Shown here: positions 1 to 64,000 of the stretch, piece after piece
How positions within the stretch are numbered: position 1 is the first letter of the stretch
How the letters are laid out: each line of letters opens with the position of its first letter
Source: a virus
Reading direction: 5' to 3' (one strand)
Virus record (IMG/VR): IMGVR_UViG_3300048930_000192
Span: 67,811 to 131,810 of that record
Length of the DNA: 64,000 bases
Translations under genes and position numbers: made by a program
Notes under the pieces: model-generated
Told to the model about the DNA's origin: nothing
The model's database searches: none
The model's input: only the letters and a program-made list of their open reading frames with translations

Positions 1-738
1 TTTAAGGCCACTAACTGCAATAGCATTCGGTATCATCATGCTGTCTATTGGACCTTCTAATATATAAATCTTAGAAGTTGCATCTAGTTTGTCTATACCG
101 TATATTAATTCTCGTTCTTCGCCTTCTGGCTTTATTATAATATACCGATACTTACTATATTTGTTCAAAGTACGGCATATTACACCATATACAGAACCAT
201 CTTTTTGTTTAAATGGTATTACTATCTTAGGATCATTAAAGTAGTTTCTTGTATCGTTTATTGATTTACCGAACGATTCAAAATCTTCTGAATAGTAAAT
301 CTCGTCATATAGTATAGACGGCACTTTACGATCTGTCAAATATCGAACAGCTATATGATCGGGTGGTAAGTCAGATATTCTAGGCAAATCTATGAAAATA
401 GCCTTATCGAATCTTTCTTTTGGCGAAGTGGTAGATACTTTGATTTCTGGTTTACTTGGAGCAAACGACTGCTGAAAGATCTCCATTCTATATTCGCGGT
501 ATAGTTCGGGATCGTAGTTCTTTAGAAACGTAGAAAATAGGTTTGCTATTTCGCAATTATGACACTTAGCATGAAACTCACCCTTCTTGTAGTAAAAATA
601 GAACCGGCGTTTACTCTTATTCTTTTTAGAGTCGCCGCACGTTGGGCACCGACAAGTAGCCAGAGTTGCAGTTTTCCATGAAAACTTCTCAAGTCTGGCT
701 GATATCATGTTAATATATTTTACGTCGATGTAACTCAT
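1..738 (-). CDS. 61: DNA primase (T4 gp61-like), truncated by window start
   Basis: Manual translation MSYIDVKYINMISARLEKF..CRCPTCGDSKKNKSKRRFYFY..KCHNC (zinc ribbon) and EGPIDS TOPRIM motif; ATGA overlap with the polymerase stop. Confidence 0.92.
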   Translation of the reverse strand, partial: MSYIDVKYINMISARLEKFSWKTATLATCRCPTCGDSKKNKSKRRFYFYYKKGEFHAKCHNCEIANLFSTFLKNYDPELYREYRMEIFQQSFAPSKPEIKVSTTSPKERFDKAIFIDLPRISDLPPDHIAVRYLTDRKVPSILYDEIYYSEDFESFGKSINDTRNYFNDPKIVIPFKQKDGSVYGVICRTLNKYSKYRYIIIKPEGEERELIYGIDKLDATSKIYILEGPIDSMMIPNAIAVSGLK

Positions 739-2138
739 TCAAAGAAATCCGAAACCGAATTGCGAGTCTCATAGTTCCAATTAATTGTATTCAGCAAGCC
801 ATTTAGTGGATCTAGAAATGTCTTTTCATATTGAGTTTCTTTGTCGATATATCGTTGTAATTTAAATTCTTCTGGTATATCTTTAACAAAACTAATTACA
901 TGAGATTTTGTTGGGTTTGGTACTTTAAGATATATAAACTTGATCTTGTCACCGCTGTCTATCTTCTGATACCGACTCTGTAGTTTATTAGATTCTATCA
1001 AGTTATTGTATATCAATGCACCTTTAACTGCTATAGGAGTACCTTTACTAAAGATCTCTTTGGCGTCGGTATATTTCTCTAGGTCATTAACACCTCTGGG
1101 TGATGCTATGTCGATATATGGCCTGGTCATGAAGTCGTTTTTAAACTCTGTAACATAGTTTATTAGTTCATTTTCTGTACCAGTAAGCATTATCTTTATG
1201 CACTTCTTTAATGCTTCCCTACATATATTAGGTGTACTAGACCTTTGAACCTCTATGCCCATGATTTTGAGTTTCGGCTCGGCATATCTAACACCTTCGC
1301 TGTCAATAACATTTAGACAATATCTCTTTTTAGCTACCCATATACCTTTAGAGCATATATTCTCTCGTTTCATTACCATTTTGTTGGTATAACAGTTCAT
1401 ATATTCGGCAAGTTCTTTATAGCACTTGTCCATAAATGGTTGTATTACTTCTTTAGATATTTTGTCTAATGTATTAGTAGCCTTTATTGGGTCAGCAATA
1501 GGCCCGAAAATTGAATCAACAATACGACTAGCGCTAATATACAAACTATCTGTATCAAGGTATTCAATATAATCAACACCACTCGTTTTACATATTTTAT
1601 TAAAGTATTCGTTGACATATTTTTCTACCCACTGGATTGCCAATTGGCCAGATATTGTAATAGCCTCTGCTTGGCGAACATCATAATGACGGAAGTTAAC
1701 CTGACCAATGGAACCATATCCCGAGTTGGCCGCAATCTTATATGCCATTTGTTTCGTTTCTAGCTTAGCAGCAAGTTTTTTGGTTTCAGCAATCTTTCTT
1801 TTCAGATCGTCTGTTGACAGATTTTCATACATAATTTTATTTTTATTTCTTATGGACAATTCTTTTTCCATAAGCTCTATTTCCTTCTTTAGGTCAATTG
1901 CCTTATTCTTTGCAGCCTTACGCCAATCCATGAAGTTACTCATGATTGACGACAAGAAACTTTGCCGATCATTACTGAACAGTTCACCGTTGGCAGCCAT
2001 ACCACAATTCAGTTTCTTAAGATACGATAGATCCATTTTCTTGTGTAGAAAATCTTGAACGGTAGGTGGCGACTTTAGATGGTATTCTAGGTTAAGTAGT
2101 TCAGTATCAGTCAGCAAACTCAAATCAATATTATGCAT
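735..2138 (-). CDS. 43: Family B DNA polymerase, C-terminal part (fingers/palm/thumb)
   Basis: KIAANSGYG (motif B), YLDTDSLY (motif C), KKRYCLN, KIMGIEVQRSSTP. Confidence 0.95.
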   Translation of the reverse strand: MHNIDLSLLTDTELLNLEYHLKSPPTVQDFLHKKMDLSYLKKLNCGMAANGELFSNDRQSFLSSIMSNFMDWRKAAKNKAIDLKKEIELMEKELSIRNKNKIMYENLSTDDLKRKIAETKKLAAKLETKQMAYKIAANSGYGSIGQVNFRHYDVRQAEAITISGQLAIQWVEKYVNEYFNKICKTSGVDYIEYLDTDSLYISASRIVDSIFGPIADPIKATNTLDKISKEVIQPFMDKCYKELAEYMNCYTNKMVMKRENICSKGIWVAKKRYCLNVIDSEGVRYAEPKLKIMGIEVQRSSTPNICREALKKCIKIMLTGTENELINYVTEFKNDFMTRPYIDIASPRGVNDLEKYTDAKEIFSKGTPIAVKGALIYNNLIESNKLQSRYQKIDSGDKIKFIYLKVPNPTKSHVISFVKDIPEEFKLQRYIDKETQYEKTFLDPLNGLLNTINWNYETRNSVSDFFE

Positions 2139-3418
2139 TATAATCCTCTGCGTTGTTTTTCCGCTGATATTTTGCTTAACAAATCATTCTTTTCTATAAT
2201 AGTATCTGATCCGATAGAATACTGGATAATCAAAGATGGATACAGTGAAGTGAGGTCGAAGCTAATGATCCAGTCCTTGAATCCCGGTCTAGGATCTTTA
2301 ACATATGCACCGGCATATTGACCGTCAATCACTTCACCCTCTTTCTTTAGAGGTATAACTATGTTTTTATTCTTTAGATAGTTGTAGATAATACAATCCC
2401 AAGTCTTGACTTGGCCAAACACATCTTCAAAGTTGCACTTGGCAACGTATGCGATGCCTATATGCAGATCTATTAGATTCAACTTATTATCTAATTCATC
2501 TACTATATCTACGTCTTGAATATTATACATTACAAACTTATCAAAGTCCTTTGTATAAAATTCATGCATACTATCATATTCTGTATAGTCTAACTTGGTC
2601 TTATTGAGCTCGACTTTAGCTACATGGTTTAAAGAATATGATTCTAATGTCTGTGTAGAATACTTTCTATAAAGTTCGTATAGATCTAATATTGATATGC
2701 CAACCAATCTGAACGTCTGGCAAGTCTTGCCACGATATTCAATTTCTTCTTCTTTTATCCAATTCCATGGCGACAATTCTTTGGTTGCTTTCTCACCAAG
2801 AAGCTTATAACATCTGTTGACAATATACGGTATATCGTAAAATCTAATGTTCCAGCCAGTTATAACATCTGGATCTATTTTCTTAAATTCAGAAATGAAG
2901 GCTTTCAACATTTCTTCTTCTGAATCATAACATTCGATAATAGTATTTTCGAAAGTAGTTATAGTCTTATTAAGACAGAAAGTATGCCTTAAACCAGTGT
3001 TCTTATTCTTTATTGTTATAACATTGATTCTTTCTGTCGGATCATCAGCTGGCGCAAATCTTTCTTCTGATTCTGTTTCAATGTCTAAAGTTACAACAAC
3101 TATGTCGTGCATATCATAATGAATTTCATCAGGAAACTTATCAGAAATATACTGATACTTGTAGTCGGTATTACCGTATACTTTAAAATTATTGATATCT
3201 TCGTATTGCTTTAGAAAGTCTCTGGCATCAGATATTGATCCTATCTCGATACGATCTAAGAAATCACCTTGAATGCTGGTATAGTCAGTAGTCTTGGCAG
3301 ATGTAATATACAAAGTAGGTTTAAACGCATTATCAATATATGTTACTCTTTTGCCGTTTTCTATACCACGGTAAAGAATATTATCGCCCTTTGTTTGTAC
3401 ATTCGTATAATAATTCAT
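2138..3418 (-). CDS. 43: Family B DNA polymerase, N-terminal part (3'-5' exonuclease + motif A)
   Basis: LDIET, GWNIRFYDIPY, YNIQDV exonuclease motifs; YAGAYVKDP..SFDLTSLYPS motif A. Confidence 0.95.
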   Translation of the reverse strand: MNYYTNVQTKGDNILYRGIENGKRVTYIDNAFKPTLYITSAKTTDYTSIQGDFLDRIEIGSISDARDFLKQYEDINNFKVYGNTDYKYQYISDKFPDEIHYDMHDIVVVTLDIETESEERFAPADDPTERINVITIKNKNTGLRHTFCLNKTITTFENTIIECYDSEEEMLKAFISEFKKIDPDVITGWNIRFYDIPYIVNRCYKLLGEKATKELSPWNWIKEEEIEYRGKTCQTFRLVGISILDLYELYRKYSTQTLESYSLNHVAKVELNKTKLDYTEYDSMHEFYTKDFDKFVMYNIQDVDIVDELDNKLNLIDLHIGIAYVAKCNFEDVFGQVKTWDCIIYNYLKNKNIVIPLKKEGEVIDGQYAGAYVKDPRPGFKDWIISFDLTSLYPSLIIQYSIGSDTIIEKNDLLSKISAEKQRRGL

Positions 3419-3855
3419 TTTCTCTTAATAACCTTTTTAACTGGTTTCTTAGTAACTTTCTTAGTAGCCTTCTTCTTGGTTTTCTTCGCGTAAGAAAGAA
3501 CTTCTTCTGGCATGTCCATCAATTTGGGATCAAGTCTGCCTCGAATGTGCATTTCTTCTTGGTGTATCATTGCAGCTGCATTCCACATGATTGCAGCCAA
3601 GTGATCTTCTGATCTATCACCAGCAAGATACCGAATACAATGCCTATTCATAGAATCATATATCTTTCTCATTGGCAAGCCAAGTTTCCAATTATCTTCT
3701 GGGTGTGTCTTAGCTCCATTCTGATAATGCTTAGCCAATCTAGTAGTTGCATGGGTAGAAATCATATCGAACCTACCCTTATCCGTATTTTCTGCTCTAA
3801 CTGCACCAGAAGAGAATTTCTGCATCTTAATTTTGTGACTTGAACTCTTTGCCAT
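3415..3855 (-). CDS. dATP/dGTP diphosphohydrolase (DUF5664-type)
   Basis: FSSGAVR..KGRFDMI..RLAKHY..GA..NWKLG.P..DS..RH..GDRSEDHLAA..WNA family pattern. Confidence 0.8.
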   Translation of the reverse strand: MAKSSSHKIKMQKFSSGAVRAENTDKGRFDMISTHATTRLAKHYQNGAKTHPEDNWKLGLPMRKIYDSMNRHCIRYLAGDRSEDHLAAIMWNAAAMIHQEEMHIRGRLDPKLMDMPEEVLSYAKKTKKKATKKVTKKPVKKVIKRK

Positions 3856-3856
3856 A

Positions 3857-4390
3857 TTATCTTACTCCTGTACTACCAAATCCACCATTTCTAGATGTTT
3901 TAACTGATGGCTTTGAATCTATTGGCTCTAGATTATACGCAAGCGATTCGATCATTTCAAGTTGCGCAATTCGATCACCGCTATTAATCTTTACAGGTAT
4001 ATTTGTAGTATTAGTAATCATGATATATAATTGTTCAACATAATCGCTGTCGATAATACCTTCATTGTTAGTTAAACTCAATCCGTTCTTTAGTGCAGTA
4101 CCAGATCGACTATGCACTCTTACGCTATAGCCAAGTGGTATATCTAATATAATACCAGTTGGTATTAAAACTCTATCGCCCGGATTTACAGTCAAAGATT
4201 CAGCCTCACTTTGCTGGCTATCTTTAACTGCAACTTTGCTAGTTAGCGTATTGTCTTTTGTATAACACTTTATAATCTGTTCGTGTGTGTTACCAAAGTA
4301 CGCATGTACATCAAAACATGCAGATTGCAATGTTGCAAAATATGGTTCTTTGACGTTCTGGTACATCTTATAATATTTCAAATTATTCAT
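3857..4390 (-). CDS. dut: Trimeric dUTPase
   Basis: SACFD, RSG, GIIDSDY, GDRIAQ, RNGGFGSTG motifs. Confidence 0.95.
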   Translation of the reverse strand: MNNLKYYKMYQNVKEPYFATLQSACFDVHAYFGNTHEQIIKCYTKDNTLTSKVAVKDSQQSEAESLTVNPGDRVLIPTGIILDIPLGYSVRVHSRSGTALKNGLSLTNNEGIIDSDYVEQLYIMITNTTNIPVKINSGDRIAQLEMIESLAYNLEPIDSKPSVKTSRNGGFGSTGVR

Positions 4391-4409
4391 AATAACTCCT
4401 TTTGTAAAT

Positions 4410-4441
4410 GCAGCAAAGATGTAATATTACATCTTTGCTGC
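4410..4441. terminator. Perfect 32-bp palindrome between regA and dut (terminator or processing hairpin)
   Basis: GCAGCAAAGATGTAATATTACATCTTTGCTGC. Confidence 0.55.
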
Positions 4442-4473
4442 TATGTTTTACTATTCTTAAATATTGTCGAATC

Positions 4474-4875
4474 TTACTTTTTACCTATTTGATACTTAGA
4501 AACTAATTTCCATTGTGCTTTTTCTCCATGCTTTATTACTTTTATTTCATTCATCAATGCAACTGGGAATTCAGTTTTCTTAGGGTCCAATATTCTAATC
4601 AAACCCCAATCTTCTATTAAGTTAGCAATTGTATTTCTACGAGCAAGATCATTTTCGTCAAAGGTTATTTCGTGGCCATCTAATCCAAAAAGTTCTTTAA
4701 AGTGAATAATTGCATATCTACCCTTTTTGTGGAGAAGGTGGCAACTTTGGTATATAGTATTATCTTTTTTGGAGCATATACCAATTCTGGTTAATGTCTC
4801 TTTAACTTTCAAGAAATTCTGTGGATCAATCAATTCAATTTCAACGCCGAACCCTCTGAAAATATCATCTTGCAT
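4474..4875 (-). CDS. regA: Translational repressor RegA
   Basis: FLKVKETLTRIGI..YQSCHLLHKKGRYAIIHFKELF.LDG..RRNTIANL. Confidence 0.95.
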   Translation of the reverse strand: MQDDIFRGFGVEIELIDPQNFLKVKETLTRIGICSKKDNTIYQSCHLLHKKGRYAIIHFKELFGLDGHEITFDENDLARRNTIANLIEDWGLIRILDPKKTEFPVALMNEIKVIKHGEKAQWKLVSKYQIGKK

Positions 4876-4920
4876 GTGTTGGCCCTATATAAAATAATCA
4901 AAGTCATATGTAGGTATTTA

Positions 4921-5313
4921 TTACTTTGTGCCGCCAGGGTTCATTCGCTCTTTGATTTCTTTAAGTTGGTCTTTAGACAAGACCTTTAGATATTTCTTAG
5001 CCACTTCTCGGTTTACGCTATAATAAGACATTATAACCTCGACATCGGCAGTCAACTCATTTTTATGCCACTTTCCACTATACCGTTTGCGTTTTTCTAC
5101 ACCAAACATATAATAATGATATTGCATCATTTTATCTAGATTTGGTCGTATATTCATCTCATTTGCATAAAATATAGTGTCTGGATGATACGAAAATGCA
5201 CGATTTGTTAGATACGGTATATAAGAACTTATATTAGACTCACCTTTAGTGATATCTGCCTTTGCATAAGAAGCATCATTATAGAAATCAAATGGATTAG
5301 CTTTTTCCGTCAT
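4921..5313 (-). CDS. 62: Clamp loader small subunit (gp62)
   Basis: YIPYLTNRAFSYHPDTIFYANEMN..KRKRY..W pattern; T4 45-44-62-regA-43 synteny. Confidence 0.88.
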   Translation of the reverse strand: MTEKANPFDFYNDASYAKADITKGESNISSYIPYLTNRAFSYHPDTIFYANEMNIRPNLDKMMQYHYYMFGVEKRKRYSGKWHKNELTADVEVIMSYYSVNREVAKKYLKVLSKDQLKEIKERMNPGGTK

Positions 5314-6049
5314 CTTTTGGTTCCGGTCTCTTTATTTCGTCAATCGAATCACTAAACATATCAATAATCAGGCTAATCGGTACAGCAACATGAGTATTTG
5401 TTATAGAATCGTATAATCCATGAACATAGAAGCTATCTAGAAATCCCACCCCAATATATCTGTCTATTAAGTTGGATTCAATATAATCTGGCGATAATTT
5501 AGGTTCATGATGCTTTGCCTTGATTGTTCTAATCTTACCATTCAAATCTTCGTATGTTATATCTATTGTATCATTCTTTATTTTGATTAGCGATAGATCT
5601 ATCCATAACGACAATATTCTATCTTTAAAAGACTTGGGATCTGTAGTTATTTCTGAAGGTGCGCGATCTACGATTTGAGTACAAACAAATTTGTTCCAAA
5701 AGTAATCTTCTCTATTTGCCATAAACTCTTTTTTAAGACCAATTACTTTCTTGCAATATTCATCATATTTAAACTTCTGCTGAATTGATCCTATTTCATC
5801 TATAATTTCTAGCTGATCATCTGGTGAGAAGTTAGCAACTTCATTAACAATGATTCTGTGCAATTCAGAACCGGTCTTGATGTCGGTAGAATACAAAATA
5901 TCTTTGAGTTTGTTATAAGTAGACGTATCTTTAGATTTAGATACTATGATATTTTTAATTTCGGTATAATATTCTTCAACTCTATATTTTTTGTGTAGAG
6001 AATGAACGTCTATAATCATGTCATTTGCAGACCGAGTAATGTTTCTCAT
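5297..6049 (-). CDS. Hypothetical protein inserted between genes 44 and 62
   Basis: 250-aa ORF preceded by CATAAATA late-type promoter. Confidence 0.7.
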   Translation of the reverse strand: MRNITRSANDMIIDVHSLHKKYRVEEYYTEIKNIIVSKSKDTSTYNKLKDILYSTDIKTGSELHRIIVNEVANFSPDDQLEIIDEIGSIQQKFKYDEYCKKVIGLKKEFMANREDYFWNKFVCTQIVDRAPSEITTDPKSFKDRILSLWIDLSLIKIKNDTIDITYEDLNGKIRTIKAKHHEPKLSPDYIESNLIDRYIGVGFLDSFYVHGLYDSITNTHVAVPISLIIDMFSDSIDEIKRPEPKDDGKS

Positions 6050-6069
6050 ATGTAATATTTATGATGGCC

Positions 6070-7005
6070 TCATTTAAATGTTGCATTTACCATTATTTCA
6101 ACAAAGCAGGCACACAAACAAATTTCTGGGTCACTGCTGAATGCCATCTTATACTGGTAATCTGCCAATATTAGAATTACTTGAGGCACAGATTGCTTGT
6201 CTACGGTTTCAGATAATGTATCATAGATTTCTCTAAAAATAGCAGACGAATCACAATCGCTGTTTTCACTAACCCATTTTCTGACTGAAACGAAATTTTT
6301 CTCTTTCATGTGCTTAATTAGGGTAGCAACATTACTATGAGATCCGAGTGACAATATACCTTCGTCGATAGTACCTCTTGAACCGTATGTTTGTAGTTCA
6401 CCGAGAATCTTTCTAAAATCTGGAAAGAACTTAAGGATAAATCTACTTAGAACCTTCTCGTCGTAAGATATCTGTTCACGATCCAAAATGTTCTTAACTC
6501 GTTGATGCATTTGAGAAGCCAATTTAGGCTGTTGATCTCGTGGCATCTTAAAATCAATAATAGAAAATCTACTATGTAGTGGTTCTATAATCTTATTTTT
6601 AAAGTTACATGTTAGTATAAATCGGCAATTGGCTGCAAACTCTTCTATGAATCCACGAAACGCAGATTGAGTTGCCGCAGTCATATTATCACTTTCGTCT
6701 AATATAACTACTTTGCCACCGCCAAGCACACTAACTGTACTTGCAAAGTTTCTGATAGTAGTGCGCAAGGTATCTATGTTGCCTTGTTCAGATGCATTAA
6801 TGAAAAGTGTATCACAATTCAATTCATTGCACATGGCTCTGGCTGCCGTGGTCTTACCGCAACCGGGGCCACCACTTAACATTAAATTTTGAGCTTCGCC
6901 ACTTTTGATTATATCTTTGAAGATCTTTGAGATATTATCTGGTAAAATACACTCGTCAATAGTTTTGGGCCTATATTTCTCAACAAACAGAAATTGATCG
7001 CTCAT
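6070..7005 (-). CDS. 44: Clamp loader AAA+ subunit (gp44)
   Basis: VEKYRP, GGPGCGKTT Walker A, ILDESD Walker B, PLHSRF. Confidence 0.96.
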   Translation of the reverse strand: MSDQFLFVEKYRPKTIDECILPDNISKIFKDIIKSGEAQNLMLSGGPGCGKTTAARAMCNELNCDTLFINASEQGNIDTLRTTIRNFASTVSVLGGGKVVILDESDNMTAATQSAFRGFIEEFAANCRFILTCNFKNKIIEPLHSRFSIIDFKMPRDQQPKLASQMHQRVKNILDREQISYDEKVLSRFILKFFPDFRKILGELQTYGSRGTIDEGILSLGSHSNVATLIKHMKEKNFVSVRKWVSENSDCDSSAIFREIYDTLSETVDKQSVPQVILILADYQYKMAFSSDPEICLCACFVEIMVNATFK

Positions 7006-7012
7006 TATTTAC

Positions 7013-7690
7013 TCACTTCCAGAAGCTATCACTTTCAACACTTATAAAGTAAGTCACGTCAATGTCTTTGTTGGTAAATTTAGATATCTTTGGGCTGAGT
7101 TCGACAAGATAATTGCCAGGAATTATCTTGAGGCTATTTACAATGTCGAAGTTAAAGCTAAATTCGTGATTAGTCTGGTTATCACCAAGATCTACTTCAT
7201 ACACGTTGCTTGAACTATCATTCTTATCATGCACAGCCAATACGATTCTATCGCCAACAGATCTAATGCTCATGTTAGAAACCATAAGTGCAGATCGTGA
7301 CTTCATGATACCAGTGATCATTTCTGGTGTCAACTCGAAATTAAACTCAAAAGTCAGCGGCTTCATGTTTCTCTTGAGGTTATTTTCAAGAGTAGTCATC
7401 AATTCAGGTGCAGCATAACGGTATTTTACCTTTGACTTGCCACTAGAAATGATAACATGTGTGTCCTTGAAGTCAAAATCTGGATCCTTCATCATCGAAC
7501 ACACATTTAGAAACTGAGAAAGATCAAAAATGTTTGCCTTCTCTGTAAAATTCTCACTAACAGTAGCAATAGAGATAATACCAAGATTTGGAGCTACAGT
7601 TTTAAGCTCGTTTCCTGGAAAAATCACTAAATTACTGTTGATTGATGAAAAATTCTTCAAAACCGTCATAGTATCTTCACTTATCTTCAT
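7013..7690 (-). CDS. 45: Sliding clamp (gp45)
   Basis: MKISEDTMTVLKNFSSIN..IFDLSQFL..LKIIPGNY.V; synteny. Confidence 0.93.
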   Translation of the reverse strand: MKISEDTMTVLKNFSSINSNLVIFPGNELKTVAPNLGIISIATVSENFTEKANIFDLSQFLNVCSMMKDPDFDFKDTHVIISSGKSKVKYRYAAPELMTTLENNLKRNMKPLTFEFNFELTPEMITGIMKSRSALMVSNMSIRSVGDRIVLAVHDKNDSSSNVYEVDLGDNQTNHEFSFNFDIVNSLKIIPGNYLVELSPKISKFTNKDIDVTYFISVESDSFWK

Positions 7691-7766
7691 AATATCTCCA
7701 AAATATTAAAAATCACTGTTTAAAATGTCTGATACAACGTCTATTATATCAGACATACGACGTATT

Positions 7767-7910
7767 TTAGCTGTTCGGAGAGAACTTGTCAACAACCTTA
7801 CTTTCGGCATCTCTTACTTTAGCAAGAGTATTCTTATTATTCTTGCTAAACCAAACAGTAAGACCAAAACTAACGACTGCGCCAACTAAAAGACCTGCAA
7901 TAAAAAGCAT
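7767..7910 (-). CDS. Small membrane protein
   Basis: MLFIAGLLVGAVVSFGLTVWF hydrophobic helix after an AGGAG RBS. Confidence 0.6.
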   Translation of the reverse strand: MLFIAGLLVGAVVSFGLTVWFSKNNKNTLAKVRDAESKVVDKFSPNS

Positions 7911-7929
7911 AAACTTTCTCCTTTTTAAA

Positions 7930-8175
7930 TTATTCATTATCATCTTCACCAAAGTCTTGAATATCACCATCTTCTGTGTCTGGTTCTACTTGATCCAAAT
8001 CTTCTTCTGAATATCCATTATATTCAGCCTCTGGATTAGTAAAATTCTGCGAAACAAAATCTTTAAAATGATTAATTCGATCATTTGTACGATTGATCAT
8101 TTCTTGATCAAACATCATCTTAAATGTTCCTGGGTTACCGTCATTTAAGGCATTCATCATATCTTCAATACTCAT
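7930..8175 (-). CDS. Acidic protein, possibly gp67-like prohead core protein
   Basis: Helical N-terminus plus very acidic tail; resemblance is only loose. Confidence 0.4.
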   Translation of the reverse strand: MSIEDMMNALNDGNPGTFKMMFDQEMINRTNDRINHFKDFVSQNFTNPEAEYNGYSEEDLDQVEPDTEDGDIQDFGEDDNE

Positions 8176-8786
8176 GGATTTGTTCCTTTCATCTGTTTAA
8201 TTCTATCTGCCAAGCCGCCGGCAGCTTTGCGCTTTGCTTCTAGTTCTTTGCGGCGTTTCTCTTCGGCATTAGCTCTATCATCAGCCAACTTTGCACTCTT
8301 TTCTGGATCTTGAGTTGCTTTATAATGGTCTTTAGATGCTTGCCGTTCTGAATCAGTTAGTTTCTTGCCAGTAAATCTAGGCACGAAGGCAGCAGGATCA
8401 ACACTTCTATTTTCCATCTGCGCCTTAACGCGATCCATGATTCTATTATATCTACGCTTTTTGCGATTGTCAGAATCTTTCTTTGGGCCTAATCTATGCA
8501 ATTGGCGAACATTGCGTTCTAAAGTATCTTTCTTATTTTTACCTGAAGCCTCTGATATTTTGTCAGTAGTTTGAAACTTGGCGTAACTAACATTTAAAGC
8601 TTTGGCATTAGTAAGCGGCGAACTCTCTGTCTTTATGTCTTTAAGAGCGGCCAATGCTCGTTCTGCTTCTGGTCGGTCTTTATGCTTACTCATGGTAAGT
8701 GTTTGTGTGCCTACGATCTTAATCACAGCAAACAGATCGCCGCCGAGCTTTATAATTTTGTATTTAGTCGTATTTTCTTGCGCCAT
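8172..8786 (-). CDS. Basic hypothetical protein
   Basis: 204-aa K/R-rich ORF overlapping both neighbours. Confidence 0.65.
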   Translation of the reverse strand: MAQENTTKYKIIKLGGDLFAVIKIVGTQTLTMSKHKDRPEAERALAALKDIKTESSPLTNAKALNVSYAKFQTTDKISEASGKNKKDTLERNVRQLHRLGPKKDSDNRKKRRYNRIMDRVKAQMENRSVDPAAFVPRFTGKKLTDSERQASKDHYKATQDPEKSAKLADDRANAEEKRRKELEAKRKAAGGLADRIKQMKGTNP

Positions 8787-9432
8787 TAGCTTCTACCTCT
8801 TTCAAAAAACCGACATATCCAAGCAAACTGTCGTCTTTGGACTTGATCGGAAATGCTTCTATTCTAACACGATACTTTATGCCATCTGTGTTTTGAATAT
8901 AAAATATATCATGAAATTCTTCAATATTTGATATACACCGATTCCATTCACTTCTAACCTCTTCTCTGTCTGACTCTTCTATTGTATTTAGCCAACCATA
9001 ACCCAACAGTTCTTCAATTGTTCGATTAGTAAGCCGTTGGTACAGTCTATTAACAGTAGTTACATTGCCACGACTATCTGTTTCAAAATAACATATTTGC
9101 TTGCTAGAAGTTAAGATAGCCTTTTGGCGCTGTTCTAGATAGTGCATATTTTTATCTATTCTATTAACAGAATCTTTGATACTCATGCCACCGTTAGTAG
9201 AAAGTTCTTTAGATATTTCAGAAATTTGATTATTTATTTTAGGTATTTGACCAATACTATCTGATATCGAACTAAAGTACTTTTTTACTGGTATCACTAT
9301 TTTCTTACTAACATACAGATATATAGCACCAATAGCTCCGGCTCCAGCAACTATACCCACCAATGCTTGACTGATCTCATTAATGTTGGGTATACTAATT
9401 AATGCAATAATCAGACTAACGAAATGATCCAA
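8764..9432 (-). CDS. Membrane-anchored PAS-domain protein
   Basis: N-terminal TM segment and coiled coil, then FETDSRGNVTTVNR..EELLGYGWLNTI..DREEV..W..GYVG PAS/PAC pattern; non-ATG start. Confidence 0.8.
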   Translation of the reverse strand: MDHFVSLIIALISIPNINEISQALVGIVAGAGAIGAIYLYVSKKIVIPVKKYFSSISDSIGQIPKINNQISEISKELSTNGGMSIKDSVNRIDKNMHYLEQRQKAILTSSKQICYFETDSRGNVTTVNRLYQRLTNRTIEELLGYGWLNTIEESDREEVRSEWNRCISNIEEFHDIFYIQNTDGIKYRVRIEAFPIKSKDDSLLGYVGFLKEVEANGARKYD

Positions 9433-9471
9433 AGTAATATCTCCAGTTAAGTTCTTATTAGATATTTATGT

Positions 9472-10566
9472 TTACCCAAAAGTAGTTAACGGTGATATGC
9501 CAATTCTTGTGTTTGGTATGACCAAACCATGAATATCTACGTTCCGGTCACTGGCTGGCCTCAACGAGAAGCATGGTTCTAGATCTGGTCTAAGAGTTAT
9601 AATGTCTCGATGTATTCGTCTGTCAATTACATGCAACGGATTGTCGGTATGAAAATAATCGTCTATTGTTTTTTCGTCTGGCTCACCAAAACAGATCATA
9701 TCTACGTTATTTGGACCAGATTCGCCAAATTGACTATATTCGTGCCCGTACATAGCACAATTCATTAATTCTATAGATTCTGGTGAGCCATCATATATTC
9801 TACGAATCGTTCGTTTTGTGGTTGAATTGAGATATTCGTTTACATCTATTATATATGATATATTCTTAACTAATTTATTATTGTATATCCGTTCGCCTGC
9901 ACTCTTAGATATACCAGACCATTGTCTGAATTCTGGCCCACTCGACCCTGCTTTATGAGATATAAAGTAAGTGTTTAATTTACTTGAGCCACCATAACTG
10001 GTACTTGCAGTATACAATGCTATATCAGCCTTTTCGCCAGTATTTAACGGCAAGCAACAAATTGGCGTAGATTTATACCCCATCGAATCAACATATCGTC
10101 TAAACAAGCCTTTTCTTATAGCACCATTTACTTTACTAACAAATTTAATTTCATGCCTGGCGCACGACACAAACGGAAATCTGGGTAACGGCACTCGATC
10201 AAACATCGGCATTTGTGTGTACAAATTAAAATCTTCAAAATCGTATTCTAACGGTGTGTTTGATGAAGTTAATAAGATGTTACTTTTTATTACATTGCAG
10301 CCGTTAATTTCTATCTTAGAAACTTCATCAACAAACTTAATCGTACATTTGTGTTTACACAATTGCTGCAATTCTTCGATCGGTGTTGTAAAGATATTGT
10401 ATTGTTTATTATCTAATTCAAATACAACTGTAGTAAAACATATTGGGTTATATTTTTTAACTACCCAATATGTTTTACTATTTAATTTATCTTTGACAGC
10501 TTCAATTCTTTCAATCGCACAATTGCCGCTTGAGCCTAGAAATCCCGGTGCATTCAAACCACTCAT
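9472..10566 (-). CDS. Hypothetical protein
   Basis: 364-aa ORF with RBS, no motif recognised. Confidence 0.7.
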   Translation of the reverse strand: MSGLNAPGFLGSSGNCAIERIEAVKDKLNSKTYWVVKKYNPICFTTVVFELDNKQYNIFTTPIEELQQLCKHKCTIKFVDEVSKIEINGCNVIKSNILLTSSNTPLEYDFEDFNLYTQMPMFDRVPLPRFPFVSCARHEIKFVSKVNGAIRKGLFRRYVDSMGYKSTPICCLPLNTGEKADIALYTASTSYGGSSKLNTYFISHKAGSSGPEFRQWSGISKSAGERIYNNKLVKNISYIIDVNEYLNSTTKRTIRRIYDGSPESIELMNCAMYGHEYSQFGESGPNNVDMICFGEPDEKTIDDYFHTDNPLHVIDRRIHRDIITLRPDLEPCFSLRPASDRNVDIHGLVIPNTRIGISPLTTFG

Positions 10567-10586
10567 GATATAATATTCCCTAATAT

Positions 10587-11747
10587 TTAACTAAAATCAA
10601 TTTCGTCGATATTAACGGCATTATCGTATTGCGGATACTGTTTTGCACCAGTGTTAATACTACTCTTAATTAGACCGTTGGCATATTTAATATTTACACG
10701 AGCCAAAATATCTTCAACTGCATCTCTGTCTGCCTGGGTTTCGTGCGGGCTAGCCCAATAAAGCGCCTCTTTGTAGCCACCTATGCAAAGAGCACTAACC
10801 AGTGCCTCAAACGGCTGATATGTATTATACGACGGCATACCGTTGCCACGATATCGTGGCAACGCAATCCACGGCAACTTCTTTGTGCTTACGCTCAACG
10901 AATCTGCAAGATCTAATGCTATTTCAAACCCTACTCTAGACGCACGAGCCAAATCTATATCTGCTGCATTTTTATCTAAAATCACTTTGGCCTGATACGA
11001 TCGTAACGATATACCTCTGGCACCCGAACAGTCTGGATATATTGGCGGCGAATTGTAGCCAAAGTAACTAACACCTGTATATTTGGTGCTAACCCAGTTA
11101 TTGATTTCGGTATGATCACGATACATCTTGCTTACGCCGTAATTAGAAAATACGTTGCCAACATAGTTCTGAGCATAATACGGCTTAGAAATTATTTCGT
11201 ATAAAGATTTGGTGTATCTTAGTTGCGCCCATCTAGAAAAGTTCATGATCCATCTGGCACCACCAGATGCAGCACCATAACTAGTTAATAATACATCTTT
11301 ATCGTATGTGGCCAATAGTTTGCGGTCAAATTTCTTAGTGGCAATAGCTGCGTCAATTTGTGCAAGTCTGGTTGGATTATCTACGCCAATTCTGTACCAG
11401 GTATAACCGCTTTCGTTTTCTAATACAACACGATACGGTTGCACGCCACCAGCGGCGCTATATGCAGCCCAAAATCTTTCGCTATAATTACGCCATGCAA
11501 TCATCGACGGTGTATTGCCGATCAAAAAGTCAGCCAACGACTCAGATGCAAGATTTGGCAAACCAGATGCGGCCTCGCCAAAATGCCGAAGAAACATCAC
11601 GTCACCGTCTTTCATCTGACTGGCTGCTGATTGTGCAGCAGCCTCTGGTGATGCAAATGTAGAAACTTTTATTAATACCATTGGTTTAATAAACTCTGAT
11701 TCTGGATTCTTGCTTTGAACATCATCGGTCCATGAAAATAGCTTCAT
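10587..11747 (-). CDS. Hypothetical protein (late-type promoter upstream)
   Basis: 386-aa ORF, AGGAG RBS, AATAAATA upstream. Confidence 0.75.
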   Translation of the reverse strand: MKLFSWTDDVQSKNPESEFIKPMVLIKVSTFASPEAAAQSAASQMKDGDVMFLRHFGEAASGLPNLASESLADFLIGNTPSMIAWRNYSERFWAAYSAAGGVQPYRVVLENESGYTWYRIGVDNPTRLAQIDAAIATKKFDRKLLATYDKDVLLTSYGAASGGARWIMNFSRWAQLRYTKSLYEIISKPYYAQNYVGNVFSNYGVSKMYRDHTEINNWVSTKYTGVSYFGYNSPPIYPDCSGARGISLRSYQAKVILDKNAADIDLARASRVGFEIALDLADSLSVSTKKLPWIALPRYRGNGMPSYNTYQPFEALVSALCIGGYKEALYWASPHETQADRDAVEDILARVNIKYANGLIKSSINTGAKQYPQYDNAVNIDEIDFS

Positions 11748-11797
11748 ACGATTATATCTCCCTGTTATATGATAACTATTTATTACAACGATAATGT

Positions 11798-12223
11798 TTA
11801 ATCAAACATTCTAATATTAATCAAACATTCTAATATTACTGTATACCAGTGTTGTAAGAAATGATCAAGACCCGATGATATCTGATTCATACTTACATCA
11901 AAGTCAGATGTATAATGGGATTTGTAATAATCACTGAATTCGCCAAGTGTAGACATTAAACCAAGGTCAAATCGATTAAACAGTTTATTGATCAACTCGC
12001 GATGTGTATAATTAAATGTAACATGTCTGAAAAATACAAGTACCTTACCGGGCATTTCTTGAATACTAACATACATTGATATAGTAATAGAACCATCAGT
12101 TTCTATAATTAAACTAACAACCGATGTGGCAATATCAAGATGGCCAGTATCTACAGGCACAATAAAACCATAATTGGGTGTGTCGTCGCCAGATAGTATG
12201 TAAATTTGAGGTACATTAGCCAT
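11798..12223 (-). CDS. Hypothetical protein
   Basis: Last of four overlapping AT-rich ORFs. Confidence 0.6.
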   Translation of the reverse strand: MANVPQIYILSGDDTPNYGFIVPVDTGHLDIATSVVSLIIETDGSITISMYVSIQEMPGKVLVFFRHVTFNYTHRELINKLFNRFDLGLMSTLGEFSDYYKSHYTSDFDVSMNQISSGLDHFLQHWYTVILECLINIRMFD

Positions 12224-12611
12224 TATTGGGTATATCCAGCCAATGATTGGTTATAACAACAAGATTTATGTAACTTGTCACAAATTCGATGTCAGCCATA
12301 TTATGTTTTCTCTTTTTATAATAACTTGCGAATTCCTCAGAAAAATACGAATACATCTGTTGCATTACACTCAAGAAGTTATATTTAAAGATTGGGCCAA
12401 AATGCTTTGTAAAGCAGACCCATGAAAAATCACCATGTTTAAATCTCAATGTTATATGCAAATTGCCATTACTGCATTCTACGTTTTCGACAGTAATGGT
12501 ATAATTCTCAAATACAAAGCAACCACTATTATCAGTCAACCTGCTAATCATAACATTATAATAATGTGTATTATAGTCGGGGTTGGTCTTATATACGTTC
12601 ATGTATACCAC
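12216..12611 (-). CDS. Hypothetical protein
   Basis: Overlapping ORF in the leftward early operon. Confidence 0.6.
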   Translation of the reverse strand: MVYMNVYKTNPDYNTHYYNVMISRLTDNSGCFVFENYTITVENVECSNGNLHITLRFKHGDFSWVCFTKHFGPIFKYNFLSVMQQMYSYFSEEFASYYKKRKHNMADIEFVTSYINLVVITNHWLDIPNNG

Positions 12612-13086
12612 CTGTGCCGATCTTGTTGAGCTGAGTCATATAATATAAGAAAAGGTGAGCACAATAAAATGAAACCTCGTCTATTTCATTAGATGTTAGA
12701 AGACGACCAAAATCTGCAACCACAGATCTACAAATCCTATCATAAACTGATTTATATATATCACTGATAACAGTCAGTATTGGTGCACCGATATCGTATG
12801 TAACACCCAAATCGCAAATACATAAATCATTAATTTGCCGCTGAGGGGGTAGATCATAAGTTTGTAGATGCAAAGTAATATCACACCGTATGTTAGTATT
12901 ACCGATCGCCATACGAAAATGACTAATTGTTATATCTTTATTAAGATTATCAATAGTAGTAGGTAAACCAATAATCTGTTTGTTTGTTTGATGAATGCTG
13001 GTATCACAACTGTTCTTTGTTATTGTAATGTTAGATAATTGATCGATACCGACGCAATAATTGATAAAGTTATCGTTTGGTATCAT
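12589..13086 (-). CDS. Hypothetical protein
   Basis: ATGA-coupled ORF. Confidence 0.6.
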   Translation of the reverse strand: MIPNDNFINYCVGIDQLSNITITKNSCDTSIHQTNKQIIGLPTTIDNLNKDITISHFRMAIGNTNIRCDITLHLQTYDLPPQRQINDLCICDLGVTYDIGAPILTVISDIYKSVYDRICRSVVADFGRLLTSNEIDEVSFYCAHLFLYYMTQLNKIGTGGIHERI

Positions 13087-13559
13087 ATATTATGTTCCAC
13101 TGTTCTAGGAAACTGAACTAAACTTAAGGTAATCAAATAATCAACAAGAAAGCAGACAAGACTGATATTATCAGGTTCTATTACAGATATCTTAGAAAGA
13201 CCACTACTAATTGTATTATTAATCGAATGTAATAACCACATTATGTCGTCGTGTATCGTAAATGAATCATTATAGAGTTCAGTATATTCTTCTTTTGGGG
13301 TTGATGAAGCCTTATTATTGATGACCTTCGCACAAAGATTGATTTTGTAATAATATCTATTGTTGATAGTATTATACCCAGCAATAAACTCTTTAAGTAT
13401 TATTTTAATAGTATATTGGCTATTAGAAAATAATGCAATAACCTCTGATTCTTGCATGGTATTAGTATCTGAGTTTGGTTGATTGGATATGTAAAATTGA
13501 TATCTGATAGTATCTTTAATACATTGTGGTGTAAAGAAGTTATTATTTAATGCAGTCAT
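13083..13559 (-). CDS. Hypothetical protein
   Basis: First ORF after the leftward promoter at 13626. Confidence 0.65.
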   Translation of the reverse strand: MTALNNNFFTPQCIKDTIRYQFYISNQPNSDTNTMQESEVIALFSNSQYTIKIILKEFIAGYNTINNRYYYKINLCAKVINNKASSTPKEEYTELYNDSFTIHDDIMWLLHSINNTISSGLSKISVIEPDNISLVCFLVDYLITLSLVQFPRTVEHNI

Positions 13560-13597
13560 ATATGAAACTCACGATATAAGAACACTAATGTTGACGT

Positions 13598-13626
13598 ATT
13601 ATACACGATTGGTATGATATGATCAA
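13598..13626 (-). promoter_or_regulatory. Leftward sigma70-type early promoter
   Basis: TTGATC-17-TATAAT with CC at positions 15-16. Confidence 0.8.
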
Positions 13627-13697
13627 AAATCTGAGTTTCGGTGCGTAAGATAATAGTCGCCTATAGTAGATCTATAGTGATTACCGTGACCACCGTT

Positions 13698-13910
13698 ATT
13701 TTAACTCTGGATAGTGAAAAATTGTGGCGGCCAAAAGAACGGTAACAGTACCACCACCGTACCACCACCACCGTACCACCACCACCGTACCACCACCACC
13801 GTACCACCACCACCATTTTGACTCTGGATAGTCACCATTTTAACTCTGGATAGTGAAAAATTGTGGCGGCCAAAATATCGTATTTAATCTTCAACGACCC
13901 CCACCACCCC
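13698..13910. repeat. Repeat block at the strand switch (candidate origin or genome end)
   Basis: Two copies of ATTTTAACTCTGGATAGTGAAAAATTGTGGCGGCCAAAA flanking tandem GT(ACC)n units. Confidence 0.85.
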
Positions 13911-13986
13911 TCTTTATATAGTGTCTTTTCGTATCTGAGATACTACAGTTAGTGTGTACTAACAGTCGATTTTTTCACTCCAGTGC

Positions 13987-14014
13987 TTGACTCTACGCGC
14001 GACGCGCATACACT
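13987..14014 (+). promoter_or_regulatory. First rightward early promoter (GG/CC-free)
   Basis: TTGACT-16-TACACT. Confidence 0.7.
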
Positions 14015-14084
14015 CTATGTGTCTACTACGTGTCGCGCAACTTCGTGAGACACGAAAACAATAGTAGACTTGTGAGAATCTGAC

Positions 14085-14749
14085 ATGACTTCTACGCTTC
14101 AGATCGTTGCATCGTCGCACGTCGTTCGTTTTCGTGATCAAGAGCAGCGACTGTTTTCGTACAGTCTGCACGATTCGTCTGTCAGTCTCACGCGCAACGC
14201 GCTTGCGTCGTACGCGCTCGATCGTGAAGACTCTCTCGCGCACGTGCATACGATCGATCGCGACGAATTCGAGCGCGCAAATACGCGCGTGATTCGTGAC
14301 AGTGTGTACGAAAACTACGCGCAGAATCGTCACTCGATCGAGCGCGTACGACGCAAACGTTCGCGCGTGCGACGATCGATTCGTGCTTCACTACGTTCTC
14401 GACTGTCGCGCGCTTCACTGTCAACGTCGATAACGTCAAGCGCGACAAGTGTGTGCGAATCGTGCGAAAAGTTGAATTCGACGAAGCGTACAATGCAAGC
14501 GCAGAGCACGATTTGCAGATCGCGCAAGATTGCAGACTGCAATCGATCGAGATCATGCAAATGATCGAAGATGTGCAGAAATTGCGCGCAAAGATCGCAT
14601 CGTGCATCACTCTCTTTCACAAAATGAAAGAGAGCGCAGACAAAGAGACGCGCGACAAAGCGTTTGCTGCTCTCAACGCTGCGAAAAAGCGCAAGATTCT
14701 GCTCGCAGAGATGCTCGAATCGTTGAATTGCGCAGATCTTTTCGACTAA
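14085..14749 (+). CDS. GG/CC-free early gene, apparently frameshifted (ORFs 14085-14564 and 14453-14749), unknown function
   Basis: Lies between promoter and terminator; no Gly, Pro or Trp; helical C-terminal segment. Confidence 0.65.
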
Positions 14750-14769
14750 GATCGAAAACAGAACAAAAC

Positions 14770-14803
14770 ACGAACGAAGCGCTAACGTGCTTCGTTCGTC
14801 TTT
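14770..14803 (+). terminator. Intrinsic terminator built without GG/CC
   Basis: ACGAACGAAGC-GCTAACGT-GCTTCGTTCGT followed by CTTT. Confidence 0.75.
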
Positions 14804-15033
14804 CTCACAAAGCGCCGATTGCCAGTGCTTGTTGCGCTGGCTTTCGTCGTTTTTCGGTCGGATCATAACATCGCGTTCGCCATTGTATGCATGGTGGTAT
14901 CAAAAGTCAAGTAAAAAATAAAATAATATTATACGGTGGTGGCGGACGCGAGGTTAGTAACGGCTAACTAACAACCATCTGGGATACCGTATGTTAGTGA
15001 ATACTAATGTGTGTCAAAATCAAGTCTACGTGC

Positions 15034-15062
15034 TTGACATTCGCACGTTTACGCGCTATACT
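15034..15062 (+). promoter_or_regulatory. Early promoter (GG/CC-free)
   Basis: TTGACA-17-TATACT inside a 140-bp GG/CC-free stretch. Confidence 0.85.
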
Positions 15063-15141
15063 TATGTGTCACACGAGAGAATATTAGACGTGAGTGTTTC
15101 ACGAAAAGTAAACTCTCAAAACAAGTTTGGAGTATCTGACA

Positions 15142-15723
15142 ATGACGACCGCCAATGCTCTGCCGTTTGCCCCCGTCACCCCCGGGGCGCCCAAGACCGC
15201 CAAGCCCGCTGCCCCGAGTGGCGTGACCTACGGGGACAAGATCAATGCTGCCTTCGCGCTTGAGATTGCCCGCACCGTGGGCTTCGACCCGTTCGACGTC
15301 GCCGCTCGCCCGACCTACTTCACCCGCCCGCAGATGTTCCGCATCGCGCTCGAAAACGGGGCCAAGTGGTTTCTCGACTACTACCGCAAGCAAAAGAGTG
15401 GCAAGGGCCTGGGCAAGCTGATCGCGCAGACGGGGCAAGACTGGTACACCCCCGAATTGTTCAGCGACCCCAAGTTCTACTCCCGCTTTGGCGTCAAGCT
15501 GGGCAAGCCGAATCATGTGAGCAACAAGCACACCAAGAATGGCGTCTGCGTCGACCCGACCCGCCCGTGCCTGCCCAACGGGACCAAATGCTACGACGCC
15601 GTCGTGCTCTGGGAATCGCTTGACCGCGTGCGTGAAAAGATGGGCGAAGTTCACTACCTCGCCATGTGCGACCGCAAGCCGTTCGATGCCGCGACCGACG
15701 AAGAAACCGAAGATTCCGAGTAA
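15142..15723 (+). CDS. Early protein, paralog family A copy 1
   Basis: GGAG RBS; motifs shared with ORFs at 17157 and 42287. Confidence 0.85.
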   Translation: MTTANALPFAPVTPGAPKTAKPAAPSGVTYGDKINAAFALEIARTVGFDPFDVAARPTYFTRPQMFRIALENGAKWFLDYYRKQKSGKGLGKLIAQTGQDWYTPELFSDPKFYSRFGVKLGKPNHVSNKHTKNGVCVDPTRPCLPNGTKCYDAVVLWESLDRVREKMGEVHYLAMCDRKPFDAATDEETEDSE

Positions 15724-15754
15724 ACCCATCGTCACGACAATCTGAGATAGACCC

Positions 15755-15785
15755 AAGGGGCTGGATCAATCCAGCCCCTTGTTTC
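15755..15785 (+). terminator. Intrinsic terminator
   Basis: AAGGGGCTGGAT-CA-ATCCAGCCCCTT followed by GTTT. Confidence 0.8.
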
Positions 15786-15942
15786 GGTACATTATCCCAA
15801 ACATCGCGTCCGGCATTATAGGGGTGTGGTATGATGGTGTCAAGTGCATTAGTGAAAATTAATGTTACCGTATGGCGGACACGAGGTTAGTAAGTACTTA
15901 CTAACAGATATCTGAGATAATAAAATAAAATGCACTATACAC

Positions 15943-15971
15943 TTGACATCGACTAGGTAACATGCTATACT
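15943..15971 (+). promoter_or_regulatory. Early promoter
   Basis: TTGACA-17-TATACT, single GG at positions 14-15. Confidence 0.85.
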
Positions 15972-16010
15972 TATGTGTCGAGTGGATCATCTATCACAAA
16001 GGGGCTCAAA

Positions 16011-16358
16011 ATGAGCAATTGCATCCAGCCGCGTGGCAATTTCTGTCAGGGTGTCATCTTGGATCCTTCCATGTTCACTGGGCTCCTTGCCGTCGAAGAT
16101 GCCGAGGGCAACAAAATCTTCCGATCCACTCGTGATGGCTGGGTCCTCAAGATGGGCAGAATAACCACATGGCGTGGGTTTCGTTGCTTTCTCTGGAACC
16201 ATGTGCAACCGTTCGTCAATCAGCCGCGCGTCAAGATCCCAACCCTGATCGCCGACGAGGCTGATGAGTTTGCCGAGGCATTCACTGCCACCGTGCACCT
16301 ATTTCCACCTGGGACCAAGAGCGCAGACGTGGCTGATTGGACCAAGATTTTCCCCTGA
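16011..16358 (+). CDS. Hypothetical early protein
   Basis: AAGGGG RBS, directly downstream of promoter. Confidence 0.7.
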   Translation: MSNCIQPRGNFCQGVILDPSMFTGLLAVEDAEGNKIFRSTRDGWVLKMGRITTWRGFRCFLWNHVQPFVNQPRVKIPTLIADEADEFAEAFTATVHLFPPGTKSADVADWTKIFP

Positions 16359-16375
16359 CCAGACCAAATGGAGAT

Positions 16376-16612
16376 ATGACCATGACCGATAACCTCAAGA
16401 CCGTCACCCGGAACCTTCTGATGTCTGCCCTCATGTGTGATGAGGGTGTGACCAAAGAAGTGTTCGACCGCCTTCTGGAACTCGCCGAAGAGGTGTTTGG
16501 CACGCCGGGTGCTCATGTGCTCGCGATGTACGTGGATGCCACCGATGATTGTTTCTATGTCGCGGAACACAAGGTGTCTGCCTTCATGATCGACGTGGCT
16601 AATCTGATCTGA
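16376..16612 (+). CDS. Hypothetical early protein
   Basis: GGAG RBS; leader sequence duplicated before 16633. Confidence 0.7.
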   Translation: MTMTDNLKTVTRNLLMSALMCDEGVTKEVFDRLLELAEEVFGTPGAHVLAMYVDATDDCFYVAEHKVSAFMIDVANLI

Positions 16613-16632
16613 TCACCAGACCCAATGGAGAT

Positions 16633-16824
16633 ATGACCATGACCAAGATCATTGTGACCGTGACCGACAACGAGAACCCAGAGTGTGAGCCTGCTACCTA
16701 TGAGGCGCTCGTGGAAACCGGACTTTCTCCTGAAACCCAGGAAATGATCGTTCGTGGGATCCTTTTCGCCCATTCCTGGGCAGATTCTGCTGGCATCGAC
16801 TATACCTGGTCCTACGACGGATAA
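16633..16824 (+). CDS. Hypothetical early protein
   Basis: GGAG RBS, followed by terminator. Confidence 0.7.
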   Translation: MTMTKIIVTVTDNENPECEPATYEALVETGLSPETQEMIVRGILFAHSWADSAGIDYTWSYDG

Positions 16825-16840
16825 CCCGACCTTTCAAATG

Positions 16841-16897
16841 CGCCGATAGAACCGTGAATGGTGTGTTGCCATTCACGGTTCTATCGGCGTGTTTTTA
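16841..16897 (+). terminator. Long-stem terminator
   Basis: CGCCGATAGAACCGTGAATGG / CCATTCACGGTTCTATCGGCG followed by TGTTTTT. Confidence 0.8.
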
Positions 16898-17156
16898 GGC
16901 TCATCCGTAAACCTCGTGTCCGGCATTATAGTATATAGGTAGTGTAAAGTCAAGTATGGTATGTAAAATTGATGTTACCATGATGGCGGACGCGATGTTA
17001 GTACTTACTAACTAACCTGTATCTGAGATAATCACAAAAAGAGCGATATACACTTGACGTCTTCTAGCCTACGCGCTATCATTCACTGTCAACTGCAACT
17101 GTCGCGCGTCGCGTCGATCGCAAGTTGAAAATTACCCACGAAAGGGGTAAAGTATC

Positions 17157-17834
17157 ATGACCGAGAATAACAACGCCGTTGCCACCACTCCTGCCACCGC
17201 CGCCAAGAAGGGCCGCAAGCCCAAGAATGCCGCTGCCTTGCCTGATGTGCCGCCTGCCCCTGTCGCGCCTGGCGCCGCGACGCCCGAGACCCCGATCAGC
17301 AAGCCCGCCAACGTGTCGCGTCGTGACCGTACCAATGCGGGATTCGTGCTCGACCTGTGCATGATCACTGGCACTGACCCGACCGACATCGCCAATCGCC
17401 CGCAGTATATGACCCGCCCGCAGATGGAAGCCGTTGCCATCTCGAATCGTGAGCCGTGGTACGTGAATATGTGGAACAAGCAGAAGACCACCAAGCACCG
17501 CGACAAGACCATCGCCAAGACGCATGCCAACTGGTTCGACGAAGCCATGCTCGTCGATGGCAAGAAGTTCAGCCGATTCGGGATCGTGTGTGGCAAGCCG
17601 GGCCACGTGAGTTATGCCACTGTTCATGCCGGGGTGATGGTCGACCCCAAGGGCCCGACCCTGCCCGACGGGACCAAGCAGTACGACATCACCCAACTCT
17701 GGGATTCTCTCGACCGAGTGATCGCTGCCTACCCCGCGGGGACCTATGCCGAACTGAGCCAGCGCAAGCCCGTTGTCGCTGATGACTCGACCGATGAGTC
17801 TGACACCGAGACCAACGACGAGACCGCCGACTAA
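17157..17834 (+). CDS. Early protein, paralog family A copy 2
   Basis: NAGFVLDL..RPQYMTRPQM..FSRFGI..GKP..GVMVDP..LPDGTKQYD..LWDSLDRV. Confidence 0.85.
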   Translation: MTENNNAVATTPATAAKKGRKPKNAAALPDVPPAPVAPGAATPETPISKPANVSRRDRTNAGFVLDLCMITGTDPTDIANRPQYMTRPQMEAVAISNREPWYVNMWNKQKTTKHRDKTIAKTHANWFDEAMLVDGKKFSRFGIVCGKPGHVSYATVHAGVMVDPKGPTLPDGTKQYDITQLWDSLDRVIAAYPAGTYAELSQRKPVVADDSTDESDTETNDETAD

Positions 17835-17864
17835 ACCCGACAACCCGACATCCTGAATCACCAC

Positions 17865-17893
17865 GAGGGGCTGGATCGATCCAGCCCCTCTTT
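17865..17893 (+). terminator. Intrinsic terminator (near copy of 15755)
   Basis: GAGGGGCTGGAT-CG-ATCCAGCCCCTC followed by TTT. Confidence 0.8.
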
Positions 17894-18102
17894 CGGGTAC
17901 ATATACTAACCTCGTGTCCGGCATTATAGTATATAGGTAGTGTAAAGTCAAGTATGGTATGTAAAATTGATGTTACCATGATGGCGGACACGAGGTCTAT
18001 GGTTACCGATAAAATAATCGTGTGTGTAGACTTGACATCATGTTGCCATAACGCTAGAATAACTGTCGCGCATTGTCTCTCACATACACTGGAGATCGCC
18101 GC

Positions 18103-18324
18103 ATGGGCTACCGTGATCCTCGCCGTTTCGTGATTGCCGTCACCAACGTCAATGGCCGCAAGGACTACTATGCGGGTAGCCGTGATGGCCAACCCACATG
18201 GTCGAATGACCTGATCGACGCCTTCCAGTTTCGTGGCGAAACGGAACTGGATGCTGCAATCCTGCTCGCCAAGAAGCTTGGTGCCAGGGTCTATCAGCGT
18301 GGCGTGATGGTCGAGTGTTGGTAA
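18103..18324 (+). CDS. Hypothetical early protein
   Basis: GGAG RBS after promoter 18032. Confidence 0.7.
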   Translation: MGYRDPRRFVIAVTNVNGRKDYYAGSRDGQPTWSNDLIDAFQFRGETELDAAILLAKKLGARVYQRGVMVECW

Positions 18325-18366
18325 GCAATTTCATCCATCTCACGCAACCACTCAAGGAGTATCATC

Positions 18367-18591
18367 ATGGCTACCGTAAAGTCGGACCTGACCGCCGCCC
18401 GTAGGTACCTGATCGAGGCCTATAAGGCTATCAAAGATGCCAGAACCCACTGTGATGGTGTCGTGGATGTTGAAGGCATCCACTACCATGATATCACCAA
18501 AATCATGGACCAAGTCGATACCGTCGCTCGGATTTGCAAGGTCGAGCTGGATCGTCTGGATAAGGGTATTTTGACGTCCAAGGAATCCTGA
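18367..18591 (+). CDS. Hypothetical early protein
   Basis: AAGGAG RBS. Confidence 0.7.
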   Translation: MATVKSDLTAARRYLIEAYKAIKDARTHCDGVVDVEGIHYHDITKIMDQVDTVARICKVELDRLDKGILTSKES

Positions 18592-19053
18592 TATTTTCCG
18601 CTGTTTTCCGTAATTGTCGTCAAAAATCACGAAAAAACTGCATTTGGACAGCCAGGATGCAGTTTATTTTGATGGATTTACGCTCCAAAAAAACTGCATT
18701 TGGACAGCCAGGATGCAGTTTTTCACGAAAACACGTGTTTTTTGCATTTACCCCTGCTCCGCTACAGGCCAGCCCTTACCAAACATCAAAAAACTCGCGT
18801 CCTTTTGGAAATACGTGGCAATAGGTCTATAATTTTACCTCGTGTTCGGCATGTTATGTGTATGGTGTATGATAGTCAAGTATGGTCTAAAATATTAATG
18901 TTACCAATTGATGTATAATGGTAGCGCCAATGGTGGCGAACACGAGGTATGCCATTGGTATAATATATTCGTGTGCGTACACTTGACTATGATATGCCAA
19001 TCGTCTAAAATAACTGTCGCGCATTCTCTCACACGATCATTGGAGTATCCACA

Positions 19054-19320
19054 ATGACAGAGCAAGACTTCAACCAGTTGCCAGACCACATCAAGAATGC
19101 ACTCAAGGAAGCCAACATCGTGGCCATGTGCACCCACCACCGATTGAACACCGACAATAGTGGTGTGATGGGCACCACCGAAGTCCATGTTGATGCCGGT
19201 TGCTATATGCACAACACGGAACTCAAAAAGTTGGTACAATGCAATGGTTTCGTGAAAATCTGCCCGTACTATATTGGCACAACGCCATCATTGAAACTGG
19301 TCTTTTGGACCGTGGTATAA
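19054..19320 (+). CDS. Hypothetical early protein
   Basis: GGAG RBS after promoter 18983. Confidence 0.7.
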   Translation: MTEQDFNQLPDHIKNALKEANIVAMCTHHRLNTDNSGVMGTTEVHVDAGCYMHNTELKKLVQCNGFVKICPYYIGTTPSLKLVFWTVV

Positions 19321-19335
19321 AGGAAACCACCGAAA

Positions 19336-19593
19336 ATGAGCACCACCATCACTCGGCCAATGGTATGGGACGTCTATTACCACGACGACGACACCATCAC
19401 GATGGTAATGGGTATTACCAGTGATAATCGGGTCCATCTGCGGTCGATCAAAAAGTTGACGGATTACGACAACCACTTCGGTTACCATGGGTTCGACGAC
19501 GGTGGCCTCATGTCGGTCACCATGGATGAATTCCTACGAGCACTTTCACAGTCCATCATCATCAAGGTCATCAATTTGCAACTGCCATTGTGA
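19336..19593 (+). CDS. Hypothetical protein
   Basis: AAGGA RBS. Confidence 0.65.
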   Translation: MSTTITRPMVWDVYYHDDDTITMVMGITSDNRVHLRSIKKLTDYDNHFGYHGFDDGGLMSVTMDEFLRALSQSIIIKVINLQLPL

Positions 19594-19989
19594 TTTTCAT
19601 GGATTTTCACCATTTTTTTAACATATATAGGCTCTTTTTAGTTTATCCACGGTCCCTATAATGTTAGATTTTTCGTGGTTTCTACGATTTTTGTAGAAAG
19701 GGTAAATGGTATATGATGCAGATTATTGATTGCCATGGCAATCCAGTTGTCAATGGTGATATTGTACAATCACATAGCGGTAAGAAATATACAGCCATGT
19801 TCACTGATGGTGGCATTGTTTTAGAACAATCATCTACATGGTTGTATAATCCATCTAAGGGCACAGGATCAAAGCAATACGTTTCTTCTTCCTATCATCC
19901 GATCACCATTTCATTTGAAAACTTCCCCAATACTCAATGGCATAAGGTATAATCAATTTTTTGAAATAGAAAGGGCAAATGGTCCACAC

Positions 19990-20400
19990 ATGAGCATTAT
20001 TAAACTGACCGTCAACGGCGCCACCATCACAATCGACCAAACTGCTGATGGTGATACCACCATTGGTGTTAATACACAAGGGCCTACAGTCAAAACTGAG
20101 CCCGACGGTACTCATGCTATCCCAATTGTTGACGGCGGTTACTATACACCCCCTGCACAAACTGATTCAGTTGGTCCGGCATTCAGCCCTGAGCAACTAG
20201 GCAAATTGCGGGAAGTTATTCGAGCAATTGCATACGGTATCATCTATCTTGGTCCTAGTGATGGTTCAGTCGAGGACCGGCTTCGGCGCGACCGTAAACT
20301 TCAAGAGAAGTACCATCTAGAAAAGGATGCCTTAAATTGCCTGTGCAGTTTGGTTGGTGATACTTTTTATTGTGAGACCCTTAAGGATTTTAAGATTTAA
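19990..20400 (+). CDS. Hypothetical protein
   Basis: ORF in operon; start uncertain. Confidence 0.6.
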   Translation: MSIIKLTVNGATITIDQTADGDTTIGVNTQGPTVKTEPDGTHAIPIVDGGYYTPPAQTDSVGPAFSPEQLGKLREVIRAIAYGIIYLGPSDGSVEDRLRRDRKLQEKYHLEKDALNCLCSLVGDTFYCETLKDFKI

Positions 20401-20412
20401 AGGAGATTTCAT

Positions 20413-20835
20413 TTGAATACTGGAAATGTTCCGTCGGGTGATCTAGCAGGCGAATCAGCCAAGATTCTTGAATGGCTACGGTCTAGTACCCAATCGGCTG
20501 GTGATTTTGCCATTACACAGGCACCGTTGGCTGCTCAGGAATTCATTCGATGGGAAATCGTTGGTCATGGCATCACGGCAGGTTTGTATCTTATCTGTGG
20601 TATCGCCATGTTGATATGTGGCATACTTGGCCTCAGGTATTTAATGAGCGACAAAATGAATTGGGAAAAAGGCCCAAACGGCGGTTTCGCCGTGTCTGCG
20701 GTCGGTTGTATTCTTGGTTTCGCTGCGATGGTTGGTGTGTTGCCATCTGGCATCAGCGAGGCAAAGCAGTCGATCAAGGCATACGTTGCACCGCGGGTAG
20801 TGATTATTGAGAAAATCAGCGACCTGGTCCGATAA
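20413..20835 (+). CDS. Membrane protein (2 TM)
   Basis: AAGGAG RBS, TTG start, two hydrophobic segments. Confidence 0.7.
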   Translation: MNTGNVPSGDLAGESAKILEWLRSSTQSAGDFAITQAPLAAQEFIRWEIVGHGITAGLYLICGIAMLICGILGLRYLMSDKMNWEKGPNGGFAVSAVGCILGFAAMVGVLPSGISEAKQSIKAYVAPRVVIIEKISDLVR

Positions 20836-20845
20836 CTTGTTTTTT

Positions 20846-20972
20846 GCTCGGGTATCGTGGATATGGCTCACGCACGCCCTAACCGGCGTGAAGGGGTTGG
20901 CCCCCTGCGGGCGAAAGCCTTAATGACGGTTCGAATCCGTTGGTATAGTCGGTTCGAATCCGACCCCGAGCG
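20846..20972 (+). ncRNA. tRNA-like RNA with two T-loop arms
   Basis: GCTCGGG/CCCGAGC acceptor stem, GTCGG-TTCGAAT-CCGAC T arm, second ACGG-TTCGAAT-CCGT arm, 127 nt. Confidence 0.7.
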
Positions 20973-21290
20973 TTTTGACCCCTGTTTATAGATGGAATAT
21001 GGCATATGAAAAGAGAAGATCTCCTAGCTTTACTTGTTAATCGGTTATCGTCTGATTTTATTATTACTGATGTTGGTCACGGTTGGTCTAATAAGGTGAT
21101 AACAGTTAAATCTGGCACCAATCAAGTAAACCTATGGGTCGATGAAACTGGTATACGCATTGTGTGTATGTGCCCAAACCCGAAAGAATCTGGTGGATGT
21201 AATAAAGTTGTTTTACCAGAAAATGTAATCGACACCATTATTTCTCTTAAAGGGCATAAATGCATGCCTTGGGGTGGGTGATTTGTATAT

Positions 21291-21503
21291 ATGACTGATA
21301 CTAACCAACAGCCAAATAACAGGGCATTAACTCTTGAATCTATTAATAGGTCAGGATTATACACCTATTATGACGGTTGGCTAGAATATTTTGAAGGTAC
21401 GCGGTGTACCATGCTTTTAACTGCCATTGGATCATACAGAAAGCATGGCCTCAATTCTTTTGTTGACAGATCCGGTCTACCCCAACAGGAATTCCAAATA
21501 TGA
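21291..21503 (+). CDS. YxG-GxY-DxTG mini-protein family member
   Basis: YYDGW..IGSY..VDRSGL. Confidence 0.7.
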   Translation: MTDTNQQPNNRALTLESINRSGLYTYYDGWLEYFEGTRCTMLLTAIGSYRKHGLNSFVDRSGLPQQEFQI

Positions 21504-21848
21504 CCAGATACACAAAGATAGTTGACACCATCGGCAATCCGATGTGTTTGTGTGCTTATATCGACCAGCACCAATTTTGCTTCTATCACAATACTGCATG
21601 CACCATCGGCCCATTCTATTACCCAGCGGAAAACAGGCTTAGCACAGAAATTGACATTGGCCTAGCCGAATACACAGACCTTTTGATTGAAATATTACAA
21701 TCAGCCAAGGCGGCCAAACTGTAATTTTATTCGGCATCAAATTTCTTTAACGACAGTCTTGACAGTGATTTGCCATACGTCTACAATCACATGAGTGGGG
21801 CGATTCTTGTATGATTCTCACTCACCCCCCCTTATGGAGTACCTTGAA

Positions 21849-22157
21849 ATGACAACCACTCAACGCAAGGTTTGGACTCGTGACGAAATCAAGGCTCAGA
21901 TCCTCACCGATGATCGTTGGGTCGAACGTGCCATCGTGGCCATCTACAACAAGCAAACCAGTCACGAACAGGCAATCGGATCGACCACGGTCCATAACGG
22001 TGTTGGCTTTGCTCACTGTCACGCCAATCTTGGATCCTATTATGCCCGTTGGATCCAGAGTGGCAAGATGCTCAGTGGCCATCATGTGGCCAAAGCTCGC
22101 AAGATTGCCCTTCGATACGTCGGGCAACTGGCCAAGATCGCAAACGGTGAGATCTAA
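21849..22157 (+). CDS. Conserved-looking phage hypothetical protein
   Basis: GGAG RBS; RAIVAIY.KQT..EQ..T..HNGVGF pattern. Confidence 0.75.
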   Translation: MTTTQRKVWTRDEIKAQILTDDRWVERAIVAIYNKQTSHEQAIGSTTVHNGVGFAHCHANLGSYYARWIQSGKMLSGHHVAKARKIALRYVGQLAKIANGEI

Positions 22158-22529
22158 AAGGAGATACACGATGACGGCGAATTGGGATAAGCTGTGGGCG
22201 GCTGTGGCCGTCGCGTCGTTCATGGCGATGTGGGCACTGCCCTTGATGCTAGTGTTGTTAGCATGGGCGCTGCGCATGGAGTCGATTCGCGACCAGGATC
22301 GAGATTCGCTGGTCCGCGAATCGAACGGTCTATTGCGCGGAGCAGCATATGCGCTCATGGCCCTGTTGGTACTGATAGTGTTGCACATACTTTATGGAAA
22401 CTAGATATAGCCTGCCGCACTAATATTTTAACGTTATAGCTTGACAGTGAGTTGCCGTACGTCTACAATTGATTGGCGTTCGATGCACAAATGAATTTTC
22501 CGCCTCTCACTCACAAAGGAATCAGCACC

Positions 22530-22889
22530 ATGACCATCACCACTCACAATGATCTGATCGCACGGCTCAAGGCCAACTACCCCGACGAATCGTTGGACGG
22601 TGAGTTTCTTGCGCCGGGTGTTGCTTTGGCCAACAAGCTCATTAGCTGCCATACTGTGGCCGACAACTACGAATCTTCGACCACGATCTTTGCCTTTAAT
22701 CCCGAAACCACTGATGCAGAGATTCGTGACATTGCCAAGATGTGCCACTTTGATCCAGATGGATCCAGTTGCAGGTGCAGTCACGATTGCTGTGGCCACT
22801 GGTTTCATGGCGCCATCCGAATCGTTGATAACACCAGTCACCCTGCGTTTTTTCGGTTCGCCTATATCTATGGGCACAGAAATGTCTAA
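22530..22889 (+). CDS. Hypothetical protein with C.CSHDCCGHW motif
   Basis: AAGGA RBS after promoter 22441. Confidence 0.7.
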   Translation: MTITTHNDLIARLKANYPDESLDGEFLAPGVALANKLISCHTVADNYESSTTIFAFNPETTDAEIRDIAKMCHFDPDGSSCRCSHDCCGHWFHGAIRIVDNTSHPAFFRFAYIYGHRNV

Positions 22890-23341
22890 TACAGCAACTC
22901 GCGCAATCAATCCCGAGTCAATTACACACACCGTTGGTGATGTGGGCATCTTTATGGCCACCTACGACGGGAGTGTGCGTATGCGGAACGATCATGGCTC
23001 ATATTATACCTATCTCACTCTTTATGCGGTAACTGATTTCAATATGGCCGGTTCATATCGTCCAAGTCATCGAAGCTTTGTGACCGACGACGGAGAAATC
23101 CTAAATGATTTCTAATACAGCCACTCGCGCAATCAATCCCGACTCAATTGCACGCACCATTGGTGATGTGGGCATCTTTATAGCCACATACGACGGGTAT
23201 GTGTATATGAAAACCGATCGCGGCGCATATTACAATTACATCACTCTTTATGCGGCATCTCGTTCCAGCATGGCAGGCGCATATAATCCAAAACATCGAA
23301 TCTATGTAACCGATGACGGAGAAATCCTAAATGATTTCTAA
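22882..23341 (+). CDS. Two recently duplicated mini-protein family members (22882-23115, 23105-23341)
   Basis: Near-identical tandem ORFs SNTATRAINP..ATYDG..AGxY..VTDDGEILNDF. Confidence 0.8.
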
Positions 23342-24396
23342 GAACAGGCAACAGCCAATGTTTGTTGCCAGTAACAAATCACCAACACCGTATCGTCTGA
23401 TTGATATTAGTCAGGCTCAGGCAATGGCCGGCGATACGCCGTTGCCATTGCCCGGTTGCCGAACGGCGATCAATGTTCGCAAAACTAGAACCAGAGGCTG
23501 GCTTTATCATTTACCTTCAACCGGTACTTTCTTGTTTACCACATCAAACGAACACCGTATGATTCATGGTACTACTCAAATTATCACAAAGGCACAAACG
23601 CCAAACAAATTGCCACGAGAAGAAGCTCGGTTGCCTGCATATGTTGGCGGCCATTATCGGCCGCGATGGGATGCCGACCGCGAGGTTTGACGGTGCATTA
23701 CATTTTGACGATATCACTTGACGATGACTTACCATACGTCTACAATTGATTGGCTCTCGTTGTCTTTTCAAGAAAGGTTGATACAAGCCATGAAGATCGT
23801 CAAGACGCATAATGCCAAGATGGGTATGGTATATCAACTGATTGCCATGGACCACAAGATTCCTAGTGCATGTGTATGGTCAACCAATGATGGGCAACGA
23901 GTTGCCCTTTGTCTGATGCGCAAGGATCGGCATGGTGAAATGGCAATTTCTCGCATGATGAGTTGGCGAGAAAAGATGAGTTGGATCATGTTGGTGTGTT
24001 ACGACATTGAGAACGTGGCCAAGGCGTTGGATATTAAGCCGATTAAGGTTTGATAGCCAACCATCTGAATTTTCCTCAAAAGAAAGGTATCATCACAATG
24101 ATTAGGCAATACAAGGTTTCTAGCAATGCCCCGGGCTTCGTTGAAAAGTATCTGTGGTCTAGTTTCTACGTGGCCGAATTGGTCAAGACCATCCCAGATG
24201 GCTATACGGTCGATATCGAATACGAAGATCGGCCGATCTTGTCGGGCATCATCGGCCAGATGACGTTGCCGACGATCGCAACCTTGTATCGAGCCGTTGC
24301 AGTTGATCCGACTGTGTTGCCTGTGGTGACAGACGATGAGCCGTGCCAGATCAGCGGCAACGAAGGTGCAGTTCAGGGATAATTGCTTGTAGGCAC

Positions 24397-24582
24397 ATGT
24401 GGAACCCTAAAATGGATACTAGATGGGTCAGCCGAACCTTCATTAACTACACCAGTTTCGGTGCCTCAATTACTATGATTTTTTATGATGGGCATATATC
24501 TTCTGGTAGTGTATCGCTTCGCCAAGGCGGGCAATATTATACCAATAATAAGAACTTTTCACCAACAGGAGTAGAATCATGA
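24397..24582 (+). CDS. Mini-protein family member
   Basis: FYDGHI..GGQY..FSPTGV. Confidence 0.7.
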   Translation: MWNPKMDTRWVSRTFINYTSFGASITMIFYDGHISSGSVSLRQGGQYYTNNKNFSPTGVES

Positions 24583-24938
24583 AGTATTTTGAACGGGATA
24601 GTAAATTCAATTTCGTGGACGCAAACAACGTCTTTGTAGGCTATGACTCACATCAGGATTGCTGTGAGTTGGCTAGCTGGTATTTTTCTTTCAACCCGGG
24701 TGTAATTCCAGTTAGTGATTCAGACCATATTAGTGTTGACGAACTGGATGCATATTCGTTTGACACCGGTTATTTCCGTAAAGAGTTTGAAGATGAAACT
24801 GCAATTGCGGAATTCAAGTTGGTCGCCGCAGGTCTTCCGGATATCTATTTGATTCTTCATAACACCCATAATGGTTATTATGGGCATGGCTTTAAGTGTG
24901 AAATTTCTGGCGAAGTTCTGCGTTCGGGCATTCTGTGA
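24579..24938 (+). CDS. Phage hypothetical protein (QDCCE..HNGYY type)
   Basis: HQDCCE and HNGYYGH motifs. Confidence 0.7.
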   Translation: MKYFERDSKFNFVDANNVFVGYDSHQDCCELASWYFSFNPGVIPVSDSDHISVDELDAYSFDTGYFRKEFEDETAIAEFKLVAAGLPDIYLILHNTHNGYYGHGFKCEISGEVLRSGIL

Positions 24939-25073
24939 TATGGGTGAGTGCCGAGCACGAGGTTGATGTTATAGGCAAGTGATATTTTAATGATATCACT
25001 TGACAGTGATTTGCCGTACGTCTACAATTAATCGACTGGTCTCACACGCATACTTTATATGGAGTATCACCAG

Positions 25074-25445
25074 ATGCCAATTCGCCTGTCAACTCCAACC
25101 GAATACACTCTTGACATGGGTCGGTCTGATGGGAAGTTTGCTCTCAGGGCAGACAGATGGGAGTTCGCCTTCAACTACAACGGCGAAACCATGGCTGTTC
25201 AGGTCTTGCATGATGGCATTGAGACCAGATTCAAGATGTTTCACTGGGATCTTGGCGATCGGTTTGAAGTCATCACCAAAGAAATGTTGGACCAACGGAT
25301 CCAAGACGCCATTGACCATGGCGACACTTACGATGGCAAGACGATTGAGGTCGCTGAAACTGCTGGGTATGACGCCATCATGGCAGATGTTCGCGCGCGA
25401 TGGACTGCCATTTCATATATCGTTAACCCCAGGTACGCCTATTAA
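25074..25445 (+). CDS. Hypothetical early protein
   Basis: GGAG RBS after promoter 25000. Confidence 0.7.
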   Translation: MPIRLSTPTEYTLDMGRSDGKFALRADRWEFAFNYNGETMAVQVLHDGIETRFKMFHWDLGDRFEVITKEMLDQRIQDAIDHGDTYDGKTIEVAETAGYDAIMADVRARWTAISYIVNPRYAY

Positions 25446-25459
25446 TTTGGGAGAGGTGT

Positions 25460-25651
25460 ATGATCCCGGCGAGAGAAATTGGTTACTCCTGCATGACTTA
25501 CTATATTGCGGGTAGATGGATCATGACTTTGTATTATTCCGGTGATTTTACGAGGAATGAAATCACACACACAAGTTTTTACAGGTTATTTGAAAGCGGG
25601 GAGTATTGCTACAAAAGTAAATTATTTGACTCAACTGGTGTGGGTAGATAG
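25460..25651 (+). CDS. Mini-protein family member
   Basis: YYSGDF..SGEY..FDSTGV. Confidence 0.75.
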   Translation: MIPAREIGYSCMTYYIAGRWIMTLYYSGDFTRNEITHTSFYRLFESGEYCYKSKLFDSTGVGR

Positions 25652-25736
25652 AGGCTGATTAAATTTTGCATATCGACTTGACAGTGATGTGCCGAAGTTC
25701 TATAATTTTGTACGCACTCTCTGGAGATCAAAGACG

Positions 25737-26096
25737 ATGATTAAGATCCTTTTCCTTGACGACGAAGCAGCCAGGTTTGACGTTTTGGTAAAGAATCTTG
25801 GTGATAGTGCCCAATGCCGTCATGTGAAGGACGGGTTTGAATTTCTTGAGGCTCTGTGTGATTCCAAATATGATGTTATCATGTTGGATCATGATCTTGG
25901 CCTCTGCGATTTCACTGGTGTGGATGCAGCAAAGATTCTTGCCTGCGCACCAGAGAATCTGAATGATCACCAACTGGTAGTTGTTCATAGCATGAATGTT
26001 TGCGGCGCCGACAACATGATTTCACACATGAGGAACTCGCCGCATCTTAGGATTCGCAAGATGCCTGGTGCATGGATGAAGAATTTTCTTGGATAG
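25737..26096 (+). CDS. Stand-alone receiver-like protein (cyclic-phosphate-processing receiver type)
   Basis: ILFLDDE..MLDHDLG..TG..VHSMN..GA.NM signature. Confidence 0.8.
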   Translation: MIKILFLDDEAARFDVLVKNLGDSAQCRHVKDGFEFLEALCDSKYDVIMLDHDLGLCDFTGVDAAKILACAPENLNDHQLVVVHSMNVCGADNMISHMRNSPHLRIRKMPGAWMKNFLG

Positions 26097-26311
26097 AAAG
26101 AGGTAAATAATGTCAAACGATGAAAACGTCCCAACTGCAAGCCCAAGTCGAGAAGAAACAATCACCAATCTTGTCGAGGAGATGACAGGTGAAATGCTGC
26201 AAATCAGTAGGAAACTGGAACCCCTATACACTACAAGGGATGCCTTGTATGATCAAACCGACATCAATTTGATGGACGAATATATCTGTAGCCTAGAAGA
26301 CCAAATTAGGC

Positions 26312-29300
26312 TTGTTCGTGACATTACCGTTAGGAAGATTTGCGCAATTGTTTGAAAGATACCTTAAACAATGGCTGGTTATTGATAGTGGTACTATTGT
26401 TTTCTATGATGGTGCCATTGTATTGTTAAATCTACATATGTATAGCCCAAGAGGCAGAATTCATGGTGGTAACGGTAGTAAATGGTATGACGAAACCGGA
26501 ATAGAGTATGGTACCTAAGAGGTCGGTTCATCTTCAATGGATTTGTTATGAAGAACCAGATGGCCGTTGGTTCTCAGACATATGGTACCTTGGAGTAATT
26601 GTTTTTTGTGTGCCAGCACGTGGTTTTGAAAGTGATGGTAGCTATGACCTTACCACTGCTGAATATGACGATACTGGGCTACTGATAACATGACTGACAG
26701 GATAATAGGATCATCATACATTTATTACATAGAGCCGGGTGCCAGGCGGCCTGCTAGTGGGGTTATGGGATACAATGGCACCATAACATATAGTAATCTT
26801 ACTTTTTGGAATACAGGTCAATATAATTTTGGCCGCGACGTATTTTCGCCAACAGGAATAGAATTGTGAGTACCCGCATATTATATTATTTCATTTGGTG
26901 CGACGGCCAAAGTCTATGGTACACAGGCAATATAGACCGGGGTGATGACACCCATCATGAAAGCGGTAGTTACGATTTGGGGTTCAGACATTTTGACCGA
27001 ACAGGATTAATATTATGAGAACGAGGGAGATTCAACTGGATTGCATGAGAATCATACTCGGTGAATATTTCACATACTATATTATATGGTATGATGGCGA
27101 TGTAGATTTCGGCACTTATGGGCTTGCTCATCGGGGCGTTAGTTTAAATTTAAGCCCAGTTGGAGCATATACCATTGAACACTTCGTAGATCAATCTAGG
27201 CTATGTGTTAATGCCGATGGGTCTTAATATTTTGGCAATAATAATTTTGATATATCGACTTGACTGCGACTGTCCAGATGTCTATAATTTATGACAAGGA
27301 GATCTGCGATATGGATAAGTCATACCACGAAGTTCACGATGATGCCGATTGTATCGATGATCTGCCAGAGCTGACGGCAGAAGAAGCCAATATCATCGAA
27401 CGGCAAATCGATGGCCTCTATGAAGGTCCTGTGTTCCAACGGAAACTTGAGGCCTATTATGAAAGAGTCGGAAATCAGGATAGTTGACTACCGCAAAATT
27501 GCCAAGCCACACATCAACATACTATATGGCGGTGATATCATTCATCGGTCAAGAGTATTCCTACATGCATCCGGCGAGTATACCACATTCGACTCATCGG
27601 CTGCGGTCACATCAGATGGAAGTGAATTAGAATGGCCAAAGAAACCGTTATAGAATACTACTGTATTGTCTTTGGCGGCCCGGGTAATAATACATGTGTT
27701 GCATTTTATCACGGTGAGGCCAGGTGTCTATGGGGCTACTGGTTATGGGACACCGGGGCATATTATGTCAATTACAACAAAAATCGGACGCCAGTGGTAT
27801 TTTACGATGAAACGGGGTTACAACAATATGAATAGGTCAATATTTGCTACCAATATAATTTTGTGGCATCCAAACGGATATCGAGATGTTAGATATAATG
27901 GCAGTGTCACCAACCAGAAATTCTGGCTGTGGGAAAATGGTTCATACTATGTTTACCGTCACCCGAATGACACACCCTGCTTTACTGTGTTTGATGCAAC
28001 AGGAGTCTATATATGAATAATCCCGGAAACAAGCCTGTGCGCGTAGTTTGCCCGCGAGAAATCGTTAGGTATTATGATGGCGCTCGCGACATCATAAGCT
28101 ATATTGGTACCATTAATACAACTGGCAATTTTCTGCTTTATAGTATCGGATCATATAATCTCTACGACCGACCCAACCCCAAAATTATGGTAGAAAGAAC
28201 CGGCGAATATATTGATGCGAGATATTGAAATGGATCAACAAATTACCAGGTTATTAACCGACATAAGCATAGAAAATTTCCAAACCAACACCGAAATCTA
28301 TTATACTGGGTGTATTTTAGACAGGGAAAAAATGCTTTGGACTATAGGTGATTATTATTTTCGTAAGTTGGTTATAGATGAAACCGGATATATCGACCAT
28401 GACCACTACGATCAGCGTTTTTAAGATTAGACATATATTTTCAGTTAACGGCATTAACTATGCTATTGGCACAAGTGGTAATGACAGTTGGTGGCGAGAG
28501 CGATGCGGCACACCACGGTCACTATTGCGTATATCTACTAAGGTGGATGGAATTACTTCACCAGAGTATTTTGTTGAACCGACGGCGTTAGATGATACAG
28601 ATAAAGAGGCTATTAACTTCTCCGGTTTGGTATCACACAGGGATTAAACATGGTCACCGAAATCACCAATGAAAACAAGATGCGCCCCGACTTCAAGGGT
28701 GGGCATGGCTATCGGCAACCTGGCTTCTATGACAAGCATGGTAAGAGGGTCGGCGAACGTGGTTGGATGACCTGGGACGAATCTGTTTACACCAAGCCGT
28801 TGCACAGGATCCTTGGTTACAAGAAGCGCGCCACTCTGCGAGATCACCGTGTTGGATAATCAACAACACCAAATTCGTACAGTTGGCGATAGTCGGATAG
28901 AATATCATCTTCCAGCTAATGGTTGGTTCACCGCCATCTTTAGTTATGATGGTAGAATTAGTGTTTATGATTTATATTTATCAGTTAATGATTTATATTT
29001 ATCAGTTAATGGCTCATATACTTGCTATGCCAAAGATGGGCTATCAATTGATATAGACGAAACTGGTCTAGATTTGATATAGACGAAACTGGTCTAGATT
29101 TTTCGTGGGACTAGGTAACATGCCAGAACGGTTGATAAACTCATATTATATCGAATATAAAGAAAATAATACATACACATTATGCATTGGGTATGATGGT
29201 TATATCGGTCCTAAAGCACGCACTAAGTTTATGTTTAATGATGGTAGCTACCAGTATATATTAATCGACGAGATACTTTATTGTAACGCCACAGGATTAT

Positions 29301-31226
29301 AATATGACAGACCGACGTGCATATCCAGGCTGTATTGCATACGGAGAATTTTTCTCTATTAACTATAATGGCTATTCTGGCTATCTTGATCTGGAAAAGT
29401 TCAGCAGGGTTTGGCCAGATGGTTGTTACATGTATAGGTTTGGTGAAATATTCTTTTATTGTGAGGCCACTGGCTAATGAAAAGCAACCTTCAATTGTGG
29501 TATAGGAAATCACCGGTTTTCTTTGTTCGAGAAACCTATGGCAATTACACCGAAATATCATATAATGGTGATATTAGGTCTACTGATAATAGTACAATTA
29601 CCAAACGATTTGGTAATTCCGGACAATATTCGATTAGTTTACCTAGCAAATATGAATTCTTCGAAGGTACGGGACTAAGGGTGCTTTCATAATCACACAA
29701 ATACTGGATCCCGAGAATGAATAGGACGGTAAAACTTAGACATGAACATATCAGGGTCTACTACACAGATTATAATGATGTACGTTATTATAATCGGTAT
29801 ATTAGCTATACTGGCGATTTGGAAGCCGGCACCGATACACTTACTACTTTTTGGTTTAGAGTAGATGGCTCATATTGCTGGTATACAACGGATAGTATGT
29901 ATTACTATAACTCCACTGGAGAAGGTAATCAATGAATACAATCCGACTCATTCACCATTACCATTTGACTATTGAAATAGAGTATCCCGATAAGTCATTT
30001 ATTACCATTGAATATGATGGCAACATAAGCACCGGTAAAAAATAAAGGAACGCGTGAGCCGACGGCTGCTAGCTTTACTCGCCAACGGCGATTATTCTGA
30101 CCTAGACGGCAATTTCTTTACAGATACTGGATATTAATCATGAAAAGAATAGTTGATGAATGGGATATTGATATACACCATAGTATTAATGTGCATATTA
30201 CAATTGGTTATGAGGGTGATATTGTAATGAGTGAACGATGGCGAAGGAAATTTGCACTAACAGGCAAAGGCTACGACCCAGACACCCTAGCAGACACTCT
30301 AGCCGAAGATGGCTCGTACTTTTGCATCGGTAGTTATTACTTTGATCCAACAGGATATTAATCATGAATAACGACTATAGGATTATTGAGTATCGGATAA
30401 TTAAAAGAAAATTGGGTGATAAAGAGTTCAAATTATATTATGATGGTTCTTATATAGACAACTTAGCAGGGCCAACAGTTATCAGTATTACCGGTGAATA
30501 TAGAGTGTTCTTTGACCCAGGCTGGGATGCAAAGAACAGGATCATTTTTGATGAAACGGGGTTACAACGTGAATAGTTATACCAGAGATGTGAGATCAGA
30601 TAACATTTTTGCTAACTATGGTACCATATGTTGGTCGATAAATTATATAGGAAGTTATTATAATGACTCAGTTGGTGCTTCCGCTGTCGGTGTAAACGGA
30701 ATGTATTTTGTATATTCTGTGCCAGGATTTGGCACCGCGCCGCGCACAATGGTAAACGAAACCGGAATTATCAAAAATGGATAGGGAACTTAATGGTGGG
30801 TTTATTTGTCATACAGTCGGCGACAAAGAATACATTATACATTATATCGGCTCATTTGGCCACAACAAAGTAGGACCAGCATGGTTCTTACGAACTGGTT
30901 CATATAAAGCATACAAATTTGATAATTGGCCAGATTGCCCATGTTATTCAATTGATGATACTGGTATTTTACTGGTATTTGGTATTAATAATGTCTCGCC
31001 GTTGAAGATATAATAGGTATTAATAATGAAACAAAAAATAACTTATACTTATACTCATATGTATCGTGGACGACAGTTTTACATGAGTTATAGTGGTGAA
31101 TTAAGTAAAAACTATACCAGGTTTAGAGCGAGTGGTGATTATATAGGATATAATCACGATAATTGGAATAATTGGGCAATTGACAACACAGGTATTCTTA
31201 CTGGTTCTTTGCCAATCAAAATATGA
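26312..31226 (+). CDS. Main array of about 21 coupled mini-protein genes (26312, 26508, 26690, 26866, 27015, 27459, 27632, 27828, 28013, 28212, 28849, 29120, 29304, 29477, 29717, 29932 frameshifted, 30140, 30364, 30569, 30777, 31026), with a few unrelated ORFs interspersed
   Basis: Each 50-80 aa with YxG, GxY and mostly DxTG near the C-terminus; frequent ATGA/TAATG overlaps. Confidence 0.85.
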
Positions 31227-31327
31227 TACCGCATCGCAATCATCGACTTGACAGTGACTTGCCACAAGTCTACAATTTGTTCGAGCGATCATCGATCTTT
31301 AATAACCGAATGAGTTGATAGTATAAT

Positions 31328-31414
31328 GGGCGGATCCCTTAGTCCGGTTTATAGGAGCAGATTCATAATCTGCCGGATAACATCCAATCGTGGGTTCGAA
31401 TCCCACTCCGCCCA
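31328..31414 (+). tRNA. tRNA with CAU anticodon (Met or Ile2) and long variable arm
   Basis: GGGCGGA/TCCGCCC; GCAGA-TTCATAA-TCTGC; GGAT-AAC-ATCC variable arm; canonical T arm. Confidence 0.85.
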
Positions 31415-31980
31415 CTTTGTTTCGATAAACTTCTGGAGATAAAATAAATGCGCCGCAGCTGCAAAATGGAAAAGAAAGAAGTGAAGATTTGGGCAGCTTC
31501 ACTTCTTTGCCTTAGTATTTTTAGCTCAGGAATATTATTTGTTGGGTGTAAAGAGCCATGCCAAACCAATGGCACACCTTCAGCGCCACCAATCACAGCA
31601 ACTATTTGGTGTGATAACTACTATCTGCCTGGTGGAATAAAAGCAACAGGGCCAATTCATAGCAATAGTGGCACAATAACTTTTACTGACGCATCGACCG
31701 GTAAAATCGTTGAAATTCACGGCAATTACATTATTAGGTATGAGTAAAGGACCCCCCAAATGGCGCGTAACAAAGTCATTATGTATGGTCAAGGTTGCTT
31801 TGTTGAAGGCTCGTTTAATATGATGTGTATGAGGCTTCGCCTTGCTGACCGCAAAGCTAATGGCCAGGCCTTTGTAAACGAAAGAATCCTTCGGTTTCCC
31901 AGATCATGGTCAGAAAAGAAGTGTTGGGACTTTTACCAAAAGCGAACTGCAATCGGCGCAATTCTAAGGTGGTAATACTG

Positions 31981-32643
31981 TTAAACCACGTCGTATAACG
32001 GTACTACTCTAGACTTTATGCGCTTATCGGCTATAACACAGTAGTCTGGCACTATCTCTGAACCAATATACCTGCGACCAGTATCTAATGCTGCTATGGC
32101 AGTAGTACCAGAACCCATGAATGGGTCATAAACTATATCATTTGGTTTGGTATAATTCAAAATGCACCGTTTAGGCATAGCAACTGCCACGCCCTGTTGG
32201 AATCCATCATATCGTTCTGTACCATCTTCAAATACATCTGGTTTAAATGACTTCTCGAAATATTGTTTAGGCTTAGACTTCTTCTTGGCGAAGGTCAAAA
32301 CATTGCTATAATTCAACCGATATAAATTAACACCCATAGATTTTATTAGAATCTTGTGCGATATTAGTTTATAGTCCAATTCGCTCATCATGGTATTAAT
32401 CATTGTTGACTTAGATATGATCCGAGAATCAAACTTTCGGTCAGTCAGGCACATTGTTATAATGCCAGTTGAAGGATTGCACAACTCGAATATGGAGATT
32501 AAAAAGTCTTTATATGCCTTTTCATCGTTGGGGTCATAACCCAACTCGTCGTATTCGGGTGGCCCGCAAAAGATATAGTCATAAGATATATTAGATTTCA
32601 AGGTATCGCGGCAATCTTCACATTTAATAACATTCTCTACCAT
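31981..32643 (-). CDS. Amino-DNA methyltransferase (m6A/m4C, beta-type motif order)
   Basis: DYIFCGPPEY (motif IV variant) precedes VYDPFMGSGTT (motif I). Confidence 0.85.
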   Translation of the reverse strand: MVENVIKCEDCRDTLKSNISYDYIFCGPPEYDELGYDPNDEKAYKDFLISIFELCNPSTGIITMCLTDRKFDSRIISKSTMINTMMSELDYKLISHKILIKSMGVNLYRLNYSNVLTFAKKKSKPKQYFEKSFKPDVFEDGTERYDGFQQGVAVAMPKRCILNYTKPNDIVYDPFMGSGTTAIAALDTGRRYIGSEIVPDYCVIADKRIKSRVVPLYDVV

Positions 32644-32693
32644 TATATTAATCCTTTCGTATCAAAATCACATTAGTTATTTATGGAGTTTAT

Positions 32694-33023
32694 ATGGGAT
32701 ATCAGACACAATATACATTAAAGGCGTTGGATCCACTTACTATGGAAGAAATAGAAGATCAGGCTTCTATCATCGGCAATTTTACACAAGCTGTCGAGTA
32801 TGCTATCGATTCAAATGGTGATTGTATTGATTCAGTTACGTGGTACGATTGGGAAACAGATACTAGGGAGTTTAGTAAGAATAATCCTAGTTATATATTC
32901 TTCTTGAGTGGCATTGGCGAAGAGACCGGTGATATGTGGCGAGCATATTTCTTTAATGGCAAAGCTCAAATAATTGGCGCAAGAATAGAATATGATCCGT
33001 TTGATTTGGCACTACTTAAATAA
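32694..33023 (+). CDS. Conserved-looking phage hypothetical protein
   Basis: MGY.T.Y..WYD..SK..P..F.L.G.GEE.GD.W..YF.NGK pattern. Confidence 0.75.
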   Translation: MGYQTQYTLKALDPLTMEEIEDQASIIGNFTQAVEYAIDSNGDCIDSVTWYDWETDTREFSKNNPSYIFFLSGIGEETGDMWRAYFFNGKAQIIGARIEYDPFDLALLK

Positions 33024-33121
33024 TGGCATAAAGAAAAATTAGCGTTTGACTTGACGACAATTTGCCATAAGTCTACAATTGATCGACGCGAACTCTATAT
33101 GGCACTCGAAAGGAAACTGGC

Positions 33122-33736
33122 ATGACTCTGCTTATTGGTGATGTTCATGGCAAATGGCACCTGATGGACAGAGTTGTTAGCAATACTACTCAGGACGTCG
33201 TTTGTGTGGGTGATGTTGGTATTGGCTTTGCCGGAAAGAAAGATCCGGTGATGCCAAGCAATTTCAAGTTCATTCGTGGTAATCATGATAATCCAGAAAT
33301 CATTAGCAAAGAGCCAGGGTTTCTTGGTGATTATGGTATGACCAAGTACGGATTCTTTGTTGTGGGTGGTGCAGATTCAATTGACAAGGATCTAAGAACT
33401 CCTGGCATCGATTGGTGGCCAAACGAACAATTGAGCCACACAGAAATGGCTAAATGCAGAGAGGCATACAACGAAGCCAAGCCTGATATCGTGGTATCTC
33501 ACGAAGCACCTTTCTTTCTTCATGGCATCCTTCATGCCGCAAGTGTTACTCTTAGACCATCATACAAGAGTCTTGGTGAGCCAAAAGGTAATAGTACCGC
33601 GTTTCTGTTGAACACCATGTTTCTTGACCATAGACCCAAGATGTGGTATTTCGGTCACTGGCACACGTCTTTGACTTTCAGGCAGTTTGGCATTACATTC
33701 CGGTGCATTGATGAACTGGAGACAGTAGAGGTATGA
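33122..33736 (+). CDS. Calcineurin-like metallophosphoesterase
   Basis: GDVHG, VGD, RGNHD, SH, FGHWH. Confidence 0.9.
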   Translation: MTLLIGDVHGKWHLMDRVVSNTTQDVVCVGDVGIGFAGKKDPVMPSNFKFIRGNHDNPEIISKEPGFLGDYGMTKYGFFVVGGADSIDKDLRTPGIDWWPNEQLSHTEMAKCREAYNEAKPDIVVSHEAPFFLHGILHAASVTLRPSYKSLGEPKGNSTAFLLNTMFLDHRPKMWYFGHWHTSLTFRQFGITFRCIDELETVEV

Positions 33737-34481
33737 GGCACAAGACTAAGCCACACGAATACATCCCAACTACAATCATTCTACTTACTGGGTTACTTTG
33801 CGTTACTAAACTAATTGGGATGTTTCCATTCGATTGGATATGGGTATTTGTTTTGATTTGGGGACCAATTTTGGCATGGTTTGGCTTAGTTGTAGCCGTG
33901 GCAGTACTCGGCTTGGTATGGCTTGCGTTATCAGAAATGGTGGCTGCGTTTACTGGTGCAGAAACTTAATAGGAAAGTAAAATGGATAACAAGTATATTT
34001 ACATTCTGGGTCATGGGCCTGGAACCGACTATTACAGGTATTTTGAAACGTACAGCATTGACCAGTATGAATACGAATTGCGCCGGGCACGACGGACCTT
34101 GGATGAAATTCACACTCGATGGATCGGTCGAGAAAGTGAAATCCCCGTATATGAAAAGGAGATTAAACGTCTAAATATCCTGATTGACGAAGGGCGTCAG
34201 ATTCTACGCGAAAAGGCCATGGTAAAATCGCGCAGTCGTAACCTAACAGAAATCATTGTTGCTTGCACCTTTGGTATTTGTCTTGGTGTTATCATTGGAT
34301 ATAGCATCTTTGCTTGTTGATATGGATTAATAATGAACCATAGATCATATAAGGTAATATATGGATTTGATTAGTTATATTGTCGGTGATTGTATTATAG
34401 TTTATTTTATATTTAGGTAAGGTCTGAGTTAACTCACACCTTACCAATCCGGTGTGTTGGAAATGACACATCGGGTTTTAC

Positions 34482-34526
34482 GCCAAAGTAGCCCAGCTGG
34501 CAGGGGTTCGAATCCCACCTTTGGCA
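34482..34526 (+). pseudogene. tRNA remnant lacking the anticodon arm
   Basis: GCCAAAG/CTTTGGC acceptor, TAGCCCAGCTGG half D arm, GGG-TTCGAAT-CCC. Confidence 0.65.
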
Positions 34527-34535
34527 CTTTAGATT

Positions 34536-34832
34536 ATGGAGAATAACATGACCAAACTTCCAATGCAGCCATTACACCGTGATCATCACGGCATAATTCG
34601 ATTTGTAAAAAACAGGATCGTTAGGGATCTTCTTGATACGGCAACCGAAGCCGGTTTAATGGACATGAATTCAATTTGTATTGATGCCTGTAAAGGTAAA
34701 TATACAGAACAAGAGCAGATGCAATTTGCCCAGTTAATTGGTTATTCATTGGGCGGGTTTGAGGAACTAAATTATAGTTCTCAGGAAGTGATAGATGCGG
34801 CTCACCAGTCATACTTAGATTCTAAGGATTAA
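34536..34832 (+). CDS. Conserved-looking phage hypothetical protein
   Basis: PMQPL..RFVKNRIV..LLD..QFAQLIGYS..GF.EL. Confidence 0.75.
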   Translation: MENNMTKLPMQPLHRDHHGIIRFVKNRIVRDLLDTATEAGLMDMNSICIDACKGKYTEQEQMQFAQLIGYSLGGFEELNYSSQEVIDAAHQSYLDSKD

Positions 34833-35359
34833 AATGTGATTCAAATACGAACGGTTCAATTTCTTTTGCCGATCGTGTAAAGTTTATGGTCACAGAGACT
34901 TCTTATTCGGCCATGCTTTTGTTGGCGGCGGCTCACGAGAGTATGAAGAATACCTCAAGGGGCCGCATGTCTGCGCATTTAGCGAGAAAATGACAAGGCG
35001 CAAAGTCTTGGAGAATAATGCAAAGTTGGTTCGGCACTAGAATTTGCAGGAGTGATGGGCGATGGAAAATAATACAGAAGTAGATAATTCGTTGAAGATT
35101 GCCGGTGGTATTCGGATTCAGAACAACAGCAACCCATACGCCGTCGCGACCCACACCCTAGCTCGCCGAGTTAGAGAGTTGGAAACCGAGGCATCGAAAT
35201 TGCGGCTCGACCTTGCCACTAAGACTGAGGCAATGGATAATCTTGCGAAGGCTGCGAAGGAACTTATAGATGTAGCCGACAATATGGGTTACACCCACAA
35301 TGATGCTTGTGCTGACAAAATAATTGCCGAACTTCGTAAAATGCTGGAGGAGACTGGAT

Positions 35360-35848
35360 ATGGAACGTGATTACGACGACGCCGCAAACACCGGTGTGTA
35401 TATAGCCGGCGCGATAGCCGATGCCAAAACGATCGCTGACCTTAGAACTCAACTCACCGTGGCGACCGCCCGCGCGGAGAAGGCCGAGGCGGAACGGGAC
35501 TCATACAAGAAGGCCAGGGTCGACGCGGCGGCGAAGGCTGAGGATGTTGCTGAGGCGTTGAAACGTACGGATGATTACGCGATGAGGGTAGAGCAGCATG
35601 ATCTTGTGGTTCATCCACAATGTCGGGCGTTGCTCATCCTCGCCGCCGAGGTGCGGAGGTTGTCCGACGCGATAACTCGCGCGGAGAAGGCCGAGGTGGA
35701 ACGCGAGAAACTATTGGCGTCGATGAACCGCATCGCCGCCATGCCCGTAGACGGGTGTACGCCTTCTGTGATTGAGTCAATGCTGCGACAGGCAAAGACT
35801 CTCGCTTGCAACGCCCACGACGCCGCGCGAAGGGAGGCGGGACTGTGA
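35360..35848 (+). CDS. Coiled-coil hypothetical protein in a GC-rich segment
   Basis: Repeated RAEKAE.ER; GGAG RBS. Confidence 0.65.
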   Translation: MERDYDDAANTGVYIAGAIADAKTIADLRTQLTVATARAEKAEAERDSYKKARVDAAAKAEDVAEALKRTDDYAMRVEQHDLVVHPQCRALLILAAEVRRLSDAITRAEKAEVEREKLLASMNRIAAMPVDGCTPSVIESMLRQAKTLACNAHDAARREAGL

Positions 35849-36115
35849 AGCAACTCAAAGAGTGGTGGCGGCAGTTCTGTGACGACTGGCAAGTGAGTGC
35901 GATGTTGGCCGACGAAATGGAAGCTCAGCGGCTATGCCGATTAGACAAGCCGGCAAAGCCCATCGAGATCGTGCTGACAATCCGACTAGACGCGGCCAAG
36001 CCGCAGGAGAGAGAAAAGTGATCGATACAAGGCATCCAATGATAAATAATGACTCTGTGACTTGACTTTAATTTGCCATACGTCTAGAATTGACGTAGAG
36101 AAAATGCAATTGAGT

Positions 36116-36249
36116 GAAACGGTTCGTGTCATGGTTCTTGAATATACGAGAACGACCCTAGCTAATGGTTCCTGAAAGAAGGGCAGCTTTTGTGCGAAAG
36201 TGGGCGCTTCGGCAATTTTCGATTCAAGAGCCATGACATGAACCGTTTC
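36116..36249 (+). ncRNA. Unassigned structured RNA with 28-bp closing stem
   Basis: Arms differ from a perfect inverted repeat only by two G-U pairs; directly after promoter 36062. Confidence 0.7.
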
Positions 36250-36285
36250 GGTATCTATGATAAGTGAATGAATTGATAATATAAT

Positions 36286-36361
36286 GGGGTCTTACCTTAG
36301 CCTGGCCTAAAGGAGAAAACTCATAATTTTCCTATCGCTGGTTCGAATCCAGCAGGCCCCA
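36286..36361 (+). tRNA. tRNA-Ile2/Met (CAU)
   Basis: GGGGTCT/AGGCCCC; GAAAA-CTCATAA-TTTTC; GCTGG-TTCGAAT-CCAGC. Confidence 0.9.
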
Positions 36362-36436
36362 CTTGTTCGTTCAAGTCCTAGTTGGTAAAGCATCTAACTC
36401 TTTATATTTCTAAATAGAAGTATAAGGAGTGAATAG

Positions 36437-37129
36437 ATGCGAGAAAAGAATTGTAAAAATTGCGGCGGCTACATTCCCGCGACCATTTTAATAGATGGTT
36501 CTTATAAATCTCTAAAAGATAGAAGATTTTGCCTTTGTTGCCGACCTTTTAGATCCAAGGAAAAGATACCAAATTATTCAAATCCAAGAAAAGGAATAAA
36601 AAGAGAAGGCCGAGGCGGTAATCAATATACTCTAGCTAAAGAATTGGGTCTTCCTAAACCAACTGTCTCTAAAGAAACCAGAGACAAAATCGGTGCTAAA
36701 TCTAAGGGGAGACTAGTTTCCCAAGAAACCAAAGATAAAATTTCTTCGGCAATGAAACGCGCCGTTGAGTTGTATCCAGAATCTTATAATTCTTCAAATC
36801 GCGGTAGAACAAAACAGATCATTGTAGACGGAATAAAATTCCAAGGTAAATGGGAACTAGAATTCTATAATTGGTGCAAAGATAATAATATACAAATACG
36901 GCGGTGCTTAGAAAGTTTCCCATACAATTGGAATGGATCTAGGAAATACTTCCCCGACTTCTACTTAACGGAACTGAATATTTACACAGAAGTAAAGGGA
37001 TATAAAACTGAACGAGATGAAGCAAAATGGTCTCAGTTTCCACACCAACTATTAATTGTTCAAAAACAGGATATAGAAAGAATAAGGAATGGTACATTTA
37101 GTTTGAATACGGGGAATTACTTAAAATAA
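36437..37129 (+). CDS. Putative homing endonuclease (NUMOD3-like repeats + PD-(D/E)xK domain)
   Basis: VSKETRDKIG and VSQETKDKIS repeats; YFPDFYL..EVKGY; RBS-occluding hairpin. Confidence 0.8.
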   Translation: MREKNCKNCGGYIPATILIDGSYKSLKDRRFCLCCRPFRSKEKIPNYSNPRKGIKREGRGGNQYTLAKELGLPKPTVSKETRDKIGAKSKGRLVSQETKDKISSAMKRAVELYPESYNSSNRGRTKQIIVDGIKFQGKWELEFYNWCKDNNIQIRRCLESFPYNWNGSRKYFPDFYLTELNIYTEVKGYKTERDEAKWSQFPHQLLIVQKQDIERIRNGTFSLNTGNYLK

Positions 37130-37295
37130 TGATGTTTGCAGAGTGTGGCCCCTTGGCCCTAATCCCAAACCTGATTCGCCAATCAGACTGGGATACGCAC
37201 GATTCTCACACTAATTGGCGTTACTGTGAGGATGGGCGGGCTAGTGATTGGCACCTTAAACAGTGCCAATTACTTTTTGAATAAGGATCAGAATC

Positions 37296-37709
37296 ATGAC
37301 CGATAATCGCACACCATTCTATTACTTGCACACCAACGGCAGTTTGATATACAAGCCTCATGCGGACGTTGCCGACCTCGAGGAAAGCGACTTCGTGGTC
37401 GAGTACTGGGCTTGGAACGAAAACCGAGAAACACTCTGGAGTATTTTGATCGAAGGCCTTGGGTTGTCCGCCGCTCCAGAAATAACTGCATCTCGGGTAG
37501 CAGAAATCGCACCTCATTGGCATTGCGATGCTCGCGATCTAGAACAATATATGGCTCGAATGGACGTAAATCCAGTTAGAGCCAAAGGTGTTGTGTTGTT
37601 CCTTCAAGATGTTCTGAAAATCGACCCGCGGGAATGGATGGATTGGTTTGCTTCTACTCCCGTGGGTGGTGAGCCAAATTACGAAACTATGCCAAAGGCA
37701 AAGAAATGA
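37296..37709 (+). CDS. Hypothetical protein (paralog of 38713)
   Basis: YYLHTNG..YW..ILIEGLGL..P.Y.TMP. Confidence 0.75.
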   Translation: MTDNRTPFYYLHTNGSLIYKPHADVADLEESDFVVEYWAWNENRETLWSILIEGLGLSAAPEITASRVAEIAPHWHCDARDLEQYMARMDVNPVRAKGVVLFLQDVLKIDPREWMDWFASTPVGGEPNYETMPKAKK

Positions 37710-37988
37710 TCCAGATACTCGTCATCCCTATGATAGTATGCTGGTTTGGTGGTATCGTAATGTGGGTTATTGCCTCAATTGTTGGCGGTGATCGACCAGA
37801 CCAAACCAGAGCTAATACTATCGGTAATGTGTTGATGATAGTGTGTGGTGTATGTGCATTGTGTGCGGCTTTTGCCGGTGAATTTAGGTAAACCAGTTAT
37901 TAAAATCGTTGTCTTGACTTGACTTGACTTTGATTTGCCGTGCGTCTAGAATTGTCTGTAAGAATTTGTTATCTATGACAAGTGAATA

Positions 37989-38200
37989 TCCGATTCTTGT
38001 TGTGTGGCATTGCCGTTAGTGGCAAAAGTGGAATCTTAGTTTGCAGCCGATAGCCCGACGTGGAAATGGGCGCCACACAAACTGAGTGAGGGAGACCAGA
38101 CCGAGCCGTTAGGGATAACCAGCATATACAATCTGCATAGACGTATGCAAATACAAAGCAAACGAACGGTTAACGGCAATGCCACACAGCAAGAATTGGA
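37989..38200 (+). ncRNA. Unassigned structured RNA with 31-bp closing stem and internal pseudoknot
   Basis: Arms pair with only G-U deviations; directly after promoter 37924. Confidence 0.72.
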
Positions 38201-38256
38201 ATAGTATAAACGCGCTCGGGGTCGTAGCTTAGCCTGGCTCAGAGTCAGTCGTATTT

Positions 38257-38330
38257 GGGTCTTCAGCTTGTGTAGTTCAAGCACCGGTCTTTTAAACCGG
38301 ATTAAATGAGTGCAAGTCTCATAGGACCCA
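38257..38330 (+). tRNA. tRNA-Lys (UUU), atypical
   Basis: GGGTCTT/AGGACCC; CCGGT-CTTTTAA-ACCGG; T loop TGCAAGT. Confidence 0.8.
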
Positions 38331-38444
38331 CTTTCCAATGCTTAAGGATCGCGATGATGATGATGCAGAACGAACCCAAATGGTCGACCTTGTAATTGCT
38401 CGACGTGCAGAGGCAATCCGTAAGTTGAGTGTTAGTAATTAAGT

Positions 38445-38595
38445 TTATATAGTATATTGGTACTGGCAAATACAACGTGGGATAGCTCACCTGGGGGCCG
38501 TTGCGCCCCTGGGTGGGACCCCACTCCTAGATGAAGGGTTTGACCGATATGGTGGAAATGCCATATAAAGATTCATCTACTGGTATATTATATAA
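38445..38595 (+). ncRNA. Unassigned multibranch structured RNA
   Basis: Closing stem with G-U pairs and two long internal hairpins; intergenic. Confidence 0.55.
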
Positions 38596-38712
38596 TTACC
38601 CGTGCCATCGAGTTGATCGCCGATGGCAGGATTTATATTGATAGTGGCATATATTTGTAGCCACTGATGCTTATGCAACTCACCAACACATTAACTTGTC
38701 TTGGTGAGTTTT

Positions 38713-39138
38713 ATGGTCAATGAATTCCATTATCTGTATATAGATGGCCAGATATTATCCGGAACATGCGGTACCGTAAATATGGATAAAGATCCCAATA
38801 TAATGGGATATTGGAAAGTAAATGTATGTGATGCCATATCAATGTACGATATGATTATCGAAGCTCTTGGTTTAGCAAACATAGACCAGATTTATACTAC
38901 CATAACAGATATTAAGGTATACGCATATGACTGGGATATAGTCTTAGATGGTGAAAGTCTTTTGCAATATATGTTGGAAACTAAACCAACCTACTTTCTG
39001 CGCCGAGGAGCAAACAGGTTCATAAAATATGTTCTAAATGTAGACCCAGACGAATTTTGGAATTGGGTTAGTAATCAAGGCGAAACACCGGATTATGCAA
39101 CAATGCCGGTTTATAAGGGAGTAGTTATAAATGCGTAG
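38713..39138 (+). CDS. Hypothetical protein (paralog of 37296)
   Basis: HYLYIDG..YW..MIIEALGL..PDYATMP. Confidence 0.7.
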   Translation: MVNEFHYLYIDGQILSGTCGTVNMDKDPNIMGYWKVNVCDAISMYDMIIEALGLANIDQIYTTITDIKVYAYDWDIVLDGESLLQYMLETKPTYFLRRGANRFIKYVLNVDPDEFWNWVSNQGETPDYATMPVYKGVVINA

Positions 39139-39391
39139 TTTAGTGGCATCTTTAATTTGTATGGTTTGTGTTACTTCTGTTGGTTGCTCTGATGCCTCAT
39201 GGGAACGTAACACGAGTTATGGATCTAAACACAAGGTCCAACTATATTCTGGCGGCACAATGGTACAAGAATGGACTTCTACTGGTAGGGTCATGAGCCT
39301 GCAATCAGAAGATGGTTGGCAATTTGTTGATGCAGAAACCGGTCATTTGATAATTGTAACCGGCGATCTTGTCATTACAAAGTTAGATTAA
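39131..39391 (+). CDS. Putative lipoprotein
   Basis: Hydrophobic N-terminus with SVGC lipobox-like motif. Confidence 0.6.
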   Translation: MRSLVASLICMVCVTSVGCSDASWERNTSYGSKHKVQLYSGGTMVQEWTSTGRVMSLQSEDGWQFVDAETGHLIIVTGDLVITKLD

Positions 39392-39525
39392 CATACCTCG
39401 TACTCGGCTCACCGTTGATAAATAACAATCTCACTAAATGGCATGGCAAGATAAATTTTGATTTGACAGTTGACAGTGAATTGCCATAACGATATAATTT
39501 GTTGTCAATTAGCATAGTATTAGTA

Positions 39526-39599
39526 GGGTGCGTAGTCCAACCGGCAGAGACAATCGCCTTAAGAGCGATCCAGTACGGGTCCGAATCCCGTGGCACCCA
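39526..39599 (+). tRNA. tRNA-Leu (UAA), short variable loop
   Basis: ATCGC-CTTAAGA-GCGAT; GGGTGC/GCACCC. Confidence 0.85.
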
Positions 39600-40553
39600 T
39601 TACCGTCCTGTTCTATCCCGTCCCACGATTCCGGAAAAATGCAATGGTCGCTTTTATTTGGATTTTGAGTCACACCATGTTCATTGTGCCTCTCGCGTTT
39701 TGGACTCAACTCGAAATCACCGGATGGGCGTCTTACTCAAAGGGCGTATACAGCCCATTTAATTGGTGGCTTGCATTGCTCATCACCGCAGCCCTTTACT
39801 TTGTGCGACCCTGGATCCTCATTGTTCTTCTGGTAATCTCAATGATTGCCAGATTTGTGTTCATCTAATACAAACCACTTCTTTGAAAGTTGATGGTTGC
39901 CATGCTGACTAGGCCAATTTGCGTATATTGTTACACAGAGTTTATTCCCGTCGGCAATGAAACTGTTTGTGATCTTTGCGCCGACGAAGGAATTACCATC
40001 GACGAACCGTTAACCCTTACTGTCAAGGGCTTCCCAGCCAATCCACCCAATGCTTGTCGTACAATTGCAAGTTGTACGGTGCTCGATCATGCACCGACCG
40101 GATCTACTCGCGACGAATATTTTGGGCTGAGGCGCGAACTTGCTTTGAAGTATGGTGGCCCCAAAGGCTACGCCGACATGAGTGATTTCGAGGATCGGTG
40201 CCCGTTTGATCCTAAAGACCCCGATGGTTCAAACGAAGCATCCGATAACGTAATTTATAACCTCATACACCGTTGCGTTGAGATTAGAAAGAACAGTAAA
40301 CCATGAAATTTACACGAAGATTTAGGAAAAAAGCCATAGACTTAATGGCTTTAGTTAATGGCAGTAGATTCTATATTCGTGGTTATGATATTGTGCCAGA
40401 TGACCCGATTAAATGGGATAATTGGGAATATAACAGATCGATGCAAGTTGCCAAAGCAATGTTTCGCGATCTGCCTGTACCACCCGCTAAAAATGTGCCG
40501 AAGTTTCAACTGGTTAAACAAACTCCGCTCATTCTTTAAGGAATAATTAAACC

Positions 40554-41156
40554 ATGAACACCCACGATTTAATTGATGCTGGCCATGAACTACCTCGTTA
40601 CAGCGACCTTCAATGTTCGCCCCGCGCTCTTACATTGGCAATTCACGGTCACAAACACCAACAGCGATCTGATGGTAAGGCTTACATCTCTCACCCTGTT
40701 CGTGTTGTTCGGCTATTGCAGCATTATTATATCTATGACGTGGATACTCTCGACACCGCAATTTGTCATGATCTGTTGGAAGATACAACGGTAACAGAGG
40801 ATGATATTGAATACGCTTGTGGTCGCAAAGTTGTTAAAAACGTCAAAATGCTAACTGGTGTGTATTATGCCGACAAGGATACCACCAAGTTAACCACCGA
40901 ACAAAAGACCAAACTAATTGTATCTAAGGTTGAATCTTATAATACTGCGGCCGCATTAGTTAAAATGGCTGATAGGTTGGATAACCTTACTGATGCAATT
41001 GGTGTATGGTCTACCGAACGGATTGACGCCTATGCCAAACAGGCTAACCTTATGTTGGGTGCAATGGCTATTAACCAAAATGTTTGCTTTGATGATAATT
41101 CAAAGCAACTCCGTAATAAGTTGTATGGTGTGGCAAACTTTCTTTCAAGGAAATAA
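40554..41156 (+). CDS. HD-domain hydrolase (SpoT/Mesh1-like small alarmone hydrolase)
   Basis: H.HQQRSDG.AYISHP..V, CHDLLEDT, VKMADRLDNL. Confidence 0.85.
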   Translation: MNTHDLIDAGHELPRYSDLQCSPRALTLAIHGHKHQQRSDGKAYISHPVRVVRLLQHYYIYDVDTLDTAICHDLLEDTTVTEDDIEYACGRKVVKNVKMLTGVYYADKDTTKLTTEQKTKLIVSKVESYNTAAALVKMADRLDNLTDAIGVWSTERIDAYAKQANLMLGAMAINQNVCFDDNSKQLRNKLYGVANFLSRK

Positions 41157-41414
41157 TATGAATACTCTTATTAATATCGTCCTTTTTATCCTTGTTAATA
41201 TCGCCCTTGTTGTTTTGATTGTATGCCTTGGCGCCTTGTCTGGTGCAGTATTGCGGTTCTTCTATGATGATTTGACCAGATGGGAGTCATTTGGATATGG
41301 CGTAGTATCTCTAATTATGGTTGACTGGCTTTATACGGCTCAGAAGCAAGTTATCAAGTGGTCTTTTGGTGATCGAGGCTAACGCTACTTGTAGTGGTTT
41401 CTCGCTGCGCTCGA

Positions 41415-41448
41415 AACAGGAGAGGCAAAGCCTCTCCTGTTTCCTTTT
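41415..41448 (+). terminator. Intrinsic terminator
   Basis: GAAACAGGAGAGGC / GCCTCTCCTGTTTC stem followed by a T run. Confidence 0.75.
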
Positions 41449-42286
41449 GGTGATTAGGTGGTATACAGCACGTTTTAAGTCTCATATGAACTCCTTTGAT
41501 ACACTTTGATTATACGTCATCCGGTCTAGGATCTCAAGTTTCGTCAATCGTAGATAATAATTGTATGTTTGCCAGTGCCAAATTTATCAATCTGGATTTT
41601 CTTTGTCATCCTAATCCCGAACCTGGTCTGTATACCTATCACAAATTAAATGCGGGGTTGCTTATATATTGCATTAGCGGCGACCTTGAAGCACAAATTC
41701 ATTATTTTTCTGGCTGGAAGAATTTTCAAGACAATAAGGTATTCCTAAACGACCCAATTGTAGAAATTGATATAAACCACTACATTAGATACTCATATAC
41801 CTTCATTGAACGGTACAATAAAGATATCGTATATTACATCGACGGTATTCAAGTAAATCCTGGAAAATTGATATATGGAATTTTACCATAATATAAATCA
41901 TAACACCGCAAATAGTTGCATTTATACTATTATGATTAATAGGCCCATATTTATTGTAAACACCCTTATTATTAGTGTGTTTGTAAATTGTTTCGATAAT
42001 TATACCGACTATAGTAATTTTATTGATATATATGGCAATAAAAATAACTTTGAAAGAATTACACTAGACGAATATATCAAACTCACCCACAAGTTATATT
42101 TGGATGGCATAAAAACTAATAGTTTAAGATGCTGTGGTGGGCTTGGCGTCGAAATACATTCACCAATATTGAGAATATCTCAATTGAAAACTTGACGATG
42201 ACTTGCCGATTGAGTATAATTATACGTCGATCATCGCGCGTTGTGATGGTCAAATTGTGATTGCATGTTTATATGGAGTATCGATA

Positions 42287-42781
42287 ATGTCCAACGATTC
42301 GACCGCCGTTACTGATGCCGGTTCTGAAAACAAGGCTCCGCGAGTGCTTTATGGTACTCGTGTTGACGCCGCATTTGCCCTTGAACTCGGGCGCCTGCGT
42401 GGCGAGGACTATACTGATCCCAGCCAGGATCGACCGAAGTATATCACTCGCCCTGAACTGATCCGCATTGGTATCGAGAATGGCACCAACTTCTATGTGG
42501 ATTACATCAACGATCATCCTGGTTCGCGTGAGGCGTACATGACCGATGAAATGCTTGAGCCTGACCAGTCGAAGCGCACCAAGTATACTCGATTTGGCAT
42601 CACTCTTGGTGTTCCTGGCAAGGCAACTCAGCGCACCACAAATCGCAATCCTGCTGGCCCTCGCGCAAGTGATGGTACGCCGCAGTATAAGATGGATATT
42701 TTCTTTACTGCGCTCGACAACCTTATTCGTGACATGAAGCCCGAAGAATTCAATGAAACCTTTGCGCGTACTGCCCTCTGA
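42287..42781 (+). CDS. Early protein, paralog family A copy 3
   Basis: YGTRVDAAFALEL..RPKYITRPEL.RI..ENG..YTRFGITLGVP..DGTPQY. Confidence 0.85.
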   Translation: MSNDSTAVTDAGSENKAPRVLYGTRVDAAFALELGRLRGEDYTDPSQDRPKYITRPELIRIGIENGTNFYVDYINDHPGSREAYMTDEMLEPDQSKRTKYTRFGITLGVPGKATQRTTNRNPAGPRASDGTPQYKMDIFFTALDNLIRDMKPEEFNETFARTAL

Positions 42782-43154
42782 AACAAAAATTAAAACTGAA
42801 TATGCCAATACGGCGTGATTAACTTTGCGCCGTATTATTTCCCGAATTTAACTTTAACGGAGAATATATGAGTCACGGTCAACGTGCGGCATATAAGAGC
42901 AATCACCAACGCGAAGTTTGGAGTCGCAGAGCAGACTCTAGGTTTACTGGTTGCAGAAATGGCCGATATGTGAAAACTGAAACCCATAGGCAAGAGCGCC
43001 GAGAAGCCAGAATTAATCTCAAAAAGCACGAAGATTGATCCTCGCAGTCGGCAACTGGTAACAATAAATTGAGTCGTTTATCTTGACTTTGATTAGCCGT
43101 AAGTATAGAATTATTCGTGCGATAGATTCTAAACGCCTTTAAAGGATTCATTAA

Positions 43155-43448
43155 ATGAGTCGGAATGTGCAACCCGTTATTTCGCCTGTTGAGATCATGG
43201 ATCGCAGGATCGGAGATCGTGAAATTTCCGACAGTCTCGTGGCTGCTCGAATCAAGCCGAGCGAGGTGATTGTTTCTCGCGTTGACCAAGCTGGAAAGTA
43301 TGTGATTGTTGAAACCAGTCACACTTGTTTGGATCGTGCTCAAATGGCAGAATTGTGTAAGTGTGTTCGGTTTGCTCAGTTGGAAACTACATATTCTATT
43401 GATGGTACTATTTGGTTCTTCTTTAAGACCTCTAACAGCGCAAGGTAA
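43155..43448 (+). CDS. Hypothetical early protein
   Basis: AAGGA RBS after promoter 43083. Confidence 0.7.
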   Translation: MSRNVQPVISPVEIMDRRIGDREISDSLVAARIKPSEVIVSRVDQAGKYVIVETSHTCLDRAQMAELCKCVRFAQLETTYSIDGTIWFFFKTSNSAR

Positions 43449-44278
43449 TAAAAAATGAGTGACAATTATCGCAGAGCCGGGCGATGTTATATCGAGAGAT
43501 ATAACACCATTCGCAAATCATATCAGGGTATTATTACTTACGTTGGTGGTGCGAAAGTAAAGAGGCAAAATAAGGATTTGCCAACATCACTTGGGATCAA
43601 TGGGGTGCCGTTTTCTATGGTAAACAAATGCATCGCGATGGTGCGATCACCTCTTTGTATCATGCAAGGCGCCACGGTCTAAAACGGAATGTTAATACCC
43701 GTCATATTCTTAGAACCTCTGAAATTGTAACAAATAGAATTACTACCGTACGTGCCTATAATGGCACAGAACGACATCATTACGAAGCCCTGAAAAAGAG
43801 AAGGGGCAAACCTTCTAAGATCGGTAATGATGGGCGATATTTCATTCCCAAGATAGTAATTATGCCTGATGGCATTTCTCGACCGGTCAGATCAAATACA
43901 GAAAGGACAGACAGAACATGGCTGCAAACACATTGGTAACGGTAGATAACTATCCATCACAGAAGTATGTTTTGCTGGATTCAAATGCAAATGGCACCGT
44001 GCGCATCAATGGTCTTGCCTCGCACGAAGAAGCAATCATCCTCATCTTCAAAGCCGGTGATGGATATTATGGCTGCACAGCCGACGATATCGTTTATGTT
44101 GGTGCGCCCATTGATGACGATGGTGGTGATGATCTCGAATTTGTTGGTGTTGGAATTCTAGAGTCTCTTGTCGAATGACAAAAGTTTGTGTCAAAACTTG
44201 ACGCGAGTTTGCCGTCAGTGTATAATTTCAAGTCGTTTTGTTCACGCAATATCTGTGGATTGAAAAGGAGTATCAAGA

Positions 44279-45160
44279 ATGCCGGGTCGCCGAAGTAACG
44301 AAGATCGTGCAAAGATTATTGCCAGTCTCAAGAAGGATATGTACTACCTTGACGGCTTCGACGTGATTTATGACGATAGTGGCAAGAAAGAGAAGCGGTA
44401 TCTCGATCCTGATACCATGAAGCCACGCGATCCGTATGATGGTGTTGCAGCCATTCAGACTTCGCCGCTTCGTGCGAAGAAGGATATCTGCAAGGATTGC
44501 CCGAACAAGCCCGGGCTACTTGAGGGAATGGTTTATCTGTGGGGGCTGGATCTTGTGCTCGACCCTCGAAACAACCTGACTGTGTATCGTCACCCCGAAA
44601 CTCGTCTTGTGTATAACGGCTACACAGATATCCCCGCTTTCATTGATCCTGGCTCTAGCGAGCGATTCTTCCAGCAAGACCGTGGCGGCATCATCAATCG
44701 CACCAATGGTCCTGCGTGCGTGTTCCCCATCAACCCCGAAGATAACCTGTATATCGTCGATGGTCGCCCACTTGCGCAGGGCGGGCATCTGGATCTTGCT
44801 CGTAAGATTGTAATGGAGCCCGAGAAGCTTACCCTCGACGAGATTTATTCCATCGTCGATGAGGAATCAAAGCGAATTGCGATCGAACGGTTCGGTCTTG
44901 AAGAATTCATCAAAGTGAGTAATGCCAAGGTCCTTGATGAATATGAAAATGTGATTGAGGGAACCCATGAAGCCTTGTTCGAGCTGTATGGCAACAAAGA
45001 GGGTACCATCAAGTTTTCGTTCTTCTGTGGTGTTTGCCGTTCGACTGGCCGCGTTTACTTCATTCGAGTGCCGAATCCCGACGACAATCGAACCATTGAA
45101 GCAGCCAAGAAGTTCATGACTGGCGGGATGGAACCCAACAAGTGCGTTGGTGCAAGTTAA
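44279..45160 (+). CDS. DUF6745-like protein
   Basis: E..RIAIERFG.E.FI..VLD..VCRSTGRVYFIRVP..T.EAA C-terminal pattern. Confidence 0.65.
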   Translation: MPGRRSNEDRAKIIASLKKDMYYLDGFDVIYDDSGKKEKRYLDPDTMKPRDPYDGVAAIQTSPLRAKKDICKDCPNKPGLLEGMVYLWGLDLVLDPRNNLTVYRHPETRLVYNGYTDIPAFIDPGSSERFFQQDRGGIINRTNGPACVFPINPEDNLYIVDGRPLAQGGHLDLARKIVMEPEKLTLDEIYSIVDEESKRIAIERFGLEEFIKVSNAKVLDEYENVIEGTHEALFELYGNKEGTIKFSFFCGVCRSTGRVYFIRVPNPDDNRTIEAAKKFMTGGMEPNKCVGAS

Positions 45161-45233
45161 TAAATAAGTAAGATTGTTTCTTGCTTATATGCCTCTGTGT
45201 ACGATAGTGTGAGAATAAAAGGAGTTTTAGATT

Positions 45234-45692
45234 ATGGCTAAGAATACTGTTGCTGTTGCCGATCCCGTGAAGGTCTTTAACCGAGTGAAGAACTCTGTAA
45301 AGAACCCGAAGCCCGATCCAATCATGCTTTCTAACGTGAATACTCCCGGTGAGTTTGTTCGCCAGGGCGACATTTACGTTACCCTTCTTGAGGGCAAGCC
45401 GACTGGTACTTGCAAGAAGGTTCCTGCTGCAAAGCTGACCAGCAAGGAATTCCAGCTTGCGCCTGGCAACAGCCGTGGCTCTCGCCACATGCTCGATAAT
45501 GTCGATGCTGTGGAGATCTACGATCGTGGCACTCGTGAAGATGGCATCGAAGCTGGTTATGCAATCAAGGTGAACGAGGCTTGCAGCATTGTTCACCCCG
45601 AGCATGGTACTGTCAATCTTGGCAAGGACATGTGGGTTGCTGTTACTTACCAGCTCACCTGGGATCAAGTTGCTCGCCGCGTTCAGGACTAA
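45234..45692 (+). CDS. RQGD..HPEH protein (typical DUF6745 neighbour)
   Basis: VRQGDIY..LAPG..GSRH..VHPEHG. Confidence 0.7.
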   Translation: MAKNTVAVADPVKVFNRVKNSVKNPKPDPIMLSNVNTPGEFVRQGDIYVTLLEGKPTGTCKKVPAAKLTSKEFQLAPGNSRGSRHMLDNVDAVEIYDRGTREDGIEAGYAIKVNEACSIVHPEHGTVNLGKDMWVAVTYQLTWDQVARRVQD

Positions 45693-45766
45693 TACTGAAC
45701 ACCAATGATTCTGTTTGACAATTTGATTATTGTTTCCGCACACTGAAAAGTTGTGCGGAAATTTTT

Positions 45767-46099
45767 ATGACGACAGGAAGAAACACTACATTCCGTGCAG
45801 ATCGTATTCTTTACGATTCTATTAGAATGCCAAATACCGTTTTTTATGATGGTACTATATCTTATGTGGCACGAAAGCACAATAAGATATATATGTACGC
45901 AACCAAGATATATATGTACGCAACCGGCTCATATGAATGCCCGTTTGGTAAGATATATATGTACGCAACCAAGATATATATGTACGCAACCGGCTCATAT
46001 GAATGCCCGTTTGGTAAGATATATATGTACGCAACCGGCTCATATGAATGCCCGTTTGGTGCATTTATAGATCGAACTGGATGGAACCACCTCACCTGA
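45767..46099 (+). CDS. Mini-protein family member with internal tandem expansion
   Basis: FYDGTI..ATGSY..IDRTGW. Confidence 0.75.
   Translation: MTTGRNTTFRADRILYDSIRMPNTVFYDGTISYVARKHNKIYMYATKIYMYATGSYECPFGKIYMYATKIYMYATGSYECPFGKIYMYATGSYECPFGAFIDRTGWNHLT
45884..46060. repeat. In-frame compound tandem repeat AABAABAB (A=21 bp, B=24 bp)
   Basis: A=AAGATATATATGTACGCAACC, B=GGCTCATATGAATGCCCGTTTGGT, exact copies. Confidence 0.95.
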
Positions 46100-46126
46100 G
46101 GTGTGCCGACAACGAGGAATGATGTA

Positions 46127-46516
46127 ATGGCAAAGAAGAAAGAACAAATAAAATATATTGATACCTATGCGGCTATCACCGACCTAATGCAAGTGGTGTT
46201 TAATGCCGAGAGGCCAGGCCCAGGATATTCATACTATCGGTGGTATGATATTAACACGAAAAGTGCAATATCAATATTTCGGTCTTTTAATCCATTTACT
46301 AAAGAAAAGCATACAATAAAGGTTCTGGAAAAGTTCATTAAAATGACGGAATGTGCAATATCTATTGAGGCTGGTGTTAATGGATATTCACTAAAGATGA
46401 TAAAGGATGGTAATACTACGTTACTTAGTTTGGAGAAAACTCTGCCGTATGCAGTTTGTATTGGAATTCTAAACTATTATGGGCATCAAAGGCCAAAATA
46501 TGAAGTGCCGAGATAA
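46127..46516 (+). CDS. Possible phage ABA-sandwich-like protein
   Basis: FNPFT..KVLEK..TLPYAVCIGIL pattern. Confidence 0.45.
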   Translation: MAKKKEQIKYIDTYAAITDLMQVVFNAERPGPGYSYYRWYDINTKSAISIFRSFNPFTKEKHTIKVLEKFIKMTECAISIEAGVNGYSLKMIKDGNTTLLSLEKTLPYAVCIGILNYYGHQRPKYEVPR

Positions 46517-46754
46517 AAGGATAGTTAACAGAAGCGATATTTTTTATGGTAATAAAGATATAGCCATTAAAACTGTTCTGTATGACGGTTCAATTTGGAC
46601 GGGACCTTATAACATAAGTAATCGCAGAATTATAAAGAAAGAAAAATCGGCTCGTTTTGAAAATAACGGAGAATATAACTTTTATGTTCCCGTAGATAAG
46701 TATAATAATACCCTAAATATGTTCGATCCAACCGGAATCATTTCGCAACTCTAA
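46500..46754 (+). CDS. Mini-protein family member
   Basis: LYDGSI..NGEY..FDPTGI. Confidence 0.75.
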   Translation: MKCRDKRIVNRSDIFYGNKDIAIKTVLYDGSIWTGPYNISNRRIIKKEKSARFENNGEYNFYVPVDKYNNTLNMFDPTGIISQL

Positions 46755-46755
46755 T

Positions 46756-46829
46756 GCCCGAATACCAAAATGGCTTAATGGCTCTGGCTGCAACCCAGAT
46801 GTGTCTTGGTTCAAGTCCAAGTTCGGGCT
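46756..46829 (+). tRNA. tRNA-Cys (GCA)
   Basis: GCCCGAA/TTCGGGC, U73; TCTGG-CTGCAAC-CCAGA. Confidence 0.9.
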
Positions 46830-46834
46830 TTGAT

Positions 46835-47044
46835 ATGGAAAATAAACACAAACTTGGTCAATATTGTATCTTTATTCAAGGTTGCGACAATGTGTTTATT
46901 GCATCTATTCATTATTCTGGCGGCATTACTGTTGGTCCATATATTACAGATTATGGGCACCATACTACTGATTCCGATGGTTCATATCGAATTGGACCCA
47001 AAAATTCATACATCGATGAAACTGGTTGTTTGATAATAACATGA
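46835..47044 (+). CDS. Mini-protein family member
   Basis: HYSGGI..DGSY..IDETGC. Confidence 0.75.
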   Translation: MENKHKLGQYCIFIQGCDNVFIASIHYSGGITVGPYITDYGHHTTDSDGSYRIGPKNSYIDETGCLIIT

Positions 47045-47732
47045 AAATATTTAACGCTAAAAATTACGGTTCTATTCCTCATTTGCCTGGCAGTCACTTG
47101 ACTGTTGGCGACTATACTCTTAATGCTGGTCAAGCCAAGATTCTAACGGTAAAGACCAGAGACAAGCACGATACCGTATTTGTACATGAAAAGTTGGATG
47201 GCTCTAATGTTGGTATCTATCGTGAAGGCGATATATTTCATCCAGTTAGTAGATCTGGTAATATGTGTGTAAATTCGCCACTTGAGCAACACCGCATATT
47301 TTACGAATGGGTAAAAACAACTGCGGCTTATTCTTGTTTCTAGAAGATGGTGAACGACTGGTTGGCGAATGGCTTGCACAAGCTCATGGTACTAAATATG
47401 CAATAAATAATAATCCATTTGTCGCATTTGATATTATGAGAGGCTCAACCAGAGCCTTACAATCGGAATTGGATTCAAGAATACCGTCAGAAATACCTCG
47501 ATCCAAACTTCTTCATTCTGGTCAGACAATTTCAGTAGACCAGGCAGATAAACTTCTGGGCGAATACGGCCATCATGGTGCGACAGAGACAGCAGAAGGC
47601 GTGGTATATCGTGTTGAACGTAACGGTGGTGTTGACTTTTTGGGCAAATATGTTAGAAGTGGTGTAGTGCCTGGTAAGTATTTGAGACTGGATCCACCGA
47701 TATGGAACTGGCATCCAAGAAAACTAAATTGA
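47041..47732 (+). CDS. ATP-dependent RNA ligase family protein, split by a -1 frameshift near 47315
   Basis: EKLDGSN (motif I) in 47026-47343; GEW, AFDI, EGVV in 47307-47732. Confidence 0.8.
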
Positions 47733-47750
47733 TTGTGTTAGCGGGGCACT

Positions 47751-48743
47751 TTACGTCTTTTTTATATTTATTTCGTATTTTGCACACCATTTCCTAACAG
47801 CATTATCAGATACACCGTACTTTCTACCCAAAGCAAGAAATGACATTTTTTCTATTTCATCTTTTAGAATTTCTTTAGATGGCCTTGTCACTTTTCTAGA
47901 AGATTCTGCACAACACTCGGTAGAACAAAATTTACCCTTACATTTTTTAATTTTGCAAAATTCGCAACAATTTAATTCTTTCTTTGGTTTATCAAATTTA
48001 GCGAACTTATCCCAATTGGCAGAGGACGCCGTCCTAGAAACGGTGTGTTCGGGGTTCGACTCCCCGAGTTCGCATTTGTTCTTTTTAGATTTGGATTTAC
48101 AAAAAGTTTCTGTTTGGCTATGACAATTTGGACAAATTAATCTTAAATTTTCCAATCTATTATCGTATGATACGCCATTTATGTGATCCATTTGTAAAGT
48201 CAATTTATTATTATTCCACGATGATATACCACAAATATCACATTTATATTCGTGCTTAACTTGCAAAAATCTTTCTTTTACCATTGATTTACATTTTCCG
48301 TGTATCGCAAATATTTCTTCGTTGGGTGTTCTATCTTTCTTCGGGCCAAACTTTGCACCTTTGCTCCATCCCTGACCAGTAAAATGATCGATATTTATAT
48401 TATTTGTTTCTATATAATTTATCAATTTTGATTTGAAAGTCCAAGGATAGTCATTTTTGCCGCCCAATAAAATATATACTCTCCTAATAGACTTACTATT
48501 TTTTATTGCCTCTAATATGAATTCCGGTTCTATTGTATCTATGTCAATTATATTACCGTGCTTTCCGCGCATATGGCTTACGTCTATTTTATGCTTATTA
48601 ATGTAAGCATCTAAGTCTCTATACCAAGCGCCACTATATGGGTCATTTTTATTCAATTTTCGAAAAATTTCAGCCTTAGTCTTACTTTCTTTAATAATCA
48701 AATTTAGTTCTTCATTAAAATCAACAAAGTATCCGGGTTTCAT
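47751..48743 (-). CDS. HNH homing endonuclease with C-terminal HTH
   Basis: C..CG..W..LQMDHING..DNRLENLRLICPNCHSQT; LGRKYGVSDNAVRKW; GGAGG RBS before MKPGY. Confidence 0.92.
   Translation of the reverse strand: MKPGYFVDFNEELNLIIKESKTKAEIFRKLNKNDPYSGAWYRDLDAYINKHKIDVSHMRGKHGNIIDIDTIEPEFILEAIKNSKSIRRVYILLGGKNDYPWTFKSKLINYIETNNINIDHFTGQGWSKGAKFGPKKDRTPNEEIFAIHGKCKSMVKERFLQVKHEYKCDICGISSWNNNKLTLQMDHINGVSYDNRLENLRLICPNCHSQTETFCKSKSKKNKCELGESNPEHTVSRTASSANWDKFAKFDKPKKELNCCEFCKIKKCKGKFCSTECCAESSRKVTRPSKEILKDEIEKMSFLALGRKYGVSDNAVRKWCAKYEINIKKT
48001..48074 (+). tRNA. tRNA-Leu (UAG) embedded antisense in the HNH ORF
   Basis: GCGAACT/AGTTCGC; GCCGT-CCTAGAA-ACGGT; CGGGG-TTCGACT-CCCCG. Confidence 0.85.
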
Positions 48744-48806
48744 CTGAACCTCCATTCTATGCTACTATTTATCTTTTAATGAATTTGGGGTTCAGATATA
48801 TTTTCT

Positions 48807-48835
48807 GGTGATAGGTTCAAGTCCCTTCACCCGCA
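48807..48835 (+). pseudogene. 3' tRNA fragment (Leu-like end)
   Basis: GGTTCAAGTCCCTTCACCCGCA. Confidence 0.55.
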
Positions 48836-48842
48836 TTTTAAT

Positions 48843-50329
48843 ATGAATAGAACCATAATATCAAATGCTATTGCCAGATCGAATGACAAGGGAGCAATTA
48901 TCCTGTGGATCGAATATTCGGGTAAGATTGACGGGAACAGAGTATGGGACCCAAACATTTTAAAATACCTCGATTTCCATGAGAATGGGTCGTATGATAT
49001 AGATTCTGTGGTGTTTGTTGATCCAACGGGAGTAGAGGATAGATGAATAATCTAATAGAAAAAAGAACTATTAATTGGGCGAGTATTCATATACGATACA
49101 AGTTGAATTATAATTTGTTCATATATTACAATGGTCTTATTACTAATTTCCCAAAATATCCAGATTTTAAAATTGACGGATCATATGAGTTATACAATTC
49201 TTGTAGCCCCATTGGAATAATACAATATGACGAAACCGGATTATAATAACCCCAAAATAGATATTGGATATTATTTAATGTCTAGATACGACAATGACGG
49301 GTATGTGAAGATGTATTTTTACTACAACGGTGAATTAATATTAACCCCTTGGCAAACAAATTTTGGCGAAGACGGTGGATATTATTTCGACGGCCTTCAA
49401 TACTTTGAGTTCGATGAAACAGGGATACCAATATATGAGTAAATCTAAACCACATAAGTCATTTTTAATGACTCCCATTAAAAATAAAATGCGATCTAGA
49501 ATTTATTATGATGGATGTATACTTGTTGAAACACGAGAAAAATCTGTATTGGATATCTATAGATTTAAGGAGTATGGTGTGAGTGGCGAATATGGTGGTT
49601 GGAAAACGCCATGGGTAACTGAAACCGGGTTAACAGGGTTCTAGCACCATTATATGGGATTCAATATATATGAGTAAATCTAGAAAATGTAAAGAATGGA
49701 TTAATATAACTGTAAATAAACATATAACTAGAATTTACTATGATGGATCTCATTGGGGGTTTCTGTACGTCGCCACGGGCGATCCACTAGAGTGTTATTT
49801 TGATAACGATGGGAGATATTGGATCATGGGAAAATCCATTGATGAGACTGGGCTATGAAAACTAATGGCATAATAGGATGGCATTCAATATTTAGATCAA
49901 AGAGGGTTACCAAATGAATTTTAGGTCACTTACATCGATTTCAATTTACAATTCATGCGGATCTTTCCTGCACATTTACTATGACGGAAGTATATCGGCC
50001 CGTGGTTGCAGTGGTATTTTTTATGAGGATGGTGGATATCTATCCAATAATTATTATTTTAATGAGACAGGTCTATGAAAACAAATACTAAACTTACTGA
50101 CTGGATCATTATAACTTCTTTTGGTACATATAAAGTCATCCTCGAATACAACGGCAGTATACTGCACTTTTTTACTAAACTGGCATCAAAAGAAGAAAAA
50201 CTAAATTACAATGGTATAAAAATAGCGGAATCAGATGGTGAATATTATATGGTAAATTGCTCAGTCGATTCAACCGGAATTATAGACCAGACCTATAGAG
50301 GTCGATTAAAATTCGATGACTTGACTTGA
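48843..50329 (+). CDS. Second array of 7 mini-protein genes (48843, 49043, 49227, 49435, 49670, 49914, 50075)
   Basis: All with YxG..GxY..(D/T/N)xTG. Confidence 0.85.
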
Positions 50330-50392
50330 CTAGATGATGCCACGAAGATATAATATCTCGAATCGCGTAGTTTTCACGAATCGTATAAATGA

Positions 50393-50465
50393 TGGGTTGT
50401 AGCTCAGTTGGTAGAGCAAAAGATCGATAATCTTTAAGTCATAGGTTCGAGTCCTATCAGCCCAA
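50393..50465 (+). tRNA. tRNA-Ile (GAU)
   Basis: TAGCTCAGTTGGTAGAGC D arm; AAAGA-TCGATAA-TCTTT. Confidence 0.9.
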
Positions 50466-50669
50466 TTTTGGAGATGTATTAAATGCCAGATTTAGAGCGC
50501 CTCACAGATGACCTTATGCTAGACCTAAGCAAAGGCGACGAATCAAAACACCAATATTACATTGGCTATATTACAGGTAAAACTACTGCAAGAAAAGAAA
50601 TTGCATTTGCCGCTATTGTTCTTGGCGTAATTATCTGTGTGTTTGGCTTCTTTGCTTCTTGAATATAAA

Positions 50670-51650
50670 ATGAGCCACATCAATCAAATCTCAAATTCAT
50701 GGCGCCGTCTAGTTGGCACCAATAAAGTGCTTCTGATGGTTTCTGGTGGCGTAGACAGCATGGCTTTAATGGAAACCGCATTACGAGCCAATGTTGACTT
50801 TGAGGTGTTGCATATTACCCATGATATGCGACCTGCAAGCGAAACTGATAATGACCGAAAGATCGTGGAAGAATATTGTGCCGACCACGATGTTCCGTTT
50901 CATAACATTGCCGTTACAAGTGAATCCAAGACTGAAACAGATTACCGCAATCTTCGAGTAAAGGTAATCTGTGATCTTACCAATGAACTTGGCATCAAAT
51001 ATGTTGCCACTGGGCACCATTCAGATGACCAGATTGAAACCATTTTGATGAAGATTTGTCGAGGTTGCGGCCTTGAAGGCCTGAGTGGCATTGCAGAGAC
51101 CTCAGAATATCCGACCGTTGATCCGCAATTTACATATGTTCGGCCACTACTGAATACTCCAAAATCTGTTCTTATTGATATTTGCCTTGAAAATAATGTG
51201 CGATGGCACGAAGATGTTACCAACGCAGATGCCGATATTACTCGGAACGCGATTAGAAACAAGGTTGTGCCACTACTCAAGCAATTGTACCCTGGCATTA
51301 ACTCTGCATTTAATAACATGGCTGACAATTCTCGAATGGCACTTGACCATATTACCAATGAAGTATCTGAATATATTGCCTCGCAATTAGACGAATATGG
51401 CTCTGGCTGCTTTGACCGCAAACAGCTAAAGGCCAAGAGCGATTGCTTCATTCGGTATTGGCTAATTGGTATTCATAGTCATAATAGCTATAATGGTATG
51501 GACAAATTGAAGAAAACGTATACTATGGAATTCATCAAGTGTATTAAATCAACCAAAGTAAGGAACACTGTAATGAGATATGGTAATTGCGAAATGTTCT
51601 TTGCCAGAGATAAGATTTACGTTATTGGTCAACCGCATAATCAAAAATAA
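50670..51650 (+). CDS. tilS: tRNA(Ile)-lysidine synthetase
   Basis: VSGGVDSMAL PP-loop, TGHHSDDQIETILM..RG.GL.GL.GI, VRPLL, W.ED.TN..RNAIR. Confidence 0.9.
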   Translation: MSHINQISNSWRRLVGTNKVLLMVSGGVDSMALMETALRANVDFEVLHITHDMRPASETDNDRKIVEEYCADHDVPFHNIAVTSESKTETDYRNLRVKVICDLTNELGIKYVATGHHSDDQIETILMKICRGCGLEGLSGIAETSEYPTVDPQFTYVRPLLNTPKSVLIDICLENNVRWHEDVTNADADITRNAIRNKVVPLLKQLYPGINSAFNNMADNSRMALDHITNEVSEYIASQLDEYGSGCFDRKQLKAKSDCFIRYWLIGIHSHNSYNGMDKLKKTYTMEFIKCIKSTKVRNTVMRYGNCEMFFARDKIYVIGQPHNQK

Positions 51651-53616
51651 AGATATAATTATCGTGCGTAACGATTGATGTAGACTTACCACAAGTCTAC
51701 AATATATCACGTTCGTATAGACAAAAGCGAGACAAAATATGCCAAATGACTTTTTCAGCCGTGAAAATCTTGAGAACCTTGAAAAAAGGCCACATCTGCC
51801 AACAGAAGAGGAATTGGAAGCTTCTATTGAGGATCCAAAGAACACTGTTCTTAACCTTATTGGCCATATGGTAGACAATAAAATGTTGGCTTTTAAGTTG
51901 GATGTTGACACCAAGAGGTTTGACGAAAAGGACACCATGAGGGTGATTGTTCTTGGTGTCAAGGCCCTCAAAAATGTATTGTATCGCCTCGGTAAGGAAA
52001 ATGATATTTCCAAAGAAGAAATTGATGCCATTATAGATGACGATTCTAATGGTGGCATGCACTTTATCTAAAAAGAGATATAAAATGAAAAGACCAAAGT
52101 TAATTTTTGACATGGCTAAAATGTCTGGTATAAGTGCGCCTATAGATTATTCTGAACACCGATCAATTACTGCTGCCGACTTGGTAAAATTAGACAGAAA
52201 AATCAACCAACCGATGATTTATACCACAACTACAGCCACAATATATAAAAATCAATCTCAATCGCATATGGTCGAAGAAAATTGTATTCTTAAAGTTTAC
52301 ATAAACGACAAACAATCCCGAATTATTCTGCACTGTAGAAGGCCTTGTAACAACAAACATGCTACTGCCGGCTATTACTATAATGACCGAATATTTGAAA
52401 TAGCAAAGACAGACCATTTGTCGAGAACACTTAACCGAGCAGGCCAAACTCTTCGGTGCAGACTTAGTTGCTTAAATGGCACAACTTTTGAATATAAGCG
52501 GTCTAAATTTACTGAATGTACCACTGAAAGTGTTAAGTTTATGTTTGGTAAAGCATATATGATTATATAAATATCGTAATGAAATCCAGACTAGAAATAA
52601 TTAAGGCTCTTTTACGAAAACAAAGTTTAGAAAAAATGAAGTCTACCGGTATTACACGGTCTAAATCTTGGGGTGGTAAACCAACCGCCAAGAAAGATCG
52701 AGTTTCGTCCAAGAAGAATCTTCGGTTCAATTCATAGGAGTATGTGTGTTGTATACTAATAAGTTTGAGGTCGCTACCCAAATTACTCGTTCGTATACCG
52801 CAGTTACTAAATCTGGGCACGAAATTACTGTGCAAGCACCAGCATTGGCTTCTGCTCAGGAAATCTTCAAGAGTAAGATGCCTGCATCTATGATTTTGCG
52901 CATTAAAGATAACAACGGTAAAGTTGTTTGGCGCAACAGTCACCTAATGTGACGCATTTGAGAGGAACTTAGATAATGCCGTATTATGTTTGCTATAATG
53001 AGAATGAGAATGGATATTGGAATAGGTCAATGGGGTGGGTGCAATATAGATTGGCAGACCATTATACTGCGATGGAAGCAAGAAATAATGAGCCGCCTCA
53101 TGGTGGCGTTTGGATTCTTGTAAGTGAAGCCGCAAAAAATGAAACTCCATAATTGTGTGGAGTTTGTTTATTGGTGTTTAAATTATGGAAAATAATGTTT
53201 TCGATGTGTCGGAATTATTTCGAGGCGTGGTAGAGGTGCATGATACTCCAATGCAATATGTTAAAATGTTAGTTTATAATAACAATACCACGTCTATTGT
53301 TATTCTTAACAAGTCAGGCCAACTAAATTACTTTTCGCCAACAGCAGATGCTATTTTGCCAACTTTGGCTGACCCGATTCTTTTGTCGTCAAGCGGCGAA
53401 TGCTGCGGGGGATCAGCAGATATAACCAATAATTATACCGAATTCATTGAATGTTGGTCTAACAACAGCCAAAAGTTTAATGATATTATAATGTCGTAAA
53501 GATATGGTCTAACTTATATTAGACGATCGACTTGACTTGAATATGCCAAGTCGATATAATATTTTGCGTACATTCTATCGACTAGCTGTAAACTTTCCCA
53601 ATCAGAGGTTTGGCAT

Positions 53617-54051
53617 ATGAATGTTAAATTATTTGCCATGTGTTCATTTGTGGCAGTCAGCAATTGCTTTGCAGTTGATCCGGGATGGTCTGATTCAGAA
53701 TGGCGGTCATTTTACGACGCTCTGAGGCAAACTGAAACTGGTGCAGAGCCAAACGAAGGATTGGGTGCAGTTGGCGACAATGGCAATGCAATTGGACCGT
53801 ATCAAATTTGGGATGCGTATTATGCCGACGCCAAGCAATACGACAGTGGTATTGGTGGCGTCTACGAGGATGTTAAAAACGACAAGGCTTTAAGTGAAAG
53901 AGTGGTAAAGGCGTATATTTGCAGATATCTTCCAAAGAATGGTTCTATGGAAGATGCCGCTCGAATTCATAATGGTGGTCCAAAGGGGCATAAGAAAAAG
54001 TCAACTTTGGGTTATCTTAAGAAGTTTAAGAAATTTTTGCTTGGTACTTAA
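53617..54051 (+). CDS. Lysozyme-fold muramidase with signal peptide
   Basis: ETG..GDNGNAIGPYQIW..Y.DA..ARIHNGGPKG. Confidence 0.8.
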   Translation: MNVKLFAMCSFVAVSNCFAVDPGWSDSEWRSFYDALRQTETGAEPNEGLGAVGDNGNAIGPYQIWDAYYADAKQYDSGIGGVYEDVKNDKALSERVVKAYICRYLPKNGSMEDAARIHNGGPKGHKKKSTLGYLKKFKKFLLGT

Positions 54052-54063
54052 TAGGAAACAAAA

Positions 54064-55242
54064 ATGACTGGTTACAACTTTGTCGTTAACGGTCGGCAAT
54101 ATACTCCTGTGCCGAAGGACTCTGCTATTGCAGACGGCTTTAAGCCTGGCTGTTATGTCATTAAGCACCGAATGAATGGCCCGGACTATTTCGAACCGGT
54201 AACCAATGTTAATATTCCAAAGAAGATTTATGGCGATTGCACTCGATATGCAAATCGAATTTGGAAACAATTCAAGGAATCTAATGAAAATGTCGGCGTT
54301 CTTCTTTCTGGTGAACGAGGCAGCGGCAAGACTTTGTTGAGCAAGGTCATTTCTAATATGGCCATGCAAGAAGGTATGAGTACGATTTTGGTAAATGATC
54401 CAGAAACCGGATCTAGATTCGGCGAACTGATGCAGATGATTCCACCATCTGTTGTTATTCTGGATGAATTCGAGAAAATTTACGAAAAAGATGACCAGAT
54501 GAAGATGCTAACGGTGCTTGATGGTGTTTTGAGCAATCGGCATCTGTTCATTATTACGGTAAATGACTATAGTATGCTCGACGATCACCTATTGAATCGC
54601 CCGGGGCGAATTCGGTATCGTATCAAGTATAATGGTCTAAGCGAAAGCGAAATTCGGGAATATTGCAACGAGGTTCTGATTGACAAGGGTCAAATTGAAG
54701 GCATTCTTATGCTAACCTCAATGTTCCACAAATTTAACTTTGATATGCTTCGAGTTTTGGTTGAAGAAATGAATAAGTACGGCGAAACTGCAATTGAAGC
54801 CGTGCAAATTCTTAATATTGATCCCAGCCATAGCGAGCGTTTGTTTGAATATAGGGTATTCATTAACGATATTGAGATTGACACCAATTTATACTATAGC
54901 TATGGCATCGGTCGTCAAAATCCTATGTCTCAAGATTGTGATGACTCAAATTTGCATATTAGGTATGGTCTGCAAGCAATCAAAGTTGGCTCCAAAATTG
55001 TCCAAACAAACTCGGATCAAGAAACTACCCTTTATCAATTGCTGGCTAATTCAACCCCCAATATCAATCAAAAATATTCTTCTGATGTGGGGTATGAAAA
55101 TGCTATATCCAAAGAAAATCTCGTATCTCATAATCACATTGACGGAAAATATGTATATGTCATAAAGGATGGTAATCTGAATGTAAAGATTGTCTTTACC
55201 AGAGAAAGTCGCAAAAATGACTTTAATTATTATGCCTTCTAA
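54064..55242 (+). CDS. AAA+ ATPase
   Basis: GERGSGKT, ILDEFEK, LLNRPGRIRY. Confidence 0.9.
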   Translation: MTGYNFVVNGRQYTPVPKDSAIADGFKPGCYVIKHRMNGPDYFEPVTNVNIPKKIYGDCTRYANRIWKQFKESNENVGVLLSGERGSGKTLLSKVISNMAMQEGMSTILVNDPETGSRFGELMQMIPPSVVILDEFEKIYEKDDQMKMLTVLDGVLSNRHLFIITVNDYSMLDDHLLNRPGRIRYRIKYNGLSESEIREYCNEVLIDKGQIEGILMLTSMFHKFNFDMLRVLVEEMNKYGETAIEAVQILNIDPSHSERLFEYRVFINDIEIDTNLYYSYGIGRQNPMSQDCDDSNLHIRYGLQAIKVGSKIVQTNSDQETTLYQLLANSTPNINQKYSSDVGYENAISKENLVSHNHIDGKYVYVIKDGNLNVKIVFTRESRKNDFNYYAF

Positions 55243-55667
55243 GTTATGAACGGCATAAGTTATTTTGATAAATGATCTTGACTTGAATTTGCCAATCGTC
55301 TATAATTTTCTGTGAATTTCTCGAAACTCTTTAATTTGGAGAAGCCATGATTTACAACGGCGATTTCCCAGTCAATGTCAAGATGCCGATTCGCAATAAG
55401 GAAAAGGCTGCAATGAAAGTCGGACCGACTTTCAAGAAGATTGACCTTCTTGACCTAGAAGCAGAAGCAGAGGGCAATGCTATTCGCCGAATGAAAACTT
55501 CATTCAGTAGTGGCAATAATCCTGTTCTTGGTCGTCGCCTTGTTCGTCAGGGTGTCAAAGAGAGCCGCGGGCGAACGATGGTTGGCAATAAGAGAGTTGT
55601 GAACCTTACCAAAGATCACAACGCTGCGCGTGAAAAGTATATCATTGGCTCCGAATAAGGAATTAAA

Positions 55668-56603
55668 ATGTCAGACGATAAACTGGTTCACATCTTAGGA
55701 CCAAAGACCAATCTAGACATTGGCGATTGCGGTAGCAATGAATACGACGGTGTTGTTTATCCTTACGATTCCGGATATGCAATCCAGTATATTGAATATA
55801 CCACGTTCTCTGGTGGTGAAATTCATCTAGATATGGAGAATTGCTTTAGTAAGATTAATTACCATATGCCAAGTGTTATCAGGGCACGACTACAATCAGC
55901 CAATGATGTTATGGCTCTATTTTCGCTAATGGATATCTATAAGCGCCGTGGCCATATTCCGGATATCTTGGAAATTCCATATTTCCCATATGCTCGTCAA
56001 GACAGGGCAACTACACCGTATACCAGTTTCAGTTTGAAGTGGTTTGCCGATCTAATCAATACGTTTAATGCTCCGTATGTATTTTCTTATGATCCGCACA
56101 GTGTAGTTACACCAACACTGGTCAATAATTTCAGATCACCAGATATCACTGGTTGTATGTCATTGGCGATCAGTAAGGGTTGCCGATCATTGTTCAACGG
56201 CAACGACTATACTGTGGTATCACCAGACGCTGGCGGCTACAAGCGGGCAAGCCAATTTGCCGAAAAGATCAAGATGCCGTTTGCTACTGGTATGAAAGTC
56301 AGAAATCCTGCTACTGGCAAAATTGAAAAAGTCGAAATCTTTGGCGATGTTGGTGAAAATGCAATTATCATTGATGATATTTGCGACGGTGGCCGAACCT
56401 TCATTGAACTTGCAAAGATCCTAAAAGAGCAAAGGGGATGCAAAAAGGTTGCATTGTATGTTACTCACGGCATTTTCAGCCGTGGTCTAGAAGTGTTTGA
56501 TGGTCTTATTGATAAGATCATTACCACTTCGTCGTTTGTTACACCGTTTACAGACGTTAATAATCCGTTGTTGCACGTTGAACATATTAACTTTCCACGA
56601 TAA
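55668..56603 (+). CDS. Ribose-phosphate pyrophosphokinase homolog (NARP1 Adps-like)
   Basis: FSGGE, PYFPYARQDR, DPHS, VSPDAGG, IIDDICDGGRTF, VTHGIFS. Confidence 0.92.
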   Translation: MSDDKLVHILGPKTNLDIGDCGSNEYDGVVYPYDSGYAIQYIEYTTFSGGEIHLDMENCFSKINYHMPSVIRARLQSANDVMALFSLMDIYKRRGHIPDILEIPYFPYARQDRATTPYTSFSLKWFADLINTFNAPYVFSYDPHSVVTPTLVNNFRSPDITGCMSLAISKGCRSLFNGNDYTVVSPDAGGYKRASQFAEKIKMPFATGMKVRNPATGKIEKVEIFGDVGENAIIIDDICDGGRTFIELAKILKEQRGCKKVALYVTHGIFSRGLEVFDGLIDKIITTSSFVTPFTDVNNPLLHVEHINFPR

Positions 56604-56615
56604 AAAGGAGATATC

Positions 56616-58136
56616 ATGCAAATCAGTCCGCTCCATTCTTGCGATTTTTACAAAGTAGTCCATCGAGTCCAATATCCGGAAGGAACCCAAGAGGTATATT
56701 CCAACTTTACTGCTCGAAGTGGCAAACTTGGTAATGTACACCCAGATAATTTTAGCGGTGTTGTGTTCTTTGGTTTGCAGCACTTTATCCTTGACTTCCT
56801 GATGAAGGACTTTAATGATATGTTCTTCAATCAACCAAAGGCGACTGTTGTTGCTCAATACAAGCGCCGTCTAGACAATGCTCTTGGTAGGGATGCAGTT
56901 GCAGTTGACCACATCGAGGCTCTGCATGATCTTGGGTATTTGCCGATTGAGATTCGTGCATTGCCCGAAGGTACTATTGTGCCTATTGGTGTGCCGATGA
57001 TGACAATTCGTAATACTCATCCAGATTTCTTCTGGTTGACTAACTATCTGGAAACTGTTCTTAGTAACAATCTATGGAAGCCAATTACGTCTGCTACTAC
57101 TGCCCATTATTACCGTATGTTGCTTGATAAGTGTGCAATTAAGACCGGTGCTGATTTGGGATTCTGTCAGTTTCAGGGGCACGATTTCAGTTGCCGTGGC
57201 ATGAGTGGTATGCATGATGCCGCTCTTTCTGGCGCAGCCCATCTTATTAGTTTCGCTGGCACAGATACAGTCGCAGCCATTGATTTGCTTGAATATAGTT
57301 ATGGCGCAAACAGTGATGATGACCTGATTGGCTGCTCTGTTCCTGCCACAGAGCATAGTGTTACGTCTGCCGGCGGTCCAGAAAATGAGAAGGAAACTCT
57401 GCGCCGAATTATTCAAGATGTTCATCCTTCTGGTATTGTTAGTTTGGTTGCCGACACTTATGACCTTTTCTCTGTCATTTGCAACTATGCCGCAGAATTG
57501 AAGCCTCTAATCATGAGCCGAAACGGCAAGGTAGTGTTTAGGCCTGATAGTGGTGATCCTGTTCTTATCATCTGCGGCGATGAGAGTGCAACATCTGGCT
57601 CGCCCGAGCGAAAGGGTGTTATTGAGTGCCTGTGGGATGTGTTTGGTGGCACTGTGAACGAAAAGGGATATAAGGTACTGGATGGTCATGTTGGTGCTAT
57701 CTATGGCGATAGTATTACATATGATCGCGCCCGGTCTATCATGACTCGCCTAGAAGAAAAGGGATTCGCATCTTCTAATATCGTCTTTGGTATTGGATCT
57801 TATACCTATCAACATTGTACCCGAGATACTTGGGGTATGGCTGTCAAGAGCACCTATTGCATCATTGATGGCAAAGGCAAGGATATCTATAAGGACCCAA
57901 TCACGGACAATGGCACCAAAAAGAGCCTGCGTGGTAGAATTGTTGTTGTGCAGAAGGATGGTCGATTGGTTGCAAATGACGGGCAGCAAGACTATGACTG
58001 CCTTGGTAATATGCTTCAAGTAGTGTTTAGGAATGGCACTCTTATTAAGATGCAAGATTTGGTTGAAATTCGTGACCGTCTTGCAAGCCAACGGGCCAGT
58101 GCCGTTGGTGCCGAGATCGAGGTTGCAGTAAACTAA
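56616..58136 (+). CDS. Nicotinamide phosphoribosyltransferase homolog (NARP1 Namat-like)
   Basis: DFYK.H..QYP, HDFSCRG, SVPATEHSV, RPDSGDP, IYGDSIT, KDPITD.G.KKS. Confidence 0.93.
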   Translation: MQISPLHSCDFYKVVHRVQYPEGTQEVYSNFTARSGKLGNVHPDNFSGVVFFGLQHFILDFLMKDFNDMFFNQPKATVVAQYKRRLDNALGRDAVAVDHIEALHDLGYLPIEIRALPEGTIVPIGVPMMTIRNTHPDFFWLTNYLETVLSNNLWKPITSATTAHYYRMLLDKCAIKTGADLGFCQFQGHDFSCRGMSGMHDAALSGAAHLISFAGTDTVAAIDLLEYSYGANSDDDLIGCSVPATEHSVTSAGGPENEKETLRRIIQDVHPSGIVSLVADTYDLFSVICNYAAELKPLIMSRNGKVVFRPDSGDPVLIICGDESATSGSPERKGVIECLWDVFGGTVNEKGYKVLDGHVGAIYGDSITYDRARSIMTRLEEKGFASSNIVFGIGSYTYQHCTRDTWGMAVKSTYCIIDGKGKDIYKDPITDNGTKKSLRGRIVVVQKDGRLVANDGQQDYDCLGNMLQVVFRNGTLIKMQDLVEIRDRLASQRASAVGAEIEVAVN

Positions 58137-59068
58137 AATATCACGGCTCAAATTATAATTTGAGCGTTCGCTTGACTTGACTTTACCAATCTGATATAAT
58201 TATGTGTCAGATCAAATTTTGTTAGAAAGAGAACACATGGAAATCAATATTGTAGGCGCGTTTATTGACGAAATTGGCATTGAACTAAACAATATTTCTA
58301 ATATTGTTGGCCCGGAAAATGTTACTGTAGACCAGATTTACTCTACTCCCGATTTGGTTAATCCAGAATACTGGCACGATCAAATCCTGATGGAACTAAA
58401 TGGCAATCAAACTCGATTGGTTCTTGAAACCGTAGCCTCTACTAAGTATCACGGATCTAATATTCCAGGTGAAACTTTTGTTAAAACGATGTTAATGGAA
58501 TTGCAAGATTGTGATCCTAAGATGTGGGGTCAGATTATTTCTAGTAGCTATCTTAGCAAGATTTATACCGACACAGTTGGAGTATAAAGAATGTCGGAAA
58601 AATTGGATCCAGTGCAGTTGACGATTGCAACCAGCAATGTAGTTGCCAGTAAAAATGGTAGTATCTATGAAGCAATTGCAAGTGCTGCCATGCAGAGTAA
58701 GAAACAAGAGGAATTAAACAAAAAAGCAGCCGCAGAACTTATTGATAAAATACCAGAAATGTGTAGGGTTGCATCTGGCAAAGGCGAATGGTCTATTCGA
58801 GTGTGTGCCGCAGAGGGTAGTTTTTATTCTACTGGCAAGTCTCACCCAATATGCGGTGGTATATATTATGGCACACCATGTGGTTCAACCACAATGGTAT
58901 ATGATTACTGCGTGGCTATCTTTGGTAAACTAAGAACTTTCTTTACCCGTGTTGACGGCGAATACTATCTAAATGTTACATGGGCAGAAATTACAGATGA
59001 GCAATTAAAGAATTTGGATAAATCGAATGATCTACCTAACAGCTGATTCGCATTTTGGGCACTAAATC

Positions 59069-59102
59069 AACTCCTCATATAAATACAAATATATGAGGAG
59101 TT
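59069..59102 (+). promoter_or_regulatory. T4-type late promoter TATAAATA inside an RBS-sequestering hairpin
   Basis: AACTCCTCATAT-AAATACAAAT-ATATGAGGAGTT. Confidence 0.85.
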
Positions 59103-59108
59103 AAATAG

Positions 59109-59981
59109 ATGACAAGAAAGTACGAAAAAAGAATAGTAATTGACAAAATTTGTTTAAATTGTAATAAAAAATATAAAACTAAATTTGAGACACAAAAATA
59201 CTGTTGTAAAGTTTGTAAAAACCTTCATCAAAAAATAACTCAGATTGGCAGAAAATACAAACCAAAATACGGCAAAGAAAATTCTAACTACGGAAATAAA
59301 TGGTCGGAAGAACAAAAATTAAAGCAATCAGATTTGATAAAATCTAAGGTAAACGATGAATATAGATTCAAATGTGGATCTCCCAGAAGGGGTAAAAAAT
59401 TAGACAGAGAAACCATTATAAAAATGCACGGCAATAGGGAAAAATCGTCATATAGTCACCCGCACACAAAAGAATCCAAATTAAAAATAGGCATTAAAAG
59501 CAAAGAAAAATTTACACCAGAATATTTCAAAAAAATTCGATCTATAATGGAAAAAAATGGTAGTTGGGTACCTTTGTCCAAAAAAGAAGATAGATCGGTT
59601 TACTTCAAAGAATCAAACTGGAATAAAAAATTATTCGATGTTTTATATTCAAAATATAAAATATTAATAGAAACTTACGGAATATTTAATTCTACAAAAA
59701 ATAGTAGGGGTTGTGTGCGAGATCATATATTTTCCAGACAAAGCGCATTTGATTTGGGAGTTTTTCCAGAAATAGTAAGGCACATTGAAAATTGTCAAAT
59801 AATATTGCACAAAGATAATGTCAAAAAAGCATTCACTAAAAAAGACGGAATTTCATTAGAACAACTTTTTGAAAAAATAGAAAAAACTTCCCACGTATGG
59901 GAGGAACAAGAAATTTGTCTAAAATTGATAGAGGATTATAAAAATGGTAAAAGATGGATTAATAGATGGAAGGAGGACTAA
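59109..59981 (+). CDS. Putative homing endonuclease (Zn ribbon, NUMOD3-like, HNH-like C-terminus)
   Basis: C..C..KYC..C; HTKESKLKIG; RDHIFS..ENCQI..DN. Confidence 0.75.
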   Translation: MTRKYEKRIVIDKICLNCNKKYKTKFETQKYCCKVCKNLHQKITQIGRKYKPKYGKENSNYGNKWSEEQKLKQSDLIKSKVNDEYRFKCGSPRRGKKLDRETIIKMHGNREKSSYSHPHTKESKLKIGIKSKEKFTPEYFKKIRSIMEKNGSWVPLSKKEDRSVYFKESNWNKKLFDVLYSKYKILIETYGIFNSTKNSRGCVRDHIFSRQSAFDLGVFPEIVRHIENCQIILHKDNVKKAFTKKDGISLEQLFEKIEKTSHVWEEQEICLKLIEDYKNGKRWINRWKED

Positions 59982-60553
59982 TGAGTGTCGGATATGGTTA
60001 ACATCCGACACTCATTAGATGCTATTTCGGGCACTCCAACATAATCAAATATTGTAATAGACCATTCCAGAATGTAAATGAAATGGATGCACATCTAATA
60101 GACCAGATCAACAAATTGGTAAAGCCAGAAGATACACTATATCACCTTGGCGATTTTTGCTTCTGGAACAAACAAATAGATCCAAAAATTTACCGAGAAA
60201 GGATTAAGTGCAAAAACATACATTTAATCCTCGGTAATCATGATTATAAGAATAAATCCTACTACTTAAATAGCGGCTTATTCAAAAGTGTTGGTGATAT
60301 GGGCAGAATTGCATATGGCGACGGATCAGAAGTGGTGTTATGCCATTATGCAATGAGGGTATGGAATAAATCTCACCACGGTGTTGCCCATGCATATGGG
60401 CATTCTCATGGCACATTGAAAGATGACCCATGTTCTAGAAGTATGGATGTTGGCGTAGATAATATTCCTGGATATAAGCCAATTTCATATGTTGAGTTTT
60501 GGGAAATAATGAAAAGTAAAGAGTTCACGCCGATCGATCATCATGGAGCGTAA
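59944..60553 (+). CDS. Calcineurin-like metallophosphoesterase with interrupted N-terminus
   Basis: IWLTSDTH then FGHSNIIKYCNRPF in the +1 frame; HLGDF, GNHD, CHY, YGHSHG, DVGVD. Confidence 0.85.
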
Positions 60554-61082
60554 TATAATGCCAGTATCAAAATCAGATGAAGTAATACCGATTGCAGAAG
60601 TTATTGAGAATTTTATAAATTCTTTGCATCAAAGCGGTGCATCTACAGATCAAATTCTAGAAGGTGTAATTCGGGCATTTAATAGTCGTGACGGCATTTT
60701 AGTTACGTCCAATCTAGACGATAATGCTAATATGCAAGAATTGGCGTATAAAGTCGAAAGTGATTTGGTGAAAACTCACCAAGATTTGGTAAATTATTCG
60801 CGTCAAGAAATTTCTGGATAAAGGAGATATCGTAAATGGTTGATATCTATGAAGGGTTAGATCCTGGTGCAACCGTGGCACAATCGGTCAGCCATTGTTC
60901 TAATCTGCAATGGCGCCAGCACAATGGTGAAACCAAAAAGTTGGCCAATTTAACTACTACACACCTAAACAACATTTTGGCGTATAGGGCTAGGCACAAG
61001 TCTCGAAATCTGCCGGGTGGTGAACGGCGTAATGTAATGGCTATGGCAATCTGCATTGAAATTTATAGGCGAAATGGAGTTT

Positions 61083-61658
61083 TTAATGAATATCGATAAT
61101 AGTATTGGCCCAGACGAACGAATTGCTAAAGTGTTTGAGCCTGGTCTACATTTGATTGGTAAAAGTGTTAGGAGATGCATTATCTCTGGATTTATTGGCG
61201 TATGTTTGGGGATTTTTGGATTTGCGTATGGCTCATTGGCATTTGTAGATGGTAGCAATATTGCAATTGTTATAATGACAGTTGCGGCAATGTTAGCTGT
61301 TGCTAATGCTAATATTATATCCAAGAATCTTTATGCCCGAAAGGCGTTTAATAAAGATTTTGCGTCTATGGCTTTGCCTGAAAAGATGCAATATATCGGT
61401 GAATACATTCCGTATGCGCATAAAATTCGGCATGCTGAATTGGTAGAAAGTATAATTTGTTTTGGTTTCTTTGCTACAATGCTTGCATTTTTTGCCAATG
61501 CAGCAATATATGATCTATCTACCAATAATATACTTTCGGTAATTCTCTGCATTGCTACCGTCTGTTTTAATGCCTTAACCATAAAGTTTAATAAAATGTC
61601 GTTGGATCTTTCTGATATGGTTTGCCGTCATTGGAATGAGTATTTGAAATATAAATAA
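61083..61658 (+). CDS. Multi-TM membrane protein
   Basis: Four hydrophobic segments; start approximate. Confidence 0.6.
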   Translation, partial: LMNIDNSIGPDERIAKVFEPGLHLIGKSVRRCIISGFIGVCLGIFGFAYGSLAFVDGSNIAIVIMTVAAMLAVANANIISKNLYARKAFNKDFASMALPEKMQYIGEYIPYAHKIRHAELVESIICFGFFATMLAFFANAAIYDLSTNNILSVILCIATVCFNALTIKFNKMSLDLSDMVCRHWNEYLKYK

Positions 61659-61721
61659 TCAGTCGATGACTTGACTTCGATTTACCATACGTCTACAATT
61701 TACTGTCAACAAATTCACTTT

Positions 61722-61793
61722 GGCCCTGTCGTCTAGAGGCTAGGACGCTGAGACTTTCAATCTTGGAACATGGGTTCGAGTCCCATTGGGTCA
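61722..61793 (+). tRNA. tRNA-Glu (UUC)
   Basis: TCGTCTAGAGGCTAGGAC D arm; TGAGA-CTTTCAA-TCTTG; imperfect acceptor stem. Confidence 0.8.
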
Positions 61794-61850
61794 CTTTGGT
61801 CGCATCAATGAAACCCGCAGTAATTCATTGTGTAAGACGGCCATTTCAAT

Positions 61851-61922
61851 TGCCGTGTGGCGTAATCGGTAACGCGCGGGGCTTTGGTCCCTGAGTCCAC
61901 GGATCGTAACCGTGCATGGCTG
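61851..61922 (+). tRNA. tRNA-Gln (UUG), atypical T loop
   Basis: CGGGG-CTTTGGT-CCCTG; CACGG-ATCGTAA-CCGTG. Confidence 0.8.
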
Positions 61923-61928
61923 TTTGTA

Positions 61929-62017
61929 GGATAGGCGACGCACATCGGTGAGGCGTAAAGGATTGCTAATCCTTCGTATCTGAAAAGGTACTGCTGGTTC
62001 GACTCCAGTTCTATCCG
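61929..62017 (+). tRNA. tRNA-Ser (GCU)
   Basis: AAGGA-TTGCTAA-TCCTT; long variable arm; G73. Confidence 0.88.
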
Positions 62018-62027
62018 CTTTCTTTTT

Positions 62028-62093
62028 GGGCTAAGAAGATCGGCACTTGTCACGACACAATGCAAGTTGGTGGTTCGAATCCATCCAAGCCCA
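62028..62093 (+). pseudogene. Degenerate tRNA
   Basis: GGGCT/AGCCC ends and TGG-TTCGAAT-CCA T arm; D and anticodon arms broken. Confidence 0.55.
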
Positions 62094-62761
62094 CTTTTTA
62101 ATTATCTTGTGCATCACTTGACTTTGATATGCCGTTTATCTACAATATGTTAGATTGTAGATCGAGAACAGCTATATTGGTGTAAATAGTTTTGGAGATA
62201 TTATGCAATACGTGAGCCGCACCGTCGACCATGGTGGCAATTCATTTGAAATGTTTTATGATGTTATTGGCAATAAGTTGATTCTAAAGGACGTTATTCC
62301 TCAAGAACGTGGTACAAGTCTTCCAGACGACATCGCCAACCAGTTTCATCAAGAAACCGTTGAATCTATGTCAACTTATGGCAAGATCGACCCGTCAAAT
62401 GCCGAAGATATGATTTATGTTAGTGCCTTGGCTGATAAGGGAATTGTCATCATTGATGATCCCGACGACGAAGAAATCGAAGATTAAAGGAGATAATTTC
62501 ATGGCTCGATTTTATGATCCTGATAATGTTGTTGATCCAGTGGATCTAAACGATCTCGATGGATATGACTTCCTTGATAATATCGCAGAAGAATTTGACC
62601 GAGAGTGTAAGAAAGTTCCAGACGTTGATGTTGTGGACGAGGAAGATGCCGATCACGAGGAATCGGATCAAGAATAATTGATATCAGTCTTGACTTTTGA
62701 TTGCCGACTCGATAGAATTGATACGCAAATTTCTCTATCACAGTAAAAGGATTTAGATAAA

Positions 62762-63268
62762 ATGTCAGAAAACATGGAACTTAAAGTCGATGGCAATAAG
62801 CCAACCAAGTATTACATTCGTTGTGGTCAAATGTATAACTTGATGCCTGTTGTTACGTCTAATGGCGGCCCAAAGCAAGCAGCGATTAATGCCACTGTTG
62901 GCATCATCAAGATGCTAATGAAGGTTGTCAGGGATTCGTCGCAGGGCGACTATGACAAGTTTGTGGAAAAGATGACACCGAAGAAGAAGATCCGAGTTAG
63001 TTTGGCTGGTGTTGAGACTCCGGAAGAATTCGATGTTTCACTCAAGGAATTTGGTCTATCCAAGACTGAAATTGCCGATCTTCAATCAGACTGGAAGAAA
63101 AATCACGCAGATGACACCGTGTTTGATCTTGCAGAAATTCAAAAGTTGGCTATGGATCTTGTTAAGAAAGAAATGAAGAATCGGCAAATGCAGCAAGACG
63201 AAAATCCATTTGATAATGGTTATGACGATGGTGATTCATTTGGTAGTAATGATCGCGACTCCTTTTAA
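62762..63268 (+). CDS. Hypothetical early protein
   Basis: After promoter 62690, AAGGA RBS. Confidence 0.7.
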   Translation: MSENMELKVDGNKPTKYYIRCGQMYNLMPVVTSNGGPKQAAINATVGIIKMLMKVVRDSSQGDYDKFVEKMTPKKKIRVSLAGVETPEEFDVSLKEFGLSKTEIADLQSDWKKNHADDTVFDLAEIQKLAMDLVKKEMKNRQMQQDENPFDNGYDDGDSFGSNDRDSF

Positions 63269-63282
63269 TTATAGGAAAGCAA

Positions 63283-63909
63283 ATGTATAAGTCAGAATTG
63301 GTGTCCAAATATCGTGCAAGGATTGATGAAATCACCAGCCCATATCTGCGGCTGTTTTTCACCGATCTAATGAATAGTTATGAATCGATTGCCAATTGCA
63401 TTGTCAATGGTAAGCAATTGCCGATTGAAACGTATATCAAGTATAATGGTATGCGAAATAATTATGTTAAGTTGGGTGGTGAGTTCTCGAACATCGGCCT
63501 CATTTCTAACGCACAGATGCGATCTTTGGACGAACTGATGATACCGTTTACCAATGAGTTTGCCACTGCCTATCAAAGTAAGATTCCAGAAGATAAGCAG
63601 ACTGTTGGTGGTCCATTCGGATTGACCATTGAGTGTAAGACAGGCGATTTGGCAAATTTCTACGTTAAGTATGTTACTGGCGAAGTAACCGACGAAGGTG
63701 CTGGTAAAGTTAACAATATTGTCAATGATCTGCTCGCGGCGATTGCCGGAGACGAGGATATTACCCAACTCAACTACGGGGCAGAACGAATAAATAATCT
63801 TGTCAAAGAGTATTTCTCAAAGGTTGAGGCTAAATATTACGAGGCTATTAAGAAACTTAATGCGCCATTGAAGCCTTCTGGTGAATTGTCATCGGAAGAT
63901 TACGCATAA
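63283..63909 (+). CDS. Hypothetical protein
   Basis: 208-aa ORF, AGGA RBS. Confidence 0.7.
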   Translation: MYKSELVSKYRARIDEITSPYLRLFFTDLMNSYESIANCIVNGKQLPIETYIKYNGMRNNYVKLGGEFSNIGLISNAQMRSLDELMIPFTNEFATAYQSKIPEDKQTVGGPFGLTIECKTGDLANFYVKYVTGEVTDEGAGKVNNIVNDLLAAIAGDEDITQLNYGAERINNLVKEYFSKVEAKYYEAIKKLNAPLKPSGELSSEDYA

Positions 63910-63955
63910 ATGATTTGCCGGAGTAGCTCAGCTAGTAGAGCGATCTAGTTAGCCT

Positions 63956-64000
63956 GTTCGCGTGCGCCGAATTGGTAAGGCACCGACCTTGTAAGTCGGC
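63956..64000 (+). tRNA. tRNA-Thr (UGU), truncated by window end
   Basis: GCC-GAATTGGTAA-GGC D arm; CCGAC-CTTGTAA-GTCGG. Confidence 0.65.

What the first reader, a model, noticed from the sequence alone, without database searches (positions are those of the whole stretch)
59944..60082. Phosphoesterase active-site motif split by a stop-containing 10-nt gap: candidate ribosomal bypass
Seen: ..ATA TGG TTA ACA TCC GAC ACT CAT (IWLTSDTH) TAGATGCTAT TTC GGG CAC TCC AAC ATA ATC (FGHSNII). Removing exactly 60016-60025 restores the family motif SDTHFGH. The His codon is followed directly by TAG, the triplet before resumption is TAT (one mismatch to CAT), and the take-off site lies in the 3' arm of a perfect 16-bp stem (59978-59993 / 60003-60018). 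Known: T4 gene 60 bypassing uses take-off codon, stop, stem-loop and landing codon. Inference: programmed hopping, or an insertion protecting the site from the adjacent endonuclease. The start codon is unclear (59944 is in frame; the RBS-backed ATG at 59981 is not).
Basis: partly seen in the sequence, partly recalled or inferred. Interest (0 to 1): 0.7.

Follow-up and report, generated by a model that had tools for sequence, protein, structure and literature searches.

The report
Ribosome-hop gap in phage phosphoesterase gene
A phage enzyme gene is broken in its active-site motif by a 10-base stop-headed insert that came in with a mobile endonuclease gene, and dozens of other phages carry the same kind of insert with the same RNA signals, which suggests that ribosomes hop over it.

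Summary
In detail..IWLTSDTH, TAG, a 10-nt gap (60016-60025), then FGHSNII.., with a perfect 16-bp hairpin whose 3' arm ends in the His and stop codons.

Contigs of a ~98% identical relative lack 985 nt (59062-60046) and carry an uninterrupted gene. That stretch is therefore a mobile cassette. It holds an endonuclease-like ORF and a replacement 5' exon that contains the gap. The original 5' end survives at 59027-65 as MIYLTADSHFGH*.

Pattern scans found the same break in 92 locus records, giving 50 unique sites, 40 clusters and 21 gap strings of 4-10 nt. A further scan added gaps of 8 and 14 nt.
- The gap ends in NAY in 20 of 21 strings. This fits re-pairing of tRNA-His.
- All 46 testable sites have a 7-21 bp hairpin through the Asp-Thr codons, with compensatory changes. 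None of 99 matched uninterrupted genes has one.
- 40 of 46 sites have a Shine-Dalgarno-like motif just 5' of the stem.
- Gap lengths fall in all three frames.

Best reading (0.7): a programmed short translational bypass that doubles as endonuclease immunity, like T4 gene 60/MobA and phiHau3. No protein evidence exists. This scan noted similar gaps before in other phage genes.

The parts
59027..59065 (+). Remnant of the gene's original 5' end: a 12-codon mini-ORF, MIYLTADSHFGH, followed by TAA. It was cut off by the cassette.
   Evidence: Sequence and translation. In the cassette-free relative this stretch runs on in frame into the gene body (joint 59061->60047 with 13 letters between).
59062..60046 (+). 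Mobile cassette of 985 nt, present here and absent from a ~98% identical relative, where 13 other letters stand in its place.
   Evidence: read laying joint 'skips 985' in one contig each of runs X1 and X2 (tables 5, 5c, 8).
59109..59981 (+). ORF of 290 codons, probably a homing endonuclease (zinc-ribbon N-terminus; an HNH-like DH..N..H..N stretch seen by eye). GAGGAG lies 8 nt upstream.
   Evidence: ORF list. PHROG 23051 at E 3e-10, function unknown. Pfam gives only NUMOD3 at E 0.027, below its cut-off. Atlas neighbours carry NUMOD3/HNH, as leads only. A homologue 50% identical sits at the same place before the hop site of L129.
59944..60015 (+). Replacement 5' exon of 24 codons, MVKDGLIDGRRTNECRIWLTSDTH. 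Its ATG has GAGGA 8 nt upstream and overlaps the 3' end of the endonuclease ORF in another frame.
   Evidence: L129 has its ATG at the homologous position and also a 24-codon exon.
59971..59976 (+). Shine-Dalgarno-like AGGAGG, 1 nt 5' of the stem. The start codons behind it lead only to dead-end ORFs of 6 and 19 codons.
   Evidence: An SD-like motif lies within 16 nt 5' of the stem in 40 of 46 sites.
59978..60018 (+). Hairpin: 16-bp perfect stem (59978-59993 / 60003-60018) with a 9-nt loop. The 3' arm is made of the Ser-Asp-Thr-His codons plus the TAG.
60013..60015 (+). Proposed take-off codon, CAT (His).
   Evidence: CAY directly before the stop was required by the scan pattern.
60016..60025 (+). 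Coding gap of 10 nt, TAGATGCTAT: stop TAG 60016-18 and proposed landing triplet TAT 60023-25.
   Evidence: The last triplet is NAY in 20 of 21 gap strings.
60026..60553 (+). Main body of the metallophosphoesterase gene (175 codons plus stop). Its first 21 nt (FGHSNII) came in with the cassette. The GD, GNHD and GHxH motifs are intact.
   Evidence: All 8 listed differences from the relatives are synonymous.

Best explanation
A homing-endonuclease cassette (59062-60046) has inserted into a phage metallophosphoesterase gene just after its D-x-H-F-G-H codons. The cassette cuts off the original 12-codon 5' end. It brings its own replacement 5' exon, which repeats the conserved target sequence but is broken between the His and Phe codons by 10 nt headed by TAG.

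Proposed mechanism (inferred, not shown):
1. Ribosomes start at ATG 59944 and read 24 codons to CAT 60013-15.
2. They pause with TAG in the A site.
3. Peptidyl-tRNA-His lets go of CAU.
4. The mRNA slips 10 nt. This is helped by the 16-bp hairpin re-forming behind the ribosome, because its 3' arm is the stretch just decoded, and perhaps by the adjacent AGGAGG pairing with 16S rRNA.
5. tRNA-His re-pairs with UAU 60023-25 through codon positions 2 and 3, plus G-U at position 1.
6. Decoding resumes at TTC 60026, giving ..TSDTH followed directly by FGHSNII.. and so an intact enzyme.

At the DNA level the gap would break the endonuclease's target in the cassette's own copy, making the carrier immune. 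This too is inferred, by analogy with MobA and gene 60.

Shown here: the anatomy, the mobility of the cassette, and family-wide conservation of the signals. Inferred: the hop, its efficiency, and the immunity role.
For: (1) Mobility. Contigs in runs X1 and X2 join 59061 to 60047, skipping 985 nt with 13 other letters between. Their flanks differ from the window at 10-13 of 562 positions and 11-21 of 954 positions. Read by hand, that relative encodes an uninterrupted ..ADSHFGH-HNIL-KYCNRPF... The window keeps the old 5' end as MIYLTADSHFGH*.

(2) Recurrence. One pattern found 30 stretches in viral contigs, 59 in metagenome contigs and 1 in genome contigs. The pattern allowed gaps of 3-33 nt and allowed TGG. 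With the window, the viral and metagenome hits make 92 locus records, 50 unique sites, 40 clusters and 21 gap strings of 4, 5, 6, 7, 8, 9 and 10 nt. A GAT-core scan added gaps of 8 and 14 nt. All gaps begin with a true stop and none with TGG.

(3) Landing triplet. The last 3 nt of the gap are NAY in 20 of 21 strings and in 48 of 50 unique sites. By string they are TAY 10, AAY 6, CAT 2 and GAC 2. The exception, CTT, still matches CAT at positions 1 and 3. Those triplets would code for Tyr, Asn, His or Asp, so this is a codon-anticodon signature and not selection on a residue.

(4) Hairpin. 46 of 46 sites with at least 80 nt upstream have a 7-21 bp stem through the GACAC core. Four or five pair types occur at each of the three variable positions -3, -1 and +5; at -1 they are G-C 23, A-T 12, C-G 6, T-A 3 and T-G 1. 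Of 99 unique uninterrupted genes with the same GACACNCAY core, none has a stem of 7 bp or more. Of 65 other uninterrupted homologues, the best stem scores 8.5, in 3 of the 65.

(5) SD-like motif. It lies within 16 nt 5' of the stem in 40 of 46 sites. The start codons behind it give only dead-end ORFs.

(6) Frameshifting does not fit. Gap lengths fall in all three frames, and 76 of 78 uninterrupted homologues keep D-x-H-x-x-H with no length change.

(7) The 5' exon is kept as coding sequence. 28 different five-residue stretches precede DTH, nearly all of the family's hydrophobic-T-S/A kind, and 43 of 46 sites have an in-frame ATG.

(8) The gene bodies are intact. Of 55 unique C-part translations that reach a stop (65 in all), 47 are 158-229 aa and 41 of those keep GD, GNHD and GHxH. 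dN/dS is 0.07-0.2 for many pairs of gap-bearing genes. All 8 listed window-versus-relative differences are synonymous.

(9) Long-term maintenance. The L129 cassette has a homologous endonuclease (50% identity), the same 24-codon exon layout, a different gap (TAAC) and a compensated stem.

(10) Endonuclease link. HEG-like ORFs of six query types lie upstream in 13 of 31 interrupted clusters, against 0 of 62 uninterrupted loci. The same remnant-HEG-new exon layout occurs in L165 and L170.

(11) Published precedent. The MobA element carries a homologous replacement region plus a bypass (bioRxiv 10.1101/2022.08.31.505936, passages). PhiHau3 has 10-nt gaps with a 5' stem-loop and flanking SD, and mass spectrometry found the junction peptide in E. 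coli (PMC10732093, passages).
Against: - There is no protein, ribosome-profiling or RNA evidence for any member. No RNA run holds the stretch.
- The 10-nt gap string occurs only in this window, and no read set holding the cassette was found, so the gap here is not confirmed independently of the assembly.
- The landing triplet UAU is only near-cognate for tRNA-His. Gene 60 uses a matched pair.
- The gene bodies are mosaic. In several pairs the flanks are about 100% identical while the gene body is 77-89% identical, and the ~100-nt hop module is more conserved than its surroundings. Low dN/dS may therefore partly predate each insertion and does not prove selection after it.
- The enzyme is dispensable enough to be hit by mobile DNA. 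Some members are broken: L117 has a stop at 64 aa and L125 a 1-nt deletion.
- The scan pattern itself required D-T-H, a T-R-R triplet and F/Y-x-H, so those three features are not independent findings.
- The HEG comparison used queries taken from interrupted loci.
- The endonuclease fold and activity of the window's ORF are not established.
Confidence: 0.7

Rival explanations
1. Dead gene. The cassette simply disrupted a dispensable phosphoesterase gene. The duplicated 5' exon and gap are a by-product of homing or of error-prone repair at the cleavage site, and no full-length enzyme is made.
For: - Cassette-free relatives have an uninterrupted gene.
- Gene bodies are mosaic, so low dN/dS could predate the insertions.
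- A few members carry further breaks, L117 and L125.
- No expression data exist.
Against: A scar would not keep the following across 40 clusters and several endonuclease families:
- an in-frame ATG (43 of 46 sites);
- the family's N-terminal motif, in 28 variants;
- a true stop directly after His;
- a last triplet of NAY (20 of 21 strings);
- a covarying hairpin (46 of 46 sites against 0 of 99 controls).

The module also persists where no endonuclease is left, in the L086 (n=16) and L092 (n=24) clusters. WIN and L129 keep the layout at 50% endonuclease identity.
Confidence: 0.15
2. +1 ribosomal frameshift at CAT-TAG in this window. The reading would be CAT T AGA TGC TAT TTC, giving ..DTH-RCY-FGH.. 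with three extra residues. It would be a stop-stimulated frameshift as in prfB, not a hop.
For: - The +1 frame through the gap is open.
- A stop in the A site and an upstream SD-like motif are known +1 stimulators (recalled: prfB).
- The 10-nt gap looks like the common TAGCTAT with 3 nt added, which keeps the frame.
- In the 7-nt gaps the variable positions are the wobble positions of the +1 frame.
Against: - Family gaps of 4-14 nt fall in all three frames, so one frameshift mechanism cannot serve them all.
- It would insert 1-3 residues into a spacing kept in 76 of 78 homologues.
- tRNA-His cannot re-pair on AUU.
- The SD-like motif is 36 nt upstream, not 3 nt as in prfB.
- The residues before Phe would be Tyr, Asn, His or Asp, which share only codon positions 2 and 3.
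Confidence: 0.1
3. Assembly or sequencing artefact: the 10 nt or the palindrome was created during metagenome assembly.
For: No independent read set covering 59062-60046 was found. The 10-nt string is unique.
Against: The site has every feature of the family found in unrelated assemblies: stop after His, TAT before TTC, stem through GACAC, flanking AGGAGG. L129 shows a homologous cassette.
Confidence: 0.02

Closest known systems
Phage T4 gene 60 50-nt bypass with the MobA homing-endonuclease element (bioRxiv 10.1101/2022.08.31.505936, passages read; Huang 1988 and Bonocora 2011 recalled or cited there)
   Same: - The endonuclease and the coding gap form one mobile unit inserted inside a conserved gene.
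- A few tens of nt of the target are deleted and replaced by a cassette-borne homologous region that carries the gap.
- Close relatives without the element exist.
- The endonuclease is swapped for other families or lost while the gap stays.
- A stop directly follows the take-off codon.
- Pairing of mRNA behind the ribosome is proposed to drive forward movement (bioRxiv 10.1101/2024.12.09.627546, title and abstract only).
   Different: - The gap is 4-14 nt, not 50.
- There is no stem-loop inside the gap. The single hairpin lies 5' of the gap and includes the take-off codon.
- The landing triplet is only near-cognate (NAY for CAY), whereas gene 60 uses GGA/GGA.
- No conserved nascent-peptide sequence is seen: the WIN and L129 exons share little.
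- The upstream fragment is a 12-codon remnant, not a working subunit.
- The host gene is a metallophosphoesterase.
- At least three endonuclease kinds are involved, mostly LAGLIDADG.
Streptomyces phage phiHau3 large terminase, two 10-nt coding gaps (PMC10732093, passages read)
   Same: - Short gaps of 7-10 nt at a highly conserved junction where a frameshift would add residues.
- The proposed stimulators are a 5' stem-loop with a flanking Shine-Dalgarno-like sequence and a landing codon.
- The junction peptide was found by mass spectrometry in E. coli, so short programmed bypass is feasible.
   Different: - The trigger there is a rare UUA codon in the A site, linked to the host's bldA tRNA. 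Here it is a stop codon.
- The passages read mention no endonuclease link.
- The paper reports that only 3 of its 100 terminase genes have such gaps. Here there are 40 clusters from many habitats.
Low-level 'stop-hopping' of peptidyl-tRNA in E. coli constructs (Weiss et al. 1987 and related work; seen only in the reference list, content recalled)
   Same: The peptidyl-tRNA leaves a codon next to a stop and re-pairs a few nucleotides downstream.
   Different: Those are inefficient events in engineered sequences without dedicated stimulators. Here a conserved hairpin and an SD-like motif accompany natural genes.
prfB-type +1 programmed frameshifting (recalled)
   Same: A stop codon in the A site and an upstream SD-like element.
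   Different: There is no slippery P-site codon, the SD is far upstream, and the gap lengths are not all +1.

Membership tests
Programmed translational bypassing (gene 60 type) | Take-off codon followed directly by a stop codon | tested here: met
   CAT-TAG at 60013-18. All 21 gap strings start with TAA, TAG or TGA and none with the allowed TGG. A T-R-R triplet was required by the pattern.
Programmed translational bypassing (gene 60 type) | Landing codon matched to the take-off codon, directly before the resume codon | tested here: inconclusive
   TAT here. NAY in 20 of 21 strings, with an exact CAT in 2. Mostly near-cognate at positions 2 and 3, not a full match.
Programmed translational bypassing (gene 60 type) | Stem-loop inside the gap that starts at the take-off codon | tested here: not met
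   Gaps of 4-10 nt are too short. The stem lies 5' of the gap, with the take-off codon in its 3' arm. Only the 14-nt gap of L172 has a small palindrome, seen by eye.
Programmed translational bypassing (gene 60 type) | Conserved nascent-peptide signal | tested here: inconclusive
   The 5' exons are 9-28 codons and are unalike outside the enzyme motif. No conserved extra peptide was seen. Function is not testable here.
Programmed translational bypassing (gene 60 type) | One polypeptide made from the two frames | not testable with these tools
   No proteomic or profiling data. No RNA holder was listed.
Short bypass of the phiHau3 kind | Gap of about 10 nt at a conserved junction, with a 5' stem-loop and a flanking SD-like sequence | tested here: met
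   10-nt gap, 16-bp stem, and AGGAGG 1 nt 5' of the stem. Family-wide: stem in 46 of 46 sites, SD-like motif in 40 of 46.
Short bypass of the phiHau3 kind | Rare UUA codon in the A site as the trigger | tested here: not met
   The A-site codon is a stop in all 50 unique sites.
Metallophosphoesterase (calcineurin-like; Pfam PF00149/PF12850, PHROG 547) | Motifs D-x-H, G-D, G-N-H-D/E and G-H-x-H in order | tested here: met
   DTH is in the 5' exon. GD, GNHD and GHSH are in the C-part. Pfam E 2.6e-5, above the cut-off for PF00149. PHROG 547 E 1.8e-43. Nearest solved chain for homologue L003 is 1xm7_A at E 1.7e-9. D-x-H joins the rest only if the gap is skipped.
Free-standing homing-endonuclease cassette | Presence/absence polymorphism at one site between near-identical genomes | tested here: met
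   985 nt are skipped in contigs of X1 and X2. These are two samples of one study.
Free-standing homing-endonuclease cassette | ORF with a recognised endonuclease catalytic domain | tested here: inconclusive
   The window ORF has no Pfam hit above cut-off; NUMOD3 scores E 0.027. The HNH-like motif was seen by eye only. Atlas neighbours are leads. In other members, LAGLIDADG is above cut-off in L085 and L106 and HNH is weak in L170.
Free-standing homing-endonuclease cassette | Cleavage of the cassette-free target and protection of the carrier | not testable with these tools
   Inferred from the layout and from MobA.
prfB-type +1 frameshift site | P-site codon that can re-pair in the +1 frame, and an SD about 3 nt upstream | tested here: not met
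   CAT T would become AUU, which is not cognate for tRNA-His. AGGAGG ends 36 nt before CAT.

The most novel reading that the evidence does not exclude
Bacterial ribosomes in many habitats routinely perform programmed short hops of 4-14 nt. The hops are directed by a compact, portable module of about 100 nt: an SD-like motif, a hairpin whose 3' arm is the sequence just decoded, a His codon, a stop, and a near-cognate NAY landing triplet. Homing endonucleases of several unrelated families use this module as a self-immunity insert that does not cost the host gene. If so, gene 60 is the extreme case of a common phage strategy, and many 'frameshifted' phage genes are mis-annotated.
Probability: 0.55. 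Interest if true: 0.9.

Novelty: new variant of a known kind. Interest (0 to 1): 0.8.

Why it matters
Natural programmed bypassing is known from very few cases: T4 gene 60 and its relatives, yeast mitochondria, and the phiHau3 proposal.

This finding is a family of 40 clusters with 21 natural gap variants, a matched set of uninterrupted controls, and a natural before-and-after pair. Together they give testable rules for short hops:
- take-off at His next to a stop;
- landing that needs only codon positions 2 and 3;
- a 5' hairpin that contains the take-off codon;
- a flanking SD-like motif.

It also extends the idea that a coding gap serves as endonuclease immunity to other endonuclease families and to another target gene. 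It shows that gene callers will split or mis-start such genes.

Three full-text searches found no paper that describes this site. Supplements were closed, so supplementary tables of the recoding papers may list cases I could not see.

Tried and rejected
- Megablast of 59000-60900 against the phage records gave no match.
- Blastn of two hop modules against the same records gave only weak matches to gene bodies and no cultured phage with the module.
- The genome-contig scan gave one hit, on a 7990-nt contig of an archaeal MAG. It gives no host information.
- No RNA holder was listed. The runs with the largest share of words hold the cassette-free relative, and no run was found that covers 59088-60011 apart from short unrelated pieces.
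- I tested whether the SD-like motif sits at a fixed 'across-the-stem' distance from the landing triplet. The summed distance ranges from 3 to 15 nt, so no fixed spacing is claimed.
- I tested whether the SD-backed ATG/GTG in the 5' arm starts the enzyme. It gives ORFs of 3-20 codons, mostly in the third frame. By hand, only L094's ATG (which the start-codon scan did not list) reads through into the body, and without D-x-H.
- Independent start of the C-part: there is no start codon between TAA 59999 and TTC 60026 in that frame, and the first ATG is 60083.
- Only the quick tree was obtained; the careful search did not finish. It shows interrupted genes scattered among uninterrupted ones. Starred branches do not force more than one origin for the 5-nt gap group.
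- Pfam and PHROG gave no named function for the window's endonuclease-like ORF.
- A remnant of the old 5' end was found in only 3 of 50 unique contexts searched.
- Intron, editing and transcriptional slippage were considered and set aside. Gaps of 4-14 nt of varied sequence fit none of them. This is reasoning, not a test.
Full report
**1. The observation**

The window is the last 64 kb of a 131.8-kb linear virus record estimated at about 72% complete.

- ATG 59944 to CAT 60013-15 reads MVKDGLIDGRRTNECRIWLTSDTH in frame 1. TAG follows at 60016-18.
- Ten nucleotides later, TTC 60026 opens a 175-codon frame, FGHSNIIKYCNRPF.., that runs to 60553. It matches Pfam Metallophos and PHROG 547 'phosphoesterase' at E 1.8e-43.
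- The 16-nt inverted repeat 59978-59993 / 60003-60018 is perfect, with a 9-nt loop.
- As RNA, 59940-60050 folds at -33.7 kcal/mol. Shuffles average -17.45, the z-score is -5.9, and 0 of 200 shuffles fold as well.
- The 3' arm consists of the Ser-Asp-Thr-His codons plus the TAG.
- ATG 59981, behind AGGAGG, stops after 6 codons.
- ATG 59944 is in the SDTH frame, with GAGGA 8 nt upstream.

**2. The surroundings: a mobile cassette inside the gene**

Contigs of two wastewater runs from one study (X1, X2) match the flanks closely. They differ at 10-13 of 562 positions on the left and at 11-21 of 954 positions on the right. They join 59061 directly to 60047, skipping 985 nt, with 13 other letters in between.

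Read by hand, that relative encodes an uninterrupted gene..ADSHFGH-HNIL-KYCNRPF... The window still holds the old 5' end at 59027-59065 as a 12-codon mini-ORF, MIYLTADSHFGH*.

So 59062-60046 is one inserted unit. In order it contains:
- a stop codon;
- a 290-codon ORF, 59109-59981;
- a replacement 5' exon with the hairpin and the gap;
- the first seven codons of the body (FGHSNII).

The ORF has no Pfam hit above cut-off (NUMOD3 at E 0.027) and matches a PHROG of unknown function. Its Atlas neighbours carry NUMOD3 or HNH, which are leads only. Its endonuclease nature is therefore inferred from its mobility, its zinc-ribbon and HNH-like motifs seen by eye, and its relatives' positions.

All 8 listed differences between the window and the relatives within 60047-60553 are synonymous.

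**3. The same break elsewhere**

Among the 80 homologous loci kept from IMG/VR, 78 are not broken at this junction. Two, L020 and L055, are broken at exactly the same junction by TGAAT.

I then scanned with a pattern that requires D-T-H codons, a T-R-R triplet, 0-30 free nt, F/Y-x-H-x-N-I, and R-P further on. It matched:
- 30 stretches in viral contigs;
- 59 stretches in metagenome contigs;
- 1 stretch in genome contigs.

With the window, the viral and metagenome hits come to 92 locus records. Some contigs were fetched twice. They give 50 unique sites and 40 clusters at 85% identity.

There are 21 gap strings, with the number of unique sites in brackets where more than one:
- 4 nt: TAAC (4), TGAC
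- 5 nt: TGAAT (9), TAAAT
- 6 nt: TAGCTT (2)
- 7 nt: TAGCTAC (6), TAGCTAT (6), TAGGTAT (6), TAGTTAC (3), TAGGTAC, TAGTTAT, TAGCCAT, TGACCAT, TGAGAAC, TGAGGAC, TGAGTAT
- 8 nt: TAGGTAAC, TAGGTTAC, TAGTTAAC
- 9 nt: TAGGTTTAT
- 10 nt: TAGATGCTAT, in the window only

A scan with GAT in place of GAC found two more sites, with gaps of 8 and 14 nt.

**4. Features the pattern did not impose**

(a) *Landing triplet.* The last three bases of the gap are NAY in 20 of 21 strings and in 48 of 50 unique sites. By string they are TAY 10, AAY 6, CAT 2 and GAC 2. The exception, CTT, still matches CAT at positions 1 and 3. NAY is what the anticodon of tRNA-His can pair with at codon positions 2 and 3. As amino acids these triplets would be Tyr, Asn, His or Asp, which share nothing else.

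(b) *True stops.* No gap starts with TGG, although the pattern allowed it.

(c) *Hairpin.* All 46 sites with at least 80 nt upstream have a 7-21 bp stem through the GACAC core, with loops of 7-32 nt. The variable positions covary:
- third base of the Ser/Ala codon: G-C 23, A-T 12, C-G 6, T-A 3, T-G 1;
- third base of the Thr codon: G-C 21, A-T 17, G-T 5, C-G 1.

In the GAT-core site L171 the partner changes to match, as seen by eye in the output. As a matched control, none of 99 unique uninterrupted genes with the same GACACNCAY core has such a stem of 7 bp or more; 94 have none at all. In 65 other uninterrupted homologues the best stem scores 8.5, in 3 of the 65.

(d) *SD-like motif.* One lies within 16 nt 5' of the stem in 40 of 46 sites. 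The start codons behind it open only short dead-end frames.

(e) *The 5' exon stays coding.* 28 different five-residue stretches precede DTH, nearly all of the family's hydrophobic-T-S/A type. 43 of 46 sites have an in-frame ATG, giving exons of 9-28 codons.

**5. Why a hop and not a frameshift**

The gaps fall in all three frames: 4, 7 and 10 nt; 5, 8 and 14 nt; 6 and 9 nt. Reaching the body would therefore need +1 shifts, +2 or -1 shifts, and stop readthrough at one and the same site.

Any of these would add 1-3 residues to a spacing, D-x-H-x-x-H, that 76 of 78 uninterrupted homologues keep. One exception has Q in place of the last H at the same spacing, and the other is cut off by the contig end.

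Skipping the gap restores the motif exactly in every case.

**6. Is the gene alive?**

Of 55 unique C-part translations that reach a stop (65 in all), 47 are 158-229 aa, and 41 of those keep GD, GNHD and GHxH.

The short ones are:
- L117, with a stop at 64 aa;
- L125, with a 1-nt deletion;
- the L086 type. This last differs from its intact sisters by TGA in place of TGG at two Trp positions, which looks like TGA read as Trp rather than damage.

dN/dS is 0.07-0.2 for many pairs of gap-bearing genes. For example, L138 versus L147 gives dS 0.39 and dN/dS 0.07.

There is a caveat. The gene bodies are mosaic. L091 and L107 are about 100% identical on both sides but only 77-89% identical inside the gene. 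In several pairs the ~100-nt hop module is far more conserved than either flank. Part of the low dN/dS may therefore predate the insertions.

The stronger argument for function is the conservation of the module's own features across cassettes that have diverged a long way. WIN and L129 have endonucleases only 50% identical. Both have a 24-codon exon starting at the homologous ATG, but they have different gaps (10 nt against TAAC) and different stems that still pair.

**7. Link to endonucleases**

Queries from six HEG-like ORFs were used: two LAGLIDADG (Pfam hits above cut-off), the window type, and three HNH-like. They find an upstream hit in 13 of 31 interrupted clusters that have at least 800 nt upstream. 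Twelve of those hits end within 140 nt of the site. They find none in 62 uninterrupted loci. The queries came from interrupted loci, so the contrast is somewhat biased.

L165 and L170 show the same remnant-endonuclease-new exon layout. In both, the remnant uses GAT ACA where the new exon uses GAC ACN, the form that pairs with the 5' arm.

The two largest clusters, L086 (n=16) and L092 (n=24), have no endonuclease hit but keep the module.

In the quick tree, interrupted genes are scattered among uninterrupted ones. The window is sister to L002 and L003 at SH-aLRT 95, and L020 is sister to L016 at 99. The careful tree search did not finish.

**8. Mechanism proposed (inferred)**

Translation starts at ATG 59944 and pauses with CAU in the P site and UAG in the A site. 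The last 13 nt decoded, together with the stop, are the 3' arm of a hairpin whose 5' arm has already left the ribosome. Re-pairing of the two arms would pull the mRNA forward. This is what has been proposed for the 5' stem-loop of gene 60 (title and abstract) and for phiHau3's 5' stem-loop with flanking SD (passages).

tRNA-His then re-pairs on UAU and decoding resumes at UUC.

The summed distance from the SD-like motif to the landing triplet, measured across the stem, is 5 nt here but ranges from 3 to 15 nt in the family. I claim no fixed geometry.

At the DNA level the gap would break the endonuclease's target in the cassette's own copy, as shown for MobA (passages). This was not tested here.

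**9. Comparison with what is known**

The layout parallels the MobA element closely: insertion within a conserved gene, a short deletion replaced by a cassette-borne homologous region that carries the bypass, replacement or loss of the endonuclease, and near-identical relatives that lack the element.

It differs in five ways:
- the gap length;
- the lack of a stem-loop inside the gap;
- near-cognate landing;
- no conserved nascent peptide;
- the target gene.

In its signals it is closest to phiHau3, whose trigger is a rare UUA and not a stop.

Three full-text searches found no description of this site. Supplements were closed.

Earlier notes of this scan report similar stop-headed short gaps in phage methylase, FEN and terminase genes. 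I did not test those notes.

**10. Verdict**

The best reading is a homing-endonuclease cassette whose self-immunity insert is skipped by a programmed short ribosomal hop (confidence 0.7).

Rivals:
- dead gene: 0.15;
- +1 frameshift in this member: 0.1;
- assembly artefact: 0.02.

It is a new variant of a known kind, and of high interest to people who work on recoding and on mobile elements. The hop itself awaits a protein-level test.

Noticed in passing
L086, L089, L120, L146, L159 (gut-metagenome phage contigs), codons about 112 and 116 of the phosphoesterase body: These contigs have TGA where near-identical sister contigs (L087, L090) have TGG at two Trp positions (..CLTTWPGQWNG..). This suggests TGA is read as Trp in some of these phages. 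The gap's stop there is TAG.
   Followed up: partly
L091 vs L107, L093 vs L095, L097 vs L163: Genomes about 100% identical on both sides differ by 11-49% inside the phosphoesterase gene body. The divergence starts at or soon after the hop site. This looks like repeated gene conversion at this locus.
   Followed up: partly
L172:3721-3783: A 14-nt gap (TAGCTTAGGCTAAC) contains a small palindrome of its own (TTAG-G-CTAA), reminiscent of a take-off stem-loop. It is the longest gap found.
   Followed up: no
window 31328-62018: Ten tRNA genes (Met x2, Lys, Leu x2, Cys, Ile, Glu, Gln, Ser). There is no tRNA-His and no suppressor tRNA in the window.
   Followed up: no
window 14001-26000: A stretch with G+C of 0.45-0.54, against about 0.32-0.40 in the preceding 14 kb and 0.34-0.48 in the rest of the window.
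   Followed up: no
window 48102-48320 (- strand): A weak tblastn match (32-36% over 77 aa) to the HNH endonucleases that flank the L055 phosphoesterase gene. It may be another endonuclease gene in this phage.
   Followed up: no
window 59972-59975 and 60034-60037: In the minimum-energy fold, the GGAG of the SD-like motif pairs with CUCC just after the resume site and encloses the hairpin. It is not known whether this matters.
   Followed up: no
L157:5246-5977: A LAGLIDADG homologue lies next to the hop site but on the opposite strand, unlike the other members.
   Followed up: no
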